Assembly (NCBI GenBank): GCA_965221775.1
Contig: CBDCSU010000006.1
Span: forward strand, 1,024,001 to 1,088,000
DNA length: 64,000 nucleotides
Source of the DNA: Candidatus Latescibacterota bacterium
GTDB lineage: Bacteria; Latescibacterota; UBA2968; UBA8231
Direction of reading: 5' to 3'
Numbering within the stretch: position 1 is the first letter of the stretch; every line of letters starts with the position of its first letter. A program made the translations under genes and the position numbers. The notes below the pieces were generated by a model that was given only the letters and a program-made list of their open reading frames with translations, had not been told where the DNA came from and did no database searches. Below are positions 1 through 64,000 of this stretch, one piece after another.

Positions 1-255
1 GGGGACGGCCTCGATGGTGGCGGCCAGCGCCTCCCACCCGCCGGCGCCGAGAGCGGCGTAGAAGGCGAGGTTGGGCTTGAAGCAGCAGACGAGGTCCGCC
101 GTGGCCTCCACCAGGCAGCAGTTGAACTCCAGCACGCCGGAGGCGTCGCGGGCGAGGCCGGCGGGCAGGCGCTCGGGGACCGGGTCGAGCCCGACGCACA
201 ACAGGGAGTCGTTGGCGGCGACGGACCGCGACAGGCGTTCGGCGAAGGTGCTCAC
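1..255 (-). CDS. pyrF: Orotidine-5'-phosphate decarboxylase, N-terminal part (runs off the window)
   Basis: Manual translation from GTG at 255: VSTFAERLSRSVAANDSLLCVGLDP...FKPNLAFY. The LCVGLDP and FKPNxAFY motifs match subfamily-2 PyrF. GTGA overlap with the upstream stop codon. Confidence 0.9.
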   Translation of the reverse strand, partial: MSTFAERLSRSVAANDSLLCVGLDPVPERLPAGLARDASGVLEFNCCLVEATADLVCCFKPNLAFYAALGAGGWEALAATIEAVP

Positions 256-1337
256 GGAGAGATGGTCACGGAGTCCGGGAGCGTATCCGCCGGCGCCGGG
301 GCTCGCGTCTGGAGCAGGGAGTCGAGGAAGTCCCGATAGACGATCGGAGGCGCAAGGTGGTCCGCGAGACCGGCCGTATCCGTCGCCGCCTCCGCCAGGC
401 TGTCGGGGACGGGGGCCGCGCCCACCACCGGCGGCTCGGGTGGCCGCGGCGGTTTGGGTCCGACCACGAAGACCACCCGCCCCCTGGAGAGGAAGTCTCC
501 GTGGAGGTCGGCCAGCTGCAGGCGTGTCGCGTCGCCAGCGCGGATCACGGCATCGGCGCGGAAGGGGCCCGAGGCGCCGGTCACCTCCACCAGGAACGGG
601 TGGGCGGGCTCCCCTCCGACGCGCTGGCTGAGGATGGCGCGGCGCAGATCCTTCTCCCAGCCGGCCAGGCCCGAGCGTACCGCCAGAGCCCGGTCGACGT
701 GACCGGCTGCATAGATGACACGCCCGCGGTCGTCGACGATCCGCGGCGACAGGCTCGGACGCAGCTGCGTGCCCCGGGCATCGACGACGAGCCCCGTGTA
801 CGGCCCCCCCGGCAGGAGTGCGATCAGGGAGTCGCGCGCGGGAAGCTCGGTCGGCGGCAGGGAGACGAGCCGCTCGGATGCCGGTGGCAGCACGGCCCGG
901 GCGAGATCCCCGAGAAGGGGCAGGCGCACCTCCAGCCGGCAGACGCCCCGGGTCTGGCGGCGGGAGCCGGACACGACCCGCGCGTCACCCGCCAGCTGCG
1001 CCACCCGTTCGCGTACCGGCCCGCTGGCCGCCATGGCCCGGCCGACCCGGGTGCGGGCGTCGACGCGCACCTTGGCCACGGCCTCCTGGAGGCCGGCCAG
1101 GGCCGCCGTCCTGGCGGCGCGGAGTCCCGTCAGGCGCTGCCGGGCGGGGCTGCCCTCCTCTCCGGCCGACGCCTCACCGGTGACGGTGAGGGTCCCCGCG
1201 GTCCAGTCGATGCGGGCCTGGAGCCGCCCGCCGGAGGGGGCCTTGACGTAGAGGGTCTCCACCAGGGCCCACGAGGTCCCCTGCGCCGCGGCGGCACTGC
1301 ACAACAGGAGGATGATGAGGGGAAGGGAGGTCTGCAC
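252..1337 (-). CDS. Secreted protein, LPP20-like family
   Basis: Signal-like LIILLLCSAAAA, then W..G.LTVTG, RAAR..A and YTGLVVDARG...PSLSPRI motifs. Start moved to GTG at 1337 because the listed ATG lies inside rnpB. Confidence 0.6.
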   Translation of the reverse strand: MQTSLPLIILLLCSAAAAQGTSWALVETLYVKAPSGGRLQARIDWTAGTLTVTGEASAGEEGSPARQRLTGLRAARTAALAGLQEAVAKVRVDARTRVGRAMAASGPVRERVAQLAGDARVVSGSRRQTRGVCRLEVRLPLLGDLARAVLPPASERLVSLPPTELPARDSLIALLPGGPYTGLVVDARGTQLRPSLSPRIVDDRGRVIYAAGHVDRALAVRSGLAGWEKDLRRAILSQRVGGEPAHPFLVEVTGASGPFRADAVIRAGDATRLQLADLHGDFLSRGRVVFVVGPKPPRPPEPPVVGAAPVPDSLAEAATDTAGLADHLAPPIVYRDFLDSLLQTRAPAPADTLPDSVTISP

Positions 1338-1343
1338 GTGAAG

Positions 1344-1719
1344 GGCCGGAGTGGTTCTGTAAGCCGAGTTCTGTCGGAGACCGGCTGCGCCGGTCTCCGG
1401 GTGAGCATTCATCTGGGACGGCGGTTGCCCGCCGCCTCGTGCGGCCTACCCGGGAGTCGTTGCGAGGCGGGCCACCTCTCCTCCCCTATTTGGCCTTGCT
1501 CCGGATGAGGTTTGCCGTGCCGTCCCCGTCGCCGGCGACGCGGTGAGCTCTTACCTCACCTTTTCACCCTTACCCGGCGCGAGCCGGGCGGTCTGTTTTC
1601 TGTGGCACTTTCTGTGGGGTCGCCCCCCCTGGGCGTTACCCAGCATCCTGCCCTGCGGAGCTCGGACTTTCCTCAGGGCCGGCGGCGCCGGCCCCGCGTT
1701 CACCCGAACCACTCCGGCC
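1344..1719 (-). ncRNA. rnpB: RNase P RNA (type A)
   Basis: Minus strand reads GAGGAAAGTCCGAGCTCC...AGTGCCACAGAAAA...GGTAAGGGTGAAAAGGTGAGGTAAGAGCTCACC...GGCAAACCTCATCCGGAGCAAG...ACAGAACTCGGCTTAC. The ends GGCCGGAGTGGTTC/GAACCACTCCGGCC pair as helix P1. Confidence 0.97.
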
Positions 1720-1748
1720 GTTCGATGCCATGGGCGTCATGAGCCGCC

Positions 1749-2465
1749 TCAGGACGACTCCTCGTCCCAGGCGAGAAGGGCGCCGCAGTTCTCGCAGCTG
1801 ACGACCTGCTCGTGGCGGCGGACGCGGCTCTTCATCTGCGCCGGCAGCTGGCGGAAGCAGGCGCCGCAGGCGCCCTTGCGCACGGGAGCCACCGTCCGCC
1901 CGCGGTTGCTCCGGGAGATCTCGTAGGTGCGCAGCAAGTCCCGGTCGATCCCCTCCGCCTCGGCCTCACGGCGTTGCTGCACGGCGTCGACCTCGCCCTG
2001 CAGGGAATCGAGGCGGGTCTGCAGCTCGTCGATCCGGGACTGCTGTTCCTCGCGGACGGCGTCGACATCCTGCTGCTCGAGATCGACCTGCTCGCGAACG
2101 CTCTCGCTCGATTCGATGAGATCGAGGATCTGGCCCTCGTACTCCGACATCCTCGACTTGCAGGCCTCGACCTCGAGCTGGAGGGCGTCGTACTCCTTGT
2201 TGGTGCGGACCTCGGAGAAACGCGCCTCCAGCTTCTTCAACTGATCGCGGGCGTCCTCGAGCTCGTGCTCGAGGTGCCGCTGCCGGCGCTGCTGGTCCTG
2301 CAGGCGCTCGGTGAGCTCCTTGAGGTCCCGCTCGGCACGGTCGATCTCGCCGCGCCGCTCCTCGATCTCCGCGGGATACTTGCTCTTGGCCTCCTCCAGA
2401 GCCTTGAGCTCGAGGTCGACGTTCTGGACCTTGAGCAACTGCTGCAAACCTTCCTTGAGGGACAC
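1749..2465 (-). CDS. Coiled-coil C4 zinc-ribbon protein (DUF164/CT398-like)
   Basis: Long coiled coil with TNKEYDAL and C-terminal CGAC...CENC. This gene is commonly found upstream of rnpB. Confidence 0.9.
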   Translation of the reverse strand: MSLKEGLQQLLKVQNVDLELKALEEAKSKYPAEIEERRGEIDRAERDLKELTERLQDQQRRQRHLEHELEDARDQLKKLEARFSEVRTNKEYDALQLEVEACKSRMSEYEGQILDLIESSESVREQVDLEQQDVDAVREEQQSRIDELQTRLDSLQGEVDAVQQRREAEAEGIDRDLLRTYEISRSNRGRTVAPVRKGACGACFRQLPAQMKSRVRRHEQVVSCENCGALLAWDEESS

Positions 2466-2546
2466 CCGGACTCCTCTCTCTCCGTGGAGGCGAGGCTTCC
2501 GGACGGGTCGACGCAGTCCGTCCGGCCGCGAAATACCAAGCCCGAT

Positions 2547-2574
2547 ATAATAGGATAGCCGCCGGCATGGTCAA
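2547..2574 (-). promoter_or_regulatory. Candidate sigma70 promoter for the Zn-ribbon/rnpB unit
   Basis: TTGACC-N16-TATTAT on the minus strand in an AT-rich patch. Confidence 0.45.
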
Positions 2575-2652
2575 TACCGGGCCTGCGGCCGGGTCCCTCG
2601 GTTGCGGCGTGGTTGGCCGCGGCGGAAATTACCGGCCAAGGACGGAACGCCC

Positions 2653-3603
2653 ATGCTCAAGGCCGGCTTCATCGGCGCCGGCGGACGCGCCCGCGGCGCC
2701 CACTATCCCGCCCTCGCCCGCCTCGACGGCGTGGAGATCGCCGCCGTCTGCGAGCTCGACGGCGAGCGCCTGCGGCTCGTCGTCGACGAGTACGGATTCG
2801 ACCGCACCTTCAGCGACCACCGCGAGATGCTGGCCACCGTCGACCTCGACGTGGTCTACTGCGTCATGCACGAGAGGTGGGTGCTGAACCCCGCTCTCGA
2901 CTGTCTCAACGCCGGCAAGCACCTCTTCATCGAGAAACCCCCCGGCGCCAACAGCGGCGAGACCCGGCAGATGCTGGAGGCCGCCGTCGCCAACGACGTG
3001 TACTGCATGGTCGGGCTCCAGCGCCGCTACGCCGCCGTCACCCGCGAGGCCATGCGCCGCGTGGCCGCCAGGGGGCCGGTCTCGGTCGCCAACGTCACCT
3101 TCAACAAGCGGATCCTCGGCGGCGACGGCCGCGAGTTCAGCACCACCTTGTGGGACGACGTGATCCACGTCGTCGACCTGCTGCGTCACATGGCCGGCGG
3201 CGAGCCGGTGGAGGTGGCGGCGTACCGCGACCGCTTCGGCGGCGACAGCCGCAACTGCTACACCTCCATGGTCCGCTTCGACAACGGCGCCACGGGCGTC
3301 GTCTTCGGCAACCGCGCCTCCGGAGGCCGGGTGCTGCGCTCCGAGTTGCACGGCGTGGGGGTCGGCTGCTACATGAAGATTCCCTCGGAGATCGAGATCC
3401 TCGAGGATGACCGGACCACCGTCTTGGGCGGCTGGGAGGTGGACGGCGTCGACGAGGAGGACCGGCAGCGCTACGAGGGCACCCTCACCATGCACGAGCA
3501 CTTCGTCGACTGCATCGACAAGGGCGAGACGCCCCTGACCGATCTCCGCGACGTGATCCACACCGTCGATCTGGTCGACCGGATCGAAGGCCCCCTGCCC
3601 TGA
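2653..3603 (+). CDS. Gfo/Idh/MocA family oxidoreductase
   Basis: MLKAGFIGAGG Rossmann start, GKHLFIEKP and IHVVD motifs. Confidence 0.9.
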   Translation: MLKAGFIGAGGRARGAHYPALARLDGVEIAAVCELDGERLRLVVDEYGFDRTFSDHREMLATVDLDVVYCVMHERWVLNPALDCLNAGKHLFIEKPPGANSGETRQMLEAAVANDVYCMVGLQRRYAAVTREAMRRVAARGPVSVANVTFNKRILGGDGREFSTTLWDDVIHVVDLLRHMAGGEPVEVAAYRDRFGGDSRNCYTSMVRFDNGATGVVFGNRASGGRVLRSELHGVGVGCYMKIPSEIEILEDDRTTVLGGWEVDGVDEEDRQRYEGTLTMHEHFVDCIDKGETPLTDLRDVIHTVDLVDRIEGPLP

Positions 3604-3644
3604 CCGAAGCCCGGACACCGCGCCGCCGGAGCCTGTGGCTGGTC

Positions 3645-4940
3645 GTGCTCCTGGCCGCGGTCCTGCGCCTCGCCGCGGCCATTCCCGGCATGGCCGCGCC
3701 GGAGACCGCCTTCTTCCGGCCCGACACGCCCTCGTACGTGCAGCCGGCGCTGGCCCTGCTCGAAGAGGGCCGTTACGTCGGAGCCCCGGGAGAAACCGAG
3801 CCGTACACCCTGCGAGGCCCCGGGTACCCGGCCTTCCTGGCCCTCGTCTTCGGCGTCCTCGGCCAGGGCCTTCACCTTCCGGTGCTCCTCTTCTGCGTCC
3901 TCGGGGCCCTCACCTGCATTCCCGTGTACCGCGTGGGCTGCTGGTTCGGCGGCCCCGCGGTGGGAACCGTTGCCGCCCTGCTGCTGGCCCTCAACCTCAC
4001 CAGCATCGCCCATGCTCCGCTCTATCTCTCCGACACCCTGTTCGCGCTGATCACCGCGTGGATGCTCTACTTCTTCGCCCGCTTCTACTACCGCCGGAGG
4101 CTGCCGGATCTATGGCTGGCCGTGTTCCTCGACGCCGCCGGTACCTTGATCCGCCCCACGGGACTGCTGTGGATCGTGCCCTGCCTCTTCCTGGTCCTCG
4201 TCTTCCGGGGTCTCCCCGTGCGCCACCGGCTGATGGGGGCCGCGGGCTGTCTGCTGATCTTCGCCGCGGTCCTGACCCCGTGGATGTACCGCAACTCGCT
4301 GGCCGGCGGCGGCTTCCGCCTCGACACCAACGTCGGCAACACCCTCTACTATCACAATTGCGCCGCCCTCGTGTCGGTGGTGACCGGGGTCCCCCGCCTC
4401 ACCCTGCGCGACCGCTGGACAGGCGAGGCCGAGGCCGAGTTCGCCGCCCATCCCGGCCGCTACCCGGACGAGGACGCCCGCACCGGCTACAAGCTCGCCA
4501 GGGCCCGTGAGCTGATCGGCGCCCACAAGTGGACCTATCTGCGCCTGCACTTCAACCCCTCGATCCTGCTGCCTGACGCGCCGACCTTCTTCGAGCTCCT
4601 CGGACTGACGCAGGCGGGGCGGGGCACCCTCGACGTGCTGCACCGCCAGGGTGTACTCGCCGCCGTGCGCCACTACTTCGGCGACCGCGCCTGGCTGCTG
4701 CTGCCCCTGCTGCCGGCCCTCGCCGTCGTCGGGGCGACCTACCTCGGATGCCTGGTCCAGCTCGGCCGGTGGATGCACCGCCGGGAGTGGTTCCTCGGCT
4801 GCGTCTTTCTCGCCTTCGTGGCCTACTACCTGGTCCTGCCCGGACCCGTGGTCATGCCCAGGTACCACCTGCCCGCGCTCCCCCTGATGTGCGTCATGGC
4901 AGGGGCGGTGTGGGCATCGTGGATGCGGCGGCCGGGATGA
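3645..4940 (+). CDS. GT-C fold membrane glycosyltransferase (ArnT/PMT/GT39-like)
   Basis: Many transmembrane segments, with D..SY, R.PGYP.FL, LSDTLF, PW..RN and RYHLP motifs. Start position uncertain. Confidence 0.75.
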   Translation: MLLAAVLRLAAAIPGMAAPETAFFRPDTPSYVQPALALLEEGRYVGAPGETEPYTLRGPGYPAFLALVFGVLGQGLHLPVLLFCVLGALTCIPVYRVGCWFGGPAVGTVAALLLALNLTSIAHAPLYLSDTLFALITAWMLYFFARFYYRRRLPDLWLAVFLDAAGTLIRPTGLLWIVPCLFLVLVFRGLPVRHRLMGAAGCLLIFAAVLTPWMYRNSLAGGGFRLDTNVGNTLYYHNCAALVSVVTGVPRLTLRDRWTGEAEAEFAAHPGRYPDEDARTGYKLARARELIGAHKWTYLRLHFNPSILLPDAPTFFELLGLTQAGRGTLDVLHRQGVLAAVRHYFGDRAWLLLPLLPALAVVGATYLGCLVQLGRWMHRREWFLGCVFLAFVAYYLVLPGPVVMPRYHLPALPLMCVMAGAVWASWMRRPG

Positions 4941-5755
4941 ACCGCGACCACCGCCTGCGGCTGCTCGCCTGTCTCACCGTCGCCTTCTGGACCGCCGTCT
5001 TCCTGCAGGCGCCGATCCCGCAGGATCCGGCCTATCACGAGTTCGCCGATCAGCGCCCGCTGCTCGGCATCCCGCACTGCCTCGACGTGATCTCCAACCT
5101 GCCCTTCCTCCTCGTGGGTCTGTGGGGATCGCGCCTCCTCTTCCGCCTCGCCGCGACCCCGGGGCAGCAGGCCTTCCTGCGCCCGGCGGACGCGCTGGCC
5201 TACCAGGTCCTCTTCCTCGCGGTGGCGCTGGTCGGTCTCGGCTCCGCGTGGTATCACCTGGACCCCGGCAACGGGAGACTGGTGTGGGACCGCCTGCCCA
5301 TGAGCGTCGCCTTCATGGCCTTCCTCGCCGCGGCTCTCGCCGAGCGCGTGGACCGGCGCGCCGGCCTCCTGGCGCTGCCGCCGCTGGTCGCCTTCGGCCT
5401 CTTCAGCGTGCTCTACTGGCACTTCACGGAGCAGGCGGGAGCCGGAGACCTCCGCTACTACATCGTCGCCCAGGCCTACCCGGTGGTCTTCGTGCCCCTC
5501 ATGGTGCGGCTGCTGCCGTCGCCCTACACGCGCGGCTCCGATCTCTACGTGGCCGCCCTCCTCTACCTGCTGGCGAAGGCCGCAGAGGTCTTCGATCAGG
5601 AGATCTACGGGGCCGGGGGATGGATCAGCGGCCACACGTGGAAGCACCTGCTGGCCGCTCTCGGGGCCTGGTGGGTGCTGCGCATGCTCCGGCGCCGCCG
5701 GCTCGTCGAGGAGCCGCAGGGCCGGGCCGGGGATCGACGCGGGAGGGTGGACTAG
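4937..5755 (+). CDS. Alkaline phytoceramidase-like (CREST superfamily) membrane protein
   Basis: IPQDPAYHEFAD, SNLPF, GSAWYH, WDRLPM and SGHTWKHL motifs. ATGA overlap with the upstream gene. Confidence 0.8.
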   Translation: MNRDHRLRLLACLTVAFWTAVFLQAPIPQDPAYHEFADQRPLLGIPHCLDVISNLPFLLVGLWGSRLLFRLAATPGQQAFLRPADALAYQVLFLAVALVGLGSAWYHLDPGNGRLVWDRLPMSVAFMAFLAAALAERVDRRAGLLALPPLVAFGLFSVLYWHFTEQAGAGDLRYYIVAQAYPVVFVPLMVRLLPSPYTRGSDLYVAALLYLLAKAAEVFDQEIYGAGGWISGHTWKHLLAALGAWWVLRMLRRRRLVEEPQGRAGDRRGRVD

Positions 5756-6687
5756 TTGACTGCGGACCCGGGCGGACGGCCCTGGCGCAGGGCGGAGGCG
5801 CGGCGCCTGAGGCGGGCGGCTTCGTCGGCCTGGCCGGCATCCAGGATCGCCGCCAGGTCCTCCATGACCAGTGCCAGCGCAAGGGGTGGCCCGCCGGCTC
5901 CCTGGTACGAGGCGACGGCGCGCTGGTACTGGGTGACGGCCTCGTCCCGCCGGCCCTGGTACTCGTAGAGCCGGCCCAGGGCATGGTGGGCGAGAGCCAC
6001 GTCCTCGTGATCGGGGCCGTACAGGCTCTCGAAACGGCCGCGGGACTCGCCGTAGTACTGCTCCGCCTTCCCCAGGTCGTCGCCGATGGCGTTCTCGAAG
6101 CCGAAGGCGTAGAGCTGCAGGGCGAGGGCGCGTTCGGCGAGGGAGTCCGCCCGCGCGGTGTCGCCGCGCAACCGCAGGACCCTGCTGAGTCCGTGCAGGG
6201 TATAGGACATCGTCCGGTCCTCGGGGAGCAGGTCGACGAGACCGGCCTCCCCCAGCTGCAGTATCTCGGACCAGTGGGTCTCGGCCCGGTCCACGCGGCC
6301 GAGGCGCAGACTGATCTCGGCGAGGGAGCCGAGGGTGCGCGCCAGGACCAGACCCGAGAGACTGTCCGCCGCCATCCGCTCCCGCTGCAGGGCCAGGACC
6401 TCGACGTAGAGGCTCTCCGCCTGGGCCAGGTCGCCCCTCATGGCGCGGCCCATGGCCAACCCGCTGAGGGCCGCCAGCCGGCCCTCGCGGGACCCCGCGG
6501 CGGCGGCTTCTTCCAACGCGGCGCCGAAGTGGGTCACGGCGCGGTCGTAGAGCTTGTCGTGGAGTGCCTTCTGGCCGCCGCGGACCCGCACCTGCCAGGG
6601 CTCCAGCTCCGGCTCGCCGCAGCCGGCGAGGACCCCCGTGAGCAGGCAGGCGGTGATGGCCAGAGGGAGAAACGAGGTGTCGCGCAT
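5752..6687 (-). CDS. Tetratricopeptide-repeat lipoprotein
   Basis: Lipobox LAGC and TPR-like helices (GPDHEDVALAHHALGRLYEYQGR). Confidence 0.8.
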   Translation of the reverse strand: MRDTSFLPLAITACLLTGVLAGCGEPELEPWQVRVRGGQKALHDKLYDRAVTHFGAALEEAAAAGSREGRLAALSGLAMGRAMRGDLAQAESLYVEVLALQRERMAADSLSGLVLARTLGSLAEISLRLGRVDRAETHWSEILQLGEAGLVDLLPEDRTMSYTLHGLSRVLRLRGDTARADSLAERALALQLYAFGFENAIGDDLGKAEQYYGESRGRFESLYGPDHEDVALAHHALGRLYEYQGRRDEAVTQYQRAVASYQGAGGPPLALALVMEDLAAILDAGQADEAARLRRRASALRQGRPPGSAVN

Positions 6688-6807
6688 GGAGTTTGAACCA
6701 AAGGGCGGGTCCCGAAACCGTCAACCAGTTTGCGCCGGGACCCGCGCCTTCGCCTAGGTACGGGTTTCCCGGGCCCATCCCCCTTCCCAGGAGAGCGGAA
6801 CCCCGAG

Positions 6808-7431
6808 GTGAACGCCGTCGGCAACGATCTGGTCTACCTGGCCGACCCGGAGATCGCCGGGCACCACCTCCGGGCCCGCTTCGTCGCGCGCGTGTGCGCT
6901 CCCGGGGAGCGCGACCGCCTGTCCGGCAGCGGCGAGCCACTCGTGCTGCTGTGGTCGCTGTGGGCCGCCAAGGAGGCCGCCTACAAGGCGGCGGGCAAAA
7001 CGCGCCCGGGCCTGGTCTTCGCGCCGCGCCTCTACGAGGTGGACGCCGCCATGGGCCGGGTACGCTACCGGGACCTGGAGATGCGGGTGCGGCTCTCGAG
7101 GGACCCGCTGTGGGTCCACGCGGTGGCGGTCTGCGGCGAGGGAGATCCCGGTCGGGCGGTGGCCGGTGTCGAGCCCATCCGCGGCGGCCGTCACCAGAGC
7201 CAGGCCGTGCGCGACCTCGCCCGGCGCGGGGTGGCCGCCCACTTCGGCCTGCAGGAGACGCGCCTGGCCATCGAGAGGCGCCGCGACCCCGGGGCCCGGG
7301 ACGGACTGGCGCCGCCCCGGCTGCTGCTCGACGGGCGCCCGGCCGGCATCGATATCAGCCTCTCCCACGACGGACCCTTCGCGGCCTTCGCCGCCCTGCC
7401 TCAGGGAGCCCCCCCGGCTTCGAGCCGCTGA
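6808..7431 (+). CDS. 4'-phosphopantetheinyl transferase
   Basis: VGNDLV, WAAKEAAYK and ISLSHDG motifs. GTG start preceded by AGGAGAG. Confidence 0.88.
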   Translation: MNAVGNDLVYLADPEIAGHHLRARFVARVCAPGERDRLSGSGEPLVLLWSLWAAKEAAYKAAGKTRPGLVFAPRLYEVDAAMGRVRYRDLEMRVRLSRDPLWVHAVAVCGEGDPGRAVAGVEPIRGGRHQSQAVRDLARRGVAAHFGLQETRLAIERRRDPGARDGLAPPRLLLDGRPAGIDISLSHDGPFAAFAALPQGAPPASSR

Positions 7432-8234
7432 CGCAGCTCGCGCTCCTCCTCGGCCAGGTTCGCCACCTCCGCCAGCACCCGCCGCCCGGCCTTGACCTGG
7501 TTGCGCAGCAGCCGCGGGTCCTCCCCGTCGAAGGGCGACAGGTCGACGGGGGCGCCGAAAGCGACGATGACCGGGGGGCCGGAGCCGGTGTAGTTGTAGA
7601 CCGCCTCGCGGGCCAGGTTGTCGCTGATCCCGTTGATGAAGACGGGGATCACGATAGCCCTCGACTGCAGCAGGACGCGTCCGAACCCGGGCTCGGCGGG
7701 CAGCAGCTCGTAGGGGTCGGGTCCCCTGCCGCGCGTGCCCTCCGGGTGGATGCCGACGAAGGTCTCCGGCGACCGCAGTTGCTCGATCAGGTAGTCGAGG
7801 CAGGCGCGGGTGACGCCGCGCTTGGCCCGCGGCCGGAAGATCGGCGGGTACATGTTGCAGGAGCTGGCCAGGAAGTTGACGAGGATACCCAGGGGGTTGT
7901 CGTAGAAGAAGTTGGAGCGGACGGGGAAGAACCAGCGCCGCCAGAAGCCGACGTGCTCCACGAGGTGGGCGAGGATGAAGAACTGATCGAGAAAGGTGCG
8001 ATGGTTGGCCGCCATGATCACGCCGCGGTCCGGCTGCAGGGAGGCAACCCTCTCGAGCCCGATCAGGTGGGTCCGGCGGCTCGTGCCCAGCAGCACGAAC
8101 CGCCGCTGCAGGCGCAGGTTGAGCCAGTAGAAGGCGCGTTGCACCGCCGGCGTCTCGTTCATCCACCCCGCGAAGGCGAGGCCGAGACGCTCGACGTGGC
8201 TCAGGCTGGCCCGTTCATCGGCGGATATGCGCAC
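7401..8234 (-). CDS. Lysophospholipid/glycerol acyltransferase (PlsC superfamily)
   Basis: NHRTFLD (HX4D) and HPEGTR motifs. Confidence 0.88.
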   Translation of the reverse strand: MRISADERASLSHVERLGLAFAGWMNETPAVQRAFYWLNLRLQRRFVLLGTSRRTHLIGLERVASLQPDRGVIMAANHRTFLDQFFILAHLVEHVGFWRRWFFPVRSNFFYDNPLGILVNFLASSCNMYPPIFRPRAKRGVTRACLDYLIEQLRSPETFVGIHPEGTRGRGPDPYELLPAEPGFGRVLLQSRAIVIPVFINGISDNLAREAVYNYTGSGPPVIVAFGAPVDLSPFDGEDPRLLRNQVKAGRRVLAEVANLAEEERELRQRLEAGGAP

Positions 8235-8270
8235 GAGGCCGGCCTGGTGGCGGAGGGGGTCCTGCGGGGA

Positions 8271-8519
8271 TCAGCCCGAGGTGGCCACGATCAGGTTCAC
8301 CGCGTCGCCCACGGTGGCCACCTGATCGGCGTCGTCGTCGGAGACCTCGATGCCGAAAGCGTCCTCGATCTCCAGCACGATGTCGACGAGCCGGGCGGAG
8401 TTGACCTCCAGGTCGGCCTGCAGCGAGGTCTCCATGGAGACCCCCGACAGGGCTTCCTCGTTCTTGGCGAAAGGCTTGAGGATGGCGACGATCTTGTCGA
8501 AGACTTCCTGCGTGTTCAT
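8271..8519 (-). CDS. Acyl carrier protein
   Basis: 82-aa acidic protein with DLEVNSARLVDIVLEIEDAFGI. The phosphopantetheine Ser sits in an NS rather than DS context. Confidence 0.92.
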   Translation of the reverse strand: MNTQEVFDKIVAILKPFAKNEEALSGVSMETSLQADLEVNSARLVDIVLEIEDAFGIEVSDDDADQVATVGDAVNLIVATSG

Positions 8520-8558
8520 CGTGTCGTTCCTTGCGTTGCGGTGAAGTGGTTTTTCTGG

Positions 8559-9842
8559 TCAGTCGAACTTCCGGAAGATGACGCAGCCGTTGACGTCTCC
8601 GAAGCCGAAGCTGGCCTTGGCGATGACCGCGAGATCGGGCGCCTCCACGGTCTCGTGGGGAATGCGGTCGGCGTAGGCCTCCAGTTCGGGGTGCAGATCC
8701 TCGCAATTCAGCGACCCGTGGACAAATCCCTCGTGCAGCTCGAGGACGGCGGCGACGCACTCGAGGCCGCCGGCGGCGCCGAGGCCGTGGCCGATGAGGG
8801 ACTTGGTGCTCTGGATCCAGGGCATGTCACCAGGCTCGCGGCCGAGGGCCCGGGACCAGTTGTGGACCTCGTGGGGGTCGGCGAAGGTGGCGGTGAGGTG
8901 GCCGTTGATGGCGTCGACCTCCTGGCCGCGAATGCCGGCCATGTCGAGGGCCGCCCCCAGGCAGCGCTGCACGCTCACCGGGTTCGGCGCCGTCATGCTG
9001 CCCCCCTGGCGATGGCCGCCGCAGTTGAGGGCGCAGCCGATGACCTCGGCGTAGATGCGGGCGCCGCGCTCGCGGGCGCTGTCCAGCTCCTCGAGCATGA
9101 GCACGCCGGCGCCCGACCCGGGCACGAACCCGGCGGCGCTGGCGCTCATCGGGCGGGAGGCGGCCTCGGGCTCGTCGTTCTTCGTGCGATTGAGGACGCG
9201 CATGGCGTCGAAGCCGGCCCAGATGTAGTGGGAGTGGCCCTCGGAGCCGCCGGCCAGCATGCGCCGCGCGAGTCCGTCGCGGATGCGGTGATAGCCCTGG
9301 ATGACCGCCTCGGTGCCGGTGTTGCAGGCGCTGGAGTTGGTGCTCACCTGGTTGCCCAGGCCGAGCTTGCCGGCGATGCGGGCGCTGTTGCCGCTCGACA
9401 TGATCTGCTCGACCATGGTGCTGCCGAGGCGCTTCACCCGGCCCGCTTGGGTGCGCGGCGCCAGGGTCTCGGCGATCGTGTCGATGCCGCCGATGCCGGT
9501 GCCGATGATGCCTCCCGTGTCCCAGTCGGGCTCGCCGCCGTCGGGCTCGGGCAGGTCCAGTCCGGCGTCGGTCCAGGCGTCGATGGTGGCGATGGCGGCG
9601 TAGACCATGTTGGCGTTCATGGCGAACAGCTCTTCGCCGGTGAGGTAGCGGCCCTGGATCTCCTCCACGTTGGCGGGCACGCCGCCCACCTGGCAGGCGA
9701 AGTTCAGGTCGGCGAGCTGCTGGTGAAAGGCGATGCCGCTCACGCCGTCGCGCAGGGCCCGGCCGAACTCCTCCAGGCCGTGTCCGTTGGGGGCCAGCAC
9801 CCCCATGCCGGTGACGACGACGCGCGGTTCAGAATTGCTCAC
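8559..9842 (-). CDS. fabF: Beta-ketoacyl-ACP synthase (FabF/FabB family)
   Basis: RVVVTGMG start and Cys-His-His triad (SSACNTG, INGHLTAT, KSLIGHGLGAAG). Confidence 0.88.
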   Translation of the reverse strand: MSNSEPRVVVTGMGVLAPNGHGLEEFGRALRDGVSGIAFHQQLADLNFACQVGGVPANVEEIQGRYLTGEELFAMNANMVYAAIATIDAWTDAGLDLPEPDGGEPDWDTGGIIGTGIGGIDTIAETLAPRTQAGRVKRLGSTMVEQIMSSGNSARIAGKLGLGNQVSTNSSACNTGTEAVIQGYHRIRDGLARRMLAGGSEGHSHYIWAGFDAMRVLNRTKNDEPEAASRPMSASAAGFVPGSGAGVLMLEELDSARERGARIYAEVIGCALNCGGHRQGGSMTAPNPVSVQRCLGAALDMAGIRGQEVDAINGHLTATFADPHEVHNWSRALGREPGDMPWIQSTKSLIGHGLGAAGGLECVAAVLELHEGFVHGSLNCEDLHPELEAYADRIPHETVEAPDLAVIAKASFGFGDVNGCVIFRKFD

Positions 9843-10287
9843 GGGCGACTCCCATTCCGGAGACCGTGCCGCCGGCCACGTAGGTCCCGTCGGCCAGCTT
9901 CAGCTCGACCTTCGATTTCAGCTTCCTCCTTCTCCAGAACATCTTCTCGGCGGAGACGCGCACCGTCTCCCCCGGCCCCACGACGCGCTCGAACTCGACC
10001 TCGGCATCGGTGAAGAGGGTGACCGTCTTCGCCACCTCCCGCGCCGGAAGCTCCATGCCCAGCAGGTGGATGCCGAGGGCCACCAGACCCGTCTGGCACA
10101 TCGTCTCGATGAGGATCACCCCCGGGGTCACGGGATGCCCCGGGAAGTGGCCGGCGTAGAACGTCTCGTCGTCGCGGAAGGTGTACTCGCCCACGGCGCT
10201 GGTCTCGCCCAGGTCCACCAGGCGGTCGATGAAGCGGAAGGGCCGCTGCTGCGGGATGAGGTCCAGGACCTGCTCCGGCGTCAGCAT
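9829..10287 (-). CDS. fabZ: FabZ-like 3-hydroxyacyl-ACP dehydratase
   Basis: LIPQQRPFRFID and GHFPGHPVTPGVILIE (His/Glu dyad). ATG overlaps the fabA stop. Confidence 0.85.
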   Translation of the reverse strand: MLTPEQVLDLIPQQRPFRFIDRLVDLGETSAVGEYTFRDDETFYAGHFPGHPVTPGVILIETMCQTGLVALGIHLLGMELPAREVAKTVTLFTDAEVEFERVVGPGETVRVSAEKMFWRRRKLKSKVELKLADGTYVAGGTVSGMGVAREQF

Positions 10288-10877
10288 CAGGCGCGGTCCA
10301 TGATGCCACCGACGCTGTGCTCCGAGCGCAGCGGGTAGTCGGGGTAGGCGATGCCGAGGAACATGCCGACCTTGGCGTCCCTGACGGTGTAGATGTGCTC
10401 GCCGTCGACCAGGACCTTCGCCGTGCCGATGGCCACGGCGGAGCCGGACTCCTTGAGCTGGGAGAACCGCCGGATGTCGACCTCGTAGCGCACGGTGCGG
10501 TTGTAGGGGCGGATCTGGCCGGCGAACTCCACCTCCTTGCAGCCCAGGGCCCGCCCCGAGCCCGGGGCCCCGCAGGCGGCGATGTAGAGCCCCACGAGCT
10601 GCCAGACGCCGTCGACGCCGAGACAGCCGGGCTGCACCGGGTCGGAGCGGAAGTGGCAATGGAAGAACCAGTCGTGGGGGGCGATGTCCTGCTCGCCGAC
10701 GATGCGGCCCCGCGGCCCCCGGCGCTCGAGCTCGGTGACCCGCGTGATCATGAGCATGGGCGGGGCCGGCAGGCGGATGAACTCCTCCGGCGCGTCGGCG
10801 ACGAGGTTGCCCTGGGACAGGGCCAACAGCTCCCCGGAGTCGTAGTGGCCGCGCTCGACGAACTCCGCGTAGGTCAC
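10287..10877 (-). CDS. fabA: FabA-type dehydratase/isomerase
   Basis: RLPAPPMLM, WFFHCHFRSDPVQPGCLGVD (His/Asp dyad), GRALG and GQIRP motifs. GTG start overlaps the fabH stop. Confidence 0.88.
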   Translation of the reverse strand: MTYAEFVERGHYDSGELLALSQGNLVADAPEEFIRLPAPPMLMITRVTELERRGPRGRIVGEQDIAPHDWFFHCHFRSDPVQPGCLGVDGVWQLVGLYIAACGAPGSGRALGCKEVEFAGQIRPYNRTVRYEVDIRRFSQLKESGSAVAIGTAKVLVDGEHIYTVRDAKVGMFLGIAYPDYPLRSEHSVGGIMDRA

Positions 10878-11878
10878 GGCCCTTCCCCCGCGTCGATGCG
10901 CATCGCCGACCAGGTGAGCCCCGCCCCGACGACGACCAGGATGAGGGAGTCGCCCTCTTCCATGTCGTCCCAGCACTGGGAGAGGACCCCGGGCGCCCCG
11001 GCGGCCCCGGTGTTGCCGAAGCGGTCGACGTTGTACCAGTGGGCATCCTCTTCGAGGCCGAGGCGCCGGGCCACGGCCTCCAGCATCAGCAGGTTGGCCT
11101 GGTGACCGATGAAGCGCACCCGGCCGCCGGTGGCGGCGGTGCGTTCGCGCGCCCCCGGCAGCAGGTCCTCGGCCGAGGAGGCCGTCGTCTTGATGGCGAA
11201 GCGCTGCACCGCGTTGCCGTCCTGCCAGAAGTGGCCGAAGCGCGGGATTCGGACCGCCTCCCAGCGAGCCGAGTCGGCCGCCAGGGTCGTCTCCACCACC
11301 CGCAGAGGGCCCGGTTCCCGCGAGGAGAGGACGGCGGCGCTCGTGCCGTCGCCCCACAGCACCGCCGTGCGGCGGTCGCCGTAGTCGATGGCGCGGGTCG
11401 TGTTCTCCGGGTTGACGACGAGCACGAAGGGAGGAAGGCCGGACATGGAGGACAGGAAGTGCAACTGGGCGCCGAAGGTGGAACAGGCCGAGTTGAGGTC
11501 GATCCCCGGGGCGTCGATCTCGAGGGCCGCGGCGATCCGGCTGGCCTCGGCCGGGATGGCGGTGTCGGGATAGCACCCGCCGGCGATCACCAGTCCGATC
11601 TGCTCGCGGCCGACGCCGGCGCGGTCGAGGGCCAGCCCGGAGGCGCGCACCGACGTCTCGGCATTGTCGTAGACCGCCGCCTCCCGCGCCTGGCGCGGAT
11701 CCCCGTTGCGCGTCTCCCGGATGTAGTCCAGGGGCAGCACCGTGCGGCGCTCGCGGATCCCCACCCGCTCCAGGATCCAGCCGTCGTCAGTGCCGATGTC
11801 CAAGTCCTCGAGAAACGCGTTGTCGATGACGTTCTCGGGATGGAAGTGCCCCATGCCGTGGATGAACAGATCCGCCAT
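10874..11878 (-). CDS. fabH: Ketoacyl-ACP synthase III (FabH family)
   Basis: Cys-His-Asn triad (NSACSTF, GHQAN, FGNTGAA) and WGDG. Confidence 0.88.
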   Translation of the reverse strand: MADLFIHGMGHFHPENVIDNAFLEDLDIGTDDGWILERVGIRERRTVLPLDYIRETRNGDPRQAREAAVYDNAETSVRASGLALDRAGVGREQIGLVIAGGCYPDTAIPAEASRIAAALEIDAPGIDLNSACSTFGAQLHFLSSMSGLPPFVLVVNPENTTRAIDYGDRRTAVLWGDGTSAAVLSSREPGPLRVVETTLAADSARWEAVRIPRFGHFWQDGNAVQRFAIKTTASSAEDLLPGARERTAATGGRVRFIGHQANLLMLEAVARRLGLEEDAHWYNVDRFGNTGAAGAPGVLSQCWDDMEEGDSLILVVVGAGLTWSAMRIDAGEGP

Positions 11879-11929
11879 CTGGCCTCAGCCGCGAACCTCC
11901 GCCCGATCAGGGTAAGGCAGACCCGGGCT

Positions 11930-11971
11930 AAACAGGCGTAACAATCTGTTCTCCAACAGGTTGGGTGTCAA
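11930..11971 (-). promoter_or_regulatory. Candidate promoter/operator of the lipid cluster
   Basis: TTGACA-N17-CAGATT on the minus strand, overlapped by inverted repeats CCAAC-AG-GTTGG and AACAG-N10-CTGTT. Confidence 0.45.
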
Positions 11972-12076
11972 AGGAGGACTCTCCCGCCGGGGGCGGGCCG
12001 GGCCCGCCGTCGATTGCACAGACACCGGTTCCGCCCCGGCCCGTCGCCGGGTCGGGTGGGAGGGCAGCCCACGAGG

Positions 12077-12253
12077 TCAGGCCCCGGGGTCCGCCCGCGT
12101 GGGTGTCACCTCCGGCACGGGGCCGGTGTCGGTGGGGTCTCCCGGAGGGGGTTCGGACTCCACGCCCGGAGAACTGGTCGTGAAGACCCCCCTGCCGCAG
12201 GAGGCCAGCAGGACGAGCAGGAGCAGGAGCGCGAGAGAGCGGCGGAGCGCCAT
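12077..12253 (-). CDS. Small 58-aa predicted lipoprotein (not in the ORF track)
   Basis: Manual translation MALRRSLALLLLLVLLASCGRGVFTTSSPGVESEPPPGDPTDTGPVPEVTPTRADPGA. Basic N-terminus, h-region, lipobox LASC, and an upstream GGAG. Confidence 0.6.
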   Translation of the reverse strand: MALRRSLALLLLLVLLASCGRGVFTTSSPGVESEPPPGDPTDTGPVPEVTPTRADPGA

Positions 12254-12309
12254 GGGGACAGCTCCCGTCTACGGGGCCAGGAGATCACGGCCAGCCGGGG
12301 CCGCAGCGG

Positions 12310-12345
12310 AACGGCCCCGCCCGAGGGTTGCCGGCGGGGCCGTTT
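12310..12345 (-). terminator. Hairpin downstream of the tRNA pair (probable terminator)
   Basis: AACGGCCCCGCC...GGCGGGGCCGTT inverted repeat just 3' of tRNA-Val. Weak U tail. Confidence 0.55.
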
Positions 12346-12354
12346 GCACACACA

Positions 12355-12431
12355 TGGTGGGCGATGCTGGATTTGAACCAGCGACCTCCGGTATGTGAGA
12401 CCGGCGCTCTAACCAACTGAGCTAATCGCCC
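12355..12431 (-). tRNA. tRNA-Val(CAC)
   Basis: GGGCGATTAGCTCAGTTGGTTAGAGCGCCGGTCT-CAC-ATACCGGAGGTCGCTGGTTCAAATCCAGCATCGCCCACCA. Cloverleaf with encoded CCA. Confidence 0.96.
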
Positions 12432-12444
12432 GGCGGTGAAGGCC

Positions 12445-12521
12445 TGGTGGGCCCACCAGGGTTCGAACCTGGGACCAACGGATTATGAGTCCGCCGCTCT
12501 GACCAGCTGAGCTATGGGCCC
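12445..12521 (-). tRNA. tRNA with CAT anticodon, most likely tRNA-Ile2 (lysidine-modified)
   Basis: GGGCCCATAGCTCAG...GCGGACT-CAT-AATCCGT...GGGCCCACCA. G1-C72 pair (not initiator), C4/C5 acceptor-stem positions as in TilS substrates, and located downstream of dnaG. Confidence 0.9.
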
Positions 12522-12568
12522 GGGGGGTACGACCGGCCGGACAAAGTTGCCGACGCCGCCCGGCAGGG

Positions 12569-14398
12569 TCAAGACTGAGCGGCCGATCCCTGGCCCTCCA
12601 GCCGCGTCCGTTCCACCACGAGCCGGCGATGGGCGGCCTGCAGCCGCTCCACCTCGGCTGAGTCGCCGGCCTCCGAAGCCCGCCGCAGCTGCCGGGTGGC
12701 GTTCTCGATGCGCCGCGTGAGGTCCGCGCGCCTCAGCCGATGCAGGTGGTCGCGCCACAGCTCCTCCACGTGTCCGGGGTCGAAGCTCTCCATGGCGCAG
12801 GTGGAGACCAGGCGCCGGAGGTCCTCGTCCACGTGGTTCAGCAAGGCCGTTAGGTCGACGTGGCCGTCCTCCGGCGGATGGCCGGTGAGATAGTCCACCA
12901 GGCGGCGGACGTCGGCATCGGCGAAGAGCTCGGAGGCGAGGTGCTCGCGGCTCCGCCCGACCAGCTCCGGGTGCTGCAGCAGCAGGCCGACGAACTGGCG
13001 CTCAAGCTCGCTCCCGGTGGCCGGCTTCGGGGCGCCCCCCGCGGTGCGCGGCCGGGGAGCCTGGGCCTCCGGCTCCTCGGGGAGGGCCCGCCGGGGACGG
13101 GACAGGGCCGCGCCCACGTCCCGCCGCAGCGCCTGCTCGTCGACCTCGAAGCGCTGCGCCACGCGGCGCAGCATGAGGTCGCGGCGGACCTCCTCGCGGC
13201 ACTGCGAGAACAGGGGTACCAGCCGGTCCACGGCGCGGGCCCGGCCGGCGACGGAGGTCAGGTCGACGGCCGCCGCCATGCGGTCGAGGTAGACGTCGAG
13301 GGCGGGAGGAGCCGACTCGACCAGCTCCTCCAGCGCCTCGGCGCCGCCCTCCCGGCGGACGAAGCTGTCGGGATCCTGACCCGGGGGAAGGGTGGCGATG
13401 CGGGTGTCGAGCTCCGTCCCGAGGAGCACCTCCACACCGCGCTCGGCCGCCGTGCCCCCGGCGGCGTCGCCGTCGAAGAGCAGGACGACGCGCTCGGCGT
13501 AGCGCCCCAGCAGCCTCGCGTGGGCCGGCGTCAGGGAAGTCCCGGAGGAGGCGACGACGTGGGTGGCGCCGTGCTGCACCAGGCCGATGACGTCCATGTA
13601 GCCCTCGACCACCAGCGCCGTCCGTCGGCGGCGGATCGACTCCCGCGCCCCGGCCATCCCGTAGAGCACACCGCTCTTGTGATAGATCGGGGTCTCCGGA
13701 GAGTTGAGATACTTCGGCTCGTCGTCGTCGCGCAGGGCCCGCGCGCCGAAGCCGATGGTGCGGCCCGACAGGTTGGTGATGGGGAATACGACGCGGTCCC
13801 GGAAGCGGTCGTAGTGGCCGCGGCCGGAGCGGCCCGGAAGGGCGAGGCCGGCCTGCTCCAGTTCCTCGGCGCGGAAGCCTCTCCTGGGCTTCGTCGCCAT
13901 GTCGAGGAAGCTGGTCCATCCCCCCGGGGCGTAGCCGAGGCGGAAGGTCTCGGCGGTCTCGTCGGTGACCCCGCGGCGGTGCAGGTAGCGCAGCGCCGCC
14001 GCGCCCTCGGGACGGCGCAGCATGTACTGGAAGTACTTCGCCGCAAGCTCGTTGGCGCGGAAGAGCCGGTCGTTGCGCTCGTCGTCGGCCGCGGCGCCCC
14101 CGGACCGGGGCAGCGGAATCCCGGCGCGCCCGGCGAGGAAGGTGACGGCCTCGAGGAAGGAGACCTTGTCGATCTCCTGGAGGAACTTGTAGACGTCGCC
14201 GCCGACGCCGCAGCCGAAGCAGTGATAGATCTGCAGCTCGGGATTGACGTTGAAGGAGGGCGTGTTCTCGTTGTGAAACGGGCACAGCCCGAGCCAGTTG
14301 CGGCCCTGTTGACGGAGCTGGACGTGCTCCGAGGCGACCTCGACGATGTCGGTGGCCGCCTTGATGCGCTCGATGGTATCCCGGGGGATTTCGGGCAT
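12569..14398 (-). CDS. dnaG: DNA primase
   Basis: CPFH..CFGC zinc finger, PKYLNSPET, VEGYMD and FDGDAAG (TOPRIM). Confidence 0.97.
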   Translation of the reverse strand: MPEIPRDTIERIKAATDIVEVASEHVQLRQQGRNWLGLCPFHNENTPSFNVNPELQIYHCFGCGVGGDVYKFLQEIDKVSFLEAVTFLAGRAGIPLPRSGGAAADDERNDRLFRANELAAKYFQYMLRRPEGAAALRYLHRRGVTDETAETFRLGYAPGGWTSFLDMATKPRRGFRAEELEQAGLALPGRSGRGHYDRFRDRVVFPITNLSGRTIGFGARALRDDDEPKYLNSPETPIYHKSGVLYGMAGARESIRRRRTALVVEGYMDVIGLVQHGATHVVASSGTSLTPAHARLLGRYAERVVLLFDGDAAGGTAAERGVEVLLGTELDTRIATLPPGQDPDSFVRREGGAEALEELVESAPPALDVYLDRMAAAVDLTSVAGRARAVDRLVPLFSQCREEVRRDLMLRRVAQRFEVDEQALRRDVGAALSRPRRALPEEPEAQAPRPRTAGGAPKPATGSELERQFVGLLLQHPELVGRSREHLASELFADADVRRLVDYLTGHPPEDGHVDLTALLNHVDEDLRRLVSTCAMESFDPGHVEELWRDHLHRLRRADLTRRIENATRQLRRASEAGDSAEVERLQAAHRRLVVERTRLEGQGSAAQS

Positions 14399-14506
14399 GG
14401 GCAGGGGCGGAGAGAGGACCGGGCGTGCACAAGCTATCCGTCCCCCCGAACCGGGTCAAAGCCCGCGGGTGGGATCGGGCGGCGCGGCGTGTCCGGGTGT
14501 TTGCGC

Positions 14507-14535
14507 TTGACAACTCCGGACGGCTTGGATAACTT
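14507..14535 (+). promoter_or_regulatory. Candidate sigma70 promoter of rho
   Basis: TTGACA-N17-TAACTT about 270 nt upstream of the rho start. Confidence 0.6.
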
Positions 14536-14809
14536 GAGCCGCGTTGTTGAAAGCGGTTTTCCTCCCAACGTCCGGGGCTCCATTTCCGGATCCCCCTGAT
14601 CTCGACTCGAATATCCCAGCGCAGCCAGCCGGCTGACCAGTGTCCGCAGTTCGTATCGGCGGACCTGCGGCGCGGCGGTATCCGGTCTTCCGAGATCTGA
14701 ACTTACGCGGCCGGCAGTTCCCCGCCGGTCCCCCCGGGGCGGCTTCGCCGCCTCATTCCAAACCCCTCCGCACCAAACCAGCCCACCCTTCGGAAAGGTA
14801 ACGAGCCGC

Positions 14810-16255
14810 ATGCCCCCGCAGCGCCCGAACAGCGAACGTACCGAGCGCGGCAACAGCCGCTCCCGCTACCGCGGCAACCGCGACCGGCCCCCGGTCGTGC
14901 GTCAAGCGCCAACCCAGGACGGCGACGGTCTCCCCGAGCGCCCCGAGCGCTCTGAACGCCCCGAACGGCCGGAGAACGCCTCCGAGTCCAGGTCCCGGGT
15001 CGAGCGCCTGAACATCATCGAGCTGCAGGCGATGAACATCCTCGACCAGCAGGCGCTGGCCAAGGACCTCGGCGTGCTGGACTACCACTCGCTGCGCAAG
15101 CAGGAGCTGATCTTCTCGATCCTGAAGGCGCAGACCGAGCGCAGCGGCCTGCTCTTCGCCCAAGGCGTCCTCGAAGTCCTCGAGGAGGGCTTCGGGTTCC
15201 TGCGGTCCCCGACCTACAACTACCTGCCGGGACCCGACGACATCTACGTCTCCCACTCCCAGATCAAGCGCTTCAGCCTGCGTTCGGGAGACACGATCTC
15301 CGGACAGGTGCGGCCGCCCAAGAACGACGAGAAGTACTTCGCCCTGCTGCGCGTGGAGGCGATCAACTTCGAGGATCCCGAGGTCACGAAGAACAAGACG
15401 ATCTTCGAGAACCTCACGGCCCTGCATCCCCGGGAGCGGCTCCAGCTCGAGCACAATCCCAAGAACATGACCACGCGCATCCTCGACCTGCTCTCGCCCA
15501 TCGGCAAGGGGCAGCGAGGACTGATCGTGGCCCCGCCGTACACCGGCAAGACGATGCTGCTGCAGAACCTGGCCAACGCCATCACCACCAACCACCCCGA
15601 GTGCGTCCTCATCGTGCTGCTCATCGACGAGCGCCCCGAGGAGGTGACGGAGATGTCGCGCTCGGTCAAGGGCGAGGTGGTGAGCTCCACCTTCGACGAG
15701 CCGGCTACGCGGCACGTGCAGGTGGCGGAGATGGTCATCGAGAAGGCCAAACGTCTCACCGAGCACCGCCGCGACGTGGTGATCCTCCTCGACAGCATCA
15801 CCCGCCTGGCGCGGGCCTACAACGTGGTCACGCCCCATTCGGGACGCATCCTCACCGGCGGCGTCGACTCCACGGCCCTGCAGCACCCGCGCCGGTTCTT
15901 CGCGGCGGCGCGCAACGTCGAGGAAGGCGGCTCCCTGACCATCATCGGCACCGCCCTCGTCGACACGGGCAGCCGCATGGACGAGGTGATCTTCGAGGAG
16001 TTCAAGGGCACCGGCAACATGCAGGTCACCCTCGACCGGCGCCTGAGCAACCGCCGCACCTGGCCGGCCATGGACGTGACCGCCACGGCGACGCGCAAGG
16101 AGGAACTGCTGCTCTCGGAGTTCGAGCTCACCCGCTCCCACATCCTCCGCCGGATCCTCAACCAGATGGGGGTCGTGGAGGGCATGGAGTTCCTCCTCGA
16201 GCGCATGGACGGCACGACGTCGAACGAGGAGTTCCTCAAGGCGATGAACGACTGA
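14810..16255 (+). CDS. rho: Transcription termination factor Rho
   Basis: [29 protein letters not shown] and [10 protein letters not shown] motifs. Charged N-terminal extension with PER repeats. Confidence 0.98.
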
Positions 16256-16315
16256 GCTTGCCGATACCGGGCCGTATCCTATTTTCCCGTCAGTGACTCG
16301 CAGCGAGCCGGAACG

Positions 16316-16633
16316 ATGAAACAAGACATCCATCCAGAGTACAAACCGGTCATCTTCTACGATGTCAGCGTCGACTTCAAGGTGCTGACGCGGTCGACGG
16401 CGACTTCCGACGAGAAGATGGCCTGGGACGACGGACAGGAGTACCCCGTCATCCGCTTCGACCTCAGCTCGGCGTCCCACGCCTTCTACACCGGCAAGGA
16501 GCAGCAGCTCTCCGAGAGGGGCGGCCGCATCGAGCAGTTCCGCCAGCGTTACGCGGGCTACAACGCCGGCAAGACGGACGAGGCGGAGGAGGCGCCGGCC
16601 GAGGAGCCGGCCGCCGAAGCGACCGACGGTTAG
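16316..16633 (+). CDS. rpmE: 50S ribosomal protein L31, type B (Zn-free)
   Basis: MKQDIHPEY, SSASHAFYTG and GRIEQF motifs, no CxxC, located between rho and prfA. Confidence 0.93.
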   Translation: MKQDIHPEYKPVIFYDVSVDFKVLTRSTATSDEKMAWDDGQEYPVIRFDLSSASHAFYTGKEQQLSERGGRIEQFRQRYAGYNAGKTDEAEEAPAEEPAAEATDG

Positions 16634-16650
16634 CCGCCCCGGCGGCGACG

Positions 16651-16707
16651 ACGGGTGATGGGCGGAGGCGCACGCGGCGCTTCGGCCCATCACCCGTTTT
16701 TTGTTTT
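16651..16707 (+). terminator. Intrinsic terminator after rpmE
   Basis: ACGGGTGATGGGC...GCCCATCACCCGT stem followed by TTTTTGTTTT. Confidence 0.85.
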
Positions 16708-16739
16708 CTCCGAAGGATGCCGCGGAGGAGGCGGCTGAC

Positions 16740-17816
16740 GTGCTCGAACGGCTGGAGGAGATCGAGGGGCGCTACGCCGAGCTCAACGAGCGGCTCTCCC
16801 GCCCGGAGGTGGCGCGCAACGCCGCCGAGTACCGGAAGCTGGCCCGGGAGGCGGGCGATCTCAAGGAGACCGTTGAGACCACGGCGCGCTACCGGGAGGT
16901 CCTGGCCCGCCGGGACGAGGCGCGGCAGATCCTCGCCGACGGCGGCGACGAGGAGCTCCTCGAGCTGGCGCGCGCCGAGCTGGAGACGCTCGACCCCGAA
17001 GCCGAAACCCTCACAGAGGCCCTCAAGCTGCTGCTGGTCCCCAGGGACCCCAACGACGCCCGCAACGCCATCGTCGAGATCCGCGCCGGGGCGGGCGGCG
17101 ACGAGGCCGGGCTCTTCGCCGCCGACCTCTACCGGATGTACGACCGCTACGCCGAGCGCCGCCGCTGGGCCATCGAACCCCTGTCGTCGAGCACCAACCC
17201 CGCCGGCGGATTCAAGGAGGCGGTCCTCCTGGTCTCGGGCGCCGGCGCCTTCGGGCGCCTCAAGTTCGAGAGCGGGGTGCACCGCGTGCAGCGGGTCCCC
17301 AAGACCGAGGCCAGCGGCCGGATCCACACCTCGGCCGCCTCGGTGGCGGTCCTGCCCGAGGCGGAGGACGTGGAGGTGGAGATCGATTCCGAGGACCTGG
17401 AGATCGACGTCTTCCGATCCGGCGGCCCCGGCGGTCAGAGCGTCAACACCACCGATTCGGCGGTCCGGGTCACCCACAAGCCCACGGGCCTGGTGGTCAG
17501 CTGCCAGGACGAGAAGTCCCAGTTGAAGAACAAGACCAAGGCCCTGAAGGTCCTTCGGGCGCGGCTTCTGGAGTTCCGGAAGGCGGAGCAGGAGGCGGAG
17601 CTGTCGCGGGAGCGCCGGCAGCAGATCGGCTCCGGGGACCGCAGCGACAAGATCCGCACCTACAACTTCCCCCAGGGCCGGGTCACCGACCACCGCGTCA
17701 AGCTCAGTCTCTACCAGCTCGAGGAGGTCCTCGACGGGGGCATCGATGCCTTCGTCGAGGAGCTGATCTCCGCCGAGCAGCAGCGCGTCCTGGCCGCCGG
17801 GCCCGCTCCGGGCTGA
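16740..17816 (+). CDS. prfA: Peptide chain release factor 1
   Basis: [10 protein letters not shown] (PxT) and GGQ motifs. GTG start after GGAGGAG, followed by prmC. Confidence 0.97.
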
Positions 17817-18685
17817 TGGCCGGCGACGGACGCCGCTGGAAACCCCTCGACCTGCTGCGGGAGGCCAGCGGCTTTCTCGGCTCACGGGGTCTCGACAGCC
17901 CGCGTCTCGAGGCGGAGCTGCTGCTGGCAGCCGCCCTCGGCGTCCGCCGCCTCGACCTCTACCTGCAGTTCGACAGGATCCTGACCGCCGCCGAGGTCGA
18001 GGCCTTCCGCGGCTTCGTGCGCCAGCGCCTGGCGGGGCGGCCGTCCCAGTACATCACCGGCGAGGCCGGGTTCCGCCTCCTCGACCTGCACGTGGACGAC
18101 AGCGTCCTGGTGCCCCGCCCCGAGACCGAGCTGCTCGTGGAGGAGGCCCTGGCCTTTCTCGGCGACGCGCCTCCGGGACCCGTCCTCGACCTGGGCTGCG
18201 GCGCCGGCGCCATCGCCATCGCCGTGGCCCGCGAGCGCGAGGGCGTCCCGGTGGTGGCCAGCGATCTGTCCCATGAGGCGCTGGTCCTGGCGCGGCGCAA
18301 CGCCCGGCGCCACGGCCTCGAGGACCGCATCCGCTTCGTGTGCGGGGACCTGTGCGCCCCCCTGGGCTCGCGGCGCTACCGGGCCGTGCTCTGCAACCCT
18401 CCCTACATCCCCACCGCCGATCTGGAGACGCTCGAGCCCGAGGTCCGCGACCACGAGCCGCGCCTGGCCCTCGACGGCGGCCCCGACGGGCTCGACCTGA
18501 TCCGCAGGGTCGCCGGGACCGTCCTGCCTCACCTGGAGCCGGCGGGCCGGCTGTTCCTCGAGATCGGGGCCTGCCAGTCCGAGGAGGCTTCCCGCCTGGT
18601 CCGCGAGGCCGGCTTCGGCGAGCCCGAGGTGCGTCCCGACACGGCCGGCCTCCCCCGGCTGATCATCGCCGCGGCGCCTTCCTGA
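17816..18685 (+). CDS. prmC: Release factor glutamine methyltransferase
   Basis: PRPETE, LDLGCGAG, NPPY and ALDGGPDGL motifs. Translationally coupled to prfA. Confidence 0.95.
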   Translation: MAGDGRRWKPLDLLREASGFLGSRGLDSPRLEAELLLAAALGVRRLDLYLQFDRILTAAEVEAFRGFVRQRLAGRPSQYITGEAGFRLLDLHVDDSVLVPRPETELLVEEALAFLGDAPPGPVLDLGCGAGAIAIAVAREREGVPVVASDLSHEALVLARRNARRHGLEDRIRFVCGDLCAPLGSRRYRAVLCNPPYIPTADLETLEPEVRDHEPRLALDGGPDGLDLIRRVAGTVLPHLEPAGRLFLEIGACQSEEASRLVREAGFGEPEVRPDTAGLPRLIIAAAPS

Positions 18686-18888
18686 TCCCCGGCGGCGCCG
18701 CCCGCCGACGCACCGCCGGCGCGTGAGCCCCGGTTCACGCCGATGTCTCCCGCTCCACACGGACCCCTCCCGGCGAACCGGAGCCGCGCCGGATCACAAC
18801 CCTTTGATATTGCTGGTGTTGCGTGGGGAGCCGGCAGCTTCCCGGAGATGGCACGTTCCTTGATTCGGTCTTTCCGGCGTGAATTCCC

Positions 18889-18928
18889 TTGACAAGATGC
18901 ACAAATCTGCACTATTCTTTTGTGCATC
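18889..18928 (+). promoter_or_regulatory. recA promoter overlapped by a perfect 10-bp inverted repeat (candidate operator)
   Basis: TTGACA (18889) and TATTCT (18913), with GATGCACAAA-N13-TTTGTGCATC at 18896-18928. Confidence 0.65.
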
Positions 18929-18993
18929 GACGAGGTGCCAACTCCAGGCGGGCCGTCAGGCTCGCGGCCCCACCCTTCAAAAGGAGTCAAGCG

Positions 18994-20091
18994 ATGGTCT
19001 CCAAGAGCACCGGCGACGCACCGAAGGACAAGCAGAAGGCCATGGATCAGGCCCTCGCCCAGGTGCAAAAGCAGTACGGCAAGGGCGCCATCATGCGCCT
19101 GGGCGAGTCCCAGGTGGTCGACGTCGACGTCATCCCTACGGGGTGTCTCTCCCTCGATGCCGCTCTCGGCATCGGCGGCCTGCCGCGCGGCCGGGTCATC
19201 GAGATGTTCGGCCCCGAGTCGGCGGGCAAGACGATGTGCGCCCTCACCGCGGTCGCCCAGGCGCAACAGCGCGGGGGCACGGCCGCCTTCATCGACGCCG
19301 AGCACTCCCTCGACGTCGGTTTCGCCCGCCGCCTCGGCATCGACGTCGAGAATCTCCTGGTCTCCCAGCCCGACTGCGGCGAGGAGGCGCTGGAGATCAC
19401 CGACACGCTCGTCCGTTCCGGCGCCATCGACGTGGTCGTCGTCGACTCGGTGGCCGCCCTCGTGCCGCGCGCCGAGCTCGAGGGAGAGATGGGAGACTCC
19501 CAGATGGGCCTGCAGGCCCGGCTCATGTCCCAGGCCCTGCGCAAGCTCACCGGATCGATCCAGAAGTCCCGCACCACGGTGATCTTCATCAACCAGCTGC
19601 GCATGAAGATCGGCGTCATGTTCGGCAACCCGGAGACGACCACCGGCGGCCGGGCCCTGTGCTTCTACGCTTCCGTCCGCCTCGACATCCGCGGCATCGG
19701 CACCATCAAGGATGGGGAGGAGGTCATCGGGCGGCGCACGCGCATCAAGGTGGTCAAGAACAAGGTGGCGCCGCCCTTCCGCGAGGCCGAGTTCGACATC
19801 ATGTTCCGCGGCGACGACGTGGGCATCTCCCGCGAGGGCGACCTCATCGACCTCGGCGTGCAGCACCGGGTCGTCGACAAGAGCGGCACCTGGTTCTCCT
19901 ACGGCGGCGAGCGCCTCGGCCAGGGCAAGGAGAACGCCCGCCTCTTCCTGCGCGAGAATCCCCAGCTCGCCGGTCAGATCGAGGACGAGGTGCGCCACCT
20001 GCTGGAGATCCCGCTGCCGGGGACGGACCCGCGCCCGGGCGGCGACGACACCGAGGCGGCCCCCGCCAAGGCACAGAAAGCGGCGGCCTGA
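18994..20091 (+). CDS. recA: Recombinase RecA
   Basis: [40 protein letters not shown] and [11 protein letters not shown] motifs. AAGGAG ribosome-binding site. Confidence 0.98.
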
Positions 20092-20213
20092 CGCCCTTCC
20101 TCCACGGAGCGGCCCCCGCGTCCTCCCGCCCGGAGGGTTTCCGGGAATCCTGACCGCGGCGGCCGCTCCCCCCTCCCCCCTGCTCCCCGGCCTCCCCCTG
20201 TGGCCCTCCCCTG

Positions 20214-20258
20214 CGAGAGGGGCTGTCGCTCGACTCGACAGCCCCTCTCGTTACATTT
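20214..20258 (+). terminator. Strong hairpin, probable terminator downstream of recA
   Basis: Perfect 15-bp stem CGAGAGGGGCTGTCG/CGACAGCCCCTCTCG with a 7-nt loop and TTACATTT tail. Confidence 0.65.
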
Positions 20259-20267
20259 CGGCAGGCC

Positions 20268-20603
20268 ATGGATCCCAACTGGGTCGTCAAGAAAAACGAG
20301 TGGTCGTCGGAATCCGCCGGCGCCATCCCCTTCCTGGAGGCCGTGCGCGTCCTGTTCGCCGTGCACGAGCTGGTCGAACGGTTCCCCGTGCTCCTCGAGT
20401 ACCACCTGCGCAGCGACATCCGCCGCCGGGTCTCGGCCTCCGGCCTGCGCTCCGTCCGAGGCGACTTCCACGTGCAGACGATCTGCCGCTACCTGGAGCA
20501 GTCCTCCGAGGGGGTCTTCGTCATCGAACGCCACCTGCCCCCCGACCTGGAGGAGGACCGGGCCCTCCTGCTGCAGGCCCTCGAGCAGGCCGGGGGAGCC
20601 TGA
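20268..20603 (+). CDS. Hypothetical protein (111 aa)
   Basis: Normal protein composition and high-GC3 codon usage. Its stop overlaps the hpt start (TGATG). Confidence 0.75.
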   Translation: MDPNWVVKKNEWSSESAGAIPFLEAVRVLFAVHELVERFPVLLEYHLRSDIRRRVSASGLRSVRGDFHVQTICRYLEQSSEGVFVIERHLPPDLEEDRALLLQALEQAGGA

Positions 20604-21139
20604 TGGCCGCCGCCGTCCGCGTCCTCTTCGACGAGGGCGCCATCGCCAGGAGGGTGTCGGCCCTGGCCTCCCAGATCGCCGCCGACCACGGCGGCAGGCC
20701 GCCCGTGATCGTGGGCATCCGCAACGGGGCCGTGCCCTTCATGATGGATCTGCTCCGCGCCCTCCCGGCCCCCTGGCGCCCCGGCCTCGTCTTCGACTTC
20801 CTCGACGCCGCCTCCTACGCGGGATCCCGGTCCATCGGCGACGTGCGTCTGGCCGGGGACCTCGTCGTCTCCGTCGAGGGACAGGAGGTTCTCGTCGTCG
20901 ACGGCATCGTCGACACGGGCCGGACGATGGAGGCCGTGCTGAATCACCTCCGGGGCAAGAAGCCCTCCCAAGTCCGCGTCTGCACCCTGCTGGACAAGCC
21001 CAGCCGCCGCAGCGTGCCCGTGCCGATCGACTACCGCGGCTTCGAGGTGGAGGACCTGTTCGTCGTCGGCTACGGGATGGATCTCGACCAGCGCTTCCGC
21101 GGCCTGCGCCACATCGGCGTCGTCGAAGAGAGTGACTGA
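20603..21139 (+). CDS. hpt: Hypoxanthine phosphoribosyltransferase (divergent)
   Basis: SY loop, VLVVDGIVDTGRT, CTLLDKP and FVVGYGMD motifs. Confidence 0.85.
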   Translation: MAAAVRVLFDEGAIARRVSALASQIAADHGGRPPVIVGIRNGAVPFMMDLLRALPAPWRPGLVFDFLDAASYAGSRSIGDVRLAGDLVVSVEGQEVLVVDGIVDTGRTMEAVLNHLRGKKPSQVRVCTLLDKPSRRSVPVPIDYRGFEVEDLFVVGYGMDLDQRFRGLRHIGVVEESD

Positions 21140-21298
21140 AGCGGCCGGCGTCGGCTGCCCGGGCGCCATTTGCGATGCCCGCGGCATCCCCTGAAATTCG
21201 CACAAGCCGGGGCCGGCGGAGGGGACGAACCGACACGGCCGGCCAGCGGCGATCCCGGCGCCCCCGAGAGGCGCCGCCCCTCCATCCGGAGAGCAATC

Positions 21299-22162
21299 AT
21301 GGCCGAAACGAAATCCCCAAGGAAGCGCGGCAAGACCCCCCTGATCCTGTTGTCCCCTGCCAAGTCCCTCGACTTCGAGACGCCGGCGCCAACGAAGAAG
21401 GCCGGGATCCCCCGGTTCCTGGACGATCAGACGGGAGAGCTGGCCGGGCTCCTCAAGGAGAAGACCGCCGTCGAGCTGGCAGGGCTGATGAGCCTGAGCG
21501 CGAGGCTGGCAGAGCTCAACTTCCGCCGCTACCAGAGCTTCGACCCGGCCGTCGTCCGCCGACAGGCGAAGAAGGCCGGCCAGACCGGGGGCCGCGGCCG
21601 GGAGGCCACTCCCCCGACGGCCAAGCAGGCCCTGTGGGCCTTTACCGGGGACGTGTACCAGGGCTTCGACGCCCCCTCCCTGAAGGGGCGGAACATCGAC
21701 CGCGCCGACCAGCGCATCCGCATCCTCTCCGGCCTCTACGGGTATCTCAGGCCCCTCGACCTGATGCTCCCCTACCGGCTGGAGATGGGCACCCGGCTGG
21801 AGACACCCCGGGGCCGGGATCTCTACCAGTTCTGGGGCAGCGCCATCACCGAGGGCCTGGCCGAGGAGGGACCGCCCTGGATCTGCAACCTGGCGAGCAA
21901 GGAGTACTACCGGTCGGTGCGCGAGAAGGAGCTGCCCTGTCCGGTGGTGCACCCGGTCTTCCAGGACGAGTCGGGGGGGACCTTCAAGGTGCTGGGCATG
22001 TTCGCCAAGCACGCCCGCGGTCTCATGGCCCGGTGGCTGGTCGACAACGACGTGCGGGACCCGGGGGAGCTGCCGGAATTCGATGGCGGCGGCTACCGCT
22101 TCAACGCCCCTGATTCGACCCCGTCGGCGCCTGTATTCAGACGCCCGGCGACTGCCAGGTAG
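21299..22162 (+). CDS. yaaA: Peroxide stress protein YaaA (UPF0246/DUF328)
   Basis: LLSPAKSLDF, GDVY, LSGLYG.LRPLD, PYRLEMGT, NLASKEY and AKHARG motifs. Confidence 0.93.
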   Translation: MAETKSPRKRGKTPLILLSPAKSLDFETPAPTKKAGIPRFLDDQTGELAGLLKEKTAVELAGLMSLSARLAELNFRRYQSFDPAVVRRQAKKAGQTGGRGREATPPTAKQALWAFTGDVYQGFDAPSLKGRNIDRADQRIRILSGLYGYLRPLDLMLPYRLEMGTRLETPRGRDLYQFWGSAITEGLAEEGPPWICNLASKEYYRSVREKELPCPVVHPVFQDESGGTFKVLGMFAKHARGLMARWLVDNDVRDPGELPEFDGGGYRFNAPDSTPSAPVFRRPATAR

Positions 22163-22478
22163 GTCCACCCACCCCAAGGCGGGCCCCGCCGAGGCCGGGG
22201 AGAGCGGAGCGGTCTCGGGCGCCCGGCGGCGGTTCGGTCCGTGGAGCCTTCGGGGCGCGCCCACCTTCCGGGAAGGGTTGGGCCGGCCGGGGCAGCGGCG
22301 GCCTCGAGGGCTTCGCATCGCTGTTGGCGCGGCGCAGAGCTCCTGGATCGGTCGGCCTGGGAGTTGCGCCAGCTCCAGAGACGCCGTGCGCCTGGTCCCT
22401 GGTCCTGCCGGGACAGTCTCTCCGCCGCCAGACGCCCTCCCGCCCGGTGCCCCGGCGAGATCCGGCAGGGCTTCCCGG

Positions 22479-23321
22479 TCAGCCGTGCAGACCCGTCTCC
22501 CGGAAGGCCCGCTGGAGGGTCCGGTGGCAGAGCGCCGCGGCCTCCATGGGATCGTACCCCGGCCGGCGGTGGACGGCCATGCTCACCTCCGCGGTGACGC
22601 AGCCCGCGTAGCCGGCGGCATCCATCCGCCGCAGGTAGTCGCAGTAGTCGAAGGGCCCCTCCCCCGGGATCAGGAACTCGAAGTCGGGCACGCGCCCCCG
22701 CTGGTCCTTCACGTGGGTGTGCGCCGCCCACGGCGCCAGCAGCTCCACGCTGCGTCCCGTGGGGATGCCGCTGACCTCGAAGTGGCTGATGTCGAAGTTG
22801 AGCCGCAGGTGCGGCGAGTCCACCTGCCGCAGCAGCTCGACGATCTTCCCGGGCTGCTCGCACAGTCCGTCGCCGATGTGCGGCTCCAGGGCCAGGACCA
22901 CCCCCCGGGACGCGCAGTAGTCGACGATCTCGCCCAGCCGCTCGAGGACGAAGCCCTCGCCGCCGTTCCAGGTCTCCGGCGTGCTGCCGAGGACGCTGTC
23001 GACAACCGGGGGGCCCTGGGGTCCGGCCCAGTCGACGCAGAGGTCGACGGCGCCCGTGAGCCGGCGCCAGTTCTCGGCGTGGGCGTCCGCCTCCGGGCTG
23101 AGCAGGCTGGAGTGGCCGCCCACGGCGGTCAGCTCGAGGCCGTGCTCGTCGAGGAGGCGCCGGATGCGCCGGCGCTCGGCGGCGTCGAGGGTGTCCAGCT
23201 CGGTGGTGAAGCCGCGGATGACGGCGATCTCGACGCCGTCGAAACCGAGCCCCGCCAGGTGCCGCAGGGCATCGTCGATGGGCACCCGCGGCATGCCCCA
23301 GGTGGTGTAGCCCATCTTCAC
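22479..23321 (-). CDS. Sugar phosphate isomerase/epimerase (AP endonuclease 2 TIM barrel)
   Basis: GFDGVEI, ALEPH, NFDISH, HTHVKD and TAEVS metal-ligand motifs. Confidence 0.88.
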   Translation of the reverse strand: MKMGYTTWGMPRVPIDDALRHLAGLGFDGVEIAVIRGFTTELDTLDAAERRRIRRLLDEHGLELTAVGGHSSLLSPEADAHAENWRRLTGAVDLCVDWAGPQGPPVVDSVLGSTPETWNGGEGFVLERLGEIVDYCASRGVVLALEPHIGDGLCEQPGKIVELLRQVDSPHLRLNFDISHFEVSGIPTGRSVELLAPWAAHTHVKDQRGRVPDFEFLIPGEGPFDYCDYLRRMDAAGYAGCVTAEVSMAVHRRPGYDPMEAAALCHRTLQRAFRETGLHG

Positions 23322-23329
23322 GGGGCGGC

Positions 23330-24262
23330 CTACACCCGGTTGAGGAAGTCCGCCTCGGCCTGCAGCACCTCGGCCGCATCGAAACCCGGCTCTCCGGGCC
23401 CCGTCTTGGCGCTGCACTTCATCCCCAGGAAGGCGGGCTCCGTCGACCGGCCCAGCCGCTCGGCGCAGGCCTCGCCGTCGGCCAGGGTGAAGCCGCTTTC
23501 CGGGTCGAGGTGCGAGTTGTGACCGTCGGCGAAGCCGTCGGGCGTGGCCGCCGCCCCGGACAGAATCACGCCGGCCAGGGGCACGGGCGAGGCCAGGACC
23601 TCCTCCACCACGTCCAGGGGCCGGTCGCCGTTGATCAGCAGGCGGCCCCAGTTGATCACCGCCGATACCGGCGGCCCCCCCGGGGCGTTGGCCGCGGCCA
23701 CCGCCTCAAGGAGCTGGGCCGTGTTCAGGGAGGCCTTCTTGGCGCTCGGGAAGGGGATGGCGTGATCGGCGGCCAGACTGTCGGTGATCTCCACGGCGAG
23801 GCGGCAGTCGGGCAGGACCGCGGCGAGGGCGCCGCGCAGCTCCAGCAGGCTCCGGTAGAGGGACACGGAATGGGCCACGGGGCCGCCGGTCCGCTGCCCC
23901 ACGTGGACCTCCAGGGCGGCGATGCCGATGCCTTCGCCCTGCAGACGCAGGCACTGCTGGATCACCGACTGCGCGTCGAGGACGGCCTCGCGCCGGCCCC
24001 GCTCCTCGGTCGAGCCGAGGCCGTAGGCGACGTTCGACTGCCCCTTGCCGGCCCACTGGGCGACCAGGGTCACCACCAGCGACGCCGAGACCTCGGAGAA
24101 CACCTCCTGCAGGGGCTCGCTCAGCGGCGTCCCGGCCAGCAGCGGGATCTCGAAGCAGCTCAACTTCCATTCGCCGGCGGCGTGGCGGTACCAGCCGGCC
24201 TGCTCATCGGGCGGCAGAGCGCCGATGGCGGCGTAGGCGCCCAGGACCTTCCTGTCGATCAC
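23330..24262 (-). CDS. DUF4862-like TIM-barrel protein
   Basis: N-terminal GAYA, EIP and NWGR motifs recalled for DUF4862. Confidence 0.55.
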   Translation of the reverse strand: MIDRKVLGAYAAIGALPPDEQAGWYRHAAGEWKLSCFEIPLLAGTPLSEPLQEVFSEVSASLVVTLVAQWAGKGQSNVAYGLGSTEERGRREAVLDAQSVIQQCLRLQGEGIGIAALEVHVGQRTGGPVAHSVSLYRSLLELRGALAAVLPDCRLAVEITDSLAADHAIPFPSAKKASLNTAQLLEAVAAANAPGGPPVSAVINWGRLLINGDRPLDVVEEVLASPVPLAGVILSGAAATPDGFADGHNSHLDPESGFTLADGEACAERLGRSTEPAFLGMKCSAKTGPGEPGFDAAEVLQAEADFLNRV

Positions 24263-24834
24263 GGTTGACTCCTCTGTGGGGGATGGTCGGCGGTGGCGGC
24301 TTCCAGCTTCACCGCCGCCCAGCTGCTGCCGCTCACCGACGTGGCGGCGGCGGCCAGGATCTCGACTTCATAGAAGTGGGCCGGTCCGAGAGCGCGCAAC
24401 TCCATGTTGTCGGCCCGCGCCCCGGCGGGCAGCTCGATCTCGACCCAGTCGTTCGCGACGCGGGAGAAGTCGTCGACCCGGGCGGTCTGCTCTCCCGGGG
24501 GATCGCGCACCGCGCCCTCGTCCTCGAGATACCCGCCCGCGAAGGTGCGGACCTGGTAGTCGTTGGCGATCTCGCCGACGCGGATGCGCACGCCTTCGAT
24601 CTCGCGGATCCCGCGCCAGGCGAAGACCAGGATGCCCTTGGAGTTCCAGACGAAGGGCCGGGCGCCGGCCTCGGGCGGGACCAGGCCGTCGGTGAGCCAA
24701 GCCGGGTCGCCCTCGTGCTCGTTCCAGGTGGTGGCCCGGGTGAGGGCGTCGACGGCGACGTTGCGGCCGGCCTCGGCGGGCAGGAGGAGGACGAGCAGGG
24801 GCAGACCCGCCCACCAGGGGCGGAAGGGAGGCAT
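24259..24834 (-). CDS. Secreted beta-sandwich-like protein with a C-terminal TSV..SWAAVK tail
   Basis: Signal peptide (LPLLVLLLPAEA), WLTDG and EVEI motifs. Overlaps both neighbours at start/stop codons. Confidence 0.7.
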   Translation of the reverse strand: MPPFRPWWAGLPLLVLLLPAEAGRNVAVDALTRATTWNEHEGDPAWLTDGLVPPEAGARPFVWNSKGILVFAWRGIREIEGVRIRVGEIANDYQVRTFAGGYLEDEGAVRDPPGEQTARVDDFSRVANDWVEIELPAGARADNMELRALGPAHFYEVEILAAAATSVSGSSWAAVKLEAATADHPPQRSQP

Positions 24835-25550
24835 CACCGGCCCGCGGCCAGCCCGGCCCAGTTGCGGTAGACGGGCTCGCCCACGCGGTGGAGCTCCGCG
24901 AGCCGGCCCGGCGTCTCCGCCAGCAAGTCGGCGGCCTCGAGGCCCGCCGCGCGCGCCTCCTCCTCGAAGGAGGTGATCATGTCGGCGGCGCCCTTTGCTG
25001 TCACCTCCATGTGGAAGAGCAGGCCATAGGCGCCGGCACCGTAGACGAAGGCCTGGCACGCCGTCTGCGCCGAAGAGGCCAGGTGTGCGGCCCCCGGGGG
25101 CAGGTCGAAGATGTCGCCGTGCCAGTGGAAGGCGTGGAACCGGCCGCCCGCGGCGGCGGCCTCCTTCCACAGGGGATCGCCGGCGGCGAGTCCGCCCAGG
25201 CGCACCTCGTGCCAGCCGATCTCCGGGGCCTCCCCCTTGCGCACGCGGGACCCGAGGACGGCGGCCAGCAGCTGGCTGCCCAGACAGACGCCAAGGACGG
25301 GGAGCTCCGCCTTCAGGGCCCCTTCGGCCAGACGCATCTCGTCCTCCAGCCACGGATAGCGGTCGCTCTCGTACACGCCCATGGGGCCGCCCATGAGCAC
25401 CAGGCCGGCGTAGCCCTCCATGTCGCCGGGCACCCGCTGTCCCGCGTACGAGTGGACGTACTCGGCCTTCAGTCCCGCGGCCGTCAGGGCCTGCTCGATG
25501 GTGCCGAGGTTCTCCACGGGATGGTGCTGCATCACGAGGACGGTCGACAT
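24834..25550 (-). CDS. Class I glutamine amidotransferase-like protein
   Basis: MGGPMGVY, LGVCLGSQL, WHGD and FHME (Cys-His-Glu triad). Confidence 0.9.
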   Translation of the reverse strand: MSTVLVMQHHPVENLGTIEQALTAAGLKAEYVHSYAGQRVPGDMEGYAGLVLMGGPMGVYESDRYPWLEDEMRLAEGALKAELPVLGVCLGSQLLAAVLGSRVRKGEAPEIGWHEVRLGGLAAGDPLWKEAAAAGGRFHAFHWHGDIFDLPPGAAHLASSAQTACQAFVYGAGAYGLLFHMEVTAKGAADMITSFEEEARAAGLEAADLLAETPGRLAELHRVGEPVYRNWAGLAAGR

Positions 25551-26665
25551 CAGCCGCTCTCCTTGTCGGGTCCGATGCGGGGGCTTCCGCCGGGGGGCAC
25601 GTAGACCGGCTCCGGCTCCAGGGACACACCGAAGGTCTGGCGCACGCCGGCGGCGACCTCCCCGGCCAGGGCCAGCACGTCGGCGCTGCCGCCGCCCCGG
25701 TTGACGAGGGCCAGGGCATGGCGCTCCGAGATGGCGGCGCCGCCCCGGAGGGTTCCGCGGACAAAGCCGGCGCGCTCCACGAGCCAGGCGGCGGCGACCT
25801 TGTGGCGTCCGCCTCCCGCGGGATACACCGGGATCTCGGCGGCAGACCCGCCCCGCCCCCGCCAGCGCTCCCGCACCTCGGCCAGCTGCGCCGCGGTCAG
25901 CACCGGGTTGAGGAAGAACGACCCCGCCGAGCGCGAGTCCGGGCCGCTGTCCAGGAGCATCGCCTTGCCGCGGCGCAGATGCAGGACCGCCTCGCGCACG
26001 GCGTTGGAGACGGGCGCTCCCGCCGGCAGGCTCTCCAGGTCGACGCCTTCCGCCTCCAGCCGGCGCCCCAGCTCGGGATAGCGGATCTCGGGACGGCGGC
26101 TCTTCGGCAGCCGGTAGGTGACCCGTGTGATGATGCAGCGGTCGCGGTCCTCGCCCTTGAAGCGGCTGGTTCGGTAGCCGAAGCCGCACTCCTCGTTGGT
26201 GAAGACCCTGGCCTCGCCCGAAGCGCGGTCGATGGCCCTCACCTCGACGATGGTGTCGCAGACCTCCTGGCCGTAGGCGCCCACGTTCTGCATCGGCGTG
26301 GCCCCCACCTGGCCGGGGATGCCGGAGAGGCACTCGACGCCGGCCAGGTCGGCCTCGATGCAGCGGCGCACGAGGGCGTCCCAGTCCTCGCCCGCGGCGG
26401 CGGAGACGGCGGCGGCGGCGCCGCTCTCCTCGATGCGCACGCCGAGGAGCCCCACGTGCAGCACGAGACCGTCGTAGCCGGCGTCGTCGAAGAGGGTGTT
26501 GCTGCCGCCCCCCAGCACGTGCACCGGCAGGCCGCGGGACCGGCCCCACCTCAGGGCCTCGCGGACCTCCTCCTCGGTGGTGCAGTGGGCGAAGTGGCGG
26601 GCCTCGCCGCCCAGGCCGAGGCTGGTGTACGGGGCGAGTCGGACGCCGTCGACGATCCTCATCAT
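25550..26665 (-). CDS. murB: UDP-N-acetylenolpyruvoylglucosamine reductase
   Basis: GGGSN, GIPG.VG...QNVGAYG, SAGSFFLNP, HALALVN and LEPEP motifs. Confidence 0.95.
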   Translation of the reverse strand: MMRIVDGVRLAPYTSLGLGGEARHFAHCTTEEEVREALRWGRSRGLPVHVLGGGSNTLFDDAGYDGLVLHVGLLGVRIEESGAAAAVSAAAGEDWDALVRRCIEADLAGVECLSGIPGQVGATPMQNVGAYGQEVCDTIVEVRAIDRASGEARVFTNEECGFGYRTSRFKGEDRDRCIITRVTYRLPKSRRPEIRYPELGRRLEAEGVDLESLPAGAPVSNAVREAVLHLRRGKAMLLDSGPDSRSAGSFFLNPVLTAAQLAEVRERWRGRGGSAAEIPVYPAGGGRHKVAAAWLVERAGFVRGTLRGGAAISERHALALVNRGGGSADVLALAGEVAAGVRQTFGVSLEPEPVYVPPGGSPRIGPDKESG

Positions 26666-26756
26666 CTCTTTGCCGGTGTATCAGGGCGCCCGTAACTTCC
26701 ACAACAACACCGGCCCGCTCAAACCTCCCCACCCCTCCGAAAGCCTCCGGCTTACC

Positions 26757-28055
26757 GTGCGCACCGACATCCCCGACGATCTCCGGGCCGAGGCCTCGGT
26801 GCGCGACGCCGAGGCCGCCCTGCGCACCTGCGTGCACTGCGGGTTCTGCAACGCCACCTGTCCCACCTACCTGCTCACCGGCAACGAGCTGGAAGGCCCG
26901 AGAGGCCGGATCTACCTGATGAAGAGCGTCCTCGAGGGGCGGGTGGAACCATCGACGGCGACTCTCGGCCACATCGACAACTGCCTCGGCTGCCTCGCCT
27001 GCGAGACCACCTGCCCCAGCGGGGTCCTCTACTCGAGGCTGCTCGACGACGCCCGTCCCCGCCTCGAGAAGATGCGCCGCCGAGGGCTCGCCGACCGCCT
27101 GCAGCGCGCCCTGATCACGCGGCTGCTGCCCCACCCCGGCCGCTTCCGGCTCGCCCTGCACCTGGCCCGCTGGACGCGTCCGCTGGCCGCCCTGCTGCCC
27201 CGGCGGTTCCGGCACCTGGCGGCCATGGCTCCCCGGCGGCTGCCGGCGCCGGCGGGACTGGCGACCCCGGGCGTGCACGCCCCCCGGGGGCCGGCGCGTC
27301 TGCGCGCCGCCCTGCTCACCGGCTGCGCCCAGTCGGTCCTCGGGCCGGCGATCAACGACGCCGCCGTGCGCCTCCTCACGCGCCTCGGGGTGGAGGTGGT
27401 GATCCCCCCGGAGGCGGGCTGCTGCGGGGCCCTCACCTGGCACATGGGCGAGCGCCCGCGGAGCCTGCAGTGGATGGCGAACAACATCGACGTCTGGAGC
27501 CGGCTCCTCGACGACGGGGTCGACGCGGTGGTGCTCACCACCTCCGGATGCGCCACCGCCGTGCGCGAGTACGGGCACATCTTCGCCGAGGACCCCGAAC
27601 GCGCCGGGTCCGCCGGGCGGGTGGCGGCGGCGACCCGGGACATCGCCGAGATCGTCGCCGACCTCGGCCTCGGCGAGACGGTGGAGATCCCGCCGCTGCG
27701 CCTGGCCTACCACGACGCCTGCTCCCTGCAGCACGGACTGAAGGTCCGCGACCAACCGAGGCGCCTGCTGGGCGAGGCGGGCTTCCAGGTGGTCGAGATC
27801 CCCGAGGGCCACATCTGCTGCGGCAGCGCCGGCACCTACAACCTGCTGCGGCCGCACCTCGCCGGGCCCCTGCAGCAGCGCAAGGCCGACCACATCCGCG
27901 GCCTGGAGCCGGACGCGGTGGCGGCGGGCAACATCGGCTGCCTGGAGCAGATCGGGGCCGCCGTAGGCTGTCCGGTGGTCCACACCGTGGAGCTCCTCGA
28001 CTGGGCCACCGGCGGACCCCGCCCCGAGGCGCTGGCGGAGGCCGGTTCCGCTTGA
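26757..28055 (+). CDS. glcF: Glycolate oxidase iron-sulfur subunit GlcF-like
   Basis: CVHCGFCNATCPTY and CLGCLACETTCPSGV, plus two CCG domains (CCGA, CCGSAGTYN). Confidence 0.9.
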   Translation: MRTDIPDDLRAEASVRDAEAALRTCVHCGFCNATCPTYLLTGNELEGPRGRIYLMKSVLEGRVEPSTATLGHIDNCLGCLACETTCPSGVLYSRLLDDARPRLEKMRRRGLADRLQRALITRLLPHPGRFRLALHLARWTRPLAALLPRRFRHLAAMAPRRLPAPAGLATPGVHAPRGPARLRAALLTGCAQSVLGPAINDAAVRLLTRLGVEVVIPPEAGCCGALTWHMGERPRSLQWMANNIDVWSRLLDDGVDAVVLTTSGCATAVREYGHIFAEDPERAGSAGRVAAATRDIAEIVADLGLGETVEIPPLRLAYHDACSLQHGLKVRDQPRRLLGEAGFQVVEIPEGHICCGSAGTYNLLRPHLAGPLQQRKADHIRGLEPDAVAAGNIGCLEQIGAAVGCPVVHTVELLDWATGGPRPEALAEAGSA

Positions 28056-29011
28056 TCGGCGGGCGCCGCCTGATCCTCCTGTCCGCCGCGGCTGTCGCCG
28101 CTGGCCTGGGGCCGGGCATCGAGGCGCCCGGGCCATGGGGCCTCGACGCGCTCTCGGCCGCCACCCCCGGCCACGTGGCCGTCATCGGCGCCGCCACCCC
28201 GTCCGGCCCGGGGGCCCCCGAGTCGGCCACCGCAGCGGATCTCGGGCGCGGCGCCATCTACCTCTCCGGGGGTCTGCACAGGGCCATCGACCCGTCCTCC
28301 GAGCGAATCCTCGTGCGCCCCGGTCACGGCCCCATGGACGCGCGGGCGACGGCCCTGCACGCGCAGGTGGTCGCCGCCGTGGTCAAGGAGGTCGCGGGGA
28401 CCGCGCCGGAGGCCGGCATCGGCCTGCTGCTGGGCGGCGTCCCGGGGACGGCGGCGGAGCCGGCCGCCGGACTGGCCGAGGCCCTGGCGGCCCTGCGCGA
28501 AGACCCGGAGCTGGCCGGGGTCGCCCTCGAGATCCTGGATCTGCGCGAGGAAGAGCTGGAGGAGACGCAGGTGCCGGGGGGCGGCTCCGAATCCTACGCC
28601 ATGGCGATCAGCGTGCTTGAGTGCGACGCCCTCGTCAACATCGCCCGGCCGGGGGCCCCCCTGGCCGGCCTCGACAACCTCCGGGGCCTGGCCGGTCCCG
28701 TGGCCGGGGGTGCGGCCCCCGGCGCCGTCGACCTGATCCTGCTGGCGGAGGTGGACTACACCCTCCTCGACATGACCGCACACGAGGGCGCGCCCGGCGG
28801 CTCCCTGGTGCTGGCCGGCGCCGACGGCATCGCCGTGGACCGCGCCGCCGCCGCCCTCCTCGGGGTCGAGGGGGAATCCCTGTCGCCGCTGGTCGCCGCC
28901 GGGGGCCTGCGCATCGGCGTCTCCATCCTGGCCAACATCAAGGTCGCCGGCCTCGAGGTCCCGGGATCGTGGACGCCGCCGCCGGACACCACCGGCGTGG
29001 AGCCGCGCTAG
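28052..29011 (+). CDS. Secreted protein, possibly a degenerate DUF362-like domain
   Basis: Signal-like N-terminus, ECDALVNI, DNLRGL and AGADGIAVD resemble DUF362 but without its usual K-x-H. TTG start overlaps the glcF stop. Confidence 0.5.
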   Translation: MIGGRRLILLSAAAVAAGLGPGIEAPGPWGLDALSAATPGHVAVIGAATPSGPGAPESATAADLGRGAIYLSGGLHRAIDPSSERILVRPGHGPMDARATALHAQVVAAVVKEVAGTAPEAGIGLLLGGVPGTAAEPAAGLAEALAALREDPELAGVALEILDLREEELEETQVPGGGSESYAMAISVLECDALVNIARPGAPLAGLDNLRGLAGPVAGGAAPGAVDLILLAEVDYTLLDMTAHEGAPGGSLVLAGADGIAVDRAAAALLGVEGESLSPLVAAGGLRIGVSILANIKVAGLEVPGSWTPPPDTTGVEPR

Positions 29012-29030
29012 TCTCGCCGCCGCCCCGTGG

Positions 29031-29324
29031 CCCGGGGTCTTCGCCCTGGGTCCCGAGTTCCCATGACGGTGGACCCTCGACTACAACCCCGACCTGCCGG
29101 CGGTGGACAACGTCCGCTCCGCCGAGGCCCGCCGGGACTGCGGCGCCCCACCGCGCGCGGGCGTCTCTGCGCGTCTACAACCTGCAGGGGCAGAGGGTGC
29201 GCACCCTGATCGAGGGCGAGGTGTCAGCCGGCTGCGGCGAGGTTTCCTGGGACGGCCGGGACCAGCACGGGCGCCCGGTGCCGGCGGCGTCTGCCTCTAC
29301 CGCCTGGAGAGCCAGCTCCCCTGA
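29031..29324 (+). pseudogene. Fragment of an FlgD/Ig-like C-terminal domain
   Basis: PGVFALGPEFP*, then LRVYNLQGQRVRTL...VSWDGRD..GRPV, with GVCLYRLE in another frame. Parallels the intact C-terminus of the 53075-55825 protein. Confidence 0.7.
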
Positions 29325-30127
29325 TCATCGCACATCCACGCCGACGCCGTCATCGGCTGGGCTGGTCGGTCTTCAACGACTACGACTCCGAGGGCAACCC
29401 CCTGAGGTTCCGGCCCCGCACCGTGTGCGCCCTGGCCGGCGCCTGCCGGCGCATCCGCCACCTGTCGCTGGCCGACTCCCTCGGCGTCGACTTCCACAAG
29501 ACCGGGTTCGCCCCCTAAGTCTCCAGCCTCGTGGTGGTGAAGGACGGGGAGGACCTGCAACTGGTGACGCGGAGCCCGGAGCAGATGCCCTACCTCTACC
29601 ACTCTCGGCTACCACCGGCCCGGCATGTACACCCTTGAGACCTCCGGGCCGGCACCGGTCCCTTGGCCGCCCTCTCCAACTACCGCCTCTTCGGCGAGCG
29701 GGGCCTCCAGGCCGCGATCGGCCATCTCGTCGAGATGGCCCAGCTCCTGCGCGAGCACCTCGAAGGACACGAGGGCAGGACCGTCCTTCAACGGCGACAA
29801 CTTCGGCACGGTGACCCTCTTCCGCGCCTCTCTCCCGGGGGTGGACACCTTTTCCATCAAGGAGCGGAGTTCGACGACCCGGCCTGGCGGGAAAGCCTGA
29901 TCGCCGGCAACGACTTCAACTGGAAGGTACTCGACTACGTGCACTCGGAGGCGTTGGAGGGGCGGGGCGTCGTCATCTCCTCCACCGACTGCTATCGCCG
30001 CACCGCCTACGACGAGCCGATCGTGGCCCTGAAGTCGTACATCCTGTCACCCTTCGTCGGCGAGCGCGACATCGAGGCGGTGGTGGCCAAGCTCCTGGAG
30101 GCCCGGGAGAAGATCGGGGGTGGTTAG
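29325..30127 (+). pseudogene. Degraded group II PLP-dependent decarboxylase (C-terminal half)
   Basis: HIHADAVIGW, ADSLGVDFHKTGFAP* (in-frame TAA at 29516), TLETS, FGTVTLFR and ALKSYILSPF spread over several frames. No N-terminus present. Confidence 0.8.
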
Positions 30128-30239
30128 CCCGGACCAGTCGGGCTTGGAGCCCGTCAAGCTCGCCGCTGTGATGCCTATCCCGACGATCCTGTCGGTGCGA
30201 GCGTCATCAGTCGCCCTGTAGGATAAACTTTCGCTCGAA

Positions 30240-30268
30240 TTGCTTCTCTCTCAGCCACAAGCTATCAT
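30240..30268 (+). promoter_or_regulatory. Candidate sigma70 promoter of the helicase
   Basis: TTGCTT-N17-TATCAT, followed by GGAGG and GTG at 30306. Confidence 0.55.
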
Positions 30269-30305
30269 CGTCGGCCGCCTAAGGCACAAACCCCCGGAGG
30301 ACCAA

Positions 30306-32585
30306 GTGAGTGATCTCGACATCGAGCATTTCTTGGGGCGCCTGAAGCAACTTGACGCACTGCGCGATTCAGACACGGTGAGACGTGGAGAACTCGACCG
30401 CATAGAGCCCCGCTACGCGGATGAATGGCCCCGGCAGCTCAACCCAGCAGTCGGTGAGGCACTGACACAGGCGGGAATAGCCCAGCCCTACCAGCATCAG
30501 GCCGATGCCATCGCCCTCAGCCTGAGCGGCGCGGACGTGGTGATGGAGTCCCCCACCGCCAGCGGCAAGACCCTATCCTTCACCGCCCCAATGCTCCACG
30601 CCCTGAAGCAAACTCGTGATTCCCATGCGCTGATGATCTACCCCATGAAGGCCCTGGCTTTCGACCAGCGTGAGCAAATCCGCCACATTTGCGAACCGCT
30701 CGGTGTAGAATCATGGCCTTACGATGGCGACGCGTCAGAGGACATCAAGACTTGCCTACGGGAAAGCCCTCCTCACATCTTACTGACCAATCCCGAATAT
30801 CTCAATATGTCATTCCTGGCAAGCCGGGAGTCGTGGAACAAACATGCGAAGGGATCTCGATTCCTGCGCAACTTACGCTATGTCGTCATTGATGAAATGC
30901 ACGAATACCGTGGGTTCTTCGGCAGCAACATGGCACTCTTGTTGCGCAGGTTTTTCCTACATCTCAGTCGCATTGAAGCACACCCCCAGGTGTTTCTTTC
31001 CACCGCGACCTGTGCCAATCCGAGGGAACATGCCCAGTCCCTGACCGGACGCGACATGGAAGTAGTGTCCGCAAGGAACGTGCTACGTCCCAGACGGCAC
31101 TTCCTCTTCGTTGATCCGGAAATCCCCTCCTTTCAGTACAGGGAAGTACTCCAGTTGCGTATCGAGCAAGCTGCACTCACCGCCCTTACTGAAGGGTTGC
31201 AGGTTCTGGTGTTCTGCCCCACCAAGCGCTTCCTGGAGGGGGCATTCCGCAATTGTCGGCGCAAGGCAGATGAGCAGGGCTTCGACCCAGATCAGATCTC
31301 TGCATTCCATGCCGACCTCAAGAGCGAACAACGTCAGGACATTCAGCAGGAGATCAAGGCAGGCAGAGTCCGTGTGGTGTTCACTACTAACGCCTTGGAA
31401 ATTGGGCTCGACGTTGGCGGCCTGGATGGAGTGATTCTAGCAGGTTTCCCCCCCAGCATAATGTCGGCTTGGCAGCAGATTGGCCGCGCCGGACGCGCGT
31501 GGGACCAAGATGCCTTCGTGCTCTTCTACGCCATGAACGACCCCATCGATCGCTTCTTTGTGGGCAATCTCGGAGCCTTCTTGGAAAAGCCCTTCGACGA
31601 ACTGGTGGTAGATCCTGCCAACGAAGAACTGATCGGCAAACACCTTCCTTCCCTGGTCGAAGAAACCGGAGGAAAAGTCTCGACTAGTGAAGAGGCCATA
31701 CTCGGCGGGCCATTCTACAGAAGGGCAGAGAAGAACACCGGGACGGTTCCGGCAGGCTTCAAGCCACAATTCGCTCTGAATCTCCGTGGAGCTATCGGAC
31801 AGTCTTTCGTCTTGAAGAGAGGCAATGAAGAACTGGGACAGGTTTCTGCCATGCGAAGGTTTCGTGAAGCCTACATAGGAGCCATTTTCCCCTTCTTTGG
31901 CCACCGCTATCATGTGCGCTCCCATGAGGAACAGTCTGTCGTCCTTGAAGACTCTGAACAGCACCTCCGAACCGAACCCGGATTCTACACAGTACTTTCC
32001 AAGGCTGATATCTTGGATGGTCGCAGTTACGGGGACATCAGCGTCTACTACGGCTCTCTCGACATCGTGGTCAATTTCACTGGATACAAGCTGGTTGACG
32101 AGCGTTCCGGAGACGTCATCAAGACCGGTGGCGACAACGATGCCTTGTTCCTCAAGAGCCTGCATTCTCTCTGGCTTGACGTGCCACAAAGCGAAACCGC
32201 GGTTGACGGCATTGGGGCAGTAGAGCACATGATTCGCGTCGGGGCAATGTTCGTGATTCCAATGGACCGTTTCGACACCAGCACCTACTCGGTCCGGGGT
32301 GGCGAGCTTGCCGCGTACTGCTACGAGAACTACTCCGGCGGCATCGGAGTGGCGAAGAAGCTCTTCAGCGTGTGGGACACGGCAATGGAGAAGGGAGCGG
32401 AGATCGCCCGCAACTGCCGGTGCCCCCTGGGATGCCAAAACTGCATCGAGCCTGCCAAATCCTGGGACATCAGCAACGCCCACATTGACAAGGTGAAGGG
32501 ACTCGAACTGGCAGAGGACCTGTTGGGGGCAGTACGCGAAGGGCCAACTCACGAATTCAGGAATGGCCTAATGGGTCCCGTATAG
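30306..32585 (+). CDS. SF2 DEAD/DEAH helicase with C-terminal DUF1998 Zn domain (MrfA/Hrq1/SftH-like)
   Basis: PYQHQ, TASGKT, YPMKAL..DQ, DEMH, TNALEIGLDVG, QQIGRAGR and GGIG...CRC..GC..C motifs. Visibly lower GC than its flanks. Confidence 0.9.
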   Translation: MSDLDIEHFLGRLKQLDALRDSDTVRRGELDRIEPRYADEWPRQLNPAVGEALTQAGIAQPYQHQADAIALSLSGADVVMESPTASGKTLSFTAPMLHALKQTRDSHALMIYPMKALAFDQREQIRHICEPLGVESWPYDGDASEDIKTCLRESPPHILLTNPEYLNMSFLASRESWNKHAKGSRFLRNLRYVVIDEMHEYRGFFGSNMALLLRRFFLHLSRIEAHPQVFLSTATCANPREHAQSLTGRDMEVVSARNVLRPRRHFLFVDPEIPSFQYREVLQLRIEQAALTALTEGLQVLVFCPTKRFLEGAFRNCRRKADEQGFDPDQISAFHADLKSEQRQDIQQEIKAGRVRVVFTTNALEIGLDVGGLDGVILAGFPPSIMSAWQQIGRAGRAWDQDAFVLFYAMNDPIDRFFVGNLGAFLEKPFDELVVDPANEELIGKHLPSLVEETGGKVSTSEEAILGGPFYRRAEKNTGTVPAGFKPQFALNLRGAIGQSFVLKRGNEELGQVSAMRRFREAYIGAIFPFFGHRYHVRSHEEQSVVLEDSEQHLRTEPGFYTVLSKADILDGRSYGDISVYYGSLDIVVNFTGYKLVDERSGDVIKTGGDNDALFLKSLHSLWLDVPQSETAVDGIGAVEHMIRVGAMFVIPMDRFDTSTYSVRGGELAAYCYENYSGGIGVAKKLFSVWDTAMEKGAEIARNCRCPLGCQNCIEPAKSWDISNAHIDKVKGLELAEDLLGAVREGPTHEFRNGLMGPV

Positions 32586-32702
32586 TGGAAGCCCCGACAA
32601 GGACGTTCGCCGGAGCAAATCCACCTCTCTCCCCGATGGAGATCCCCCGGGGCGATAGGGGTGAAAGGGTGGGCAGTGCCCCGGGCGTTCTTGCTTCCGC
32701 CC

Positions 32703-35240
32703 TCAACCCCGCTGCCCCGCCAGCGGCACCTCCGTGCTCTCGCTGGTGGCCAGGGTCAGGGCGCGCAGGTCCTCGGGCTCGATGTTGTGGAGCACCGTCT
32801 TGCCGCAGCAGCGCGCCATCATCGACGCCTCGCTGCAGTTGGCGCGCACCAGGTTGGCCACGGCCGAGGCGCGCTCCCCGGCGCCGAGGTCGGCGTCGAA
32901 GGCCAGCTCCGAGCCCTGCACGTGACCTCCCGCCGCCAGTCCCGCCGAGACACCCAGCACCATGGCCGCGGCGCCCAGGCCGATGAGCTTGGCCGCGTCG
33001 GTGCCGGAGCGGACCCCGCCGAAGTGGACCAGGTCCACGTCGCCCTCGCGGCGGTGCTCGCGCAGGAGACGCACGGCGTCGCGCAACAGCCGCAGGTCGG
33101 GCGCCCCGGCCAGCTCCGCCCAGCCGTTGGCGGGCCACGCGGGGCCCTGGCCGTTGAGGAGCAGAAGCGACTGGTCCTGCTCCAAGGCCGCGGAAACGGC
33201 CGCCTCCAGATGCTCCCGCCGCGAGACGACCAGCCCCGTGACCTGGCCCTCCCGCAACCGCTCAGGCAGGCGGGCCCCGCCGGCGCCTGACACCAGCCGC
33301 AGCAGCCCGGCCGCCTCCGCCCGCGGCGCGGAACCGTCACCGCCGAGCATCTGGAGCCAGGGCACCGCCGTCTCCCGGGACAGGGGCCGGGCGCCCACGT
33401 AGACGGCCTCCGCCTCGGCCAGCCCGAGGGCCACGGCCTCCTTCACCTGGCGGGGGGACTCGTCGAAGCCGGTCACCATCAGCGGATGGGCCAGCTCCAG
33501 GACGCCGCCCAGCTCGCAGGCGACGCGGCAGGCCTCGCGGTAGGGGTCGATCACCAGGCGCGACAGGTTCGCGGGCAGGAAGACCAGGTCCTCCAGCTGC
33601 GGCGGCCGCTGCTCGGGGAAGGGGTTGTCCCGCGGCGCCAGGCGCCGCCGCAGCATGGCCTGCTGCTTGTCGGTCTCCCCCGTCTCCATGCGGGCCATGG
33701 AGAACAGGTCCTCGCGGTGCTGCACGCTGTAGTCGGGGGTGCCGGTCTCGGCGTCGCAGCGGTAGCAGCGCGCCGCCTCCTTGTGGGCCGACTCGGGGTC
33801 GTAGGTGCTCTCGATCTCGGGGAACGTCACCGGCTCGCGGCCGAGGCCGTGGAACTCCGGGTGCTGCAGGGCCAGCCGCTCCCACAAGGCGTCCTGGGCC
33901 ACCTCCACGCGGCGGGTGCGGTACGGGGTGCGGTAGGGCAGGGGCTCGTCGTGGCCCTCGAGGAAGTTGCGCACGTAGTAGGCGGCCTTCTGCCCGTGGT
34001 GCATGGCGATGACGATCGTCGAGCCGCCGAAGGCGCCGTCGCCGGCGGCGAAGACCTTGGGGTCGGTGGTGCGCATGCTGTCGAAGTCGGCGTCGATGCG
34101 GTCGGGGCGCATCATGCCCAGTTGGTCCAGCTCCTCGCAGACCCCCTTCTGCCCCACCGACGCGATCACCATGCCGCACTCGATGTCGTGCTCGCTTCCC
34201 GGCACGTTGACCGGACTGCGGCGGCCGTCGGCCTCGGGCTCGCCCAGCTCGGTGCGCACGCACTTCAGGGCGAGTCCCTCCCCCCGGGGTTCCACCGCCA
34301 CCGGCTGGGTGTGGTAGACGAACTCGATGCCCTCGGCGATCGCCCCCTCCAGCTCGATGCGCCGCGCCGGGATCTCCTCCGGGCCGCGGCGGTAGAGGAC
34401 CTGCACGTGCTCGCAGCCGGGCAGCCGCCGGGCGACGCGGCAGGCGTCCATGGCCACGTCGCCGCCGCCGACGACGACCACCTTCTCGGGCAGCCGGGGC
34501 CGCGCCCCGGCGTTGATCTCGCGCAGCCAGCCGACGCCGTCGATCACGCCCTCGTGCTCCTCGCCCGGGATCCCCATCGGCTTGCCCCACCAGGCACCGA
34601 TGGCCAGCAGCACGGCGTCGTGGCGCTCCTTCAGCTCCTCCAGGCTGATGTCGCGGCCGAGGGCGGTGTTCAGGTGGACCTCCAGGCCGGGGCAGCGCCG
34701 CGTCAGGCGCGTGATGTCCTCGTCGATGATGCCCGGCGGCAGGCGGAAGGCCGGGATCCCCCAGACCATCATGCCGCCGAGGCGGTCGGTCATCTCGTAG
34801 ACGTGCACGGCGTACCCGGCCTCGCCGAGGTCGTGGGCGGCGGTCAGCCCCGCGGGGCCGGCGCCGACGATGGCGATCGTCTCCTTCTTCGTCACCGGCA
34901 CCGGCGGCGGGTCGCAGCGGTGTCCGATGCGGTCCATGACGAAGCGCTTGAGGTTGCGGATCTGGATCGGGCCGTCCGAGTCGGTGCGCCGGCAGGCGGG
35001 CTCGCAGGGGGCGTCGCAGACGCGGCCGCAGATCGAGCTGAAGGGGTTGGTCGCCGTGATCGCCTCGAAGGCCTCCTCGTACTTCCCCTCCCAGATCAGG
35101 CCGATGTAGGAGGCCGCGTCGGTGCCCACGGGGCAGGCGACCTGGCAGGGCGCGGGTACGTAGTGGAGGTCGCCGGTGTCGTCGGCGAAGCCGGGCGGGG
35201 CGTCCGGCATGTCGATGCGCAGCAGGTCGTAGACGGCCAT
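32703..35240 (-). CDS. GltD-like Fe-S/FAD/NAD(P)H oxidoreductase fused to a degenerate glutamate-synthase FMN barrel
   Basis: PCQVACP, CGRVCDAPCEPAC, GAGPAG, GGGDVAMD and RCYRC, then LVFLPANLSR, GGVRSGTD and RCCGKTVLHNIEPEDL. Confidence 0.8.
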   Translation of the reverse strand: MAVYDLLRIDMPDAPPGFADDTGDLHYVPAPCQVACPVGTDAASYIGLIWEGKYEEAFEAITATNPFSSICGRVCDAPCEPACRRTDSDGPIQIRNLKRFVMDRIGHRCDPPPVPVTKKETIAIVGAGPAGLTAAHDLGEAGYAVHVYEMTDRLGGMMVWGIPAFRLPPGIIDEDITRLTRRCPGLEVHLNTALGRDISLEELKERHDAVLLAIGAWWGKPMGIPGEEHEGVIDGVGWLREINAGARPRLPEKVVVVGGGDVAMDACRVARRLPGCEHVQVLYRRGPEEIPARRIELEGAIAEGIEFVYHTQPVAVEPRGEGLALKCVRTELGEPEADGRRSPVNVPGSEHDIECGMVIASVGQKGVCEELDQLGMMRPDRIDADFDSMRTTDPKVFAAGDGAFGGSTIVIAMHHGQKAAYYVRNFLEGHDEPLPYRTPYRTRRVEVAQDALWERLALQHPEFHGLGREPVTFPEIESTYDPESAHKEAARCYRCDAETGTPDYSVQHREDLFSMARMETGETDKQQAMLRRRLAPRDNPFPEQRPPQLEDLVFLPANLSRLVIDPYREACRVACELGGVLELAHPLMVTGFDESPRQVKEAVALGLAEAEAVYVGARPLSRETAVPWLQMLGGDGSAPRAEAAGLLRLVSGAGGARLPERLREGQVTGLVVSRREHLEAAVSAALEQDQSLLLLNGQGPAWPANGWAELAGAPDLRLLRDAVRLLREHRREGDVDLVHFGGVRSGTDAAKLIGLGAAAMVLGVSAGLAAGGHVQGSELAFDADLGAGERASAVANLVRANCSEASMMARCCGKTVLHNIEPEDLRALTLATSESTEVPLAGQRG

Positions 35241-35244
35241 GGAG

Positions 35245-37170
35245 TCAGCCTTGGCCGGGCGCCAGCGGGAGCCCGGTGATCTCGGCGGCCTCCGGCGTCA
35301 GCGCCACGAGGTCGCCGCGGTTCAGCTCGCGGGTGCTGGAGTAGCCCATGCCGTGGGTCAGGGCGGCGATCTGCCAGCGCACGGTCTCCAGGAAGCGGTG
35401 GATGTTGCGCGCCTCCACGGCCGGCTCGTAGCGCTTCTCGTGCTCCGGGTCCTGGGTGGCGATGCCGGTGACGCACTGGCCCACGTGGCACTGCATGCAG
35501 GCGATGCAGCCGCCGGCGATGAGCACCGAGGTGCCGAAGGCGGCGGCGTCCGCCCCCAGGCAGAGGGCCTTCACCGCGTCGATGCCGTCCCGCAGGCCGC
35601 CCATGAGGACGACCTCGATGTCCTGGCGGCGGCCGATCTCCTCCAGCGCCTCCAGGGCCTCGATGATCGCCGGCAGGGTGGGGATGCCCACGTGGTCGAT
35701 GACCTCGCCGCTGCCGGCGCCGGTGGCGCCCTGCATGCCGTCCAGCTCGACGAAGTCGAAGCCGTCCTTGACGGCGATCTTGATGTCGTCGCGCACGCGG
35801 CCGGCGCCGAGCTTGACGCTCACCGGCTTGCGGTAGCCCGTGGCCTCGCGGAACTCCTCGATCTTGATGACCAGGTCGTCGGCGCCGAGGATGTCCGGGT
35901 GGCGCGACGGCGAGCGCAGGTCGATGCCCGCCGGGATGCCGCGGATCGCCGCCAGCTCCGGCGTCACCTTCTTGGCCATCAGCTGGCCGCCGAGGCCGGG
36001 CTTGGCCCCCTGGGAGATGTAGATCTCCAGGCCGTCGGCGCGCTTCATGTCGTGGATGTTCCAGCCCAGGCGGCCGCCCAAGCACTGGAAGATCAGCTGC
36101 TTGGCCGCGTCCCTCTGGGCGTCGCTCATGCCGCCCTCGCCGGTGTTCTCGGCGATGTCGGACATGGCCGAGGCCATGGCCACGGCCTGCTTCGTCGAGC
36201 GGCTGATGGCGCCGTAGCTCATGGGCGCGATCATGACCGGCATGCTCAGCTTCAGCGGCTCCGCTCCGTTGAGGCCGCCGATCTCGGTGCGCATCCGGAC
36301 CCTGGAGACCACGTCTTCCACCTGCCCGGCGCCGGTCAGGTCGGCGCGGAAGCCGAGGTCGGCCAGGTGCGGAAGGGGCCGCGCCGCCCCGTAGCCGCGG
36401 ATGCGGTAGCGGCCGATGCGCGACTTGACGTGCACGTCCTCCTGCACCTTGGGGTTCCAGTACTCCGAGTCCCGCGAGTAGGTGAAGAAGGGGATGCTGC
36501 GCACTTGGGGCTCCTCGGTGGCGTAGCGCAGCTTGGTGCCGGCGTTGACGATCTTCCGCAGGGAACCGCGGAAGGGGATCTCCCAGCGGTCGAGGAACTC
36601 GCGCACGCTGTCGTCGTCGCCCTCGTCCAGATCGGTCAGCTCGGCGTCGCTGCCGAGGTCGCGAACCTGGCCCCCCACGAAGATCTCGCCCCCGGTCATG
36701 TCCTCGCCGACGCGCTCGCCCGAATCGCCGAGGAGGATGATGCGCCCCCCGTACATCATGTAGCCGGCCATGAAGTTGGCGTTGCCGGCGCAGCACAGGG
36801 TGCCGGCCTTCATCACCTGGCCGGCGCGGGAGCCGAGGTTGCCGTGGACCACCACCTCGGCGCCGCGGATGGCGACGCCGGCGATGGCCCCGGCGTTGCC
36901 GCGGACCACCACCGATCCGGTGTACATGTTGTCGGCCAGCCCCCAGCCGACGTTGTTGTCGACCTCGAAGCGGGCCTGGTCCGACAGGCCGGCGCAGAAG
37001 TAGCCCGCCGACCCCCGCACCCGCACACGGATCGGCGAGGTGAGGCCGACGCCGATGTGGTGGCGGGCGTCGGGGTTGAGGACCTCCACGTCCTCGCCGG
37101 CCTCGCCGTGGGCGCGGATGCGTTCGTTGGCCTCGCGGACCGGTACTTGGGCGAGATCTACCTGGACCAT
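35245..37170 (-). CDS. Fused GXGXG (GltB3/MgsB-like) plus FMN-binding (GltB2/MgsC-like) glutamate synthase-related protein
   Basis: N-terminal beta-helix (G.AG.FCAG, GSRAG..MKAG, MAGYMMYGG), followed by APMSYGA, NTGEGG, QGAKPGLGG and CIACMQCHVGQC. Confidence 0.88.
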   Translation of the reverse strand: MVQVDLAQVPVREANERIRAHGEAGEDVEVLNPDARHHIGVGLTSPIRVRVRGSAGYFCAGLSDQARFEVDNNVGWGLADNMYTGSVVVRGNAGAIAGVAIRGAEVVVHGNLGSRAGQVMKAGTLCCAGNANFMAGYMMYGGRIILLGDSGERVGEDMTGGEIFVGGQVRDLGSDAELTDLDEGDDDSVREFLDRWEIPFRGSLRKIVNAGTKLRYATEEPQVRSIPFFTYSRDSEYWNPKVQEDVHVKSRIGRYRIRGYGAARPLPHLADLGFRADLTGAGQVEDVVSRVRMRTEIGGLNGAEPLKLSMPVMIAPMSYGAISRSTKQAVAMASAMSDIAENTGEGGMSDAQRDAAKQLIFQCLGGRLGWNIHDMKRADGLEIYISQGAKPGLGGQLMAKKVTPELAAIRGIPAGIDLRSPSRHPDILGADDLVIKIEEFREATGYRKPVSVKLGAGRVRDDIKIAVKDGFDFVELDGMQGATGAGSGEVIDHVGIPTLPAIIEALEALEEIGRRQDIEVVLMGGLRDGIDAVKALCLGADAAAFGTSVLIAGGCIACMQCHVGQCVTGIATQDPEHEKRYEPAVEARNIHRFLETVRWQIAALTHGMGYSSTRELNRGDLVALTPEAAEITGLPLAPGQG

Positions 37171-38063
37171 GTGGCGTAGGTTCCCGGCGGGGGCTCGCGG
37201 GTGTCGAGGGCCTGGCCGGGGAACAGGCGGTTGAGGGAGACCTCCTCGGAGGCGACGGCCACCAGGTCATCGTTCTCGTACATGATCATCGGCTTGGCGG
37301 CGATGCGGTCCTTGGCGTAGCCGATCTCGTCCTTCGTCGACACCAGGAAGGAGAAGGTGCCGTCCAGGTCGTCGATGGAGGTGCGCAGGGCCTCCTGGAG
37401 CGGCACCCCCTGGGAGAGCTTGTCCGCCAGGTAGACGGCGATCAGCTCCGAGTCGTTGTCGGTGGCGAACTCGAAGCCGCGCTGCTCCAGGCGGCGGCGC
37501 ATCTTCCAGTAGTTGGTGATCTGGCCGTTGTGGACGATGGCCACGTCGGCGAACCCGGTGGCCCAGAAGGGGTGGGAGGCCTCGGGCTTGACGTCGCTCT
37601 CGGTGGCCAGGCGCACGTGGCCGAGGCCGTGGCTGCCCTCGAACTGCTGCACGCCGTAGCGCCCGTCCACGTCGCGGGCGCCGCCCACGTCCTTGACGAT
37701 CTCCAGGCTCGAGCCGATGGAGACGACCTTGGCGGCGTGCTCCACGGCGTAGGCGAAGCGCTGCAGGTCGCCGTCGAACTCGACGGTGACGCGGTAGTCG
37801 CCGCCGACGCGCTCCTCGCTCACCACCGAGGCCCCCTGCTGCTTCAGGGCCTCGCCGATGCGGGCGCAGGCCGCCTCGGCGCCGCCGTCCTCGCCGACGA
37901 TGAAGCGCAGCCGCAGGCGCCCGGGCTCGTCCTCGCCGTAGAGGGCGAACCCGGTGGAGTCGGGGCCGCGGTGCTGGCAGCCGTCGAGCATCTCCACCAG
38001 GGCGCGGCCGGCGCTCAGGTGCTCCGGCGGACGCTTGAACAGGATTCCGGCGATGCCGCACAT
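37158..38063 (-). CDS. mgsA: Class II (Ntn) amidotransferase, N-methylglutamate synthase subunit A-like
   Basis: MCGIAG, HRGPDSTG, GHVRLATES, HPF, VHNG and NDSE motifs. Adjacent to GltB2/GltB3 homologue. Confidence 0.75.
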   Translation of the reverse strand: MCGIAGILFKRPPEHLSAGRALVEMLDGCQHRGPDSTGFALYGEDEPGRLRLRFIVGEDGGAEAACARIGEALKQQGASVVSEERVGGDYRVTVEFDGDLQRFAYAVEHAAKVVSIGSSLEIVKDVGGARDVDGRYGVQQFEGSHGLGHVRLATESDVKPEASHPFWATGFADVAIVHNGQITNYWKMRRRLEQRGFEFATDNDSELIAVYLADKLSQGVPLQEALRTSIDDLDGTFSFLVSTKDEIGYAKDRIAAKPMIMYENDDLVAVASEEVSLNRLFPGQALDTREPPPGTYATWSR

Positions 38064-38064
38064 G

Positions 38065-38694
38065 TCAGCTCTCCCTCGGCTCAATCAGGACGGACAGGAA
38101 GCGGATGGGCAGCTCGGTGAGCTCCTCGGGCCCGTGGGGGGCCTCGGCGTCGAAGAACAGGGAGTCGCCCGGGCCCATGGCCCAGGTGCGGTCCCCGTGC
38201 CTGTAGGTGATGCGGCCCTCGAGGATGTAGATGAACTCGACGCCGCCGTGCTGGAAGACCGGGAAGACGTCCGACTCGCCGGTCAGGTGGATCAGGTAGG
38301 GCTCGACGAACATGCGCCGGCTCACGGTGTGCCCGAGGAGCTGGTACTGGTGTCCGGCGCGGGTGCCGCGGCGCTCGATGTCGAGGCCGGTGCCGGCGCG
38401 CACGAAGGAGACATCGCGGGCCTCCTCGTACTTGCGGAAGAGGGCGGTCACCGGGACGTTGAGGGCCCCCGCCAGGGCGCTCAGGGTCGCCAGGGAGGGC
38501 GAGGTGAGACCGTTCTCGATCTTGGAGAGCATCCCCGCCGACAGACCCGCCTCGCGCGACAGGTCGGCGGCGGTCATGTCCAACTGCTGGCGGAAGCTGC
38601 GGATCTGGCGGCCAATGGAGCGCTCCAGGCGGTTCTCGGGGGCGCCGGTAGTCGCCGGATCGGCGACTGCGTTGCGATGATTCGACTCGGCCAT
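38065..38694 (-). CDS. XRE-family HTH plus cupin transcriptional regulator
   Basis: LS.GMLSKIENG..SPSL, HGGVEFIYILEG and GDSLFFDAEAPHGP motifs. Confidence 0.92.
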   Translation of the reverse strand: MAESNHRNAVADPATTGAPENRLERSIGRQIRSFRQQLDMTAADLSREAGLSAGMLSKIENGLTSPSLATLSALAGALNVPVTALFRKYEEARDVSFVRAGTGLDIERRGTRAGHQYQLLGHTVSRRMFVEPYLIHLTGESDVFPVFQHGGVEFIYILEGRITYRHGDRTWAMGPGDSLFFDAEAPHGPEELTELPIRFLSVLIEPRES

Positions 38695-38701
38695 CTCCGG
38701 G

Positions 38702-38730
38702 AGTATACCTCTCACCGCCATGAGATGCAA
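38702..38730 (-). promoter_or_regulatory. Promoter of the regulator-mgs operon (probably leaderless), with a TCTCA-N6-TGAGA palindrome
   Basis: TTGCAT-N17-TATACT lies only 7 nt from the ATG at 38694. Confidence 0.6.
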
Positions 38731-38795
38731 TCTTCTTTCCCTTCATTCAACCCTTGAGCCCTGCCGTATCTTGTCGCCTTTCGGGAGGTAAATCC

Positions 38796-39287
38796 GTGAA
38801 CGGCGATCCCATCGACCGCAGCGCCTTCCAGGCGATCGGCGAATCCGTTGACTTCGGGCCCCTCACCTCGATCCGGCGGCCCGAAAACATCCGCCTCGGC
38901 GACCACGTGAGCTTCATCCACGGGGCCTTCCTGAACCCCGGCGCCACCTGGATCGAGGTCGGCAGTCACACCCACTTCGCTCCGTACTGCGTCCTCTACG
39001 GGCCCCTCACCATCGGCTCCCGGGTGGCGGTGGCGGCCCACGTCGTCTTCGCCAGCATCGGCCATGGCCACGATCGCATCGACCAGCCGATGGTCGATCA
39101 GCCCGTCACGCGGCGGGAGATCGTGATCGAGGACGATGTCTGGATCGGGGCCAACGCGGTGATCCTCGGGGGCGTGCGGGTCGGGGCTCACAGCATCGTC
39201 GGCGCCGGCGCCGTGGTCACCCGCGACGTTCCGCCGTACTCCGTCGTCGGCGGCGTTCCCGCCAGGCTCATCCGGCGCCGCGAGTAA
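38796..39287 (+). CDS. Hexapeptide-repeat (LbH) acyltransferase
   Basis: [50 protein letters not shown] ribosome-binding site. Confidence 0.92.
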
Positions 39288-39298
39288 CTCCAGCAGAG

Positions 39299-41314
39299 TC
39301 AGCCGGGGCGGCGGACGACCAGCAGGGGGCCGTCTTCCGGCGTCAGCTCGCTTCGCGGCTCGAAGGCGGTGACCGCGCCCGCCGCGAGCCGGCACGACCA
39401 CAGGGGCCCGGGGGGCGGCTGCCCCAGCACGTCACCCGGACGGACGGACCCGGCCTCGACGATCACCAGGCAGGCCTGGTCTCCGAGAGAGGCGATCTCG
39501 CAGGACCCGCGCCGGGAGACGGAGACCGCACGGCCGGCTCCCCGGCGCAGCAGGGCGCCGAGGCATCGGGCAACCTCGAAGGAGGGCCGCGGGTTGCAGC
39601 GCGTGTCCAGCAGGCCCCAGGCCGCGTCCATGGTGCGGTCCAGGTCGACCAGCGGCTCGAGGAAGACCGGTACGTCGAGACTCGCCGCGGCCAGCAGGGC
39701 GCGGGCCACGGCCTTCGCGTTGGTCCCGTCGTCCACGGCGGGCAGCTCGACAAGCAGCTGCAGCCTCCACGACCTCCGGCCGCGGGCCTGCTCCAGGCGC
39801 CTCGCCGTCTCCCAGGGATCGGACGGGTCCAGCCGGCAGGCAACGGCGGCCGTCAGGCGCGACGCCTCGAGGGCCTCGCCGAGGTCGTCCAGCTCGTCGG
39901 GCGAAAACCCGATCCGCGTGCGGTGGTGCTGCTTGCCCGGCACCGGCTGGCCCGGGAGCACGGGGGCCAGCACCAGGGGCGGCGCGGCCTTCTCCAGCGC
40001 CGACAGGGATCGGGTATCCGGCAGGACGCGCCCGGGCAACTGCACCTCCAGGGCATCCGCTCCGGCGAGAGCGCCGGCGTGGGCGAGGGCCTCCTCCTCG
40101 CCGAGGGCGACGGCCTGTACGCGCACCCCCTCGGCGCGCAGCACGTCGAGGCGCCGGGCCTGCACCGGATCCGCCAAGTCGGCCAGGGGCGCGCGCACCC
40201 ACGAGGCGCCCATCTCCAGGCAGGCGAGCAGCGGGTAGTCGTTGCGCACCGGCTGACGGATCACCGACGGCCAGGCCAGGGGCACGTCGGCCTGTGGGGC
40301 CAGGGCATGGCGCAGGGTGAGACCGGTGCCGAAGCGAGACCCGTCCCGGGCCGGCTTCTCGGACGCGGCCGGCAGCGGCGTGATCAGGCAGGACCCGTCG
40401 CCGGCGGCCGCCAGCGCCGCCATGCGCACGCGGTGAACGTCGAGCCGGCCGCCGGACACCCGGCACAGGAAGAACCCCAGCTTCCCGGCGTCGTCCCGGC
40501 CCTGCTCCGGAGGCGGAGCCGAGGTGAAGAGATGCGAGAACCCGGGCCTCGTGAACGACGGGGAGGGGGTCACGTAGTAGCGGCAGAGGCCGGCCTCGGC
40601 GGCGACGTGATCGAAGAACTGGAAGTGCACGTGTCCGGCGAACATGGCGAGCACCCGGTGCCGGCGCACCCGATCGAGGAGCCAGCCGCGGTCCGGCTCG
40701 CCGAGGTTGTCGTAGTGGCCGAGCCAGGGCTCGCCGGGGTCCCCGAGGTACGGCGGCATGTGCAGGAACAGGACGCACGGCTCGGAACCCGCCGCCGCCA
40801 GCTGCGCCTCGAACCAGGCCCGCTGCCGGGCGGCCGCGGCCAGACCGGTGTTGAACAGCTGCGAGTTGAGCACCAGGAAGCGGACCCCCGCCGCGGACCA
40901 GGACCGCCAGGACGGTCCGTGCCTCCGCTCCCAGATGCCGAGGCTCTCCTCGGTCGCCTCGCCGGTGGGCATGGTCGGGTCGGGGCGATCGCCGATGTCG
41001 TGGTTGCCGGCCGCGAAGCGGCAGCGCTCCCACAGCCCTGCGGCGCGGATCTGGTCGAGTGCCTCGCCCACGGCGCGGTCGTAGTCGGGCCGGCCCGGGA
41101 ACTCCTGCACCATGTCGCCGAGATGCACGACGAAGGCCGGGTCGAGGCCGGCGACGGCGCGCCAGGCGGCCCCGGCCCGCTGGCCCTGGCGGCGGCGCGA
41201 CTCGAACTCCAGGGGAGCGTCGCCGACGTCGATCATGTAGTGGGTGTCGGAGACGACGACGAACTCGAGGTCCGCCGGCGGCAGCAGGCTGCGGTCGAAG
41301 CGGGGTGGAGGCAT
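39299..41314 (-). CDS. Calcineurin-like metallophosphoesterase with a long C-terminal domain
   Basis: SDTH, HLGD, GNHD, LH.P and GHVH motifs. Confidence 0.85.
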   Translation of the reverse strand: MPPPRFDRSLLPPADLEFVVVSDTHYMIDVGDAPLEFESRRRQGQRAGAAWRAVAGLDPAFVVHLGDMVQEFPGRPDYDRAVGEALDQIRAAGLWERCRFAAGNHDIGDRPDPTMPTGEATEESLGIWERRHGPSWRSWSAAGVRFLVLNSQLFNTGLAAAARQRAWFEAQLAAAGSEPCVLFLHMPPYLGDPGEPWLGHYDNLGEPDRGWLLDRVRRHRVLAMFAGHVHFQFFDHVAAEAGLCRYYVTPSPSFTRPGFSHLFTSAPPPEQGRDDAGKLGFFLCRVSGGRLDVHRVRMAALAAAGDGSCLITPLPAASEKPARDGSRFGTGLTLRHALAPQADVPLAWPSVIRQPVRNDYPLLACLEMGASWVRAPLADLADPVQARRLDVLRAEGVRVQAVALGEEEALAHAGALAGADALEVQLPGRVLPDTRSLSALEKAAPPLVLAPVLPGQPVPGKQHHRTRIGFSPDELDDLGEALEASRLTAAVACRLDPSDPWETARRLEQARGRRSWRLQLLVELPAVDDGTNAKAVARALLAAASLDVPVFLEPLVDLDRTMDAAWGLLDTRCNPRPSFEVARCLGALLRRGAGRAVSVSRRGSCEIASLGDQACLVIVEAGSVRPGDVLGQPPPGPLWSCRLAAGAVTAFEPRSELTPEDGPLLVVRRPG

Positions 41315-41538
41315 CTCGGCGTCTTCCGGGAGGCGCGGCTCGACGTGCCCTTGGTGCCTGTGCCCAGTCGCTCGCCGCTGCATCCCGGCGCGCGCAAGCA
41401 CGAGGTCGCTGATGTTGCACAAGAGGGGTGGGGCCGGCAAGCTCGGGCGATGGCCGGGCCGCGGGTGAGGTGGCGAGCCTCCCCCTTGCGGCACATCTTT
41501 CCGCCTTCTCCCGTGCGTTACCCGCGGAGCGCCTCCGA

Positions 41539-42771
41539 ATGCCCTTCAAGCTGCTGGCCCACGGCCTGGGCGCCAGGCCCCGGCGCATGTGGCACGACCG
41601 CCCCCTGAAGGACCGCTACGACGTCGTCATCATCGGCGGCGGCGCCCACGGTCTGGCCTGCGCCTACTACCTGGCACGGGACCACGGCGTCACCGACGTG
41701 GCCGTCCTCGAGAAGAGCTACATCGGCTCCGGGGGCTCGGGCCGCAACACCGCCATCCTGCGCTCCAACTACCTCACCCCCGAGGGAGTGCGCTTCTACG
41801 ACGCCAGCCTCGATCTCTACGGGGACCTGTCCGAGGATCTCGACTTCAACGTCATGTTCAGCCGCCGCGGCCACCTCACCCTGGCCCACGACGACGGCTC
41901 GGTGCGGACCATGCGCCGCCGCGCCGAGGTCAACCGCCTGCAGGGCGTCGACTCGCGCCTCGTCTTCCCCGACGAGCTGGCCGGGATCTGCCCGCAACTC
42001 GACCTCTCGGACCGCCCCCGCTTCCCCATCCACGCGGCCCTCTACCATCCGCCGGGAGGCATCATCCGCCACGACGCCGTCGTCTGGGGGTACGCCCGCG
42101 GCGCCGACGAGCGCGGTGTCGACATCCATCAGTACACCGAGGTCACCGGCATCGACGTCGTCGGCGGCGGCGTCACCGGCGTGCAGACCACCCGGGGGCC
42201 GGTGGCGGCCGGGACCGTGCTCTCCGCCACCGCCGGCTGGGCCTCCGACCTGGCCGCCATGGCCGGCCTGCGCCTGCCCCTCGACACCTTCCCCCTGCAG
42301 GCCTGCGTCACCGAGCCCCTCAAGCCCTTCCTCGACGTGGTCGTCGTCTCCGGCTCGCTGCACGTCTACATCAGCCAGTCCGGCCGCGGCGAGCTGGTCA
42401 TGGGCGCCAGCGTCGATCCCTTCACCTCCTACTCGGTGGCCGGCTCCCTCGACTTCCTCGAGGGCCTCTCGGGGCACGTGCTGGAGCTGTTCCCCTTCCT
42501 GTCGCAGGTCCGCATCCTGCGCCAGTGGGCGGGCCTGTGCGAGATGCCCCCCGACTACAGCCCCCTCATGGGGGTCACGCCGGTGAAGGGCTTCTACCTC
42601 GACGCCGGCTGGGGCACCTACGGCTTCAAGGCCTCGCCCATCTGCGGCAAGACCCTGGCCGAGCTGATCGCCACGGGGCGGTCTCCGGACCTCATCCACC
42701 CCTTCCGCCTCTCCCGCTTCGCCGAGTTCGACCCGGTGGGCGAGAAGGGCGCCGCCGCCGTGGGCCACTGA
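41539..42771 (+). CDS. mgdA: N-methylglutamate dehydrogenase subunit A / sarcosine oxidase beta-like
   Basis: GGGAHG, GRNT..RSNYLTPEG, RHDAV.WGYA and GWGTYGFK motifs. Clustered with gmaS and mgs genes. Confidence 0.8.
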   Translation: MPFKLLAHGLGARPRRMWHDRPLKDRYDVVIIGGGAHGLACAYYLARDHGVTDVAVLEKSYIGSGGSGRNTAILRSNYLTPEGVRFYDASLDLYGDLSEDLDFNVMFSRRGHLTLAHDDGSVRTMRRRAEVNRLQGVDSRLVFPDELAGICPQLDLSDRPRFPIHAALYHPPGGIIRHDAVVWGYARGADERGVDIHQYTEVTGIDVVGGGVTGVQTTRGPVAAGTVLSATAGWASDLAAMAGLRLPLDTFPLQACVTEPLKPFLDVVVVSGSLHVYISQSGRGELVMGASVDPFTSYSVAGSLDFLEGLSGHVLELFPFLSQVRILRQWAGLCEMPPDYSPLMGVTPVKGFYLDAGWGTYGFKASPICGKTLAELIATGRSPDLIHPFRLSRFAEFDPVGEKGAAAVGH

Positions 42772-43055
42772 TGCTGCTGCTGGCCTGCCCCCACTGCGGC
42801 GAACGCAACGTCTCCGAGTTCCACTACGGCGGCGAGTACAGCCCGCGGCCCTCGCCCTCGACGGCGGCGGACGACGAGGAGTGGCACGACTACCTCTACC
42901 TGCGCGACAACCCCATGGGGACCCGCCGCGAGTGGTGGCTCCACCGGGCCGGCTGCGGCCTGTGGTTCCTGGTCGAGCGCGACCGGCGCACGAACGCCGT
43001 CTCCCGGACCTTCCGGTGGTCCCCGGACAGCGCGCCGGCCGAAGGCGCCGGATGA
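42771..43055 (+). CDS. mgdB: N-methylglutamate dehydrogenase subunit B / sarcosine oxidase delta-like
   Basis: CPHCGER...EF.YGG, YLYLRDNP and W.H..GC..W (Zn site). Confidence 0.8.
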   Translation: MLLLACPHCGERNVSEFHYGGEYSPRPSPSTAADDEEWHDYLYLRDNPMGTRREWWLHRAGCGLWFLVERDRRTNAVSRTFRWSPDSAPAEGAG

Positions 43056-43137
43056 GCCGCTCCGGCGGCCCCGGCGGCACCCGGGTGTGTTGGGCGGACC
43101 TCCTCCAGCTGCGACGCGGCGTCCGGAAGGGCCGGCC

Positions 43138-46100
43138 GTGAGCGGACCCTCGCACCGCATCGACCCGCGGCCGGGGGAGGTCCTGGACCGCGGCCGCAGC
43201 CTGCGCTTCCGCTTCGGCGGCCGCCAGTACAGCGGCTGCGCCGGCGACACGATCGCCTCGGCCCTGGCCGCCGCCGGGGTCTCCCTCTTCAGCCGCTCCT
43301 TCAAGTACCACCGGCCCCGCGGCCTGCTGTGCTGCGCCGGCCACTGCCCCAACTGCCTCGTGCAGGTCGACTCCGAGCCGAACGTGCGCGCCTGCACCCG
43401 GCCCCTTGAGCAGGACATGGCGGTCTGGCCGCAGAACGTCTGGCCCTCCCTCAAGCTCGATCTCATGGCCCTGACGGAGCGGCTCTCGCGCTTCCTGCCC
43501 GCCGGGTTCTACTACAAGACCTTCATCCGGCCGAAACGGCTGTGGCCCCTGTACGACCGGGTGCTGCGCACCGCCGCCGGCCTCGGCACCGTGGACGAGC
43601 GCACGCCGGAGGGGGAGCACGACAAGCAGTACCTGCACGCCGACGTGGTCGTCGCCGGGGGCGGGCCCACCGGACTGAGCGCCGCCCTCGCCGCCCGCGA
43701 GAGCGGCGCCCGGGTGCTGCTGCTCGACGAGAACCCCGCCGTCGGCGGCCACCTGCGCTACAGCGGCCGGACGCCGCGGGCCGAGCTCGACGCCGCCGGG
43801 GAGCGGCTGGACCAAGCCGGGGTGGAGGTGCTCACCGGCACCTCGGCCACCGGCTGGTACCAGGACCACTGGCTGTCGGCGGCGCGCGGCCAGCGGCTGT
43901 TCAAGATCCGCGCCCGCGCCGTGGTGGTCGCCACCGGCAGCCACGAGATCCCGCCGCTCTTCGACGGCAACGACCGCCCGGGGGTCATGCTCGGCACGGC
44001 GGCGAAACGGCTGCTGCGCCTCTACGGCGTGGCCCCGGGCCGGCGGGCGGTGGTGGTCACCGCCGGCGACGGCGGCTGGGAGGTAGCCGCCGACCTGCTG
44101 GCTGCCGGCGTCGAGGTCGCCGCCGTGGCCGACGAGCGGCCGGGAGCGGAGCCGGCCGCGGCGGCAGACCTGGCCGCTTCCGGGGCCGAGGTGCTCAGCG
44201 GCTACACGATCGGCGAGGCCCGGGGCCGCCGCCGCGTGCGCGAGGCCGTGCTCGTGCCGGTCTCCGGGACCGGCGACCGGCGCCGGGTGCGCTGCGACCT
44301 CGTCGCCGTCAGCACCGGGCGGCAGCCCTCGGCCGAGCTCGCCTGGATGGCCGGCGCCGGCAGCCGCTACGACGAGGATCACGCCGAGATGCGGGTGGTG
44401 GACCTGCCGGAGGGGCTGTTCCTCGCGGGACGGGTCGCCGGCCTGCAGGGGCCGGTGGAGGCCGAGGAGGAGCACGGCCGCCGGGCGGGCGCCGCCGCGG
44501 CTGACCATGCGCTGGGCGCTGGGACGGCGGAGGCCGGGCAGGCCGGGCAGGCCCTGGGCACGGGGATACCCGAGGCCACGGAGTCCGGCCAGGCCCTGGG
44601 CGCGGGGACAGCGGAGGCCGCGGGGGCCGCCCACGCCCCGGGGGACGACCCCGCGGTAACCGGAGACTCCCCGGGTGAGCCGCACGCTGCCGCGGCGGCG
44701 CACGCCCTCGGCGCGGGGACACCGGAGGCCGGGCAGGCCCCGGAGGCCGTCGCCGCCCGCCCCCTGGCCGCGGACCCCGCCGATGCCGCTGCGGACCCGC
44801 CGGGAGCTGAGCCCTCCCGCTCCTCGGCGCTGGTCACTGCTCCCGCCTGCGCCGGCGGCAAGCGCTTCGTCTGCCTGTGCGAGGACGTGACCGACACCGA
44901 CGTGGAGACCTCCCTGGCCGAGGGCTACGACCACCTCGAGCTGCTCAAGCGCTACACCACCATCGGCATGGGTCCCTGCCAGGGGCGAATGTGCAACCTC
45001 CACGGCATCCGCCTGTGCGCCGCCGGCACCGGCCGCTCGGTGCAGGAGACCGGGCGGACCACGGCGCGCCCCCCCGTGACGCCCGTCTCCCTGGGAACCC
45101 TCGCCGGCCAGAAGATGGAGCCGGTGCAGGTCTCGGCGATGCACGACTGGCACCTGGCCCGCGGCGCCCGCCTGATGACCGCCGGCACCTGGCTGCGGCC
45201 GGAGCGCTACGGGGACCCGGCCGAGGAGGTGGCGGCGGTGCGCAACGCCGTCGGCCTCATCGACGTGAGCCCCCTCGGCAAGCTGCGCCTCACCGGCCCG
45301 GGGGTGCCCGACCTGCTGGAGCGCCTCTACGTCAACTCCTGGCGGGACCTGCGCCGGGGCCGGGTGCGCTACGGCATGATGTGCAACGACGAGGGCGTCA
45401 TCCTCGACGACGGCGTCTGCGCCCGGCTGGCCGACGACGACTGGTACGTGAGCACCACCTCCACCGGCGCCGCCGGCGCCCTGGAGTGGGTGGAGTGGTG
45501 GCGCCAGTCGGGCTGGGGCGACGGCGTCCACGTCACCGACCTCACCGAGGCCCGGGCCGCCGTCAACCTGGCGGGTCCCGCCTCGCGCGAGGTCCTGCAG
45601 AAGCTCACCTCCCGCGACCTGTCGAAGGCGAAGTTCCCCTACATGCGCGCCCGGCGGACCCGCATCGCCGGCCTCTCCTGCCTGGTGCTGCGCATCGGCT
45701 TCACCGGCGAGCTGTCGTACGAGATCCACGGCCCGGCGGGCGGCGGACAGTATCTGTGGGAGGCGCTCATGGAGGCCGGGGCCGAGCACGGCATCCGCCC
45801 CTTCGGGGTGGAGGCGCAGCGCATCCTGCGCCTGGAGAAGGGCCACCTGATCGTCGGCCAGGACACGGACGCGCTGTCCGACGCCATCTCCGCCGACTCC
45901 GGATGGGCCGTCAAGCTGGAGAAGGAGGACTTCCTCGGGAAGCGGGCCCTGACCCGGGTGGCGGAGACCGGCCCGAAGCAGCGCCTCGTCGGGTTCCGCA
46001 TGACCCGCGACGACGCCGCCGTGGAGGAGGGCCTGCAGATCGTCACCCGCCGGTCCCGCCGCGGCTTCGACATCATCGGCTGGATCACCTCCTGCCGGCG

Positions 46101-46263
46101 CTCGCCCACCCTCGGCGGCACCATCGGCCTGTGCTGGCTGCCGGCCGATATCGCCGCGGAGGAGGGGGCCTCCTTCTCCGTGTACGCCGGGGGCCGCCTC
46201 GAGGAGGGGCGCGTCCACCACGGGGCGTTCTACGATCCCGGCGGCGAGAGACTGCGCGGCTGA
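43138..46263 (+). CDS. mgdC: N-methylglutamate dehydrogenase subunit C / sarcosine oxidase alpha-like
   Basis: GDTIASAL, RSFKYHRPRG, KRYTT.GMG.CQG and GcvT-like folate-binding C-terminus (FTGELSYE, LRLEKG, FYDP). Confidence 0.82.
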   Translation: MSGPSHRIDPRPGEVLDRGRSLRFRFGGRQYSGCAGDTIASALAAAGVSLFSRSFKYHRPRGLLCCAGHCPNCLVQVDSEPNVRACTRPLEQDMAVWPQNVWPSLKLDLMALTERLSRFLPAGFYYKTFIRPKRLWPLYDRVLRTAAGLGTVDERTPEGEHDKQYLHADVVVAGGGPTGLSAALAARESGARVLLLDENPAVGGHLRYSGRTPRAELDAAGERLDQAGVEVLTGTSATGWYQDHWLSAARGQRLFKIRARAVVVATGSHEIPPLFDGNDRPGVMLGTAAKRLLRLYGVAPGRRAVVVTAGDGGWEVAADLLAAGVEVAAVADERPGAEPAAAADLAASGAEVLSGYTIGEARGRRRVREAVLVPVSGTGDRRRVRCDLVAVSTGRQPSAELAWMAGAGSRYDEDHAEMRVVDLPEGLFLAGRVAGLQGPVEAEEEHGRRAGAAAADHALGAGTAEAGQAGQALGTGIPEATESGQALGAGTAEAAGAAHAPGDDPAVTGDSPGEPHAAAAAHALGAGTPEAGQAPEAVAARPLAADPADAAADPPGAEPSRSSALVTAPACAGGKRFVCLCEDVTDTDVETSLAEGYDHLELLKRYTTIGMGPCQGRMCNLHGIRLCAAGTGRSVQETGRTTARPPVTPVSLGTLAGQKMEPVQVSAMHDWHLARGARLMTAGTWLRPERYGDPAEEVAAVRNAVGLIDVSPLGKLRLTGPGVPDLLERLYVNSWRDLRRGRVRYGMMCNDEGVILDDGVCARLADDDWYVSTTSTGAAGALEWVEWWRQSGWGDGVHVTDLTEARAAVNLAGPASREVLQKLTSRDLSKAKFPYMRARRTRIAGLSCLVLRIGFTGELSYEIHGPAGGGQYLWEALMEAGAEHGIRPFGVEAQRILRLEKGHLIVGQDTDALSDAISADSGWAVKLEKEDFLGKRALTRVAETGPKQRLVGFRMTRDDAAVEEGLQIVTRRSRRGFDIIGWITSCRRSPTLGGTIGLCWLPADIAAEEGASFSVYAGGRLEEGRVHHGAFYDPGGERLRG
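44503..44739 (+). repeat. Degenerate 42-nt (14-aa) tandem repeats inside mgdC
   Basis: DHALGAGTAEAGQA / GQALGTGIPEATES / GQALGAGTAEAAGA / AHAPGDDPAVTGDS ... AHALGAGTPEAGQA. Confidence 0.8.
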
Positions 46264-46946
46264 TGGCCGGGCCCTGGTACGCGACCCCCCTCCACGGCCG
46301 CTGGGAGGCCCTCGGCGCGGAGCTGACCGAGGTGGCCGGGTGGCGCGTCCCCGAGCGCTTCGGCGACGGCGCCGCGGAGGCGCGGGCGGCGCTCGAAGGG
46401 GTGGCTCTCGGCGACGAGACGCCGCGGGCCAAGCTGCTCGTGCAGGGAGACGAAGCCGCCGGGGTGGTCGTCGCCGCCACCGGCCTGGCGGCGCCGCGGG
46501 GTGGAGAGGTGAGCGGCGGCCGGGTGACCGCCTGCGGGCTGCGGCCCGACCTCCTGCTGGTGGCCGCCGGCCCCGGCGAGGGAGAAGCGATCCTGGCCGC
46601 CCTGGAGAGATCCGCAGACGCGGCCCCCGGCCTGGTGACCGTCACCGACGTGACCCACGGCCGCTTCGAGTACCGCATCGTCGGCCCGCGGGCGCCCCGG
46701 CTGCTGAGCAAGGTCTGCGGCCTCGACTTCGACGACTCCGTCTTCCCCGACCGCCGCGCCCGCCAGACCAGCGTCGCCCGCGTCAAGGCCCTGGTGGTGC
46801 GCGCCGACGCCGGAGATCTGCCCGCCTACCGCGTCCTCGGCGGGCGCGCCCCGGGCGCCTACGTTTGGGACATCCTCATGGAGGCCGGCGCCGAGCTCGG
46901 CATCGCCCCCATCGGCGCCGCCGCCCTGCGGTCACTGCAAGCCTGA
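46263..46946 (+). CDS. mgdD: N-methylglutamate dehydrogenase subunit D / sarcosine oxidase gamma-like
   Basis: VTDVTHG, GPRA..LLSK.C.LD, QTSVA and Y.WD.LMEAG.E.G motifs. Coupled to mgdC. Confidence 0.78.
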   Translation: MAGPWYATPLHGRWEALGAELTEVAGWRVPERFGDGAAEARAALEGVALGDETPRAKLLVQGDEAAGVVVAATGLAAPRGGEVSGGRVTACGLRPDLLLVAAGPGEGEAILAALERSADAAPGLVTVTDVTHGRFEYRIVGPRAPRLLSKVCGLDFDDSVFPDRRARQTSVARVKALVVRADAGDLPAYRVLGGRAPGAYVWDILMEAGAELGIAPIGAAALRSLQA

Positions 46947-46978
46947 GCATACTTCAACGCATCCCCGAGGAGAGGGTC

Positions 46979-48313
46979 ATGGAACTGAGAGACGTGCAGA
47001 AATGGGTGAAGGACGACGGCATCGAGTACTTCCTGTGCTCCTTCGTCGAGATGGGCGGCATGCCCAAGGCCAAGCTGGTGCCGGCCACCAACCTTCAGGA
47101 CATGGCCGCCGAGGGCGCCGGCTTCGCCGGCTTCGCCGCCGGCAACATGGGCCAGGGACCCCACAGCCCCGAGCTGGCCAACATGCCCGACTTCGGCCAG
47201 GGGATGATCGTGCCCTGGCGGCCCAACATGGCCTGGGTCCCCGGCAACCTCGAGGTCGAGGGCGAGCCCTTCGACTACTGCCCGCGCACCATCCTCAACC
47301 GCCAGCTCGAGCGCGCCCGCGGTCTCGGCTACCGCTTCAACGTCGGCGTCGAGGCCGAGTTCATCCTCCTCGAGCGCGACGAGGACGGCCACTTCACCAC
47401 CAGCGATCCCTTCGACACCCTCGACAAGCCGTGCTACGACCTGGTCACCCTCAACCGCAACTTCGACCTCATGACCACCCTCATCGGCCACCTGCAGGCC
47501 CTCGGCTGGGGTCCCTACGCCAACGACCACGAGGACGCCAACTGCCAGTTCGAGATCAACTGGGAGTACTCCGACGCCCTGACCACCGCCGACCGCCACA
47601 CCTTCTACCGCTGGATGGTCAAGACCATGGCCGAGGAGCGCGGCCTCCACGCCACCTTCATGCCCAAGCCTTTCGGCGACCTCACCGGCTCGGGCGCCCA
47701 CTTCCACATGAGCCTGTGGGACACCGACAACGAGACCAACCTGTTCCTCGACGACAGCGACCCCAGCGGCCTGACCCAGATGGCCTACCACTTCATGGGC
47801 GGCGTCCTGGCCCACGCCAAGGCCCTCGTGGCGGTCACCGGTCCGCTGGTCAACAGCTACAAGCGCCTCACCCGCGGCGCCCCCCGCTCCGGCGCCAGCT
47901 GGGCCCCGGTGTACGTCACCTACGGCGGCTCCAACCGCACCCAGATGATCCGCATCCCGGCCCCCGGCCGCATCGAGAACCGCTGCGTCGACGGCGCCGC
48001 CAACCCCTACCTGGCCAGCGCCGTGCTGCTGGCCGCCGGCCTCGACGGCATCGAGAACCAGACCGACCCCGGCCGCCGCAACAACGAGAACCTCTACGAG
48101 CTGACCGAGGCGGAGCTGGCCGAGCGCGGCATCGACTACCTGCCCGCCACCCTGCGCGACGCCTGCGACGCCCTGGAGCAGGACGAGGTGGTCCGCGAGG
48201 CCCTCGGCCAGGAGTACTCCGGCTACTACCTGGAGTGCAAGCGCGAGGAGTGGGGGTCCTACCACCAGGCGGTCAGCGACTGGGAGCGGGAGACCTACCT
48301 GTCGGTGTTCTGA
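46979..48313 (+). CDS. gmaS: Gamma-glutamylmethylamide synthetase (GlnT/type III GS-like)
   Basis: KAKLVPA, GAGFAGFA, NDHEDANCQFE, ATFMPKPF and NRTQMIR motifs. Located after mgdABCD. Confidence 0.85.
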   Translation: MELRDVQKWVKDDGIEYFLCSFVEMGGMPKAKLVPATNLQDMAAEGAGFAGFAAGNMGQGPHSPELANMPDFGQGMIVPWRPNMAWVPGNLEVEGEPFDYCPRTILNRQLERARGLGYRFNVGVEAEFILLERDEDGHFTTSDPFDTLDKPCYDLVTLNRNFDLMTTLIGHLQALGWGPYANDHEDANCQFEINWEYSDALTTADRHTFYRWMVKTMAEERGLHATFMPKPFGDLTGSGAHFHMSLWDTDNETNLFLDDSDPSGLTQMAYHFMGGVLAHAKALVAVTGPLVNSYKRLTRGAPRSGASWAPVYVTYGGSNRTQMIRIPAPGRIENRCVDGAANPYLASAVLLAAGLDGIENQTDPGRRNNENLYELTEAELAERGIDYLPATLRDACDALEQDEVVREALGQEYSGYYLECKREEWGSYHQAVSDWERETYLSVF

Positions 48314-48317
48314 GGTG

Positions 48318-49397
48318 TCAGGATGACCCGTCCCGGACGAACTCCGCCTGGGGCTGGTCGTCGTACGCGGCCGTCAGGGAACCGGGGCCGGGCCCGTCCT
48401 CGACCGACAGGAGATCGTTGAGCAGCAGATCCCGCTCCTGGGAGGTCACCACGGAGAAGCCGTAGTTCCGGTTGACGTGCTTGAAGGCGCCTCCCTCGGC
48501 GAGCCTCCTCTCGGCGAACTCCACGTGGCGCTGCAGCCGCTGCCGGAGATGGCGGTTCGCGAACTCCGGCAGCGACAGCAGGAGACGCCGGGCCACCGGA
48601 AGCAGCGCCGGGTCCAGCTCCACCGAGACGGCGTTGCGCCCCGCGGCGAGGGCCGCCGCCGCGGTGATGCCGGTGCCCGCGAAGGGATCCAGGACCGTGT
48701 CTCCCTTCACCGAGTGCATGCAGACCAGCCGGTAGGCCAGTTCGAAGGGGAAGGCCGCGCTCCTGCGGCGGGACGCCTCGTCGACCAGCTCCTGCCCGGC
48801 CCCCGGGATGTCGAGCCAGACGTCCGAGAACCAGACGTTCCGCTCCTCCCAGAAGAAGGCGCTCTCCCGCCGCCGGCTCTTCGCCGCGGCCGTGCCGAAC
48901 TCCCGGCGCGGCCCCTTGCGGGCGATCAGGATATACTCGTGCTCGTAGGTCACGTAGGCCCCGGCGGGCAGCATCCCCGAGCCGAGGAACTTGCTCGGCG
49001 AGTTGTTCGGCTTGCGCCAGAGGATGTCGGGCAACAGGACGAAGCCGGCGCGCAGCAGGCCGGTCAGCACCCGTGAGTGGTTGGACCACAGGCGGAAGTC
49101 CCCGTTCAGGGTGCGGGTGGCGTCGCCGATGTTGATGCAGGCGATCCCCCCCGGCCGCAGGACGCGGTGGACCTCGGCCCAGGCGGCGTCGAGTAACTGG
49201 TGCATCAACTCGAAGGCCCGGGGGCCGTCACCGGCGGCCAGGGCCTCCCCGGCGCCGGGCCTCTGGCGGCCAAAGGCCTCGTCCCACATCTCGATCATGG
49301 GATACGGCGGCGAGGTGATCACCAGGTCCACCGATCCCTCGTCGAGGAAGCCGAGGTCGGCGGCGTCGCCGGAACCTATTGTCGCGCTTGCACGCAC
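48318..49397 (-). CDS. Beta-class amino DNA methyltransferase (N4-cytosine type), orphan
   Basis: Catalytic TSPPY precedes the SAM-binding VLDPFAGTG. GGAGG ribosome-binding site immediately after the mazF stop. Confidence 0.88.
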   Translation of the reverse strand: MRASATIGSGDAADLGFLDEGSVDLVITSPPYPMIEMWDEAFGRQRPGAGEALAAGDGPRAFELMHQLLDAAWAEVHRVLRPGGIACINIGDATRTLNGDFRLWSNHSRVLTGLLRAGFVLLPDILWRKPNNSPSKFLGSGMLPAGAYVTYEHEYILIARKGPRREFGTAAAKSRRRESAFFWEERNVWFSDVWLDIPGAGQELVDEASRRRSAAFPFELAYRLVCMHSVKGDTVLDPFAGTGITAAAALAAGRNAVSVELDPALLPVARRLLLSLPEFANRHLRQRLQRHVEFAERRLAEGGAFKHVNRNYGFSVVTSQERDLLLNDLLSVEDGPGPGSLTAAYDDQPQAEFVRDGSS

Positions 49398-49407
49398 TCG
49401 GCCTCCC

Positions 49408-49780
49408 TCATGGAGGGTTCGAAGGAACCTCCACCACCAGGCCGACGGCCAGCGCGACTTCGTCCATCAGGTCACCTGGCAAGCGCCCGATTCGCTTCTC
49501 GAACCGGCTCAGATCAAGACCTCTCAACTGCAGGGCATCGACGGCGCTCTTCTTCGCCAGGCCGTTCGACGGGTCCGGCTCCACGGGTACCAGCCAGTGG
49601 TTACGCTCGAAATCGTGGCTTCCAGGCCGTGATTGGCGCCACGAGCTTGATGGGCAGTTTCCCCAGGGCGTCGGAACTGAGGACGAGTGCCGGACGTTCC
49701 TTCCGCATCTCCGCCCCCCGGGTCGGGTTCAGCTGAACTCGCCATATCTCGCCGCGCCTGGGAGCCTGCTCAGTATTCAA
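49408..49780 (-). pseudogene. mazF: MazF/PemK-family endoribonuclease toxin split by a +1 frameshift (absent from the ORF track)
   Basis: TTG start at 49780: LNTEQAPRRGEIWRVQLNPTRGAEMRKERPALVLSSDALGKLPIKLVAPITAWKPRF, TAA at 49601-49603. The +1 frame continues ERNHWLVPVEPDPSNGLAKKSAVDALQLRGLDLSRFEKRIGRLPGDLMDEVALAVGLVVEVPSNPP*. Confidence 0.88.
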
Positions 49781-50945
49781 CGAACCGCTCCCCTGCGAGG
49801 GCCTGCCAATCGGGATCAGGCTGGTAGTCCTCCGCGATGCGATCGGCCTGCTCCTTGAGATGCCGCCGTCTCTCCTCGGCGGACATGGCGATCAGGACCC
49901 TGCGTTCAACGAGAGAAGGCGCAGGTTTCTTCGACACCGCCTCCCCAAGCATCTCCTCTCCCTCTCTCGTACTCAGCACCCCCTCCGACACCGCCCGAAG
50001 GACGTTCTGCCGAAGCCACATCGGCTGCTCCGGCTCGAGTGCCATCGGCTCCCCGCGTCGCCATCCCATCTTGTTGATGTCTACGCAGCCGGACTTGTAC
50101 TGGCCTTCGCTGATGATGCCCAGATCCCTCAGTCTGTACAGAAGGGCCTGGACGCTCATCCCGTAGCGTCTCTTCAGCAACAGCAGCTCCTGCAGGTCCA
50201 CGTGCCTTCGATGTGACCCCACGTCCCGCCGTACCGCTTCGGCCGGGGCCAGCATGGCGGCACCGAAGCGAAAGGCTGTCTTCTCCTCTTCGACTCCCTC
50301 GGCCAGCCGCAACACCAGATGGCCGAGCTCATGGGTCAGGCTCAAGCGCTGCCGTTCGCCTGGCAGCCCCTTCCGGATCACCACGGCTGCACCGAGCACA
50401 CGCGCCCTGCGACCGCGGGCCACGGCGGAGATCCCATCGAAGGCGTCCGACGCCTCCACCTCGATCACGTGGATGTGATGCTCTTCGAAGGTGTCGATCA
50501 CATTGGCGATGGGATCCTCGCCAAGGCCCCATGCGGATCGCACCTTCGCCGCGGCATCCTCGGCGTCCACGACACGCTCCACGGGGATCCGTGGCACAGA
50601 GCGCGCCGGGGCCGGCGTCAGGCCCAGCACGTCCTCCAGCCTCACCCGGTCTTCCAGATGGACGGTGGTGAGGTTTTCGATCCGCTCCATCTCTCTCCGG
50701 CCCATCCGCGCCTTTCGGCGGTAGGCCCGGATGTCGACCTGGATGGGATCGGCCTCGATCAGGCGCGCGGTGGTTACCTCCAGCGCCTTCGCCATGCTGC
50801 GGAGCACGCCCTGGCTCGGACGGCTCAGGTCGCGCTCGTACTTGGACAGAGCCTGCTTCGTGACGACCCCCCCCATCTCAGCCACGCACTGGTCCATCGA
50901 CAGCCCTCGGGCCAACCGCAGTTGACGGAGCCGACTTCCAAGCAT
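49770..50945 (-). CDS. XRE HTH plus ImmA/IrrE Zn-metallopeptidase fusion with an extra C-terminal tail
   Basis: LRQLRLARGLS...TKQALSKYE HTH, R..WGLG..PI, FDG, RQRLSLTHELGH (HExxH) and A.RF..A.LAP motifs. Confidence 0.92.
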   Translation of the reverse strand: MLGSRLRQLRLARGLSMDQCVAEMGGVVTKQALSKYERDLSRPSQGVLRSMAKALEVTTARLIEADPIQVDIRAYRRKARMGRREMERIENLTTVHLEDRVRLEDVLGLTPAPARSVPRIPVERVVDAEDAAAKVRSAWGLGEDPIANVIDTFEEHHIHVIEVEASDAFDGISAVARGRRARVLGAAVVIRKGLPGERQRLSLTHELGHLVLRLAEGVEEEKTAFRFGAAMLAPAEAVRRDVGSHRRHVDLQELLLLKRRYGMSVQALLYRLRDLGIISEGQYKSGCVDINKMGWRRGEPMALEPEQPMWLRQNVLRAVSEGVLSTREGEEMLGEAVSKKPAPSLVERRVLIAMSAEERRRHLKEQADRIAEDYQPDPDWQALAGERFVEY

Positions 50946-50991
50946 CCGAACCTCTTTCTGACGATGGGTGTGTGAATCCTCGCGATGGGGG

Positions 50992-51034
50992 GCGGTTGAC
51001 AACTCTACCGAGAAACGTGAGTTGCGTCAACCGC
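50992..51034 (-). promoter_or_regulatory. Promoter and candidate operator of the XRE-IrrE/mazF/MTase unit
   Basis: TTGACG-N17-TAGAGT (51030-51002) within the inverted repeat GCGGTTGAC-AACTC...GAGTT-GC-GTCAACCGC. Confidence 0.7.
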
Positions 51035-51063
51035 ACTGTGGGGGTCCGACGAGGATCTGTGCC

Positions 51064-52767
51064 TCAGAAGGGCAGCACCGGCAGCACCAACCGCGACGGC
51101 CGCCGGGCCGAGTGGTGCACGGCGTTGGCCGCCACCGCCAGTTCCGTGTCGGCCAGGTCGTTCTTCCCGGTGTTGTGGTTGCGGTCGTGGTTGGGGAAGT
51201 CGCTCGAGGTGATCTCGAGGCGGATGCGGTGGCCGGGGTCGAAGCGGCAGGCCGTCGGCCCGAGCTGAGTCCGCACCTCCACCACCTCCCCCGGTGACAG
51301 CAGCTCCTCCACGTCGAGGGAGTTGCGGTGGCGGAGGCGCACCATGCCGTAGCAGACCTCCAGGGCCCGCCCGGGAGCGGGATGCTCGTCCACCAGGCGG
51401 GCGAAGAAGTCGGTGTCCGGGGCGGAGGAGCTGACGAAGAGCACGGCCTCCGGGTAGCCGGCGATCTCCACCGCCTCGGCCAGCGGCTCGGTGCGGTAGC
51501 AGAGGATGTCCTCGCGGTCCTCCAGCCGGCGGCGGTCCGACGGCCCCGTGAACCAGTCCTTCGTCCACAGGGTCGGCACGGGGTCGCGGGGGTCGTAGTC
51601 GAAGCGGTCCACCTCGGCGCCCCCGGCGCCGCCATCCTCGGACAGCCGCCCGGTGCCGCCGAAGCCGGCGTCACCGCTACTGCCGAGGCGGTACTCCCGA
51701 GGCGTGGTCCCGGCTGGCGGCCAGGTGTCCGCCGAGCGCCAGCGGCCCCGCTTCCCGGCCATGACGAAGTAGCGCACCGCCGGCTCGCGGTCGACGCCGT
51801 TGTCGATGCCCTTCAGCCAGCGGTCGAACCAGCGGATGATCAGGTCGGGCAGGTTGAGCCCGGCCTGGGGGCCGAAGTCGACGCCGGCCACGGCGCGGCT
51901 GCCGAGGCCCGGGTGGTTCCAGGGGCCGGCGATCAGCCGGGTCTGGGACCGCGCCTTCTCGCTGCGGCCGTTGCGCTGCATGAGCTGCAGGTGCCGCATG
52001 GAGCCGTTGCAGTGGTCGTACCAGCCGCTGAAGTCGAGGTTCGGCACCTCCACCTCGCCGTGGACTTCGCCGAGCCGCCAGGGCCGCCGGTTCGGGTGCT
52101 CGAGCCAGTCCCGGGCATACTCCGCCAGACCCGGCGGCAGGTGCCGCGGGAAGTCGAGCCAGGGCAGGTACTCGACCCAGGGGGACTCGCCGTCGGCCTC
52201 GTCCCAGTCCCGCCGGGCCTCGGCCGGCGTGTGGGGCGGCGGCAGTCCCTGCCGGCGGCGCAGGTCCGGCGCCATGGAGGTGAGCCACCACTTGATCCGC
52301 CGCCCCGGCCGGAACCCGCCCGGCCAGTCGACCTCGGTCAGCTCCAGGGGGATGGTGTAGGCGCACATCGCCGCCAGGTGCGGCGGCCGCAGGCGCGCCA
52401 GCTGCCACTGCATCCAGGCGTCGTACGAGGCTCCGAGGGTGCCCACGCGGCCGTCGCACCAAGGCTGCGCCGCCAGCCACTCCACCGAGTCGTAGCCGTC
52501 CTCGGCGTCGCCCGTGCGCTCCACGGTGAAGGGCACCCAGTCGCCCTCGGAGCCGTAGCGGCCGCGCGAGTCCATGGAGACCACGGCATACCCGGCGCGC
52601 ACGTAGCGCTCGTAGCCGCCCTTCGAGCGGCCGTACGGCGTGCGGTGCAGGATCGCCGGGAAGGGCCCCCCGGCGTCGGGGCGGAAGAGGTGGGCCTCCA
52701 GGCGGACCCCGTCGCGCATGGGGACGCGCACGTCGGCCTCGGTGTGGATCCCGAGGGCACCGCTCAT
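51064..52767 (-). CDS. CocE/NonD family serine hydrolase
   Basis: VPMRDGVRL, RTPY, RGRYGSEG, GASY, GWYD, GPWNH and SSDFP motifs. Confidence 0.92.
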   Translation of the reverse strand: MSGALGIHTEADVRVPMRDGVRLEAHLFRPDAGGPFPAILHRTPYGRSKGGYERYVRAGYAVVSMDSRGRYGSEGDWVPFTVERTGDAEDGYDSVEWLAAQPWCDGRVGTLGASYDAWMQWQLARLRPPHLAAMCAYTIPLELTEVDWPGGFRPGRRIKWWLTSMAPDLRRRQGLPPPHTPAEARRDWDEADGESPWVEYLPWLDFPRHLPPGLAEYARDWLEHPNRRPWRLGEVHGEVEVPNLDFSGWYDHCNGSMRHLQLMQRNGRSEKARSQTRLIAGPWNHPGLGSRAVAGVDFGPQAGLNLPDLIIRWFDRWLKGIDNGVDREPAVRYFVMAGKRGRWRSADTWPPAGTTPREYRLGSSGDAGFGGTGRLSEDGGAGGAEVDRFDYDPRDPVPTLWTKDWFTGPSDRRRLEDREDILCYRTEPLAEAVEIAGYPEAVLFVSSSAPDTDFFARLVDEHPAPGRALEVCYGMVRLRHRNSLDVEELLSPGEVVEVRTQLGPTACRFDPGHRIRLEITSSDFPNHDRNHNTGKNDLADTELAVAANAVHHSARRPSRLVLPVLPF

Positions 52768-53074
52768 CGCATCGGCTCCGTGCTCGGATGGCTGGTCAAC
52801 CGCGGTGAATGGCGCGGCTTCCGCTCGTTCGCCCGGGCTGCAGCCGAGGCCCGCACGCCAAGGCGTTGCCGCGCAGCCGGTCGAATCACCTCTCAGGCCG
52901 GCCGCTGCCCGCACGCTAGGGCGGTTCCTCGCGCCCGGTCAAATCCCATGCGATCACCTTCGCGGGCGCCTCGGTGCTCGCGCGGCAACCCTTCCGCCCC
53001 TGGCAGATGACGAAAGGCCTGAGTTAGTTCTTGGTGTCCGCGCCCTGGCACTCCCTCCTCCGAAGAGACCCGCT

Positions 53075-55825
53075 ATGCGCCCCTTCCCGACCTCCCGGAT
53101 CTCCACCCTCCTGAGCCTGCTCGCCGCCGGCGCCGTCTCCGCCCAGGACTACGACGCCGACTATCCGCCCGGCACCCTGACCCCCACCATCGACCTGGGT
53201 CTGCAGAAGGTCGAGATCGAGGTGCCGGAGAAGTACCGCGACCGAGTCCCCGAGGGCCTGAGTGTCAACCTGCCGCCGGGCTTCCGTGCCCGGCTCTTCG
53301 CCGTGGTTCCGGGAGGTCCGCGGGACCTGCAGTTCAGCCCCGAAGGCGTGCTCCACGCCGTCACGCGGCGGGGCCAGGTCATGGCCCTGCCCGACCGCGA
53401 CGGCGACGGCGTCGCCGACGAGGAGACCGTCGTCCTCGGCGGACTGCGGACCTGCGACGCTCTGGCGTTCTACAAGGGGGAGATGTACGTCGGCGAGGAG
53501 CACCAGGTGATCCGGGCCATCGACGCCGACGGCGACGGCCTCTACGAGGAGACCGAGGTCCTCGTCGCCGACCTGCCCTACGAGGCCTGGCACGACACCA
53601 AGACGATCGTCTTCGACGAACAGAACGAGAAGCTCTACGTCAGCGTCGGCTCTCCCTGCGACCTGTGCCGCATGGAGCCCGGGCACCAGTTCGCCGGCGC
53701 CAGCACCACGGACGTGCTTCCCTACCGCCCCGAGCGCGGCACCGTCATGGAGTTCAACGCCGACGGCACGGGAGGACGCATCTTCGTCACCGGGGTGCGC
53801 AACGTCGTCGGCATGGACCTGCACCCGGTCACCAACGAGCTGTGGGGCACCAACAACGGCCACGACGAGGAGGGCCGCTCCCGCCCCCCGGAGTGGATCG
53901 ACGTGCTGCGCGACGGCGACTTCCAGGGCTACCCCTTCGTGCAGAGCCACCAGGTCTGGAACGACTTCACCATCTCCCGCTACCACCCGATGCTGCCGAT
54001 CACGCGCGAGGACACGCTGCTGGCGATGACCCAGAAGAAGCCGGCGGTCCTGGTGCCGGCGCACTGGGCGCCGATGCGCATCCACTTCTACACGGGCCAG
54101 CAGTTCCCCGCGAGGTACCGCAACGCCGCCTTCGTCGCCTTCCGCGCCGGCCGCGCCAAGCTCTCCTCCCACCCCGGGTACAAGGTGCAGGCCCTGTTCA
54201 GCGACCCCGACGGCTCCGAGGCCGTCATGGCCGACTTCGTCACCGGCTTCCAGACGGGAACCACCACCAGCAGCGTCTGGGGCTTCCCCCACGGCATCGC
54301 CAGCGACGCGGAGGGCAGCCTCTACGTCGGCAGCGACAACCGCACCACCGTGATCCTCAAGATCACCCACAGCCAGCTGCAGGGGGTCTGGGAGCACGAC
54401 CTGCCGGAGTCGGTCGGCCTCGCCGGGCGGGTGACGCTGCGCGGCACCGTGCGCCTCGAGCGCCTGGCGGAGGGCGGTGAGGAGCCGCGGGTGACCGCCG
54501 ACCTGAGCGCCCTCGGCGGTCCCGCCGAGGTGGAGCTGACGCCCCTGGGCGACGGGGAGTACGGCCTCGAGGTCGAGCTCGTCGCCGGCGAGGTCGGCCG
54601 CCGCGACATCGTCATCCGCGTCGAGCAGCGGGCCGGGGAGCGCACCGAGTCGCTGCGCTTCGCCAGCACCGTGTACGTCCTGCCCCCGATCTGGAGCCAC
54701 GACCTGCCCGCCGGCCTGACCCTCGGGGATCCCCTGGAGCTGCGGGCCACGGTGCGCATCGAGCCGCTGTCCGCCGACGGCGCGGACCCGCGGGTCACGG
54801 CGGACCTGTCGGCCATGGGCGGTCCTGCCGACGTGCCGTTGAGCCCGGCCGGCGGTGACGCGTACTCGCTGCGGGCCGTCGTCGACCTCGACGTGCCCCC
54901 CGGCACCTACCCGGTCCTCGTGCGCTTCGAGCAGGAGGTGGGGGGCGTCGTCTTCCGCCACGAGTTCCGCCACGACGTGGTGCTCTCGCCGCCCGACCTG
55001 CCGATCCTCGACGACGGCCTCGCCGGCGGCTGGCAGCTCCTCGGCGAGCAGGGCGCGCAGATCGTCGGTCCGACGGAGGCGGGACCCGTCTTCAACGGCC
55101 GCGAGTCGCTGGAGCTGCACCTGCAGCCCGAGAACTTCTGGACCCTCTGGCGGGCCACCGTGGTGCCGCCCTCCCCCGTGGACATCCAGGGCTTCGCCGG
55201 CCTGCGTCTCGTCCTCCACGCCGGCGCCGCCGCCATGCCCGGTCCCGCGGCCCTGTCGGTGGTCGTCGACGATCTCTCCGTCGACCTGCTGCGCCCGCCG
55301 TACGAGGTCGTCCCCGGAGACCCGGGGTGGCAGGTCGTGGAGATCGACTTCGACGCCTTCACCGTGGAGAACAGGTACGGCGGCCAGGACCGTATCGTCG
55401 AGGAGGTCGACGCGATCGTGCTTCGCGGCTCCATGGCCGGCACCCTCTACCTGGACGACGTGCGTCTCGTCACCCGCATCCCGGCGGCGCCCCCGGAGCC
55501 GCCGGAGGCGACCTCGGTGAGCGTGAGCCCCGACGACGGAGCGCCGCGGGCCTACTCGCTGGGTCCGAGCTACCCGAACCCCTTCAACGCCGGGACCGTG
55601 GTGCTCTTCGACCTGCCCGAGGCCGCCGAGGCCCGGCTGTCCGTGTACAACCTCGCCGGGCAGCGGGTCGTGGAGCTGGTCAGCGGCCGCCGCGAGGCCG
55701 GCACCCACCGCGTGAGCTGGGACGGGCGCGATGGGTCGGGAGGAGCGCTGGCTTCGGGGGTGTACCTGGTGCGCCTGACCGCCGGGAGCTGGATCGGCAC
55801 GGAGAAGCTGTTGCTGCTGCGCTGA
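53075..55825 (+). CDS. Secreted glucose/sorbosone dehydrogenase-like beta-propeller with two Ig-like repeats, a CBM-like domain and an FlgD/Ig C-terminal domain
   Basis: Signal peptide, LYVSVGS, GVRNVVG, GYP and H.AP motifs, duplicated VTADLSA(L/M)GG unit, LYLDDVRL, and YPNPFN...WDGRD..G..LASGVY. Confidence 0.82.
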   Translation: MRPFPTSRISTLLSLLAAGAVSAQDYDADYPPGTLTPTIDLGLQKVEIEVPEKYRDRVPEGLSVNLPPGFRARLFAVVPGGPRDLQFSPEGVLHAVTRRGQVMALPDRDGDGVADEETVVLGGLRTCDALAFYKGEMYVGEEHQVIRAIDADGDGLYEETEVLVADLPYEAWHDTKTIVFDEQNEKLYVSVGSPCDLCRMEPGHQFAGASTTDVLPYRPERGTVMEFNADGTGGRIFVTGVRNVVGMDLHPVTNELWGTNNGHDEEGRSRPPEWIDVLRDGDFQGYPFVQSHQVWNDFTISRYHPMLPITREDTLLAMTQKKPAVLVPAHWAPMRIHFYTGQQFPARYRNAAFVAFRAGRAKLSSHPGYKVQALFSDPDGSEAVMADFVTGFQTGTTTSSVWGFPHGIASDAEGSLYVGSDNRTTVILKITHSQLQGVWEHDLPESVGLAGRVTLRGTVRLERLAEGGEEPRVTADLSALGGPAEVELTPLGDGEYGLEVELVAGEVGRRDIVIRVEQRAGERTESLRFASTVYVLPPIWSHDLPAGLTLGDPLELRATVRIEPLSADGADPRVTADLSAMGGPADVPLSPAGGDAYSLRAVVDLDVPPGTYPVLVRFEQEVGGVVFRHEFRHDVVLSPPDLPILDDGLAGGWQLLGEQGAQIVGPTEAGPVFNGRESLELHLQPENFWTLWRATVVPPSPVDIQGFAGLRLVLHAGAAAMPGPAALSVVVDDLSVDLLRPPYEVVPGDPGWQVVEIDFDAFTVENRYGGQDRIVEEVDAIVLRGSMAGTLYLDDVRLVTRIPAAPPEPPEATSVSVSPDDGAPRAYSLGPSYPNPFNAGTVVLFDLPEAAEARLSVYNLAGQRVVELVSGRREAGTHRVSWDGRDGSGGALASGVYLVRLTAGSWIGTEKLLLLR

Positions 55826-55861
55826 CGCCTCGCCCTGCGGTGAGGCCCCCGTCGGCGGGCC

Positions 55862-58843
55862 TCAGTGGTCGGCGAAGGCGTCGAGGTAGAACAGCAGCAC
55901 CGGCGCCGCCCAGTACGCGTACATCACGTGCGCCAGGCCGGCCCGGGCCGCCTCCTCGTAGCCGCCGCGCGCCGCCTCCAGGAAACGCGCCTCGCCGGTC
56001 AGGTCGTAGGCGTACGCGAACCCCTGGCAGACCTGGTGGACGTACTCGGGCGCCCAGTTTTTCTGCAGCGGGTTCCCCGAGTAGTGGGTGACGCCGGGCT
56101 TGCCGCGGTCCCCCTCGCCCTCCGGCAGCAGCCGCAGGCCCTGCGGACCGCGCTCCCAGTAGCAGGGCAGCGACTGGGGACCGCCGGTGTTCTCGGCGAG
56201 AACCGCGGAGGCCAGGGCCACGATCGCCGCCGCCGCACGGCGGTCGCCGGTGGCCGCCCAGTAGGGCATCATGCCCTCCGTCAGGTGGGTGACCATGCCG
56301 CCGCCGTTGGCCATGTACTCGAAGCTCATGAAGGGCTCCACGTAGGCGCCCCGCCGCGGGCCGAAGCTGAGGGCGTCCTCGAAGAGCCGCCGCGCCGCCT
56401 CCAGCAGCCGCTCGTCGCGGGTCTCCTCCCAGACCGCCATCAGCGCCGCCAGGGGGAAGGCCTGGGCCCGCGCCGAACGGCCGCCGATGCCGCTGGCGCT
56501 GCGCGCCACGTAGTCGCCGATGGCCAGGGCCGTCTCCAGGGCGTCGAGGTCCCCCGTCAGGTGGTAGAGACGCAGGTAGGCCTTCGGCGACAGCCCCTTG
56601 TAGTCGACGACGGGCGTCAGGTTGTGATGCCGGCTGGAGCCGAAGGCGCGCACGGCCCCCGTGGAGCGGCGGCGGGGCGGACCGGACGGCAGCTGCGGTC
56701 TGGCCGCCCACATGGCCGGCGCCGCCGGGCCGGCGAGGGGCTCGTCGGCGGCGTGGTCATGGACCGCGTCCACGTCCATCAGGTGCAGGACCATCGCCTC
56801 GCCCAGCCGGTAGAAGGCGGCGGAGCCGCCGAGGAGGTACTCGGCGAGCAGGGTGTGAGCCATGTCGTAGTAGTTGTTGTACCAGCCGTCGCCGTAGCGG
56901 CTGTCGCCGAAGTTGCGGATCCCGTACTCCTCCCCCCAGGACGAGCGGCCCTCGAGGGTGGCGCCGTACTTCTCCATCGCCTCGTGCAGCCGCGGGAAGG
57001 CCGTTGGACCGTGTCCCCCCGCCGGTCCCCAGCCGCCGCTGCGGCGGTGCCACGGGGCGTCGAAGAGCCGCGGCGGGTGCTGGAAGGCCTGCAGGGCGCG
57101 CCGGTTCTCCTCGGCGTCGGCGGCGAAGGTCAGCAGGACCTCGTGGCGCTTGGCCTCGCCGGCGGCGAACCAGTTGTGGACGCTGGCGGGATCGGCCGGG
57201 TGGTAGAGGTCGATGTCGAGGCGCTCCGTCCCCGGGAGGATCGCCTTCGGGAACTGCTGCCAGAACCAGCGCACACCGACGCCGAAGCCGCCCCGGCTCA
57301 GCAGGCCGTCGGGGCCCGGGTTCGCGCCGTCCGCCTCCAGGCAGCGCACCTCCGGCAGTCCCCCCCACGGCGGCGACCCCCCGGGAGCCCGCAGCGACAG
57401 CCGCGACAGGTCGAGCCGCCGGTGGCGGTCGGAGCCGTTGAAGACGCGGTAGCTCAGATGCAGGTACGGCAGCCCCGCCCACAGGGTGGCCCGGGTGATC
57501 ACGGCGCCGAGGGTATCGCCGGCGGCGGAGACGAGGTGCCCGTGGAGGCGCACGGTGGTGCGCACCGGCCCTGCCGCCTCCACCACGTAGCGGCCGCCCC
57601 CGGCGACATAGCGCCGGCTCGGGCCGGGGGGCTCGGCCTCTTCGGCGTCCTGGGCCCGCGCCTCCAGCGCGCCGCCGAGGCTGGAGATCACCACGCCGCC
57701 GTCGAGGGCCACGTCCGCCAGCAGGACCGGCCCGGGCGTCGCCGGCACCGTGAACCGCAGTATCCCGCCGTCGACGACGAGGCCCTCCGCCGTCCGCCGG
57801 TGCATCGGCGGCGGAGGCGGCGGCCCCGCCTCGGCGTCCTGCCAGTGGAGGGTGTAGCGGCCGTCGTCGCTCTCCGGAAGGGCCACGAAATCGAGGAGGA
57901 GCCATCTCGTGGAGCCGTCGGGCCAGCGGCTCAGCACCGTCGTCTGCAGGGGCACCACGGCGCCGGCGGGGTCGCGCAGGGCCACCGGCCGCCCCGCCGG
58001 CAGCATGCCCTGGGCGAAGGGGACGCCCGAGCGCACCGGGTAGCCCGTCTCCGGCAGCGGCGTTCCCGCGTCCGTCTCCAGGGTCAGCCCGATGGGGCCC
58101 TCCGCCGGGATCCCGCGCCGGCCCCGCTCCCACGCCCCCTGGGGGCGGGCGCCTTCCAGCCAGTCGTACGCCGTGGCCGCGGCCGCCGCCGAGTCCGTCA
58201 CCGTCGCGTCGTGGAGCACCACGTCGCCCCAGTAGGTGCGGGTTTCGAAGCGCTTGTAGGTCGACGGCTCGTACCACGCCGGGTGGTCCTGGGGCCGGAA
58301 GGCCTCGGAGCGGATGCGGAAGTAGTCGCCCTCCAGCTCCACGTCGCTGGCCACCCGGTCCACGACGCGGAAGGTGAGCTCGAAGCTCTGGCCGGGGCGC
58401 ACGACCCAGCTCAGGTCGACCTCCTCGTACTGGCCGGTGCCGGTGTCGGCCACATCCTTCTCCCACACGATCCGCCCGTCGACGAGGACCTGCTTGAAGC
58501 GGTGGCCCACGAAGCCGGTCTCGGCGTACCAGTCCGCCGCCTGCGAGCGGTCGATCCCCCCGGCCTGGTAGTCGTCGGCCTGGAAGAACCGCAGCCGCCA
58601 GGGCCGCACCCAGTCGGCGGGCAGGGTCACCGTGGTCGACAGGGCGCCGCGGTTGCCGCGGCGGCTGATCTCCCAGTGGGCGTTGATCTGGTAGAGGTCG
58701 CGGATGTCGAGAGCGACGTCGTAGGGTCCCGCGGTGGCGGTCCGCCAGCGGTCCCCGCCCGGGGCGATCTGTAGCAGGCGGGGCTCGGCGCCGAGGGCCT
58801 CGACCAGCAGCAGGGCGAGGAGCGCCGCGGCGCGGCGGCTCAT
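55862..58843 (-). CDS. Secreted exo-rhamnogalacturonan lyase-like protein (PcRGLX/YetA-like)
   Basis: Signal peptide, PVRSGVPF..G, W.DGS.RW..LDF, GPVR, YG.RNFGD and W.NN.YD motifs. Confidence 0.65.
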   Translation of the reverse strand: MSRRAAALLALLLVEALGAEPRLLQIAPGGDRWRTATAGPYDVALDIRDLYQINAHWEISRRGNRGALSTTVTLPADWVRPWRLRFFQADDYQAGGIDRSQAADWYAETGFVGHRFKQVLVDGRIVWEKDVADTGTGQYEEVDLSWVVRPGQSFELTFRVVDRVASDVELEGDYFRIRSEAFRPQDHPAWYEPSTYKRFETRTYWGDVVLHDATVTDSAAAAATAYDWLEGARPQGAWERGRRGIPAEGPIGLTLETDAGTPLPETGYPVRSGVPFAQGMLPAGRPVALRDPAGAVVPLQTTVLSRWPDGSTRWLLLDFVALPESDDGRYTLHWQDAEAGPPPPPPMHRRTAEGLVVDGGILRFTVPATPGPVLLADVALDGGVVISSLGGALEARAQDAEEAEPPGPSRRYVAGGGRYVVEAAGPVRTTVRLHGHLVSAAGDTLGAVITRATLWAGLPYLHLSYRVFNGSDRHRRLDLSRLSLRAPGGSPPWGGLPEVRCLEADGANPGPDGLLSRGGFGVGVRWFWQQFPKAILPGTERLDIDLYHPADPASVHNWFAAGEAKRHEVLLTFAADAEENRRALQAFQHPPRLFDAPWHRRSGGWGPAGGHGPTAFPRLHEAMEKYGATLEGRSSWGEEYGIRNFGDSRYGDGWYNNYYDMAHTLLAEYLLGGSAAFYRLGEAMVLHLMDVDAVHDHAADEPLAGPAAPAMWAARPQLPSGPPRRRSTGAVRAFGSSRHHNLTPVVDYKGLSPKAYLRLYHLTGDLDALETALAIGDYVARSASGIGGRSARAQAFPLAALMAVWEETRDERLLEAARRLFEDALSFGPRRGAYVEPFMSFEYMANGGGMVTHLTEGMMPYWAATGDRRAAAAIVALASAVLAENTGGPQSLPCYWERGPQGLRLLPEGEGDRGKPGVTHYSGNPLQKNWAPEYVHQVCQGFAYAYDLTGEARFLEAARGGYEEAARAGLAHVMYAYWAAPVLLFYLDAFADH

Positions 58844-60063
58844 CCGATCCACGGTCCGTCCCGCCGCACGCGCTCCCAGGTGCGGCGGAACTCCTCGGAC
58901 CCGTCGTCGTGCCAGGTCTCGCTGCGCAGCCCCTGGATCGCGCCCTCCTCGCGCCCGGTGGCGGGGGCCACATCCGTCGGCGAGCGCCCGTACAGGGTGC
59001 GGCCGCCGGGCAGGTGCACGCGCTCCAGGTACCGCGGGACGGCGGCAGGCGGGTTGGCGGCCAGCCGCTCCAGGGCCTCCTCGTCGACGTCGAACCCGAG
59101 CCCCGGCCGCTCCGGCACCGGGGAGCACCCCGCCGCCACCTCGATGCGTCCGGTGGTGATGTCGTCCTCGTACTGGTCGTCGAGGTGGATCGAGTGGCCG
59201 GTGGCGGTGGGCAGCACGGCGGCCATGTGCAGGCCCAGGGCCTTGGTCAGGGTGCCGCCCGTCAGCTGGATCAGGCACTGGGTGTTGAGCCGGGCGCAGG
59301 CGGTGCCGTTGGCCAGGGTGTCGCCGATGCTGCTGCCGCCGCTGCCGATGAGGTAGGCGTCGGCGGCGCCGCGCCCCAGGGCCGGCAGGCGGGTCTCGCC
59401 GGGGGGCACGTGGAAGACCACGGGCAGGCCGGTCTGCTCGCGCAGCCGGCACCAGGAGTCCAGGTCGTCCTTGGCGCACGGGTCCTCGATGCAGCCGACC
59501 ACGGGACGGTCCTCGAGCCAGCGCACGATCGGCAGGAGGGTGGCCAGGGTGCGGGAGCCGTTCAGGTCGAGGTGCAGGCGGAACCCCTCCGGCGCCACCT
59601 CCTCGGCGGCGCTCACCTGCTCCCGCACGTCGTGGACCGGCGACGTGTGCATCTTGATCACCAGGTACCCCTGGCCCGCGGCGCGCTGCACCTCCGCGGC
59701 GAACTCGGCCGGCGACGCCTGCCGCGTCCAGGCCGCCACCGAGACCGCGTCCCTCACCTTCGGACCCATGAGCCGGTACGCGGGCACCCCCAGGTGCTTG
59801 CCCATCACGTCGTACAGGGCGCCGCCCACGGCCGGGTCGAAGTCGTTGCCGATGAACTCGAAGGGGCTGCGCCCGATGAGCGGCTCCACGCTCGCCGCCG
59901 AGGGCGCGCCGCCCCGGTGGTCACCGTAGCCGACGAGGCCGTCGTCGGTGCGCACCCGGCAGACGACGCGGTGGTCGATGCCGGCGAAGCGCACCGGATC
60001 CTGCCGGTTGCGCTCGGCCAGGCGGGGATGGATGGGAATGATGTCCACGTCCGTGATCTTCAT
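58840..60063 (-). CDS. Enolase superfamily (mandelate racemase/muconate lactonizing-like) enzyme
   Basis: TDDGLVGYG, ALYD..GK.LGVP.Y.L.G, D.N, EDP and PERPGLG motifs. Confidence 0.85.
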   Translation of the reverse strand: MKITDVDIIPIHPRLAERNRQDPVRFAGIDHRVVCRVRTDDGLVGYGDHRGGAPSAASVEPLIGRSPFEFIGNDFDPAVGGALYDVMGKHLGVPAYRLMGPKVRDAVSVAAWTRQASPAEFAAEVQRAAGQGYLVIKMHTSPVHDVREQVSAAEEVAPEGFRLHLDLNGSRTLATLLPIVRWLEDRPVVGCIEDPCAKDDLDSWCRLREQTGLPVVFHVPPGETRLPALGRGAADAYLIGSGGSSIGDTLANGTACARLNTQCLIQLTGGTLTKALGLHMAAVLPTATGHSIHLDDQYEDDITTGRIEVAAGCSPVPERPGLGFDVDEEALERLAANPPAAVPRYLERVHLPGGRTLYGRSPTDVAPATGREEGAIQGLRSETWHDDGSEEFRRTWERVRRDGPWIG

Positions 60064-60076
60064 GGTCGACTCCTGG

Positions 60077-61084
60077 TCAGAACCGGGTGCTCTCGAAGCG
60101 GGCGAAGGGCGTCTCCACCCCGACCTCGGCGGCGATCCGCTCCAGCTCCTCCTGGTGCTCGCGGCCGACGGGGATGCCGTCGCGGGCGTGGTCCTGCTCC
60201 CAGCGGTGTTCCAGGCCGCCGGGCAGCTCGGCCTGGTCCACGCCCGGGTAGGGCCGCATGCGGCGCGCCCGCGCCACGTAGGCGTCCATGTCGGCCTTGA
60301 ACTCCTCCAGGGGCATGAACCGGTCGACGGCGATGGCGGCGACGAAGCCGCCCTGGTCCGACACCCAGGGCGACCGCAGGGCCTGCCGCTCCGGCCGGTG
60401 GATGCCGGCCAGCACCCCGCCGAGGACCTGCAGCACCGCTCCCAGGCCGAGGCTCTTGAAGAACACCCGCGGGAAGCGCTCGAGCAGCTCCGGCTCGTGG
60501 GGCAGCATGTGCGCCCCCATGTCGAGGACCAGGGGCGGCTGCGCCCCCGCGGGGACGGCCACGCTCAGCGGCGAGGCCCCGGCGGCGCGCAGCACGAGGT
60601 CATCGGGGTCCATGGGGTAGCGCACCGACGACGCCGCCAGGCCGATGCAGCCCGCCTCCAGAGCCATGCGCGAGTAGAGGCCGGCCGAGCCGATGTGGTG
60701 ATGGTTGCCGGTCGACACCGCTCCGAGTCCGTGGGCGCGGGCCCTGGCCACCGCCATCTCCATCCCCCGGCGGCAGGGGAAGTAGCCGAGGCCACCGTCG
60801 CCGTCGAGAACGGCCGTGGTCGGGGACTCGTCCACGACCCGGACCTCGGGCGCGGGGTTGACGCGGCCGGCGCGCATGAGCCGCACGTAGTGGGCCGCGT
60901 GCTTCGTGCCGTGGCTGAAGACGCAGCGCAGGTCGCACTCGACGAGGAGTCCGGCCAGCTGTCCGGCCAGCCCCCCGGGCATGCCGGCCCGGCCGAGGAG
61001 GGCCGCCGTGAACTGCCGCATGTCGGCCGCCGGCACCCGGATGCCGTGGGCCGGCGGGTAGTTGGGCAGCTGCAGGGTGCTCAC
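60077..61084 (-). CDS. Ldh_2 family (malate/L-lactate/ureidoglycolate dehydrogenase-like) oxidoreductase
   Basis: SHG, DGDGGLG, HIG and LDM motifs, plus LPG..E near the C-terminus. GTGA overlap. Confidence 0.85.
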   Translation of the reverse strand: MSTLQLPNYPPAHGIRVPAADMRQFTAALLGRAGMPGGLAGQLAGLLVECDLRCVFSHGTKHAAHYVRLMRAGRVNPAPEVRVVDESPTTAVLDGDGGLGYFPCRRGMEMAVARARAHGLGAVSTGNHHHIGSAGLYSRMALEAGCIGLAASSVRYPMDPDDLVLRAAGASPLSVAVPAGAQPPLVLDMGAHMLPHEPELLERFPRVFFKSLGLGAVLQVLGGVLAGIHRPERQALRSPWVSDQGGFVAAIAVDRFMPLEEFKADMDAYVARARRMRPYPGVDQAELPGGLEHRWEQDHARDGIPVGREHQEELERIAAEVGVETPFARFESTRF

Positions 61085-62670
61085 CCGGTCTCCGCGGGAT
61101 AGCGGACGTGGACCTCCACGTTCTGCACCACCACCGGCGGCCGCAGGCGCGGGTCCCGCTCCAGGAGGTCGATGCCGACGACGTGGACCCCCTTGCCGAC
61201 CTGGGCCGGCTCCAGCGGCCAGACGAGCCAGGTGTTCTCCGACACGTCCGCGGGATTCGTGCTGTCCCCGGCCGCAGGGCTGCGGCGCTCCGCCTCCCCC
61301 AGCCGCTGGCCGTCCAGCTCGACGGTGAGCCGGTCCCGCGGCGCCAGGTGGTCCAGGTCGACCTGCAGCTCCAGGACCGCGTCCTCGGACAGCTCCTCGT
61401 ACACGCCGACGTGGAACCGGGGACCGCCGCCGCCCGGCATGGGCCGCAGATCGACGGGGACCTCGCCGCCCAGCCGGTCGTCGCGCTCGGCGCCGTAGCG
61501 CAGCTCGCCGCGGTCGCGGATGTGGCGCTTCACGGCGGCGTGGACCTTGTCCTGGCGGCGCAGGGTGTCGGGTGCGCCGAGGCTCTGGAGCAGGGGCCTC
61601 ACCCTGAGCACGTGGCTGTGCCAGTTGAACAGGTGCACCCCCGTCGCTCCGCGCTCGTAGTAGCCGGCGGCCAGGCCGCGGAACCAGGCCTCCCGCCAAC
61701 GCGCGGCCGGCAGCAGGTGCCTCTGGCCCCACTCGCCGTGGCTGTCGAACCCGGGATAGAGCCGCACCTGGGTGCCGCGCATCATCTCCAGGTAGGCCTC
61801 CACCTCGACGCCGGGATCGGTCCCCGAGTTGGCCCCGGTGACGACGATGTCGCACAGGTCCTGCGCGATCCACGCCTCCAGGTCGTAGCCGACGCGGCGG
61901 TTCGTCTCCCGGGAGGCGCCGGCGCGCACGATCACGAAGAAGGGCCGGCCCCGCCGCTCGGCGATGGCGTCGCCGATGCGGCGCACCTGGCGGTGCAGGT
62001 CGGTGAGGGTGTGGCGCAACCGCCAGGCGTCCTCCTCGGGCAGGTGGAAGGCGTGGCGCTCCCAGTCGATCTCGACGCCGTCCCAGTCGGCCAGCTCGCA
62101 GGCCTCGGCGATGCGTTGCAGGGTGTACTCGCGGACCTCGGGGACCGCCATGTTCCACGACGTGGCCGCCCAGGCCGGGGCGCCGTCGCCGAGGACCCAT
62201 TCCGGGTGGCTCTTGCGGAAGGCGGTGAGATGGGGCCGCTCCGTGGCGGCCATCTCTTCGGGCTTCAGCGGTGGGGCGCGGCGCGCCTTGTCGGACCAGA
62301 AGTGGTTGTCGTTCATGCGGATCGAGGCGTACACGCCGAGCCCGAGTTGGTGGCCGCGGCGCACCATCTGCCCGTAGAGATCGACGCCGGCGTCGAACAT
62401 CGCCCTCAGGCTCTCGGCCCTCCGCATGTCGCTCACCGAGAAGTAGCGGCGCCCCTCGGACTCGCCGACCATGGGCAGGTGGTCCGAGGGCCAGTGGGCC
62501 TCCTCCACCCCCACGCACCACGACAGGGCGCCGACCTGGGTCCCCTCCAGGGGCCGGTAGATCCGCTCCAGCAGGTCCTCCACGGAGATGGGGACTTCGG
62601 CGTTCTTCAGGTAGCCGCCGTCGTTGTTGAGGATGATCCCGTAGTCGGGAGCGGGGGGACGCGGACTCAC
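61081..62670 (-). CDS. Putative glycoside-hydrolase-like TIM barrel protein (GHL10-like)
   Basis: N.DG, S.RMND.H, HPEW, PEVR, DG.E.DW.R and G..LFN motifs. Confidence 0.6.
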   Translation of the reverse strand: MSPRPPAPDYGIILNNDGGYLKNAEVPISVEDLLERIYRPLEGTQVGALSWCVGVEEAHWPSDHLPMVGESEGRRYFSVSDMRRAESLRAMFDAGVDLYGQMVRRGHQLGLGVYASIRMNDNHFWSDKARRAPPLKPEEMAATERPHLTAFRKSHPEWVLGDGAPAWAATSWNMAVPEVREYTLQRIAEACELADWDGVEIDWERHAFHLPEEDAWRLRHTLTDLHRQVRRIGDAIAERRGRPFFVIVRAGASRETNRRVGYDLEAWIAQDLCDIVVTGANSGTDPGVEVEAYLEMMRGTQVRLYPGFDSHGEWGQRHLLPAARWREAWFRGLAAGYYERGATGVHLFNWHSHVLRVRPLLQSLGAPDTLRRQDKVHAAVKRHIRDRGELRYGAERDDRLGGEVPVDLRPMPGGGGPRFHVGVYEELSEDAVLELQVDLDHLAPRDRLTVELDGQRLGEAERRSPAAGDSTNPADVSENTWLVWPLEPAQVGKGVHVVGIDLLERDPRLRPPVVVQNVEVHVRYPAETG

Positions 62671-63554
62671 CGCACCGGCTCCGTGGCGATCGTCCCGAGG
62701 GGCACCTCGAGCAGGTCGCGGCCGAGGATCACCTGTCCCTTGAAGACCTCGCCCACCTCTTGCAGGACGCGCTCCTGCACGCCGGGCGTCTCCAACTGCT
62801 CGGTCAGGTGGACGAGGACCAGCGTCTTGACGCCGGCGTCCCTCGCCGTGGCCGCCGCATCCAGGTGGCCGGAGCAGCAAGCGGTCAGGCGCTCGTCGTC
62901 CTCGGCGCCGTTGATGAAGTGGCACATGTGCAGCAGCACGTCGGCGCCGCGGGCGAGATCGGTGAGCCGCTGCACCGGCGCCGTGTCGCCGCCGAAGACG
63001 ATCGTCCCGCCGGGGGTGGTCAGGCGGTAGGCGAGGCAGGTGAGCTGGGGCTGCACGTGCACCACCTCGGCCACGTCGACCTGCCAGCCGCCGGCGACGA
63101 GGCGGTCGCCGTGGGACAGCTCGCGCACCTGCGGGTCGGGCTTCCGCCTCGGCATGACCCCGCCGCGGGCCTCGTACACGAAGTGGCTCCCCGGGTGCGC
63201 GGTGCGCGCCTCCAGGTCCGGGCCGAAGACACCGTCGGGGGAGAAGAGGCGGCGCGTCATGTGTGCCGTCGGCGGGGGGCCGTAGACCCGCAGCTCCGGG
63301 ATCTTGCCAACGCCCTGGTCCCAGCGCGTGAGGACCAGGCAGGCGTAGTCGACGCAGTGGTCGTAGTGCAGGTGGGTGAGGAACAGGTGGTCGATCGAGG
63401 GCAGCTCGACGCCGGCCTCGAGCATGCGCCGCACCGAGGCCGGCCCGCAGTCGAAGACCAGGGTCTGGTCGCCGGCGCCGACGAGATAGCTGGAGCCGCC
63501 GCGGTGGGCCAGGGGCGTGGGCGTGCCCGTGCACAGGAGCTGGAGCCGTGTCAC
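62667..63554 (-). CDS. MBL-fold metallo-hydrolase (RNase Z/AtsA-like)
   Basis: GTPTP, FDCG, THLHYDH, GDT and LVH motifs. Confidence 0.88.
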   Translation of the reverse strand: MTRLQLLCTGTPTPLAHRGGSSYLVGAGDQTLVFDCGPASVRRMLEAGVELPSIDHLFLTHLHYDHCVDYACLVLTRWDQGVGKIPELRVYGPPPTAHMTRRLFSPDGVFGPDLEARTAHPGSHFVYEARGGVMPRRKPDPQVRELSHGDRLVAGGWQVDVAEVVHVQPQLTCLAYRLTTPGGTIVFGGDTAPVQRLTDLARGADVLLHMCHFINGAEDDERLTACCSGHLDAAATARDAGVKTLVLVHLTEQLETPGVQERVLQEVGEVFKGQVILGRDLLEVPLGTIATEPVR

Positions 63555-63579
63555 CGGGACCGGCCCGGGCGCCTCGCGA

Positions 63580-64000
63580 TCAGGAATGATCCACCGCCTC
63601 CCAGTGGGCCCGCACCGCGTCTTCGACCTCGCCGTCGCTCCACTTCTCCACGAGGGGGCACTGGTCCTCGGGCCAGTCGGGCAGGACGTAGGGGTTGGAG
63701 GCGGCCACGTAGGCGTAGATGAGCGACCAGCGCGGCTGCTCGCTGAGGTTGGGGTCCGAGGCGTGGAGGGTGTTGCCGTGGAAGTAGAGGACCGATCCCG
63801 GCTGCAGCTCGCAGTGGACCTCCTCCAGCTCCCGCAGGGCCAGCTCCAGGCGGCCGGGATCGGTGATCAGCTGGGAGCCGGAGGACCGGTGCTCGAGCCG
63901 GCCGAGGCGGTTGGAGCCGCGCACCACCTTCAGACAGCCGTTGGCGCGGGTGGCCGGATCGAGGGCGACCATGACGCTGGCGAAGGCGGGAAAGAGGAAC
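63580..64000 (-). CDS. Phytanoyl-CoA dioxygenase (PhyH) family protein, C-terminal part
   Basis: ALD.AT..NGCL.V..GS, LQPGSVLYFH...LHAS..N.S..PR motifs. Truncated by the window edge. Confidence 0.88.
   Translation of the reverse strand, partial: FLFPAFASVMVALDPATRANGCLKVVRGSNRLGRLEHRSSGSQLITDPGRLELALRELEEVHCELQPGSVLYFHGNTLHASDPNLSEQPRWSLIYAYVAASNPYVLPDWPEDQCPLVEKWSDGEVEDAVRAHWEAVDHS

What the first reader, a model, noticed from the sequence alone, without database searches (positions are those of the whole stretch)
32703..35240. GltD-like reductase fused to a degenerate MgsC-like barrel: a possible electron-input subunit for N-methylglutamate synthase
Seen: the gene starts 4 nt after the mgsBC stop. 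It has Fe-S, FAD and NAD(P)H motifs, then a second FMN-barrel-like domain lacking the QGAKPG and CxxCxxCxxxxC motifs present in the neighbouring copy. Established: described NMG synthases are three subunits homologous to GltB domains, with no GltD-type subunit in that model. Inference: here GmaS plus MgsA/BC plus this protein could work as a methylamine version of GS-GOGAT (gamma-glutamylmethylamide + 2-oxoglutarate + NAD(P)H giving NMG + glutamate), with the dead barrel docking the reductase.
Basis: partly seen in the sequence, partly recalled or inferred. Interest (0 to 1): 0.7.

Follow-up and report, generated by a model that had tools for sequence, protein, structure and literature searches.

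The report
Reductase subunit for N-methylglutamate synthase
This gene joins a glutamate-synthase-type NAD(P)H reductase to a dead copy of the enzyme's flavin barrel; it always accompanies an N-methylglutamate-synthase-like enzyme in many uncultured bacteria and probably feeds it electrons, which would send methylamine nitrogen straight into glutamate.

Summary
ORF 32703-35240 (minus strand, 845 aa, "X") is a complete GltD/NfnB-type Fe-S/FAD/NAD(P)H module. It is fused to a degenerate MgsC/GlxD-like FMN barrel that lacks GAKPG and the Cys cluster.

X is not a local oddity. In 80 of 80 related loci from several phyla it follows a fused mgsBC-like gene, which in turn follows an mgsA-like gene, mostly with overlapping or near-abutting genes.

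Natural BC+X and BC+dead-barrel fusions exist. A complex model places the dead barrel on BC (0.80 against 0.12 for the best control).

The link to methylamine is real but partial. Only 15 of 42 well-flanked loci hold a gmaS-like or mgd gene nearby.

In the window's own genus, however, X-negative genomes carry classical mgsABC beside an orthologous mgd cluster (MgdA 83-84% identical), where this genome has the trio. Six of 16 trio genomes have no other Mgs-like gene, and 29 of 30 trio genomes hold a GlnT/GmaS-family ligase.

Best reading (0.55): an NAD(P)H-driven, GOGAT-like N-methylglutamate synthase. Substrate and activity are untested. It is a new variant of a known kind.

The parts
32703..35240 (-). 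X: an 845-aa GltD/NfnB-like reductase fused to a dead MgsC/GlxD-like barrel. It is the last gene of the operon.
33741..35240 (-). X_N (residues 1-500): Fer4_20, FAD and NAD(P)H domains. The first CxxC of the GltD-type cluster motif is displaced to residues 492-495 (TFPEIE...EAARCYRC), as in the NfnABC/StnABC large subunits.
   Evidence: RC..C found in 100 of 100 homologues
32706..33641 (-). X_C (residues 534-845): a degenerate FMN-type TIM barrel without GAKPG or the Cys cluster. Its invariant blocks are FLPANLSRLVIDPYREAC, GGxRSGTDxxK and EASMMARCxGKT...EPED.
35245..37170 (-). MgsBC-like subunit (641 aa): a GXGXG beta-helix fused to the Glu_synthase FMN barrel, with QGAKPG and C555/C558/C561/C566.
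37158..38063 (-). MgsA-like class II (Ntn) amidotransferase. The true start is the ATG giving MCGIAG, and the gene overlaps the BC start by 13 nt.
38065..38730 (-). HTH_3 (XRE) plus cupin regulator. Its stop lies 1 nt before the mgsA-like ATG. The same kind of regulator precedes classical clusters (44% identity in L091).
41428..42771 (+). MgdA / SoxB-like FAD oxidoreductase (DAO). The start codon is uncertain.
42771..43055 (+). MgdB / SoxD-like delta subunit.
   Evidence: PF04267, E 1e-30
43087..46263 (+). MgdC / SoxA-like alpha subunit (Fer2_4, SO_alpha_A3, GCV_T). The start codon is uncertain.
46260..46946 (+). MgdD / SoxG-like gamma subunit.
46949..48313 (+). GlnT/GmaS-family ligase (TIGR03105, 598 bits against a cut-off of 469.6).

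Best explanation
X is the electron-input subunit of a three-gene, GOGAT-like enzyme made of an MgsA-like amidotransferase, the fused MgsBC-like subunit, and X.

Proposed path (inferred): NAD(P)H reduces the FAD of X_N. Electrons pass through its two [4Fe-4S] clusters to the Fe-S cluster of BC (C555/C558/C561/C566) and then to the FMN of BC. That FMN reduces the imine formed from 2-oxoglutarate and the amine released by the amidotransferase.

The C-terminal barrel of X has lost the substrate loop and the Fe-S ligands. It serves as the docking module that holds the reductase on BC.

In this genome the trio is the only Mgs-like enzyme and lies beside mgdABCD-gmaS. It is therefore most likely the N-methylglutamate synthase of the pathway, working reductively: gamma-glutamylmethylamide + 2-oxoglutarate + NAD(P)H -> N-methylglutamate + glutamate.

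Shown by tools: the domain make-up, the conserved operon, the fusions, the gene contexts and the replacement of classical mgsABC. Inferred: the electron path, the donor, the direction of the reaction and the docking role.
For: **1. Complete reductase.** Fer4_20 and Pyr_redox_2 score above their Pfam cut-offs. The FAD and NAD(P)H glycine motifs and eight Cys are invariant in 100 sequences. The displaced RC..C motif aligns with the same motif in NfnA/StnC structures and is present in 100 of 100 homologues.

**2. A receiving cluster on BC.** C555, C561 and C566 of BC align with the C-x5-C-x4-C motif of the genome's own canonical GltB. The motif is kept in 62 of 63 trio BC proteins.

**3. An obligate trio.**
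- The BC barrel lies directly upstream of X in 78 of 80 loci. One further case is a start-codon overlap, and one has a 1.7-kb insert.
- The A gene is adjacent in 61 of 63 loci that hold enough upstream DNA.
- A and BC overlap by 19 or 13 nt in 59 of those 61. The BC-X gap is 4 nt or less, or an overlap, in 53 of 64 loci.
- The window itself shows 1 nt, a 13-nt overlap and 4 nt.

**4. Physical link.**
- P0129 (1486 aa) is a BC+X fusion.
- P0133 (1031 aa) is BC fused to the dead barrel alone, 42% identical to X residues 494-845.
- The complex model of BC with X_C scores 0.80, against 0.12 for the best of 3 controls. That mark was reached by 58 of 80 solved complexes and 2 of 110 mismatched pairs. 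The runs share at least 86% of their contacts, and the partner's pLDDT is at least 87. My own alignments were used, so these counts hold only roughly.
- 16 of 43 invariant X_C positions lie in the 61-residue modelled interface (Fisher p = 0.003).
- The invariant ANLSRLVIDPYRE stretch has pLDDT below 50 in the free-chain model and is in the interface of the complex model.

**5. Link to the N-methylglutamate pathway.**
- Among 61 relatives, all 20 X-positive genomes have a TIGR03105 ligase above cut-off, against 16 of 41 X-negative genomes. I cross-read the two tables by eye.
- Around gmaS in 8 X-negative genomes, 6 show mgdA-mgdC-mgdD, separate mgsA, mgsB and mgsC, and gmaS together. Two of these 6 are from the window's genus, with MgdA 83-84% identical to the window's.
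- Six of 16 trio genomes have no Glu_synthase gene other than canonical gltB and the trio: G000, G003, G006, G010, G029 and G035.
- G003 (a MAG labelled Opitutales) shows mgdA-mgdC-gmaS, and G035 and G027 show mgdA-mgdC-mgdD-gmaS, each with no mgs gene within about 9 kb.
- 9 of 10 trio genomes from other groups hold a TIGR03105 gene above cut-off.

**6. A canonical GOGAT is already present.** 15 of the 16 trio genomes also have a canonical ~1500-aa gltB, so a second plain GOGAT is not needed.
Against: - Of 42 loci with at least 5 kb on both sides, 27 have neither a GS-like nor an mgd gene in the fetched flank. Alphaproteobacterial loci instead carry an M20 peptidase, a LarA-like gene and ABC transporter genes.
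- Ten of the 16 trio genomes also hold separate mgsC-like genes. G005 has a full classical regulator-mgsABC-gmaS-mgd cluster elsewhere, so the trio is not always the only candidate.
- The Cys motif is not peculiar to the trio. Six of 13 separate MgsC-like proteins carry one without any X gene, two of them inside gmaS/mgd clusters.
- Nothing in the sequence tells glutamine from gamma-glutamylmethylamide as donor.
- Whether X_C still binds FMN is unknown. Its GGxRSGTDxxK phosphate-type motif is conserved.
- The contact between X_N and BC, and the distances between clusters, were not modelled because of the size limit.
- Relatives are not independent, so the co-occurrence counts overstate the case.
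- No expression or enzyme data exist.
Confidence: 0.55

Rival explanations
1. The trio is an ordinary glutamine-dependent NAD(P)H glutamate synthase in a split and permuted form, that is, a second GOGAT isoenzyme. Its neighbourhood with GlnT-type ligases and Amt transporters would then reflect ammonium assimilation.
For: All GOGAT cofactor modules are present. GS-like and Amt genes lie beside the trio in some loci. GlnE lies about 6 kb from the trio in L035. Most loci lack mgd nearby.
Against: 15 of the 16 trio genomes already have a canonical gltB. The active-site motifs of BC are of the Mgs/Glx type (GEGGM, RS..RHPD, DGMQG), not the GltB type (GEGGE, SGHDGGTGA). The adjacent ligases belong to the GlnT/GmaS family, as in classical clusters. 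The trio takes the place of classical mgsABC beside orthologous mgd genes.
Confidence: 0.2
2. The trio is a reductive gamma-glutamyl-amide (or free amine):2-oxoglutarate aminase. Its amine varies with lineage, and methylamine is only one case.
For: The trio is constant while the flanking genes vary: gmaS/mgd, a second GS type, Amt, M20 peptidase, hydrolases and ABC transporters. In G073 and G074, gmaS-family genes stand without mgd or mgs hits nearby.
Against: BC is 72-98% identical to the window's BC across phyla. This argues for one conserved chemistry rather than shifting specificity. No alternative amine pathway is consistently linked.
Confidence: 0.15
3. X_C is not dead. It keeps FMN and forms a second catalytic or electron-relay site, giving X a layout like dihydropyrimidine dehydrogenase.
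For: The domain order is the same as in DPD, and Foldseek aligns 800-1000 columns with DPD, at high rmsd. The GGxRSGTDxxK phosphate-binding-type motif is invariant.
Against: The substrate loop (GAKPG) and the Cys cluster are absent in 100 of 100 homologues. The middle of the barrel is the least conserved part. In the complex model the conserved motif lies in the interface with BC.
Confidence: 0.07
4. X carries electrons away from the enzyme, coupling glutamate or N-methylglutamate oxidation to NAD(P)+ reduction, or it only primes or repairs the flavin.
For: GltD/NfnB-type modules are reversible in principle (my own knowledge, not tested here).
Against: A conserved amidotransferase subunit makes sense only for amine delivery in the synthetic direction. 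mgdABCD already provides N-methylglutamate oxidation.
Confidence: 0.03

Closest known systems
Classical N-methylglutamate synthase MgsABC / GlxBCD (for example Rhizobium etli glxB-glxC-glxD-glnT beside soxBDA, locus L092)
   Same: It has homologous amidotransferase, GXGXG and FMN-barrel parts in the same order, the same kind of XRE regulator, and the same partners (a GlnT/GmaS ligase and Mgd/Sox-like dehydrogenase genes).
   Different: In the trio, B and C are fused. The trio's A and BC are only 30-46% identical to separate mgsA/B/C-like sets. A fourth module, X, is present. The glxD-type MgsC proteins in 6 of 13 separate sets have no Cys cluster at all. No reductase subunit is part of the published model; its redox cofactor is described as unknown in PMC6237917 (passages read).
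Bacterial NADPH-glutamate synthase GltB-GltD
   Same: It has the same set of cofactor modules: Ntn amidotransferase, FMN barrel with Fe-S ligands at the same positions, GXGXG beta-helix, and an FAD/NAD(P)H/2x[4Fe-4S] small subunit.
   Different: The trio is spread over three genes with another domain order. No Glu_syn_central domain was detected (hhalign E 0.43). Instead, a dead barrel is fused to the beta-like subunit. X scores below the cut-offs of the GltD models (TIGR01317: 200 against 447.7).
Large subunits of NfnABC / StnABC and NfnB (PDB 9bov_A, 8oh5_C, 9n5u_A, 4ylf_B)
   Same: These are the best solved sequence relatives of X_N (E 8e-97 to 4e-78). The first three also carry the F.E...EA.RC..C motif after the flavin domains.
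   Different: In those proteins the module is joined to molybdopterin-oxidoreductase-like or other parts and serves electron bifurcation. In X it is joined to a dead glutamate-synthase barrel.
Dihydropyrimidine dehydrogenase
   Same: It has the same order of Fe-S, FAD and NADPH domains followed by an FMN-type TIM barrel.
   Different: The DPD barrel is catalytic, of the dihydroorotate-dehydrogenase type, and is followed by a ferredoxin domain. The X barrel is of the MgsC/GlxD type and lacks its catalytic loops.

Membership tests
GltD/NfnB-type Fe-S flavoprotein (Fer4_20 + Pyr_redox_2) | Both Pfam domains score above their gathering cut-offs. | tested here: met
   Fer4_20 scores 81.8 bits against 25.8, and Pyr_redox_2 scores 106 against 26.1.
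GltD/NfnB-type Fe-S flavoprotein (Fer4_20 + Pyr_redox_2) | Eight Cys are available for two [4Fe-4S] clusters, together with FAD and NAD(P)H glycine motifs. | tested here: met
   C32, C36, C71, C75, C79, C83, C492 and C495 are invariant in 100 sequences, as are G126/G128/P129 of GAGPAG and G258-G260/D261/V262/M264/D265 of GGGDVAMD. The displaced CxxC aligns with that of NfnA/StnC. Cofactor binding itself cannot be tested here.
Glutamate synthase small subunit proper (NCBIfam TIGR01317 / TIGR01318 / TIGR01316) | The score reaches the curated cut-off of the model. | tested here: not met
   The scores are 200.4 against 447.7, 259 against 483, and 270.5 against 471.8. The best model, PRK12771, scores 405.6 against 516.
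Glu_synthase FMN barrel (PF01645), applied to X_C | The Pfam score is above cut-off. | tested here: not met
   X_C scores 17.1 bits against 20.4. Homology is nevertheless shown by hhalign (probability 97.9%, E 4.6e-13) and by 49% identity of the tail to glxD.
Glu_synthase FMN barrel (PF01645), applied to X_C | The substrate loop QGAKPG and the Fe-S Cys motif are present. | tested here: not met
   Each motif is present in 0 of 100 X homologues. In the alignment the Cys cluster of BC falls on a gap or on non-Cys residues.
N-methylglutamate synthase (MgsABC) | Subunits are homologous to the amidotransferase, GXGXG and FMN domains of GltB and are encoded together. | tested here: met
N-methylglutamate synthase (MgsABC) | The genes are linked to gmaS and mgdABCD. 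| tested here: inconclusive
   The link is present in the window and in 10 of 80 loci for mgdA and 24 of 80 for a GS-like gene. It is absent from 27 of 42 well-flanked loci. At genome level, 29 of 30 trio genomes have a GlnT/GmaS-family gene.
N-methylglutamate synthase (MgsABC) | The enzyme forms N-methylglutamate from methylamine or gamma-glutamylmethylamide. | not testable with these tools
   This needs an enzyme assay.
Canonical GOGAT large subunit (GltB) | A central domain (PF04898) lies between the amidotransferase and FMN domains. | tested here: not met
   There is no PF04898 hit in A, BC or X at E <= 0.01, or in X_C at E <= 1. hhalign of X_C against an alignment of six canonical GltB rows (one of them a wrong frame) found only the FMN-phosphate motif, E 0.43.

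The most novel reading that the evidence does not exclude
The trio is a fourth architectural class of glutamate-synthase-type enzyme. In it, a dead duplicate of the catalytic barrel does the scaffolding job that the 'rudimentary barrel' central domain does in GltB. With GmaS and MgdABCD it would form a closed 'methylamine GS-GOGAT' cycle that moves methylamine nitrogen into newly made glutamate, and its carbon into methylene-tetrahydrofolate, without releasing free ammonia. Such a cycle would be an unrecognised nitrogen-assimilation route in uncultured Gammaproteobacteria, Alphaproteobacteria, Planctomycetota, Opitutales and Gemmatimonadota-like bacteria.
Probability: 0.4. Interest if true: 0.75.

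Novelty: new variant of a known kind. Interest (0 to 1): 0.62.

Why it matters
The redox partner of N-methylglutamate synthase is an acknowledged open point. PMC6237917 names NADH, NADPH or ferredoxin as possible candidates (passages read).

A widespread form of the enzyme with a built-in NAD(P)H reductase gives a directly testable answer for that form. It also separates two chemistries: a redox-neutral exchange on glutamate, and reductive amination of 2-oxoglutarate.

If the reductive reading holds, methylamine nitrogen could be assimilated into glutamate without passing through free ammonia. That bears on how methylated amines are used as nitrogen sources in the environments these MAGs come from.

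The dead barrel, found fused to the reductase, fused to BC, or possibly standing alone, is also a clear case of a duplicated catalytic domain turned into an assembly module.

Tried and rejected
**Ideas and searches that led nowhere**

- **Dimethylamine monooxygenase (dmmABC).** I considered this as an alternative identity. The passages of PMC5520151 that I read describe small subunits (36 and 24 kDa in the passages shown) and give no glutamate-synthase link, so I dropped it.
- **X_C as a homologue of the GltB central domain.** hhalign against canonical GltB gave only E 0.43 on the FMN-phosphate motif. The idea survives only as a functional analogy. The description of that domain as a rudimentary barrel is recalled from the Pfam entry; I did not see it in any call here.
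- **The Cys cluster as a trio-only feature that co-varies with X.** This is rejected. Six of 13 separate MgsC-like proteins have one.
- **Whole-model Foldseek** was dominated by the reductase part, so the barrel was folded separately.
- **Maximum-likelihood tree of barrels.** X_C is one clade (support 100/100). Trio BC lies on one side of a weakly supported branch (65/0). Deep relations are unresolved, so I claim no donor lineage.
- **Plasmid collection.** No X homologue was found; only the tail matched glxD.
- **Promoter and terminator scan of 32300-39400.** It found 0 promoter-like sites and 1 terminator-like site inside a gene, no more than in shuffles.
- **Literature.** Searches found no description of a GltD-like subunit or of this fusion in the held library. 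I saw listings only, apart from the passages named in this report. Supplementary files were not consulted.
- No sequencing-run or expression search was made.
Full report
**Observation**

The ORF at 32703-35240 lies on the minus strand and encodes 845 residues. Its third-position GC is 0.97, as in the other real genes of this roughly 72% GC window. Read directly, the upstream gene ends with TGA at 35245-35247. Four bases later comes the ATG of this gene. The upstream gene itself starts 13 nt before the stop of an amidotransferase gene. That gene in turn starts (ATG TGC GGC, giving MCGIAG) one base after the stop of an XRE-cupin regulator. The four genes therefore form one tightly packed unit: regulator (38065-38730), A (37158-38063), BC (35245-37170) and X (32703-35240).

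**Anatomy of X**

The N-terminal half is a reductase module.
- Residues 30-104 match Fer4_20 and residues 122-416 match Pyr_redox_2.
- The best NCBIfam models are GltD-like 'NAD(P)-binding protein' families, but none reaches its cut-off.
- The nearest solved sequences are the large subunits of NfnABC and StnABC, then NfnB and GltD.
- In 100 full-length homologues the FAD and NAD(P)H glycine motifs and eight Cys in this part are invariant.
- Two of those Cys (C492, C495) lie after the flavin domains in the motif TFPEIE...EAARCYRC. This aligns with the same motif in NfnA and StnC.
- From my own knowledge, that motif is the start of the GltD N-terminal cluster motif, displaced here. The Pfam match to Fer4_20 begins only at profile position 30, which fits.

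The C-terminal part (about 534-845) is a barrel.
- It folds with pLDDT 87 as an alpha/beta barrel. Its best structural matches are FMN-dependent alpha-hydroxy-acid oxidases, with TM about 0.5.
- Profile comparison with the neighbouring BC family gives 97.9% probability over the second half of the barrel and the C-terminal helix.
- A hand-checked alignment shows that its N-terminal block (FLPANLSRLVIDPYREAC) and its tail (ARCCGKT.LHN.EPEDL) resemble separate GlxD/MgsC proteins more than the adjacent BC.
- The tail alone hits rhizobial glxD at 49% identity.
- The substrate loop GAKPG and the Cys cluster are missing in all 100 homologues.

**A conserved trio**

A search with the C-terminal part found at least 873 relatives. 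Most of those listed are about 840 aa long and have the same Pfam make-up.

In one genome per species, 319 loci encode a relative, and the best 80 were kept. All are MAGs: Gemmatimonadaceae- or Latescibacterota-labelled kin of the window, Alpha- and Gammaproteobacteria, Planctomycetota, Opitutales and Acidimicrobiia.
- In 78 of 80 loci the BC barrel ends within 200 nt before X on the same strand. One more case is a start-codon overlap, and one (L036) has a 1.7-kb insert.
- A lies directly before BC in 61 of 63 loci with enough upstream DNA. The exceptions are L007 and L052.
- The overlaps are stereotyped: 19 or 13 nt for A/BC, and mostly between -4 and +4 nt for BC/X.
- BC is 72-98% identical to the window's BC across these phyla. 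X_C is only 44-94% identical.

**Physical association**

Among representatives of 1.84 billion proteins, one protein of 1486 aa is BC plus X in a single chain. Another, of 1031 aa, is BC joined directly to the dead barrel without the reductase; it is 42% identical to X residues 494-845, so it belongs to a separate lineage. Several proteins of about 360 aa look like free-standing dead barrels (the atlas leads agree).

A complex model of BC with X_C scored 0.80, against 0.12 for the best of three controls.
- That mark was reached by 58 of 80 solved complexes and 2 of 110 mismatched pairs.
- The runs share at least 86% of their contacts, and the partner's pLDDT is at least 87.
- My own alignments were used, so the calibration holds only roughly. 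The model supports binding but does not show it.
- The interface uses the invariant FLPANLSRL stretch, the GGxRSGTDxxK motif, the EASMMARC helix and the C-terminal tail of X_C.
- On BC it uses the linker between B and C, the GAKPG loop region and residues 454-504.
- Invariant X_C positions are enriched in this interface: 16 of 43 lie in a 61-residue interface out of 312 residues (p = 0.003). For BC the enrichment is weak (p = 0.06).
- The invariant stretch 557-569 is disordered in the free-chain model.

**Link to methylamine metabolism**

In the window, 3.3 kb beyond the regulator and on the other strand, lie mgdA, mgdB (SoxD, E 1e-30), mgdC and mgdD. They are followed by a GlnT/GmaS-family ligase scoring 598 bits against a cut-off of 469.6.

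Across the family the local link is a minority pattern.
- A GS-like gene lies in 24 of 80 loci. It is immediately downstream of X in 13 of the 66 loci with at least 2 kb downstream.
- mgdA lies in 10 of 80 loci.
- Of 42 loci with at least 5 kb on both sides, 27 have neither.
- Alphaproteobacterial loci instead show an M20 peptidase, a LarA-like gene, ABC transporter genes and unrelated genes.

Three further results tie the trio to the pathway.
1. The ligase beside the trio in Gammaproteobacteria is of the same TIGR03105 family (674 bits) as the one in classical clusters (670 and 686 bits).
2. Among 61 relatives of the window's genome, X occurs in 20 (19 of 36 in the same family, 0 of 24 in other families of the class).
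   - All 20 have a TIGR03105 ligase above cut-off, against 16 of 41 without X (kin are not independent).
   - Around gmaS in 8 X-negative genomes, 6 show mgdA-mgdC-mgdD with separate mgsA, mgsB and mgsC and gmaS.
   - Two of these 6 are from the window's own genus. Their MgdA is 83-84% identical to the window's, but their Mgs proteins are only 32-39% identical to A/BC.
   - The other two stretches show only a partial MgsC-like hit at the edge of the fetched DNA.
   - So the trio stands where close relatives have classical mgsABC.
3. Six of 16 trio genomes scanned with PF01645 have nothing but canonical gltB and the trio: G000, G003, G006, G010, G029 and G035.
   - In G003 (a MAG labelled Opitutales) mgdA-mgdC-gmaS, and in G035 and G027 mgdA-mgdC-mgdD-gmaS, stand without any mgs gene within about 9 kb, while the trio lies elsewhere.
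   - G029 shows only mgdD-gmaS in the fetched stretch.
   - Nine of 10 trio genomes from other groups hold a TIGR03105 gene above cut-off.

**Mechanism (inferred)**
- A keeps the N-terminal Cys of Ntn amidotransferases.
- BC keeps the 2-oxoglutarate loop and three Cys aligned with the C-x5-C-x4-C of the genome's canonical GltB, plus a fourth Cys.
- X_N has everything needed to take a hydride from NAD(P)H and pass single electrons on.

The simplest reading is a GOGAT-type reaction in which X feeds electrons to BC. X_C would be a duplicated MgsC/GlxD barrel that lost catalysis and became the docking piece.

With GmaS upstream and Mgd downstream, the reaction would be gamma-glutamylmethylamide + 2-oxoglutarate + NAD(P)H -> N-methylglutamate + glutamate. 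Methylamine nitrogen would then end in new glutamate. In the classical redox-neutral exchange on glutamate, by contrast, ammonia is released (my knowledge of the Pollock and Hersh mechanism; it is cited in PMC6237917, but I did not read the original).

**What speaks against this reading**
- Most loci are not next to gmaS or mgd.
- Ten of 16 trio genomes hold other MgsC-like genes, and G005 has a complete classical cluster as well.
- The Cys motif also occurs in six of 13 separate MgsC-like proteins that have no X gene, two of them inside gmaS/mgd clusters. So an Fe-S cluster does not by itself call for X.
- Donor specificity, the NADH or NADPH preference, the flavin content of X_C and the contact between X_N and BC are all untested.
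- The rival reading of a plain second GOGAT keeps about 0.2. It is weakened because 15 of the 16 trio genomes already have gltB, and because the active-site motifs of BC are of the Mgs type.

**Comparison with what is known**

The trio is a relative of both NADPH-GOGAT and classical MgsABC/GlxBCD, and a full member of neither.
- It lacks the GltB central domain.
- It falls below the cut-offs of the GltD models.
- It adds a subunit that the published three-subunit NMG synthase model does not have.

The GS/GOGAT-like scheme for GmaS and NMG synthase, and the statement that the redox cofactor is unknown, are both in PMC6237917 (passages read). SAR11 glxBCD/glnT were proposed as NMG pathway genes in PMC3160333 (passages read). 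Six literature searches found no description of this fusion or of a GltD-type partner. The held library is incomplete, and supplements were closed.

**Verdict**

This is a real, widespread, apparently undescribed four-module variant of the glutamate-synthase / N-methylglutamate-synthase family. Its role as a reductive N-methylglutamate synthase is the best reading for this genome (0.55) and is directly testable.

Noticed in passing
window 30240-32585 (+): A single 781-aa gene sits in a low-GC patch (0.57 against about 0.72) and is convergent with X. It has DEAD/DEAH helicase, Helicase_C and MrfA Zn-binding (MZB) domains. PADLOC gives only helicase-core matches (SngC, BrxHI, DruE, DpdF). It looks horizontally acquired and may be defence- or repair-related.
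   Followed up: partly
window 43087-46263 (+), about residues 463-577 of the MgdC-like protein: An Ala/Gly/Pro-rich, internally repetitive insert of about 115 residues (repeats of the ALGAGT.EAGQA type) lies between the N-terminal flavin part and the A3/GCV_T part. tblastn hits of relatives split at query residues 455-472 and 574-591, so the insert appears specific to this lineage.
   Followed up: no
P0129, P0133, P0164, P0170, P0177 (protein representatives): The dead barrel occurs in other arrangements: BC+X in one 1486-aa chain, BC fused to the dead barrel without the reductase (1031 aa), and possible free-standing barrels of about 360 aa with partial Glu_synthase hits.
   Followed up: partly
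L083-L092, L099-L105: Separate MgsC/GlxD-like proteins fall into two kinds. Six, including Rhizobium etli glxD and the same-genus relatives, have no Cys after the FMN-phosphate motif. Six others have a C...C-x2-C-x4-C cluster, and two of those lie in gmaS/mgd clusters without any GltD-like gene. What reduces or uses that cluster is unexplained.
   Followed up: partly
window 38754-39287 (+) and 39299-41494 (-): A hexapeptide-repeat acetyltransferase and a 731-aa protein with an N-terminal calcineurin-like phosphoesterase domain lie between the trio operon and the mgd-gmaS operon. They were not found as conserved neighbours in other loci.
   Followed up: no
L036 8260-9976; L052 6470-7988: Two loci break the tight trio. 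L036 has a 1.7-kb insert between BC and X, and L052 has about 1.5 kb between A and BC. The contents were not examined.
   Followed up: no
L040 6057-7577 (-), L043 104-1765 (-), L030, L037, L019, L024, L071: Several loci carry a second, divergently placed GS-like gene upstream of the trio. The L040 type scores 524 bits on TIGR03105, and the L043 type falls below the cut-off. An Amt transporter often accompanies them. In G009 another mgsC-like gene lies about 10 kb from the trio on the same contig.
   Followed up: partly

Follow-up and report, generated by a model that had tools for sequence, protein, structure and literature searches.

Antitoxins that combine an XRE domain with an ImmA-type peptidase and are encoded together with varied toxins have been described as RosmerTA, or the ImmA hub (accessible parts of bioRxiv 10.1101/2022.05.11.491447 and PMC10440598). 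In this "ImmA protease antitoxin hub" of NetFlax (node D25), a one-protein antitoxin bearing an N-terminal XRE HTH and an HExxH peptidase is encoded in a two-gene operon adjacent to its toxin gene, and the partners of this antitoxin family are numerous toxins unrelated to one another. As far as the accessible text goes, these toxins are mostly of unknown fold; PIN-like and RelE toxins are also named, MazF is not. The same text (PMC10440598) does not establish the mechanism by which the antitoxin RmrA neutralises the toxin or the substrate of its peptidase, and one RmrA-RmrT complex resisted modelling there. COG2856-Xre fusions beside PIN or RelE toxins, i.e., the same fused architecture sharing an operon with a classical toxin gene, had been reported by Makarova, Wolf and Koonin (2009, PMC2701414, accessible part), who even then predicted a toxin-antitoxin circuit of greater complexity under protease regulation. 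In the accessible tables of that paper, the partners of COG2856 are PIN and RelE and the partners of MazF are AbrB, RHH, MazF/ccd and XF1863; a COG2856-MazF pairing is absent from them. The concept of an XRE-peptidase antitoxin is already known, and the MazF-type system considered here is a variant of a RosmerTA-kind system.

The locus under study occupies positions 48318-51034 of the window (the whole 64-kb stretch of DNA analysed) and comprises the genes for a regulator, a MazF toxin and a DNA methylase, all three lying with their promoter on the minus strand. A first-pass annotation had described three co-oriented, tightly coupled genes lacking both a MazE-type ORF and a restriction enzyme, and the recovered coordinates agree with this description. 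The ORF list of the locus leaves no room for a MazE-like ORF between the genes and shows no separate XRE ORF within the cassette; of the flanking genes, one is of the glutamine-synthetase type and the other encodes an S15 peptidase, so that neither is a restriction enzyme gene. We consider it probable that the two genes for the regulator and MazF constitute a type II toxin-antitoxin cassette of the RosmerTA/ImmA-hub kind, which arrived as an insertion of about 1.7 kb and has decayed here.

The XRE-M78 regulator

The longest ORF of the regulator gene extends over 49770-51002 and opens at a TTG codon. The TTG was rejected as the start, since it lies inside the −10 box, and both the family N-terminus, which begins at the ATG at 50945, and the ribosome-binding site (RBS) favour the latter. 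Most likely, translation starts at this ATG, 5 nt after the Shine-Dalgarno sequence AAGAGG (50951-50956, minus strand), giving a protein of 391 aa (49770-50945, minus strand), which is the modal length of the family. Pfam recognises HTH_3 (E 6.3e-11) and Peptidase_M78 (E 2.5e-8) in it, and the overall layout comprises an XRE HTH (residues ~1-63), a linker strand and helix (69-106), the M78 peptidase core (~120-295), helices at 310-333 and a C-terminal extension. The linker strand proper (69-77, including A74-Y75-R76) is conserved. The zinc-binding/catalytic motif HELGH corresponds to residues 205-209 (50319-50333, minus strand), and H205, E206 and H209 are invariant both in alignment A1 (26 sequences) and in a 43-sequence alignment. 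The protein is RmrA-like: 14 RmrA profiles of PADLOC match it, the best of them with E 1.6e-43.

When the AF2 monomer model of the regulator (mean pLDDT 85.3) was compared with solved structures by Foldseek, the top matches were CapP (7t5t, E 4e-4) and IrrE (3dti, E 6.4e-4). Just as in ImmA/ImmR, IrrE(PprI)/DdrO and CapP/CapH, we find here the M78 peptidase fold with HExxH, an XRE domain and a palindromic operator at the promoter. Unlike in those systems, the peptidase and the repressor are fused within 391 aa, there is no separate XRE substrate, and the cargo, a toxin, is also a predicted binding partner of the controlling protein. A further difference concerns the GAF-like domain of IrrE; this is not seen in the regulator model, where only helices follow the peptidase core. 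By analogy with the three systems, the M78 zinc peptidase would be the likely switch of the cassette.

Conservation of the gene pair and its operator

The mazF/pemK toxin gene (49408-49780, minus strand; stop codon TGA at 49408-49410) is broken into two frames, both of which are matched by the family profile and by PemK_toxin in Pfam: the N-terminal piece (49601-49780) covers profile positions 1-47 (E 7.2e-13), and the C-terminal piece (49408-49584) covers positions 64-107 (E 2.3e-5). The closest solved chain in the PDB is M. tuberculosis MazF9 (6kyt, E 7.3e-17), and EndoA and Kid match as well. Among 43 homologues, R30 is invariant and T52 is conserved in at least 90%; we take these positions to be those of the catalytic residues of the E. 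coli and B. subtilis MazF. The toxin is thus a classical MazF/PemK endoribonuclease, which sets the cassette apart from RosmerTA. No PADLOC family, RmrT or other, matched two intact MazF homologues or the two pieces from the window; since RmrT toxins have been described as diverse, this weakens membership in the database family but not the likeness.

A survey of species-representative genomes yielded 262 relatives of the regulator, the best 80 of which were examined; their loci belong to many phyla, mostly to uncultured lineages. The results showed that the XRE-peptidase and MazF form a unit, as the first-pass annotation had supposed: mazF lies directly downstream of the regulator relative in 75 of these best 80 loci, and one further locus ends 77 bp past the regulator. 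In the window, mazF begins with a TTG codon and shares 11 nt with the end of the regulator gene, confirming the overlap noticed earlier, and the overlap has the same length in 36 of the 75 paired loci. The gene order is fixed in the MazF-paired subfamily, the antitoxin gene coming first, and one carrier of an intact pair, Oscillochloris trichoides DG6 (locus L031), is cultured. Judged from the loci compared, it is beyond chance that the two genes recur together across many phyla, along with their overlap and the operator. One might still suppose that the two genes bear no toxin-antitoxin relation, the regulator merely controlling transcription for a mobile element and something else restraining MazF. 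We regard this as very improbable, given that the genes are strictly adjacent with overlapping frames in many phyla and leave no room for another ORF, that the C-terminal tail of the regulator is subfamily-specific and the complex model supports its binding to MazF, and that mazF has repeatedly been inactivated while the regulator stayed intact.

Carriage of the MazF-paired subfamily by phages or plasmids was also looked for and not found. None of 50,697 phage records matched at E<=1e-20, and viral contigs contained three distant relatives only (28-29% identity). Among plasmid records there were 37 matches, none of which reached 60% identity; those 15 of them that were listed cover residues 1 to 337-339 only, i.e., they lack the tail.

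The promoter and operator of the cassette map to 50992-51034 (minus strand). The promoter TTGACG-17-TAGAGT (51030-51002; −35 box at 51030-51025, −10 box TAGAGT at 51007-51002) is the sole promoter-like site in 48000-51400 (mean for shuffled sequence, 0.2), and it is indeed enclosed, as had been proposed, by an inverted repeat, the arms of which, GCGGTTGAC and GTCAACCGC (50992-51000 and 51026-51034), match perfectly over 9 bp. In the family register, the putative operator reads GTTGAC-N25-GTCAAC (here GGTTGAC-N25-GTCAACC, also written GGTTGACAA-N-TTGTCAACC) and spans both the −35 and −10 boxes. This palindrome, with a spacer of N24-26, precedes the regulator gene in 49 of 77 loci vs. 27 of 1600 random 160-nt windows, and 42 of those 49 palindromes have the 25-nt spacer of the window; the exact palindrome is missing from 28 of the 77 loci. 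These comparisons indicate that a conserved palindromic operator covers the regulator's own promoter. As its conservation suggests, the XRE HTH would bind GGTTGAC-N25-GTCAACC over the −35 and −10 boxes, thereby repressing the operon.

An operator conserved over the promoter, together with the fact that CapP and IrrE, the closest folds, act on repressors, might also be explained by a switch confined to transcription, such that the peptidase cuts the HTH part alone, in the way CapP cuts CapH, and operon expression rises. The tail would remain on the toxin, whose release would need another route, e.g., degradation of the antitoxin by host proteases as in classical MazEF. The requirement of ClpX for antitoxin action in the pneumococcal Rosmer-type RipAB (accessible part of bioRxiv 10.1101/2025.09.02.673660) is consistent with this explanation. 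It leaves unexplained, however, the presence of a MazF-specific tail on a protease rather than on a plain XRE repressor, and we hold it to be unlikely, though not negligible.

The C-terminal extension and the MazF dimer

The antitoxin-like tail mentioned in the first-pass annotation is found as a conserved C-terminal extension, the predicted MazF-binding segment (residues 335-391; 49773-49943, minus strand). Its 57 residues form a flexible linker, two helices and an acidic Trp-containing end, and they are conserved in the family alignments A1 and A3; in the monomer model, the pLDDT of the tail drops to 57 and then to 36-55. At E<=10, no Pfam family was found for the tail or for the last 96 residues of the regulator, and a sequence comparison of the tail with PDB chains gave nothing better than E 0.75, so that a sequence kinship with MazE or any solved chain was rejected. 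The matches of the RmrA profiles to the regulator stop near residue 330-350, leaving the tail uncovered. In the tail-less paralogues L098 (359 aa) and L002 (375 aa), the downstream ORF is not MazF: that of L002 shows a PIN match below threshold, and that of L098 has no Pfam match. A plasmid-borne tail-less relative has an annotated PIN gene downstream. By this comparison, the tail is specific to the MazF-paired subfamily, which differs from RosmerTA in adding such a dedicated 57-residue extension, predicted to bind the toxin.

The complex was modelled in three runs with the intact cognate pair of locus L026, using two copies of MazF and regulator residues 335-391. The score was 0.85 in all three runs and 0.00 for the best of three controls, a pass that may partly echo memory of peptides on MazF, since MazE-MazF complexes are solved. 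This mark was attained by 58 of 80 solved complexes vs. 2 of 110 mismatched pairs, the present job differing from this calibration set-up by its custom alignments and three chains. The contacts agreed between the runs to at least 96%, and the partner pLDDT was at least 82. Modelling of the MazF dimer with the regulator, suggested earlier as a check, thus placed the tail on the dimer, where it spans the active sites and touches residues 30 and 52 in both copies. Probably, the tail blocks the MazF toxin: as the model predicts, the last ~57 residues of the regulator would cover both active sites of the dimer and keep the toxin silent.

MazE-type antitoxins inhibit MazF by covering its active sites, as seen in the solved MazEF complexes. 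The cassette resembles MazEF, PemIK and Kid-Kis in its MazF/PemK-family toxin with the conserved Arg and Thr, in the upstream position of the antitoxin gene with overlapping frames, and in the C-terminal antitoxin segment predicted to lie on the MazF dimer. It differs from them in having an XRE HTH instead of an AbrB/SpoVT or RHH antitoxin, in bearing a zinc peptidase between the DNA-binding part and the predicted toxin-binding tail, and in that the toxin gene is not intact in this genome. The intact and invariant HExxH in a protein whose tail is predicted to hold MazF would also suit enzymatic neutralisation, in which MazF is a substrate that the regulator breaks down, the tail serving for no more than its recruitment. 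This appears improbable, as the modelled tail over both active sites would suffice for inhibition, and a toxin-degrading member of the M78 family was not found in the accessible literature.

Taken together, the conserved pair, the tail on the MazF model and the conserved operator make the role of a single polypeptide as repressor and antitoxin well supported by sequence comparison and modelling; this part of the first-pass proposal stood, whereas the methylase link did not. In the mechanism that we propose, the regulator, upon a signal, would cut itself or a sister molecule. The cut would end the repression of the operon, and the tail would come free or become unstable, whereupon MazF would cut RNA and growth would stop.

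Insertion of the cassette and probable decay of the toxin gene

The inserted cassette, comprising the promoter, the regulator and mazF, covers approximately 49373-51072, as delimited by blastn break points, sister sequences and junction alignments. The adjoining gene of an orphan beta-class DNA methyltransferase with the motif SPPY (48318-49397, minus strand) does not belong to the cassette; it is recognised by Pfam (N6_N4_Mtase, E 2e-35) and PADLOC (MTase_II, E 2.3e-135). The GGAGG noted earlier between the mazF stop and the methylase is part of its RBS, GGGAGG (49402-49407, minus strand), located 4 nt before the GTG start at 49397. In the sister genomes G002 and G007, the start codon GTG of the methylase and the stop codon TGA of the S15 peptidase gene are merged into GTGA, with no regulator or mazF in between, and the span of the cassette is replaced by 37 nt. 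Because the two genes overlap directly there, the cassette can be recognised as a ~1.7-kb insertion, which would have entered between the S15-peptidase and methylase genes, splitting the overlapping pair. The same insertion is present in near-identical strains from other studies.

The first-pass annotation had viewed the methylase as a third component providing a linked methylation mark. The methylase follows mazF after 10 nt and has a good RBS, and no terminator-like site was found in 48000-51400, so that it is probably co-transcribed with the cassette here; all this would be compatible with a three-gene system in which the regulator, MazF and the methylase cooperate. Such cooperation is nevertheless extremely improbable. 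The methylase is found behind the pair in none of the best 80 loci. Of 30 relatives, 19 possess it, whereas an orthologue of the regulator above 42% identity was found in none of the 30. In G002 and G007, it overlaps the S15 peptidase gene at the very same site, and the sister junction already contains sequence to which the RBS-like GAGGG can be aligned. The linked mark is thereby refuted, and the methylase, judged by its distribution, is a resident orphan gene unrelated to the cassette. A type II restriction-modification system with a C-protein-like controller was likewise rejected, as there is no endonuclease neighbour, and the methylase and the regulator are inherited apart.

A comparison of the mazF frames with intact homologues revealed a single extra base at 49609-49611 (mazF on the minus strand), where a run of three A on the plus strand is one base longer than in intact relatives. 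The base at 49610 is absent from one near-identical contig each of the runs X5, X7 and X13, which belong to three other studies, and mazF is intact at this site in the near-identical contigs of X7 and X13. The extra base is present only in X1, the probable source sample, and could be an error common to both assemblies of the same X1 reads. A programmed frameshift was rejected, given the near-identical contigs without the extra base and the intact homologues that read straight through. Because of the one-base insertion, the toxin is probably dead in this genome, the antitoxin/regulator being intact. The mazF gene has been inactivated repeatedly with the regulator left intact, which is the pattern expected of a toxin and its antidote. 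Two joints in X7 (49397 to 49737 and 49371 to 49748), either of which would remove the greater part of mazF, were set aside as too weak, since each occurs in a single contig whose shorter side has just 30 letters. In the RNA runs X19 and X20, only 0.11 and 0.05 of the sampled words were present.

For this genome, the result is an ordinary one: a selfish cassette that has decayed, next to an orphan methylase that was resident. The window records the life cycle of such a cassette, from precise insertion into an overlapping gene pair, through the same insertion in near-identical strains, to decay of the toxin with the antitoxin still intact. We tentatively put forward, as a possibility, that the locus represents a widespread, undescribed MazF-type branch of Rosmer-like systems, in which one polypeptide would serve as an autorepressor, a sensing zinc protease and a toxin-binding antitoxin, such that its self-cleavage upon a trigger both derepresses the operon and frees MazF. 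If true, this would be the first tractable case for reading the substrate of an RmrA-type peptidase and toxin neutralisation from structure, since assays are known for MazF, an enzyme of a classical kind, and the binding tail is a short piece that can be separated. The same antitoxin chassis joined to MazF, the best-understood toxin, and equipped with such a tail and a clear operator would provide a convenient model of a protease switch.

Organization of the locus and conservation of the regulator-mazF pair

The regulator, mazF and the methylase (a DNA methyltransferase gene, 48318..49397) all lie on the minus strand, co-oriented as the first-pass annotation had described, between a glutamine-synthetase-type gene and an S15 (X-Pro dipeptidyl) peptidase gene. 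The regulator bears the Pfam domains HTH_3 and Peptidase_M78 in one protein with an intact HELGH motif, in agreement with the XRE-IrrE fusion claimed earlier; PemK_toxin is split over two ORFs (profile positions 1-47 and 64-107), and the third gene matches N6_N4_Mtase. The longest form of the regulator ORF (49770..51002, minus strand) begins with a TTG, which was ruled out as a start because it falls inside the -10 box of the sole promoter-like site in the region. The true start is most likely the ATG at 50945 (minus strand), located 5 nt after AAGAGG and giving 391 aa; the family N-terminus starts at this ATG, and the listed relatives are mostly of the same length. The promoter TTGACG-17-TAGAGT (51030..51002, minus strand; one such site found in the region vs. 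0.2 expected from shuffles) is indeed enclosed, as had been proposed, by a perfect 9-bp inverted repeat whose arms (50992-51000 and 51026-51034) lie on either side of it. The reported overlap of the mazF start with the end of the regulator gene was also found, the TTG of mazF overlapping the regulator stop by 11 nt, as was the GGAGG straight after the mazF stop, where the order is stop, GGGAGG, 4 nt and the methylase GTG. The ORF list for the window also contains a 1061-aa ORF (52640-55825, plus strand), the last ~80 residues of which, judged by eye, resemble a FlgD-Ig-like domain or one for sorting by a secretion system.

A pattern scan with each species represented by one genome yielded 262 loci encoding a regulator relative, and the best 80 were kept for the survey of gene order proposed in the first-pass annotation. 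These span Poribacteria, Nitrospirota, Chloroflexota, Acidobacteriota, Planctomycetota, Omnitrophota, Cyanobacteria, Verrucomicrobiota and others, with a single cultured organism, Oscillochloris trichoides DG6, among them. The tblastn search with the window's pieces showed that the order is kept, MazF being encoded directly downstream of the regulator relative in 75 of these best 80 loci. As to the loci with no MazF match, the sequence of L015 stops 77 bp past the regulator, L078 keeps a short N-terminal mazF remnant, L010 and L077 are without a MazF-like ORF, and L068 has downstream ORFs that look, by eye, nucleotidyltransferase-like and HEPN-like. As assigned by a start-picking heuristic, mazF starts with TTG in 57 of the 75 loci, and its overlap with the regulator stop measures 11 nt in 36 loci, 20 nt in 10 and 8 nt in 9.

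The mazF gene is incomplete at a contig edge in three of the 75 loci; the 72 complete loci comprise 64 intact ORFs of 115-126 aa and eight damaged ones, with frameshifts (L020, L034), in-frame stops (L025, L036, L056, L069, L072) or a degenerate sequence in which both active-site positions are replaced (L076). Nonsense codons, the cause of five of these lesions, rarely arise from assembly errors. The regulator is intact beside all eight damaged genes, thus indicating that the toxin decays repeatedly while the regulator persists, as expected for a toxin and its antidote.

The inverted repeat is also conserved. Of the 77 loci with at least 100 nt of upstream sequence, 49 have GTTGAC-N24-26-GTCAAC in the 160 nt preceding the regulator, against 27 of 1600 random 160-nt windows from the same loci, and the spacer is 25 nt in 42 of the 49, the same as in the window. 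The -35 element TTGACA lies within the left arm, and the right arm just after the -10. The exact pattern is absent from 28 of the 77 loci, a Poribacteria group among them. The Poribacteria loci of this group (L009, L012, L016, L021, L025, L050, L065 and others) have in common another conserved sequence, devoid of the GTTGAC/GTCAAC palindrome, in the 110 nt upstream of the regulator, and control of the pair may differ in this lineage.

Insertion beside a resident methylase and the state of mazF in the window

The flanks of the window locus are collinear in two genomes of the same genus, G002 and G007 (89-97% identity), which lack 49373-51072 and have 37 nt instead. In the junction alignments, the common sequence stops at ...GGTGCTG (about 51073) and restarts at GGCGACGCC (about 49372). 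No regulator match above 42% identity was found in the genomes of 30 relatives; the methylase is present in 19 of the 30 (56-88% identity), including 9/9 genomes of one sister-family genus. In both G002 and G007, the stop of the S15 peptidase gene (TGA) and the start of the methylase (GTG) overlap as GTGA, and the GAGGG-like stretch 5' of the methylase start has an aligned counterpart that the sister genomes already possess. Moreover, tblastn found the methylase downstream of the regulator-mazF pair in 0/80 loci. These data contradict the earlier proposal of a linked methylase as the third component of the module: judging from the sequence comparison, it is a resident gene unrelated to the cassette. 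The closest solved structure is 2zie (E 1.4e-30), and we take the SPPY motif to suggest an N4-cytosine or N6-adenine beta-class enzyme. No restriction enzyme is adjacent to the methylase, as noted previously. In a further sister genome, G006 (C1, L095 3172-6361), the junction occupied by the window's cassette holds ~3.4 kb, with the S15 peptidase gene on one side and the methylase on the other; this stretch comprises an HD-domain gene, a Mutator-family transposase and two ORFs that matched no Pfam family. Insertions seem to recur at this junction in the genus.

Intact MazF homologues read W-K-P-x-F-x-x-N-x-W across the break in the window's mazF, which requires a frame shift within a three-T run of the coding strand (AAA at 49609-49611 on the plus strand). 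The region was compared with Logan contigs of four sequencing runs. The probable source sample, X1, is identical to the window sequence, frameshift included; one contig each of X5 (a sponge metagenome), X7 and X13, which come from three other studies, is a single base shorter at 49610. The contigs of X7 and X13, with one and two other letters different from the window, bridge the mazF-methylase junction, thus indicating strains that share the insertion and have the frame unbroken at 49609-49611. The X5 contig also lacks a base at 49714, in a six-C run in the N-terminal part of mazF, which may be a second, independent lesion or a homopolymer error. Two single contigs of X7 join 49397 to 49737 and 49371 to 49748, which would remove the greater part of mazF; their shorter sides span only 30 letters, and they may stem from other organisms. 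Since the base is present in X1 and omitted in X5, X7 and X13, the frameshift is either recent and strain-specific or an error common to two assemblies made from the same reads. The toxin gene of the window is probably dead; only one other MazF-like gene, a distant one (E 8.4e-7), was found in the genome. Taken together, the window carries an inserted cassette with a probably dead toxin gene next to an unrelated resident methylase.

The regulator subfamily and its C-terminal tail

The regulator matched 14 PADLOC profiles of RmrA, the antitoxin of the RosmerTA family (best E 1.6e-43), with capP and capH matched more weakly, and the NCBIfam 'spr1629 family repressor/antitoxin' below its cut-off (80 bits vs. 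335). A protein search gave 1123 matches at E<=0.001 among 7999 candidates scored, the best 120 of which share 47-99% identity and are mostly exactly 391 aa long. On this sequence evidence, the regulator is an RmrA-type protein within a large, sharply defined subfamily. The HELGH residues H205, E206 and H209 are invariant in 26 aligned members, as are many of the last 60 positions, and this conservation was repeated in 43 members drawn from genome loci. The AF2 model (mean pLDDT 85.3, pTM 0.78) comprises an HTH domain (residues 1-63), a strand and long helix (69-106), the peptidase core (about 120-295), two helices (310-333), and a low-confidence linker followed by two further helices (345-373) and an end with pLDDT <50. 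The best PDB matches in Foldseek were CapP (7t5t, E 4e-4) and IrrE (3dti, E 6.4e-4), and the N-terminus matched SinR-type HTH domains.

Searches with the tail (residues 335-391) gave no Pfam family at E<=10 and, among PDB chains, nothing better than E 0.75, so the tail is not recognisable as a MazE relative. We modelled the intact cognate pair of locus L026 as two MazF copies plus regulator residues 335-391, with a 43-row alignment each. All three runs scored 0.85 vs. 0.00 for the best of three controls, with at least 96% of contacts agreeing between runs and a partner pLDDT of at least 82. The score mark is reached by 58/80 solved complexes and 2/110 mismatched pairs, in a calibration set-up from which our model differs in its custom alignments and three chains. 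Structures of MazE-MazF complexes have been solved, so part of this pass may be the model's memory of the toxin's groove. Among the modelled contacts are residues 28, 30, 50 and 52 of each MazF copy. Across the family, R30 does not vary and T52 is conserved to at least 90%; these two residues are presumably equivalent to the catalytic Arg and Thr known from characterised MazF enzymes. The tail is thus predicted by the model to bind over the MazF active sites. The antitoxin-like tail claimed earlier is supported as to predicted binding to the MazF dimer, although the model falls short of a demonstration.

Relatives without the tail have non-MazF partners, as at L002, L098 and on a Mesorhizobium plasmid. 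L002 (G000:C6:1645163-1648984) encodes the second XRE-M78 protein of the window's genome (1207-2334, minus strand; 375 aa; 27-29% identity), which has no MazF-type tail; the ORF after it matched PIN below the threshold (E 0.0022, 19 bits vs. 23.6), and the two are probably a second Rosmer-like pair in this genome. The ORF after the L098 regulator (the G007 copy, 359 aa) has no Pfam match, and an annotated PIN gene follows the Mesorhizobium copy. Of 37 plasmid matches to the regulator, the 15 listed span residues 1 to 337-339 only.

Relation to known systems and a proposed mechanism

Makarova and colleagues described COG2856-Xre fusions beside PIN and RelE toxins in 2009 and predicted a protease-regulated circuit; COG2856 is absent from their table of MazF partners (PMC2701414). 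In NetFlax, the ImmA-protease antitoxin hub D25, whose members often carry an HTH at the N-terminus, has varied toxins, PIN-like domains included; its authors suggested an HTH-cleavage mechanism, and one RmrA-RmrT complex resisted modelling (PMC10440598). An rmrA deletion was reported as not obtainable (bioRxiv 10.1101/2022.05.11.491447), and in the Rosmer-type pair RipAB of S. pneumoniae the toxin acts on the sliding clamp (bioRxiv 10.1101/2025.09.02.673660). Full-text literature searches brought up no account of the regulator-MazF pairing; supplementary tables such as NetFlax Dataset S1 may hold such an edge. The window cassette resembles these protease-antitoxin TA systems but differs in its MazF toxin, its distinctive predicted toxin-binding tail and its operator.

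Sequence and comparison establish the architecture, the conserved pairing and operator, the intact peptidase motif, the insertion and the frameshift. In the mechanism we propose, the tail would cover the MazF active sites, as modelled, and the M78 peptidase would cut the regulator itself on some signal, both lifting repression and freeing MazF, by analogy with ImmA/ImmR, IrrE/DdrO and CapP/CapH. Putative signals are DNA damage, as suggested in the first-pass annotation, or phage infection.

The cassette is a MazF-type version of an already known TA type, and this subfamily is widespread in uncultured phyla. The concept is already known, and the subfamily is well suited as a model for studying the mechanism of such systems.
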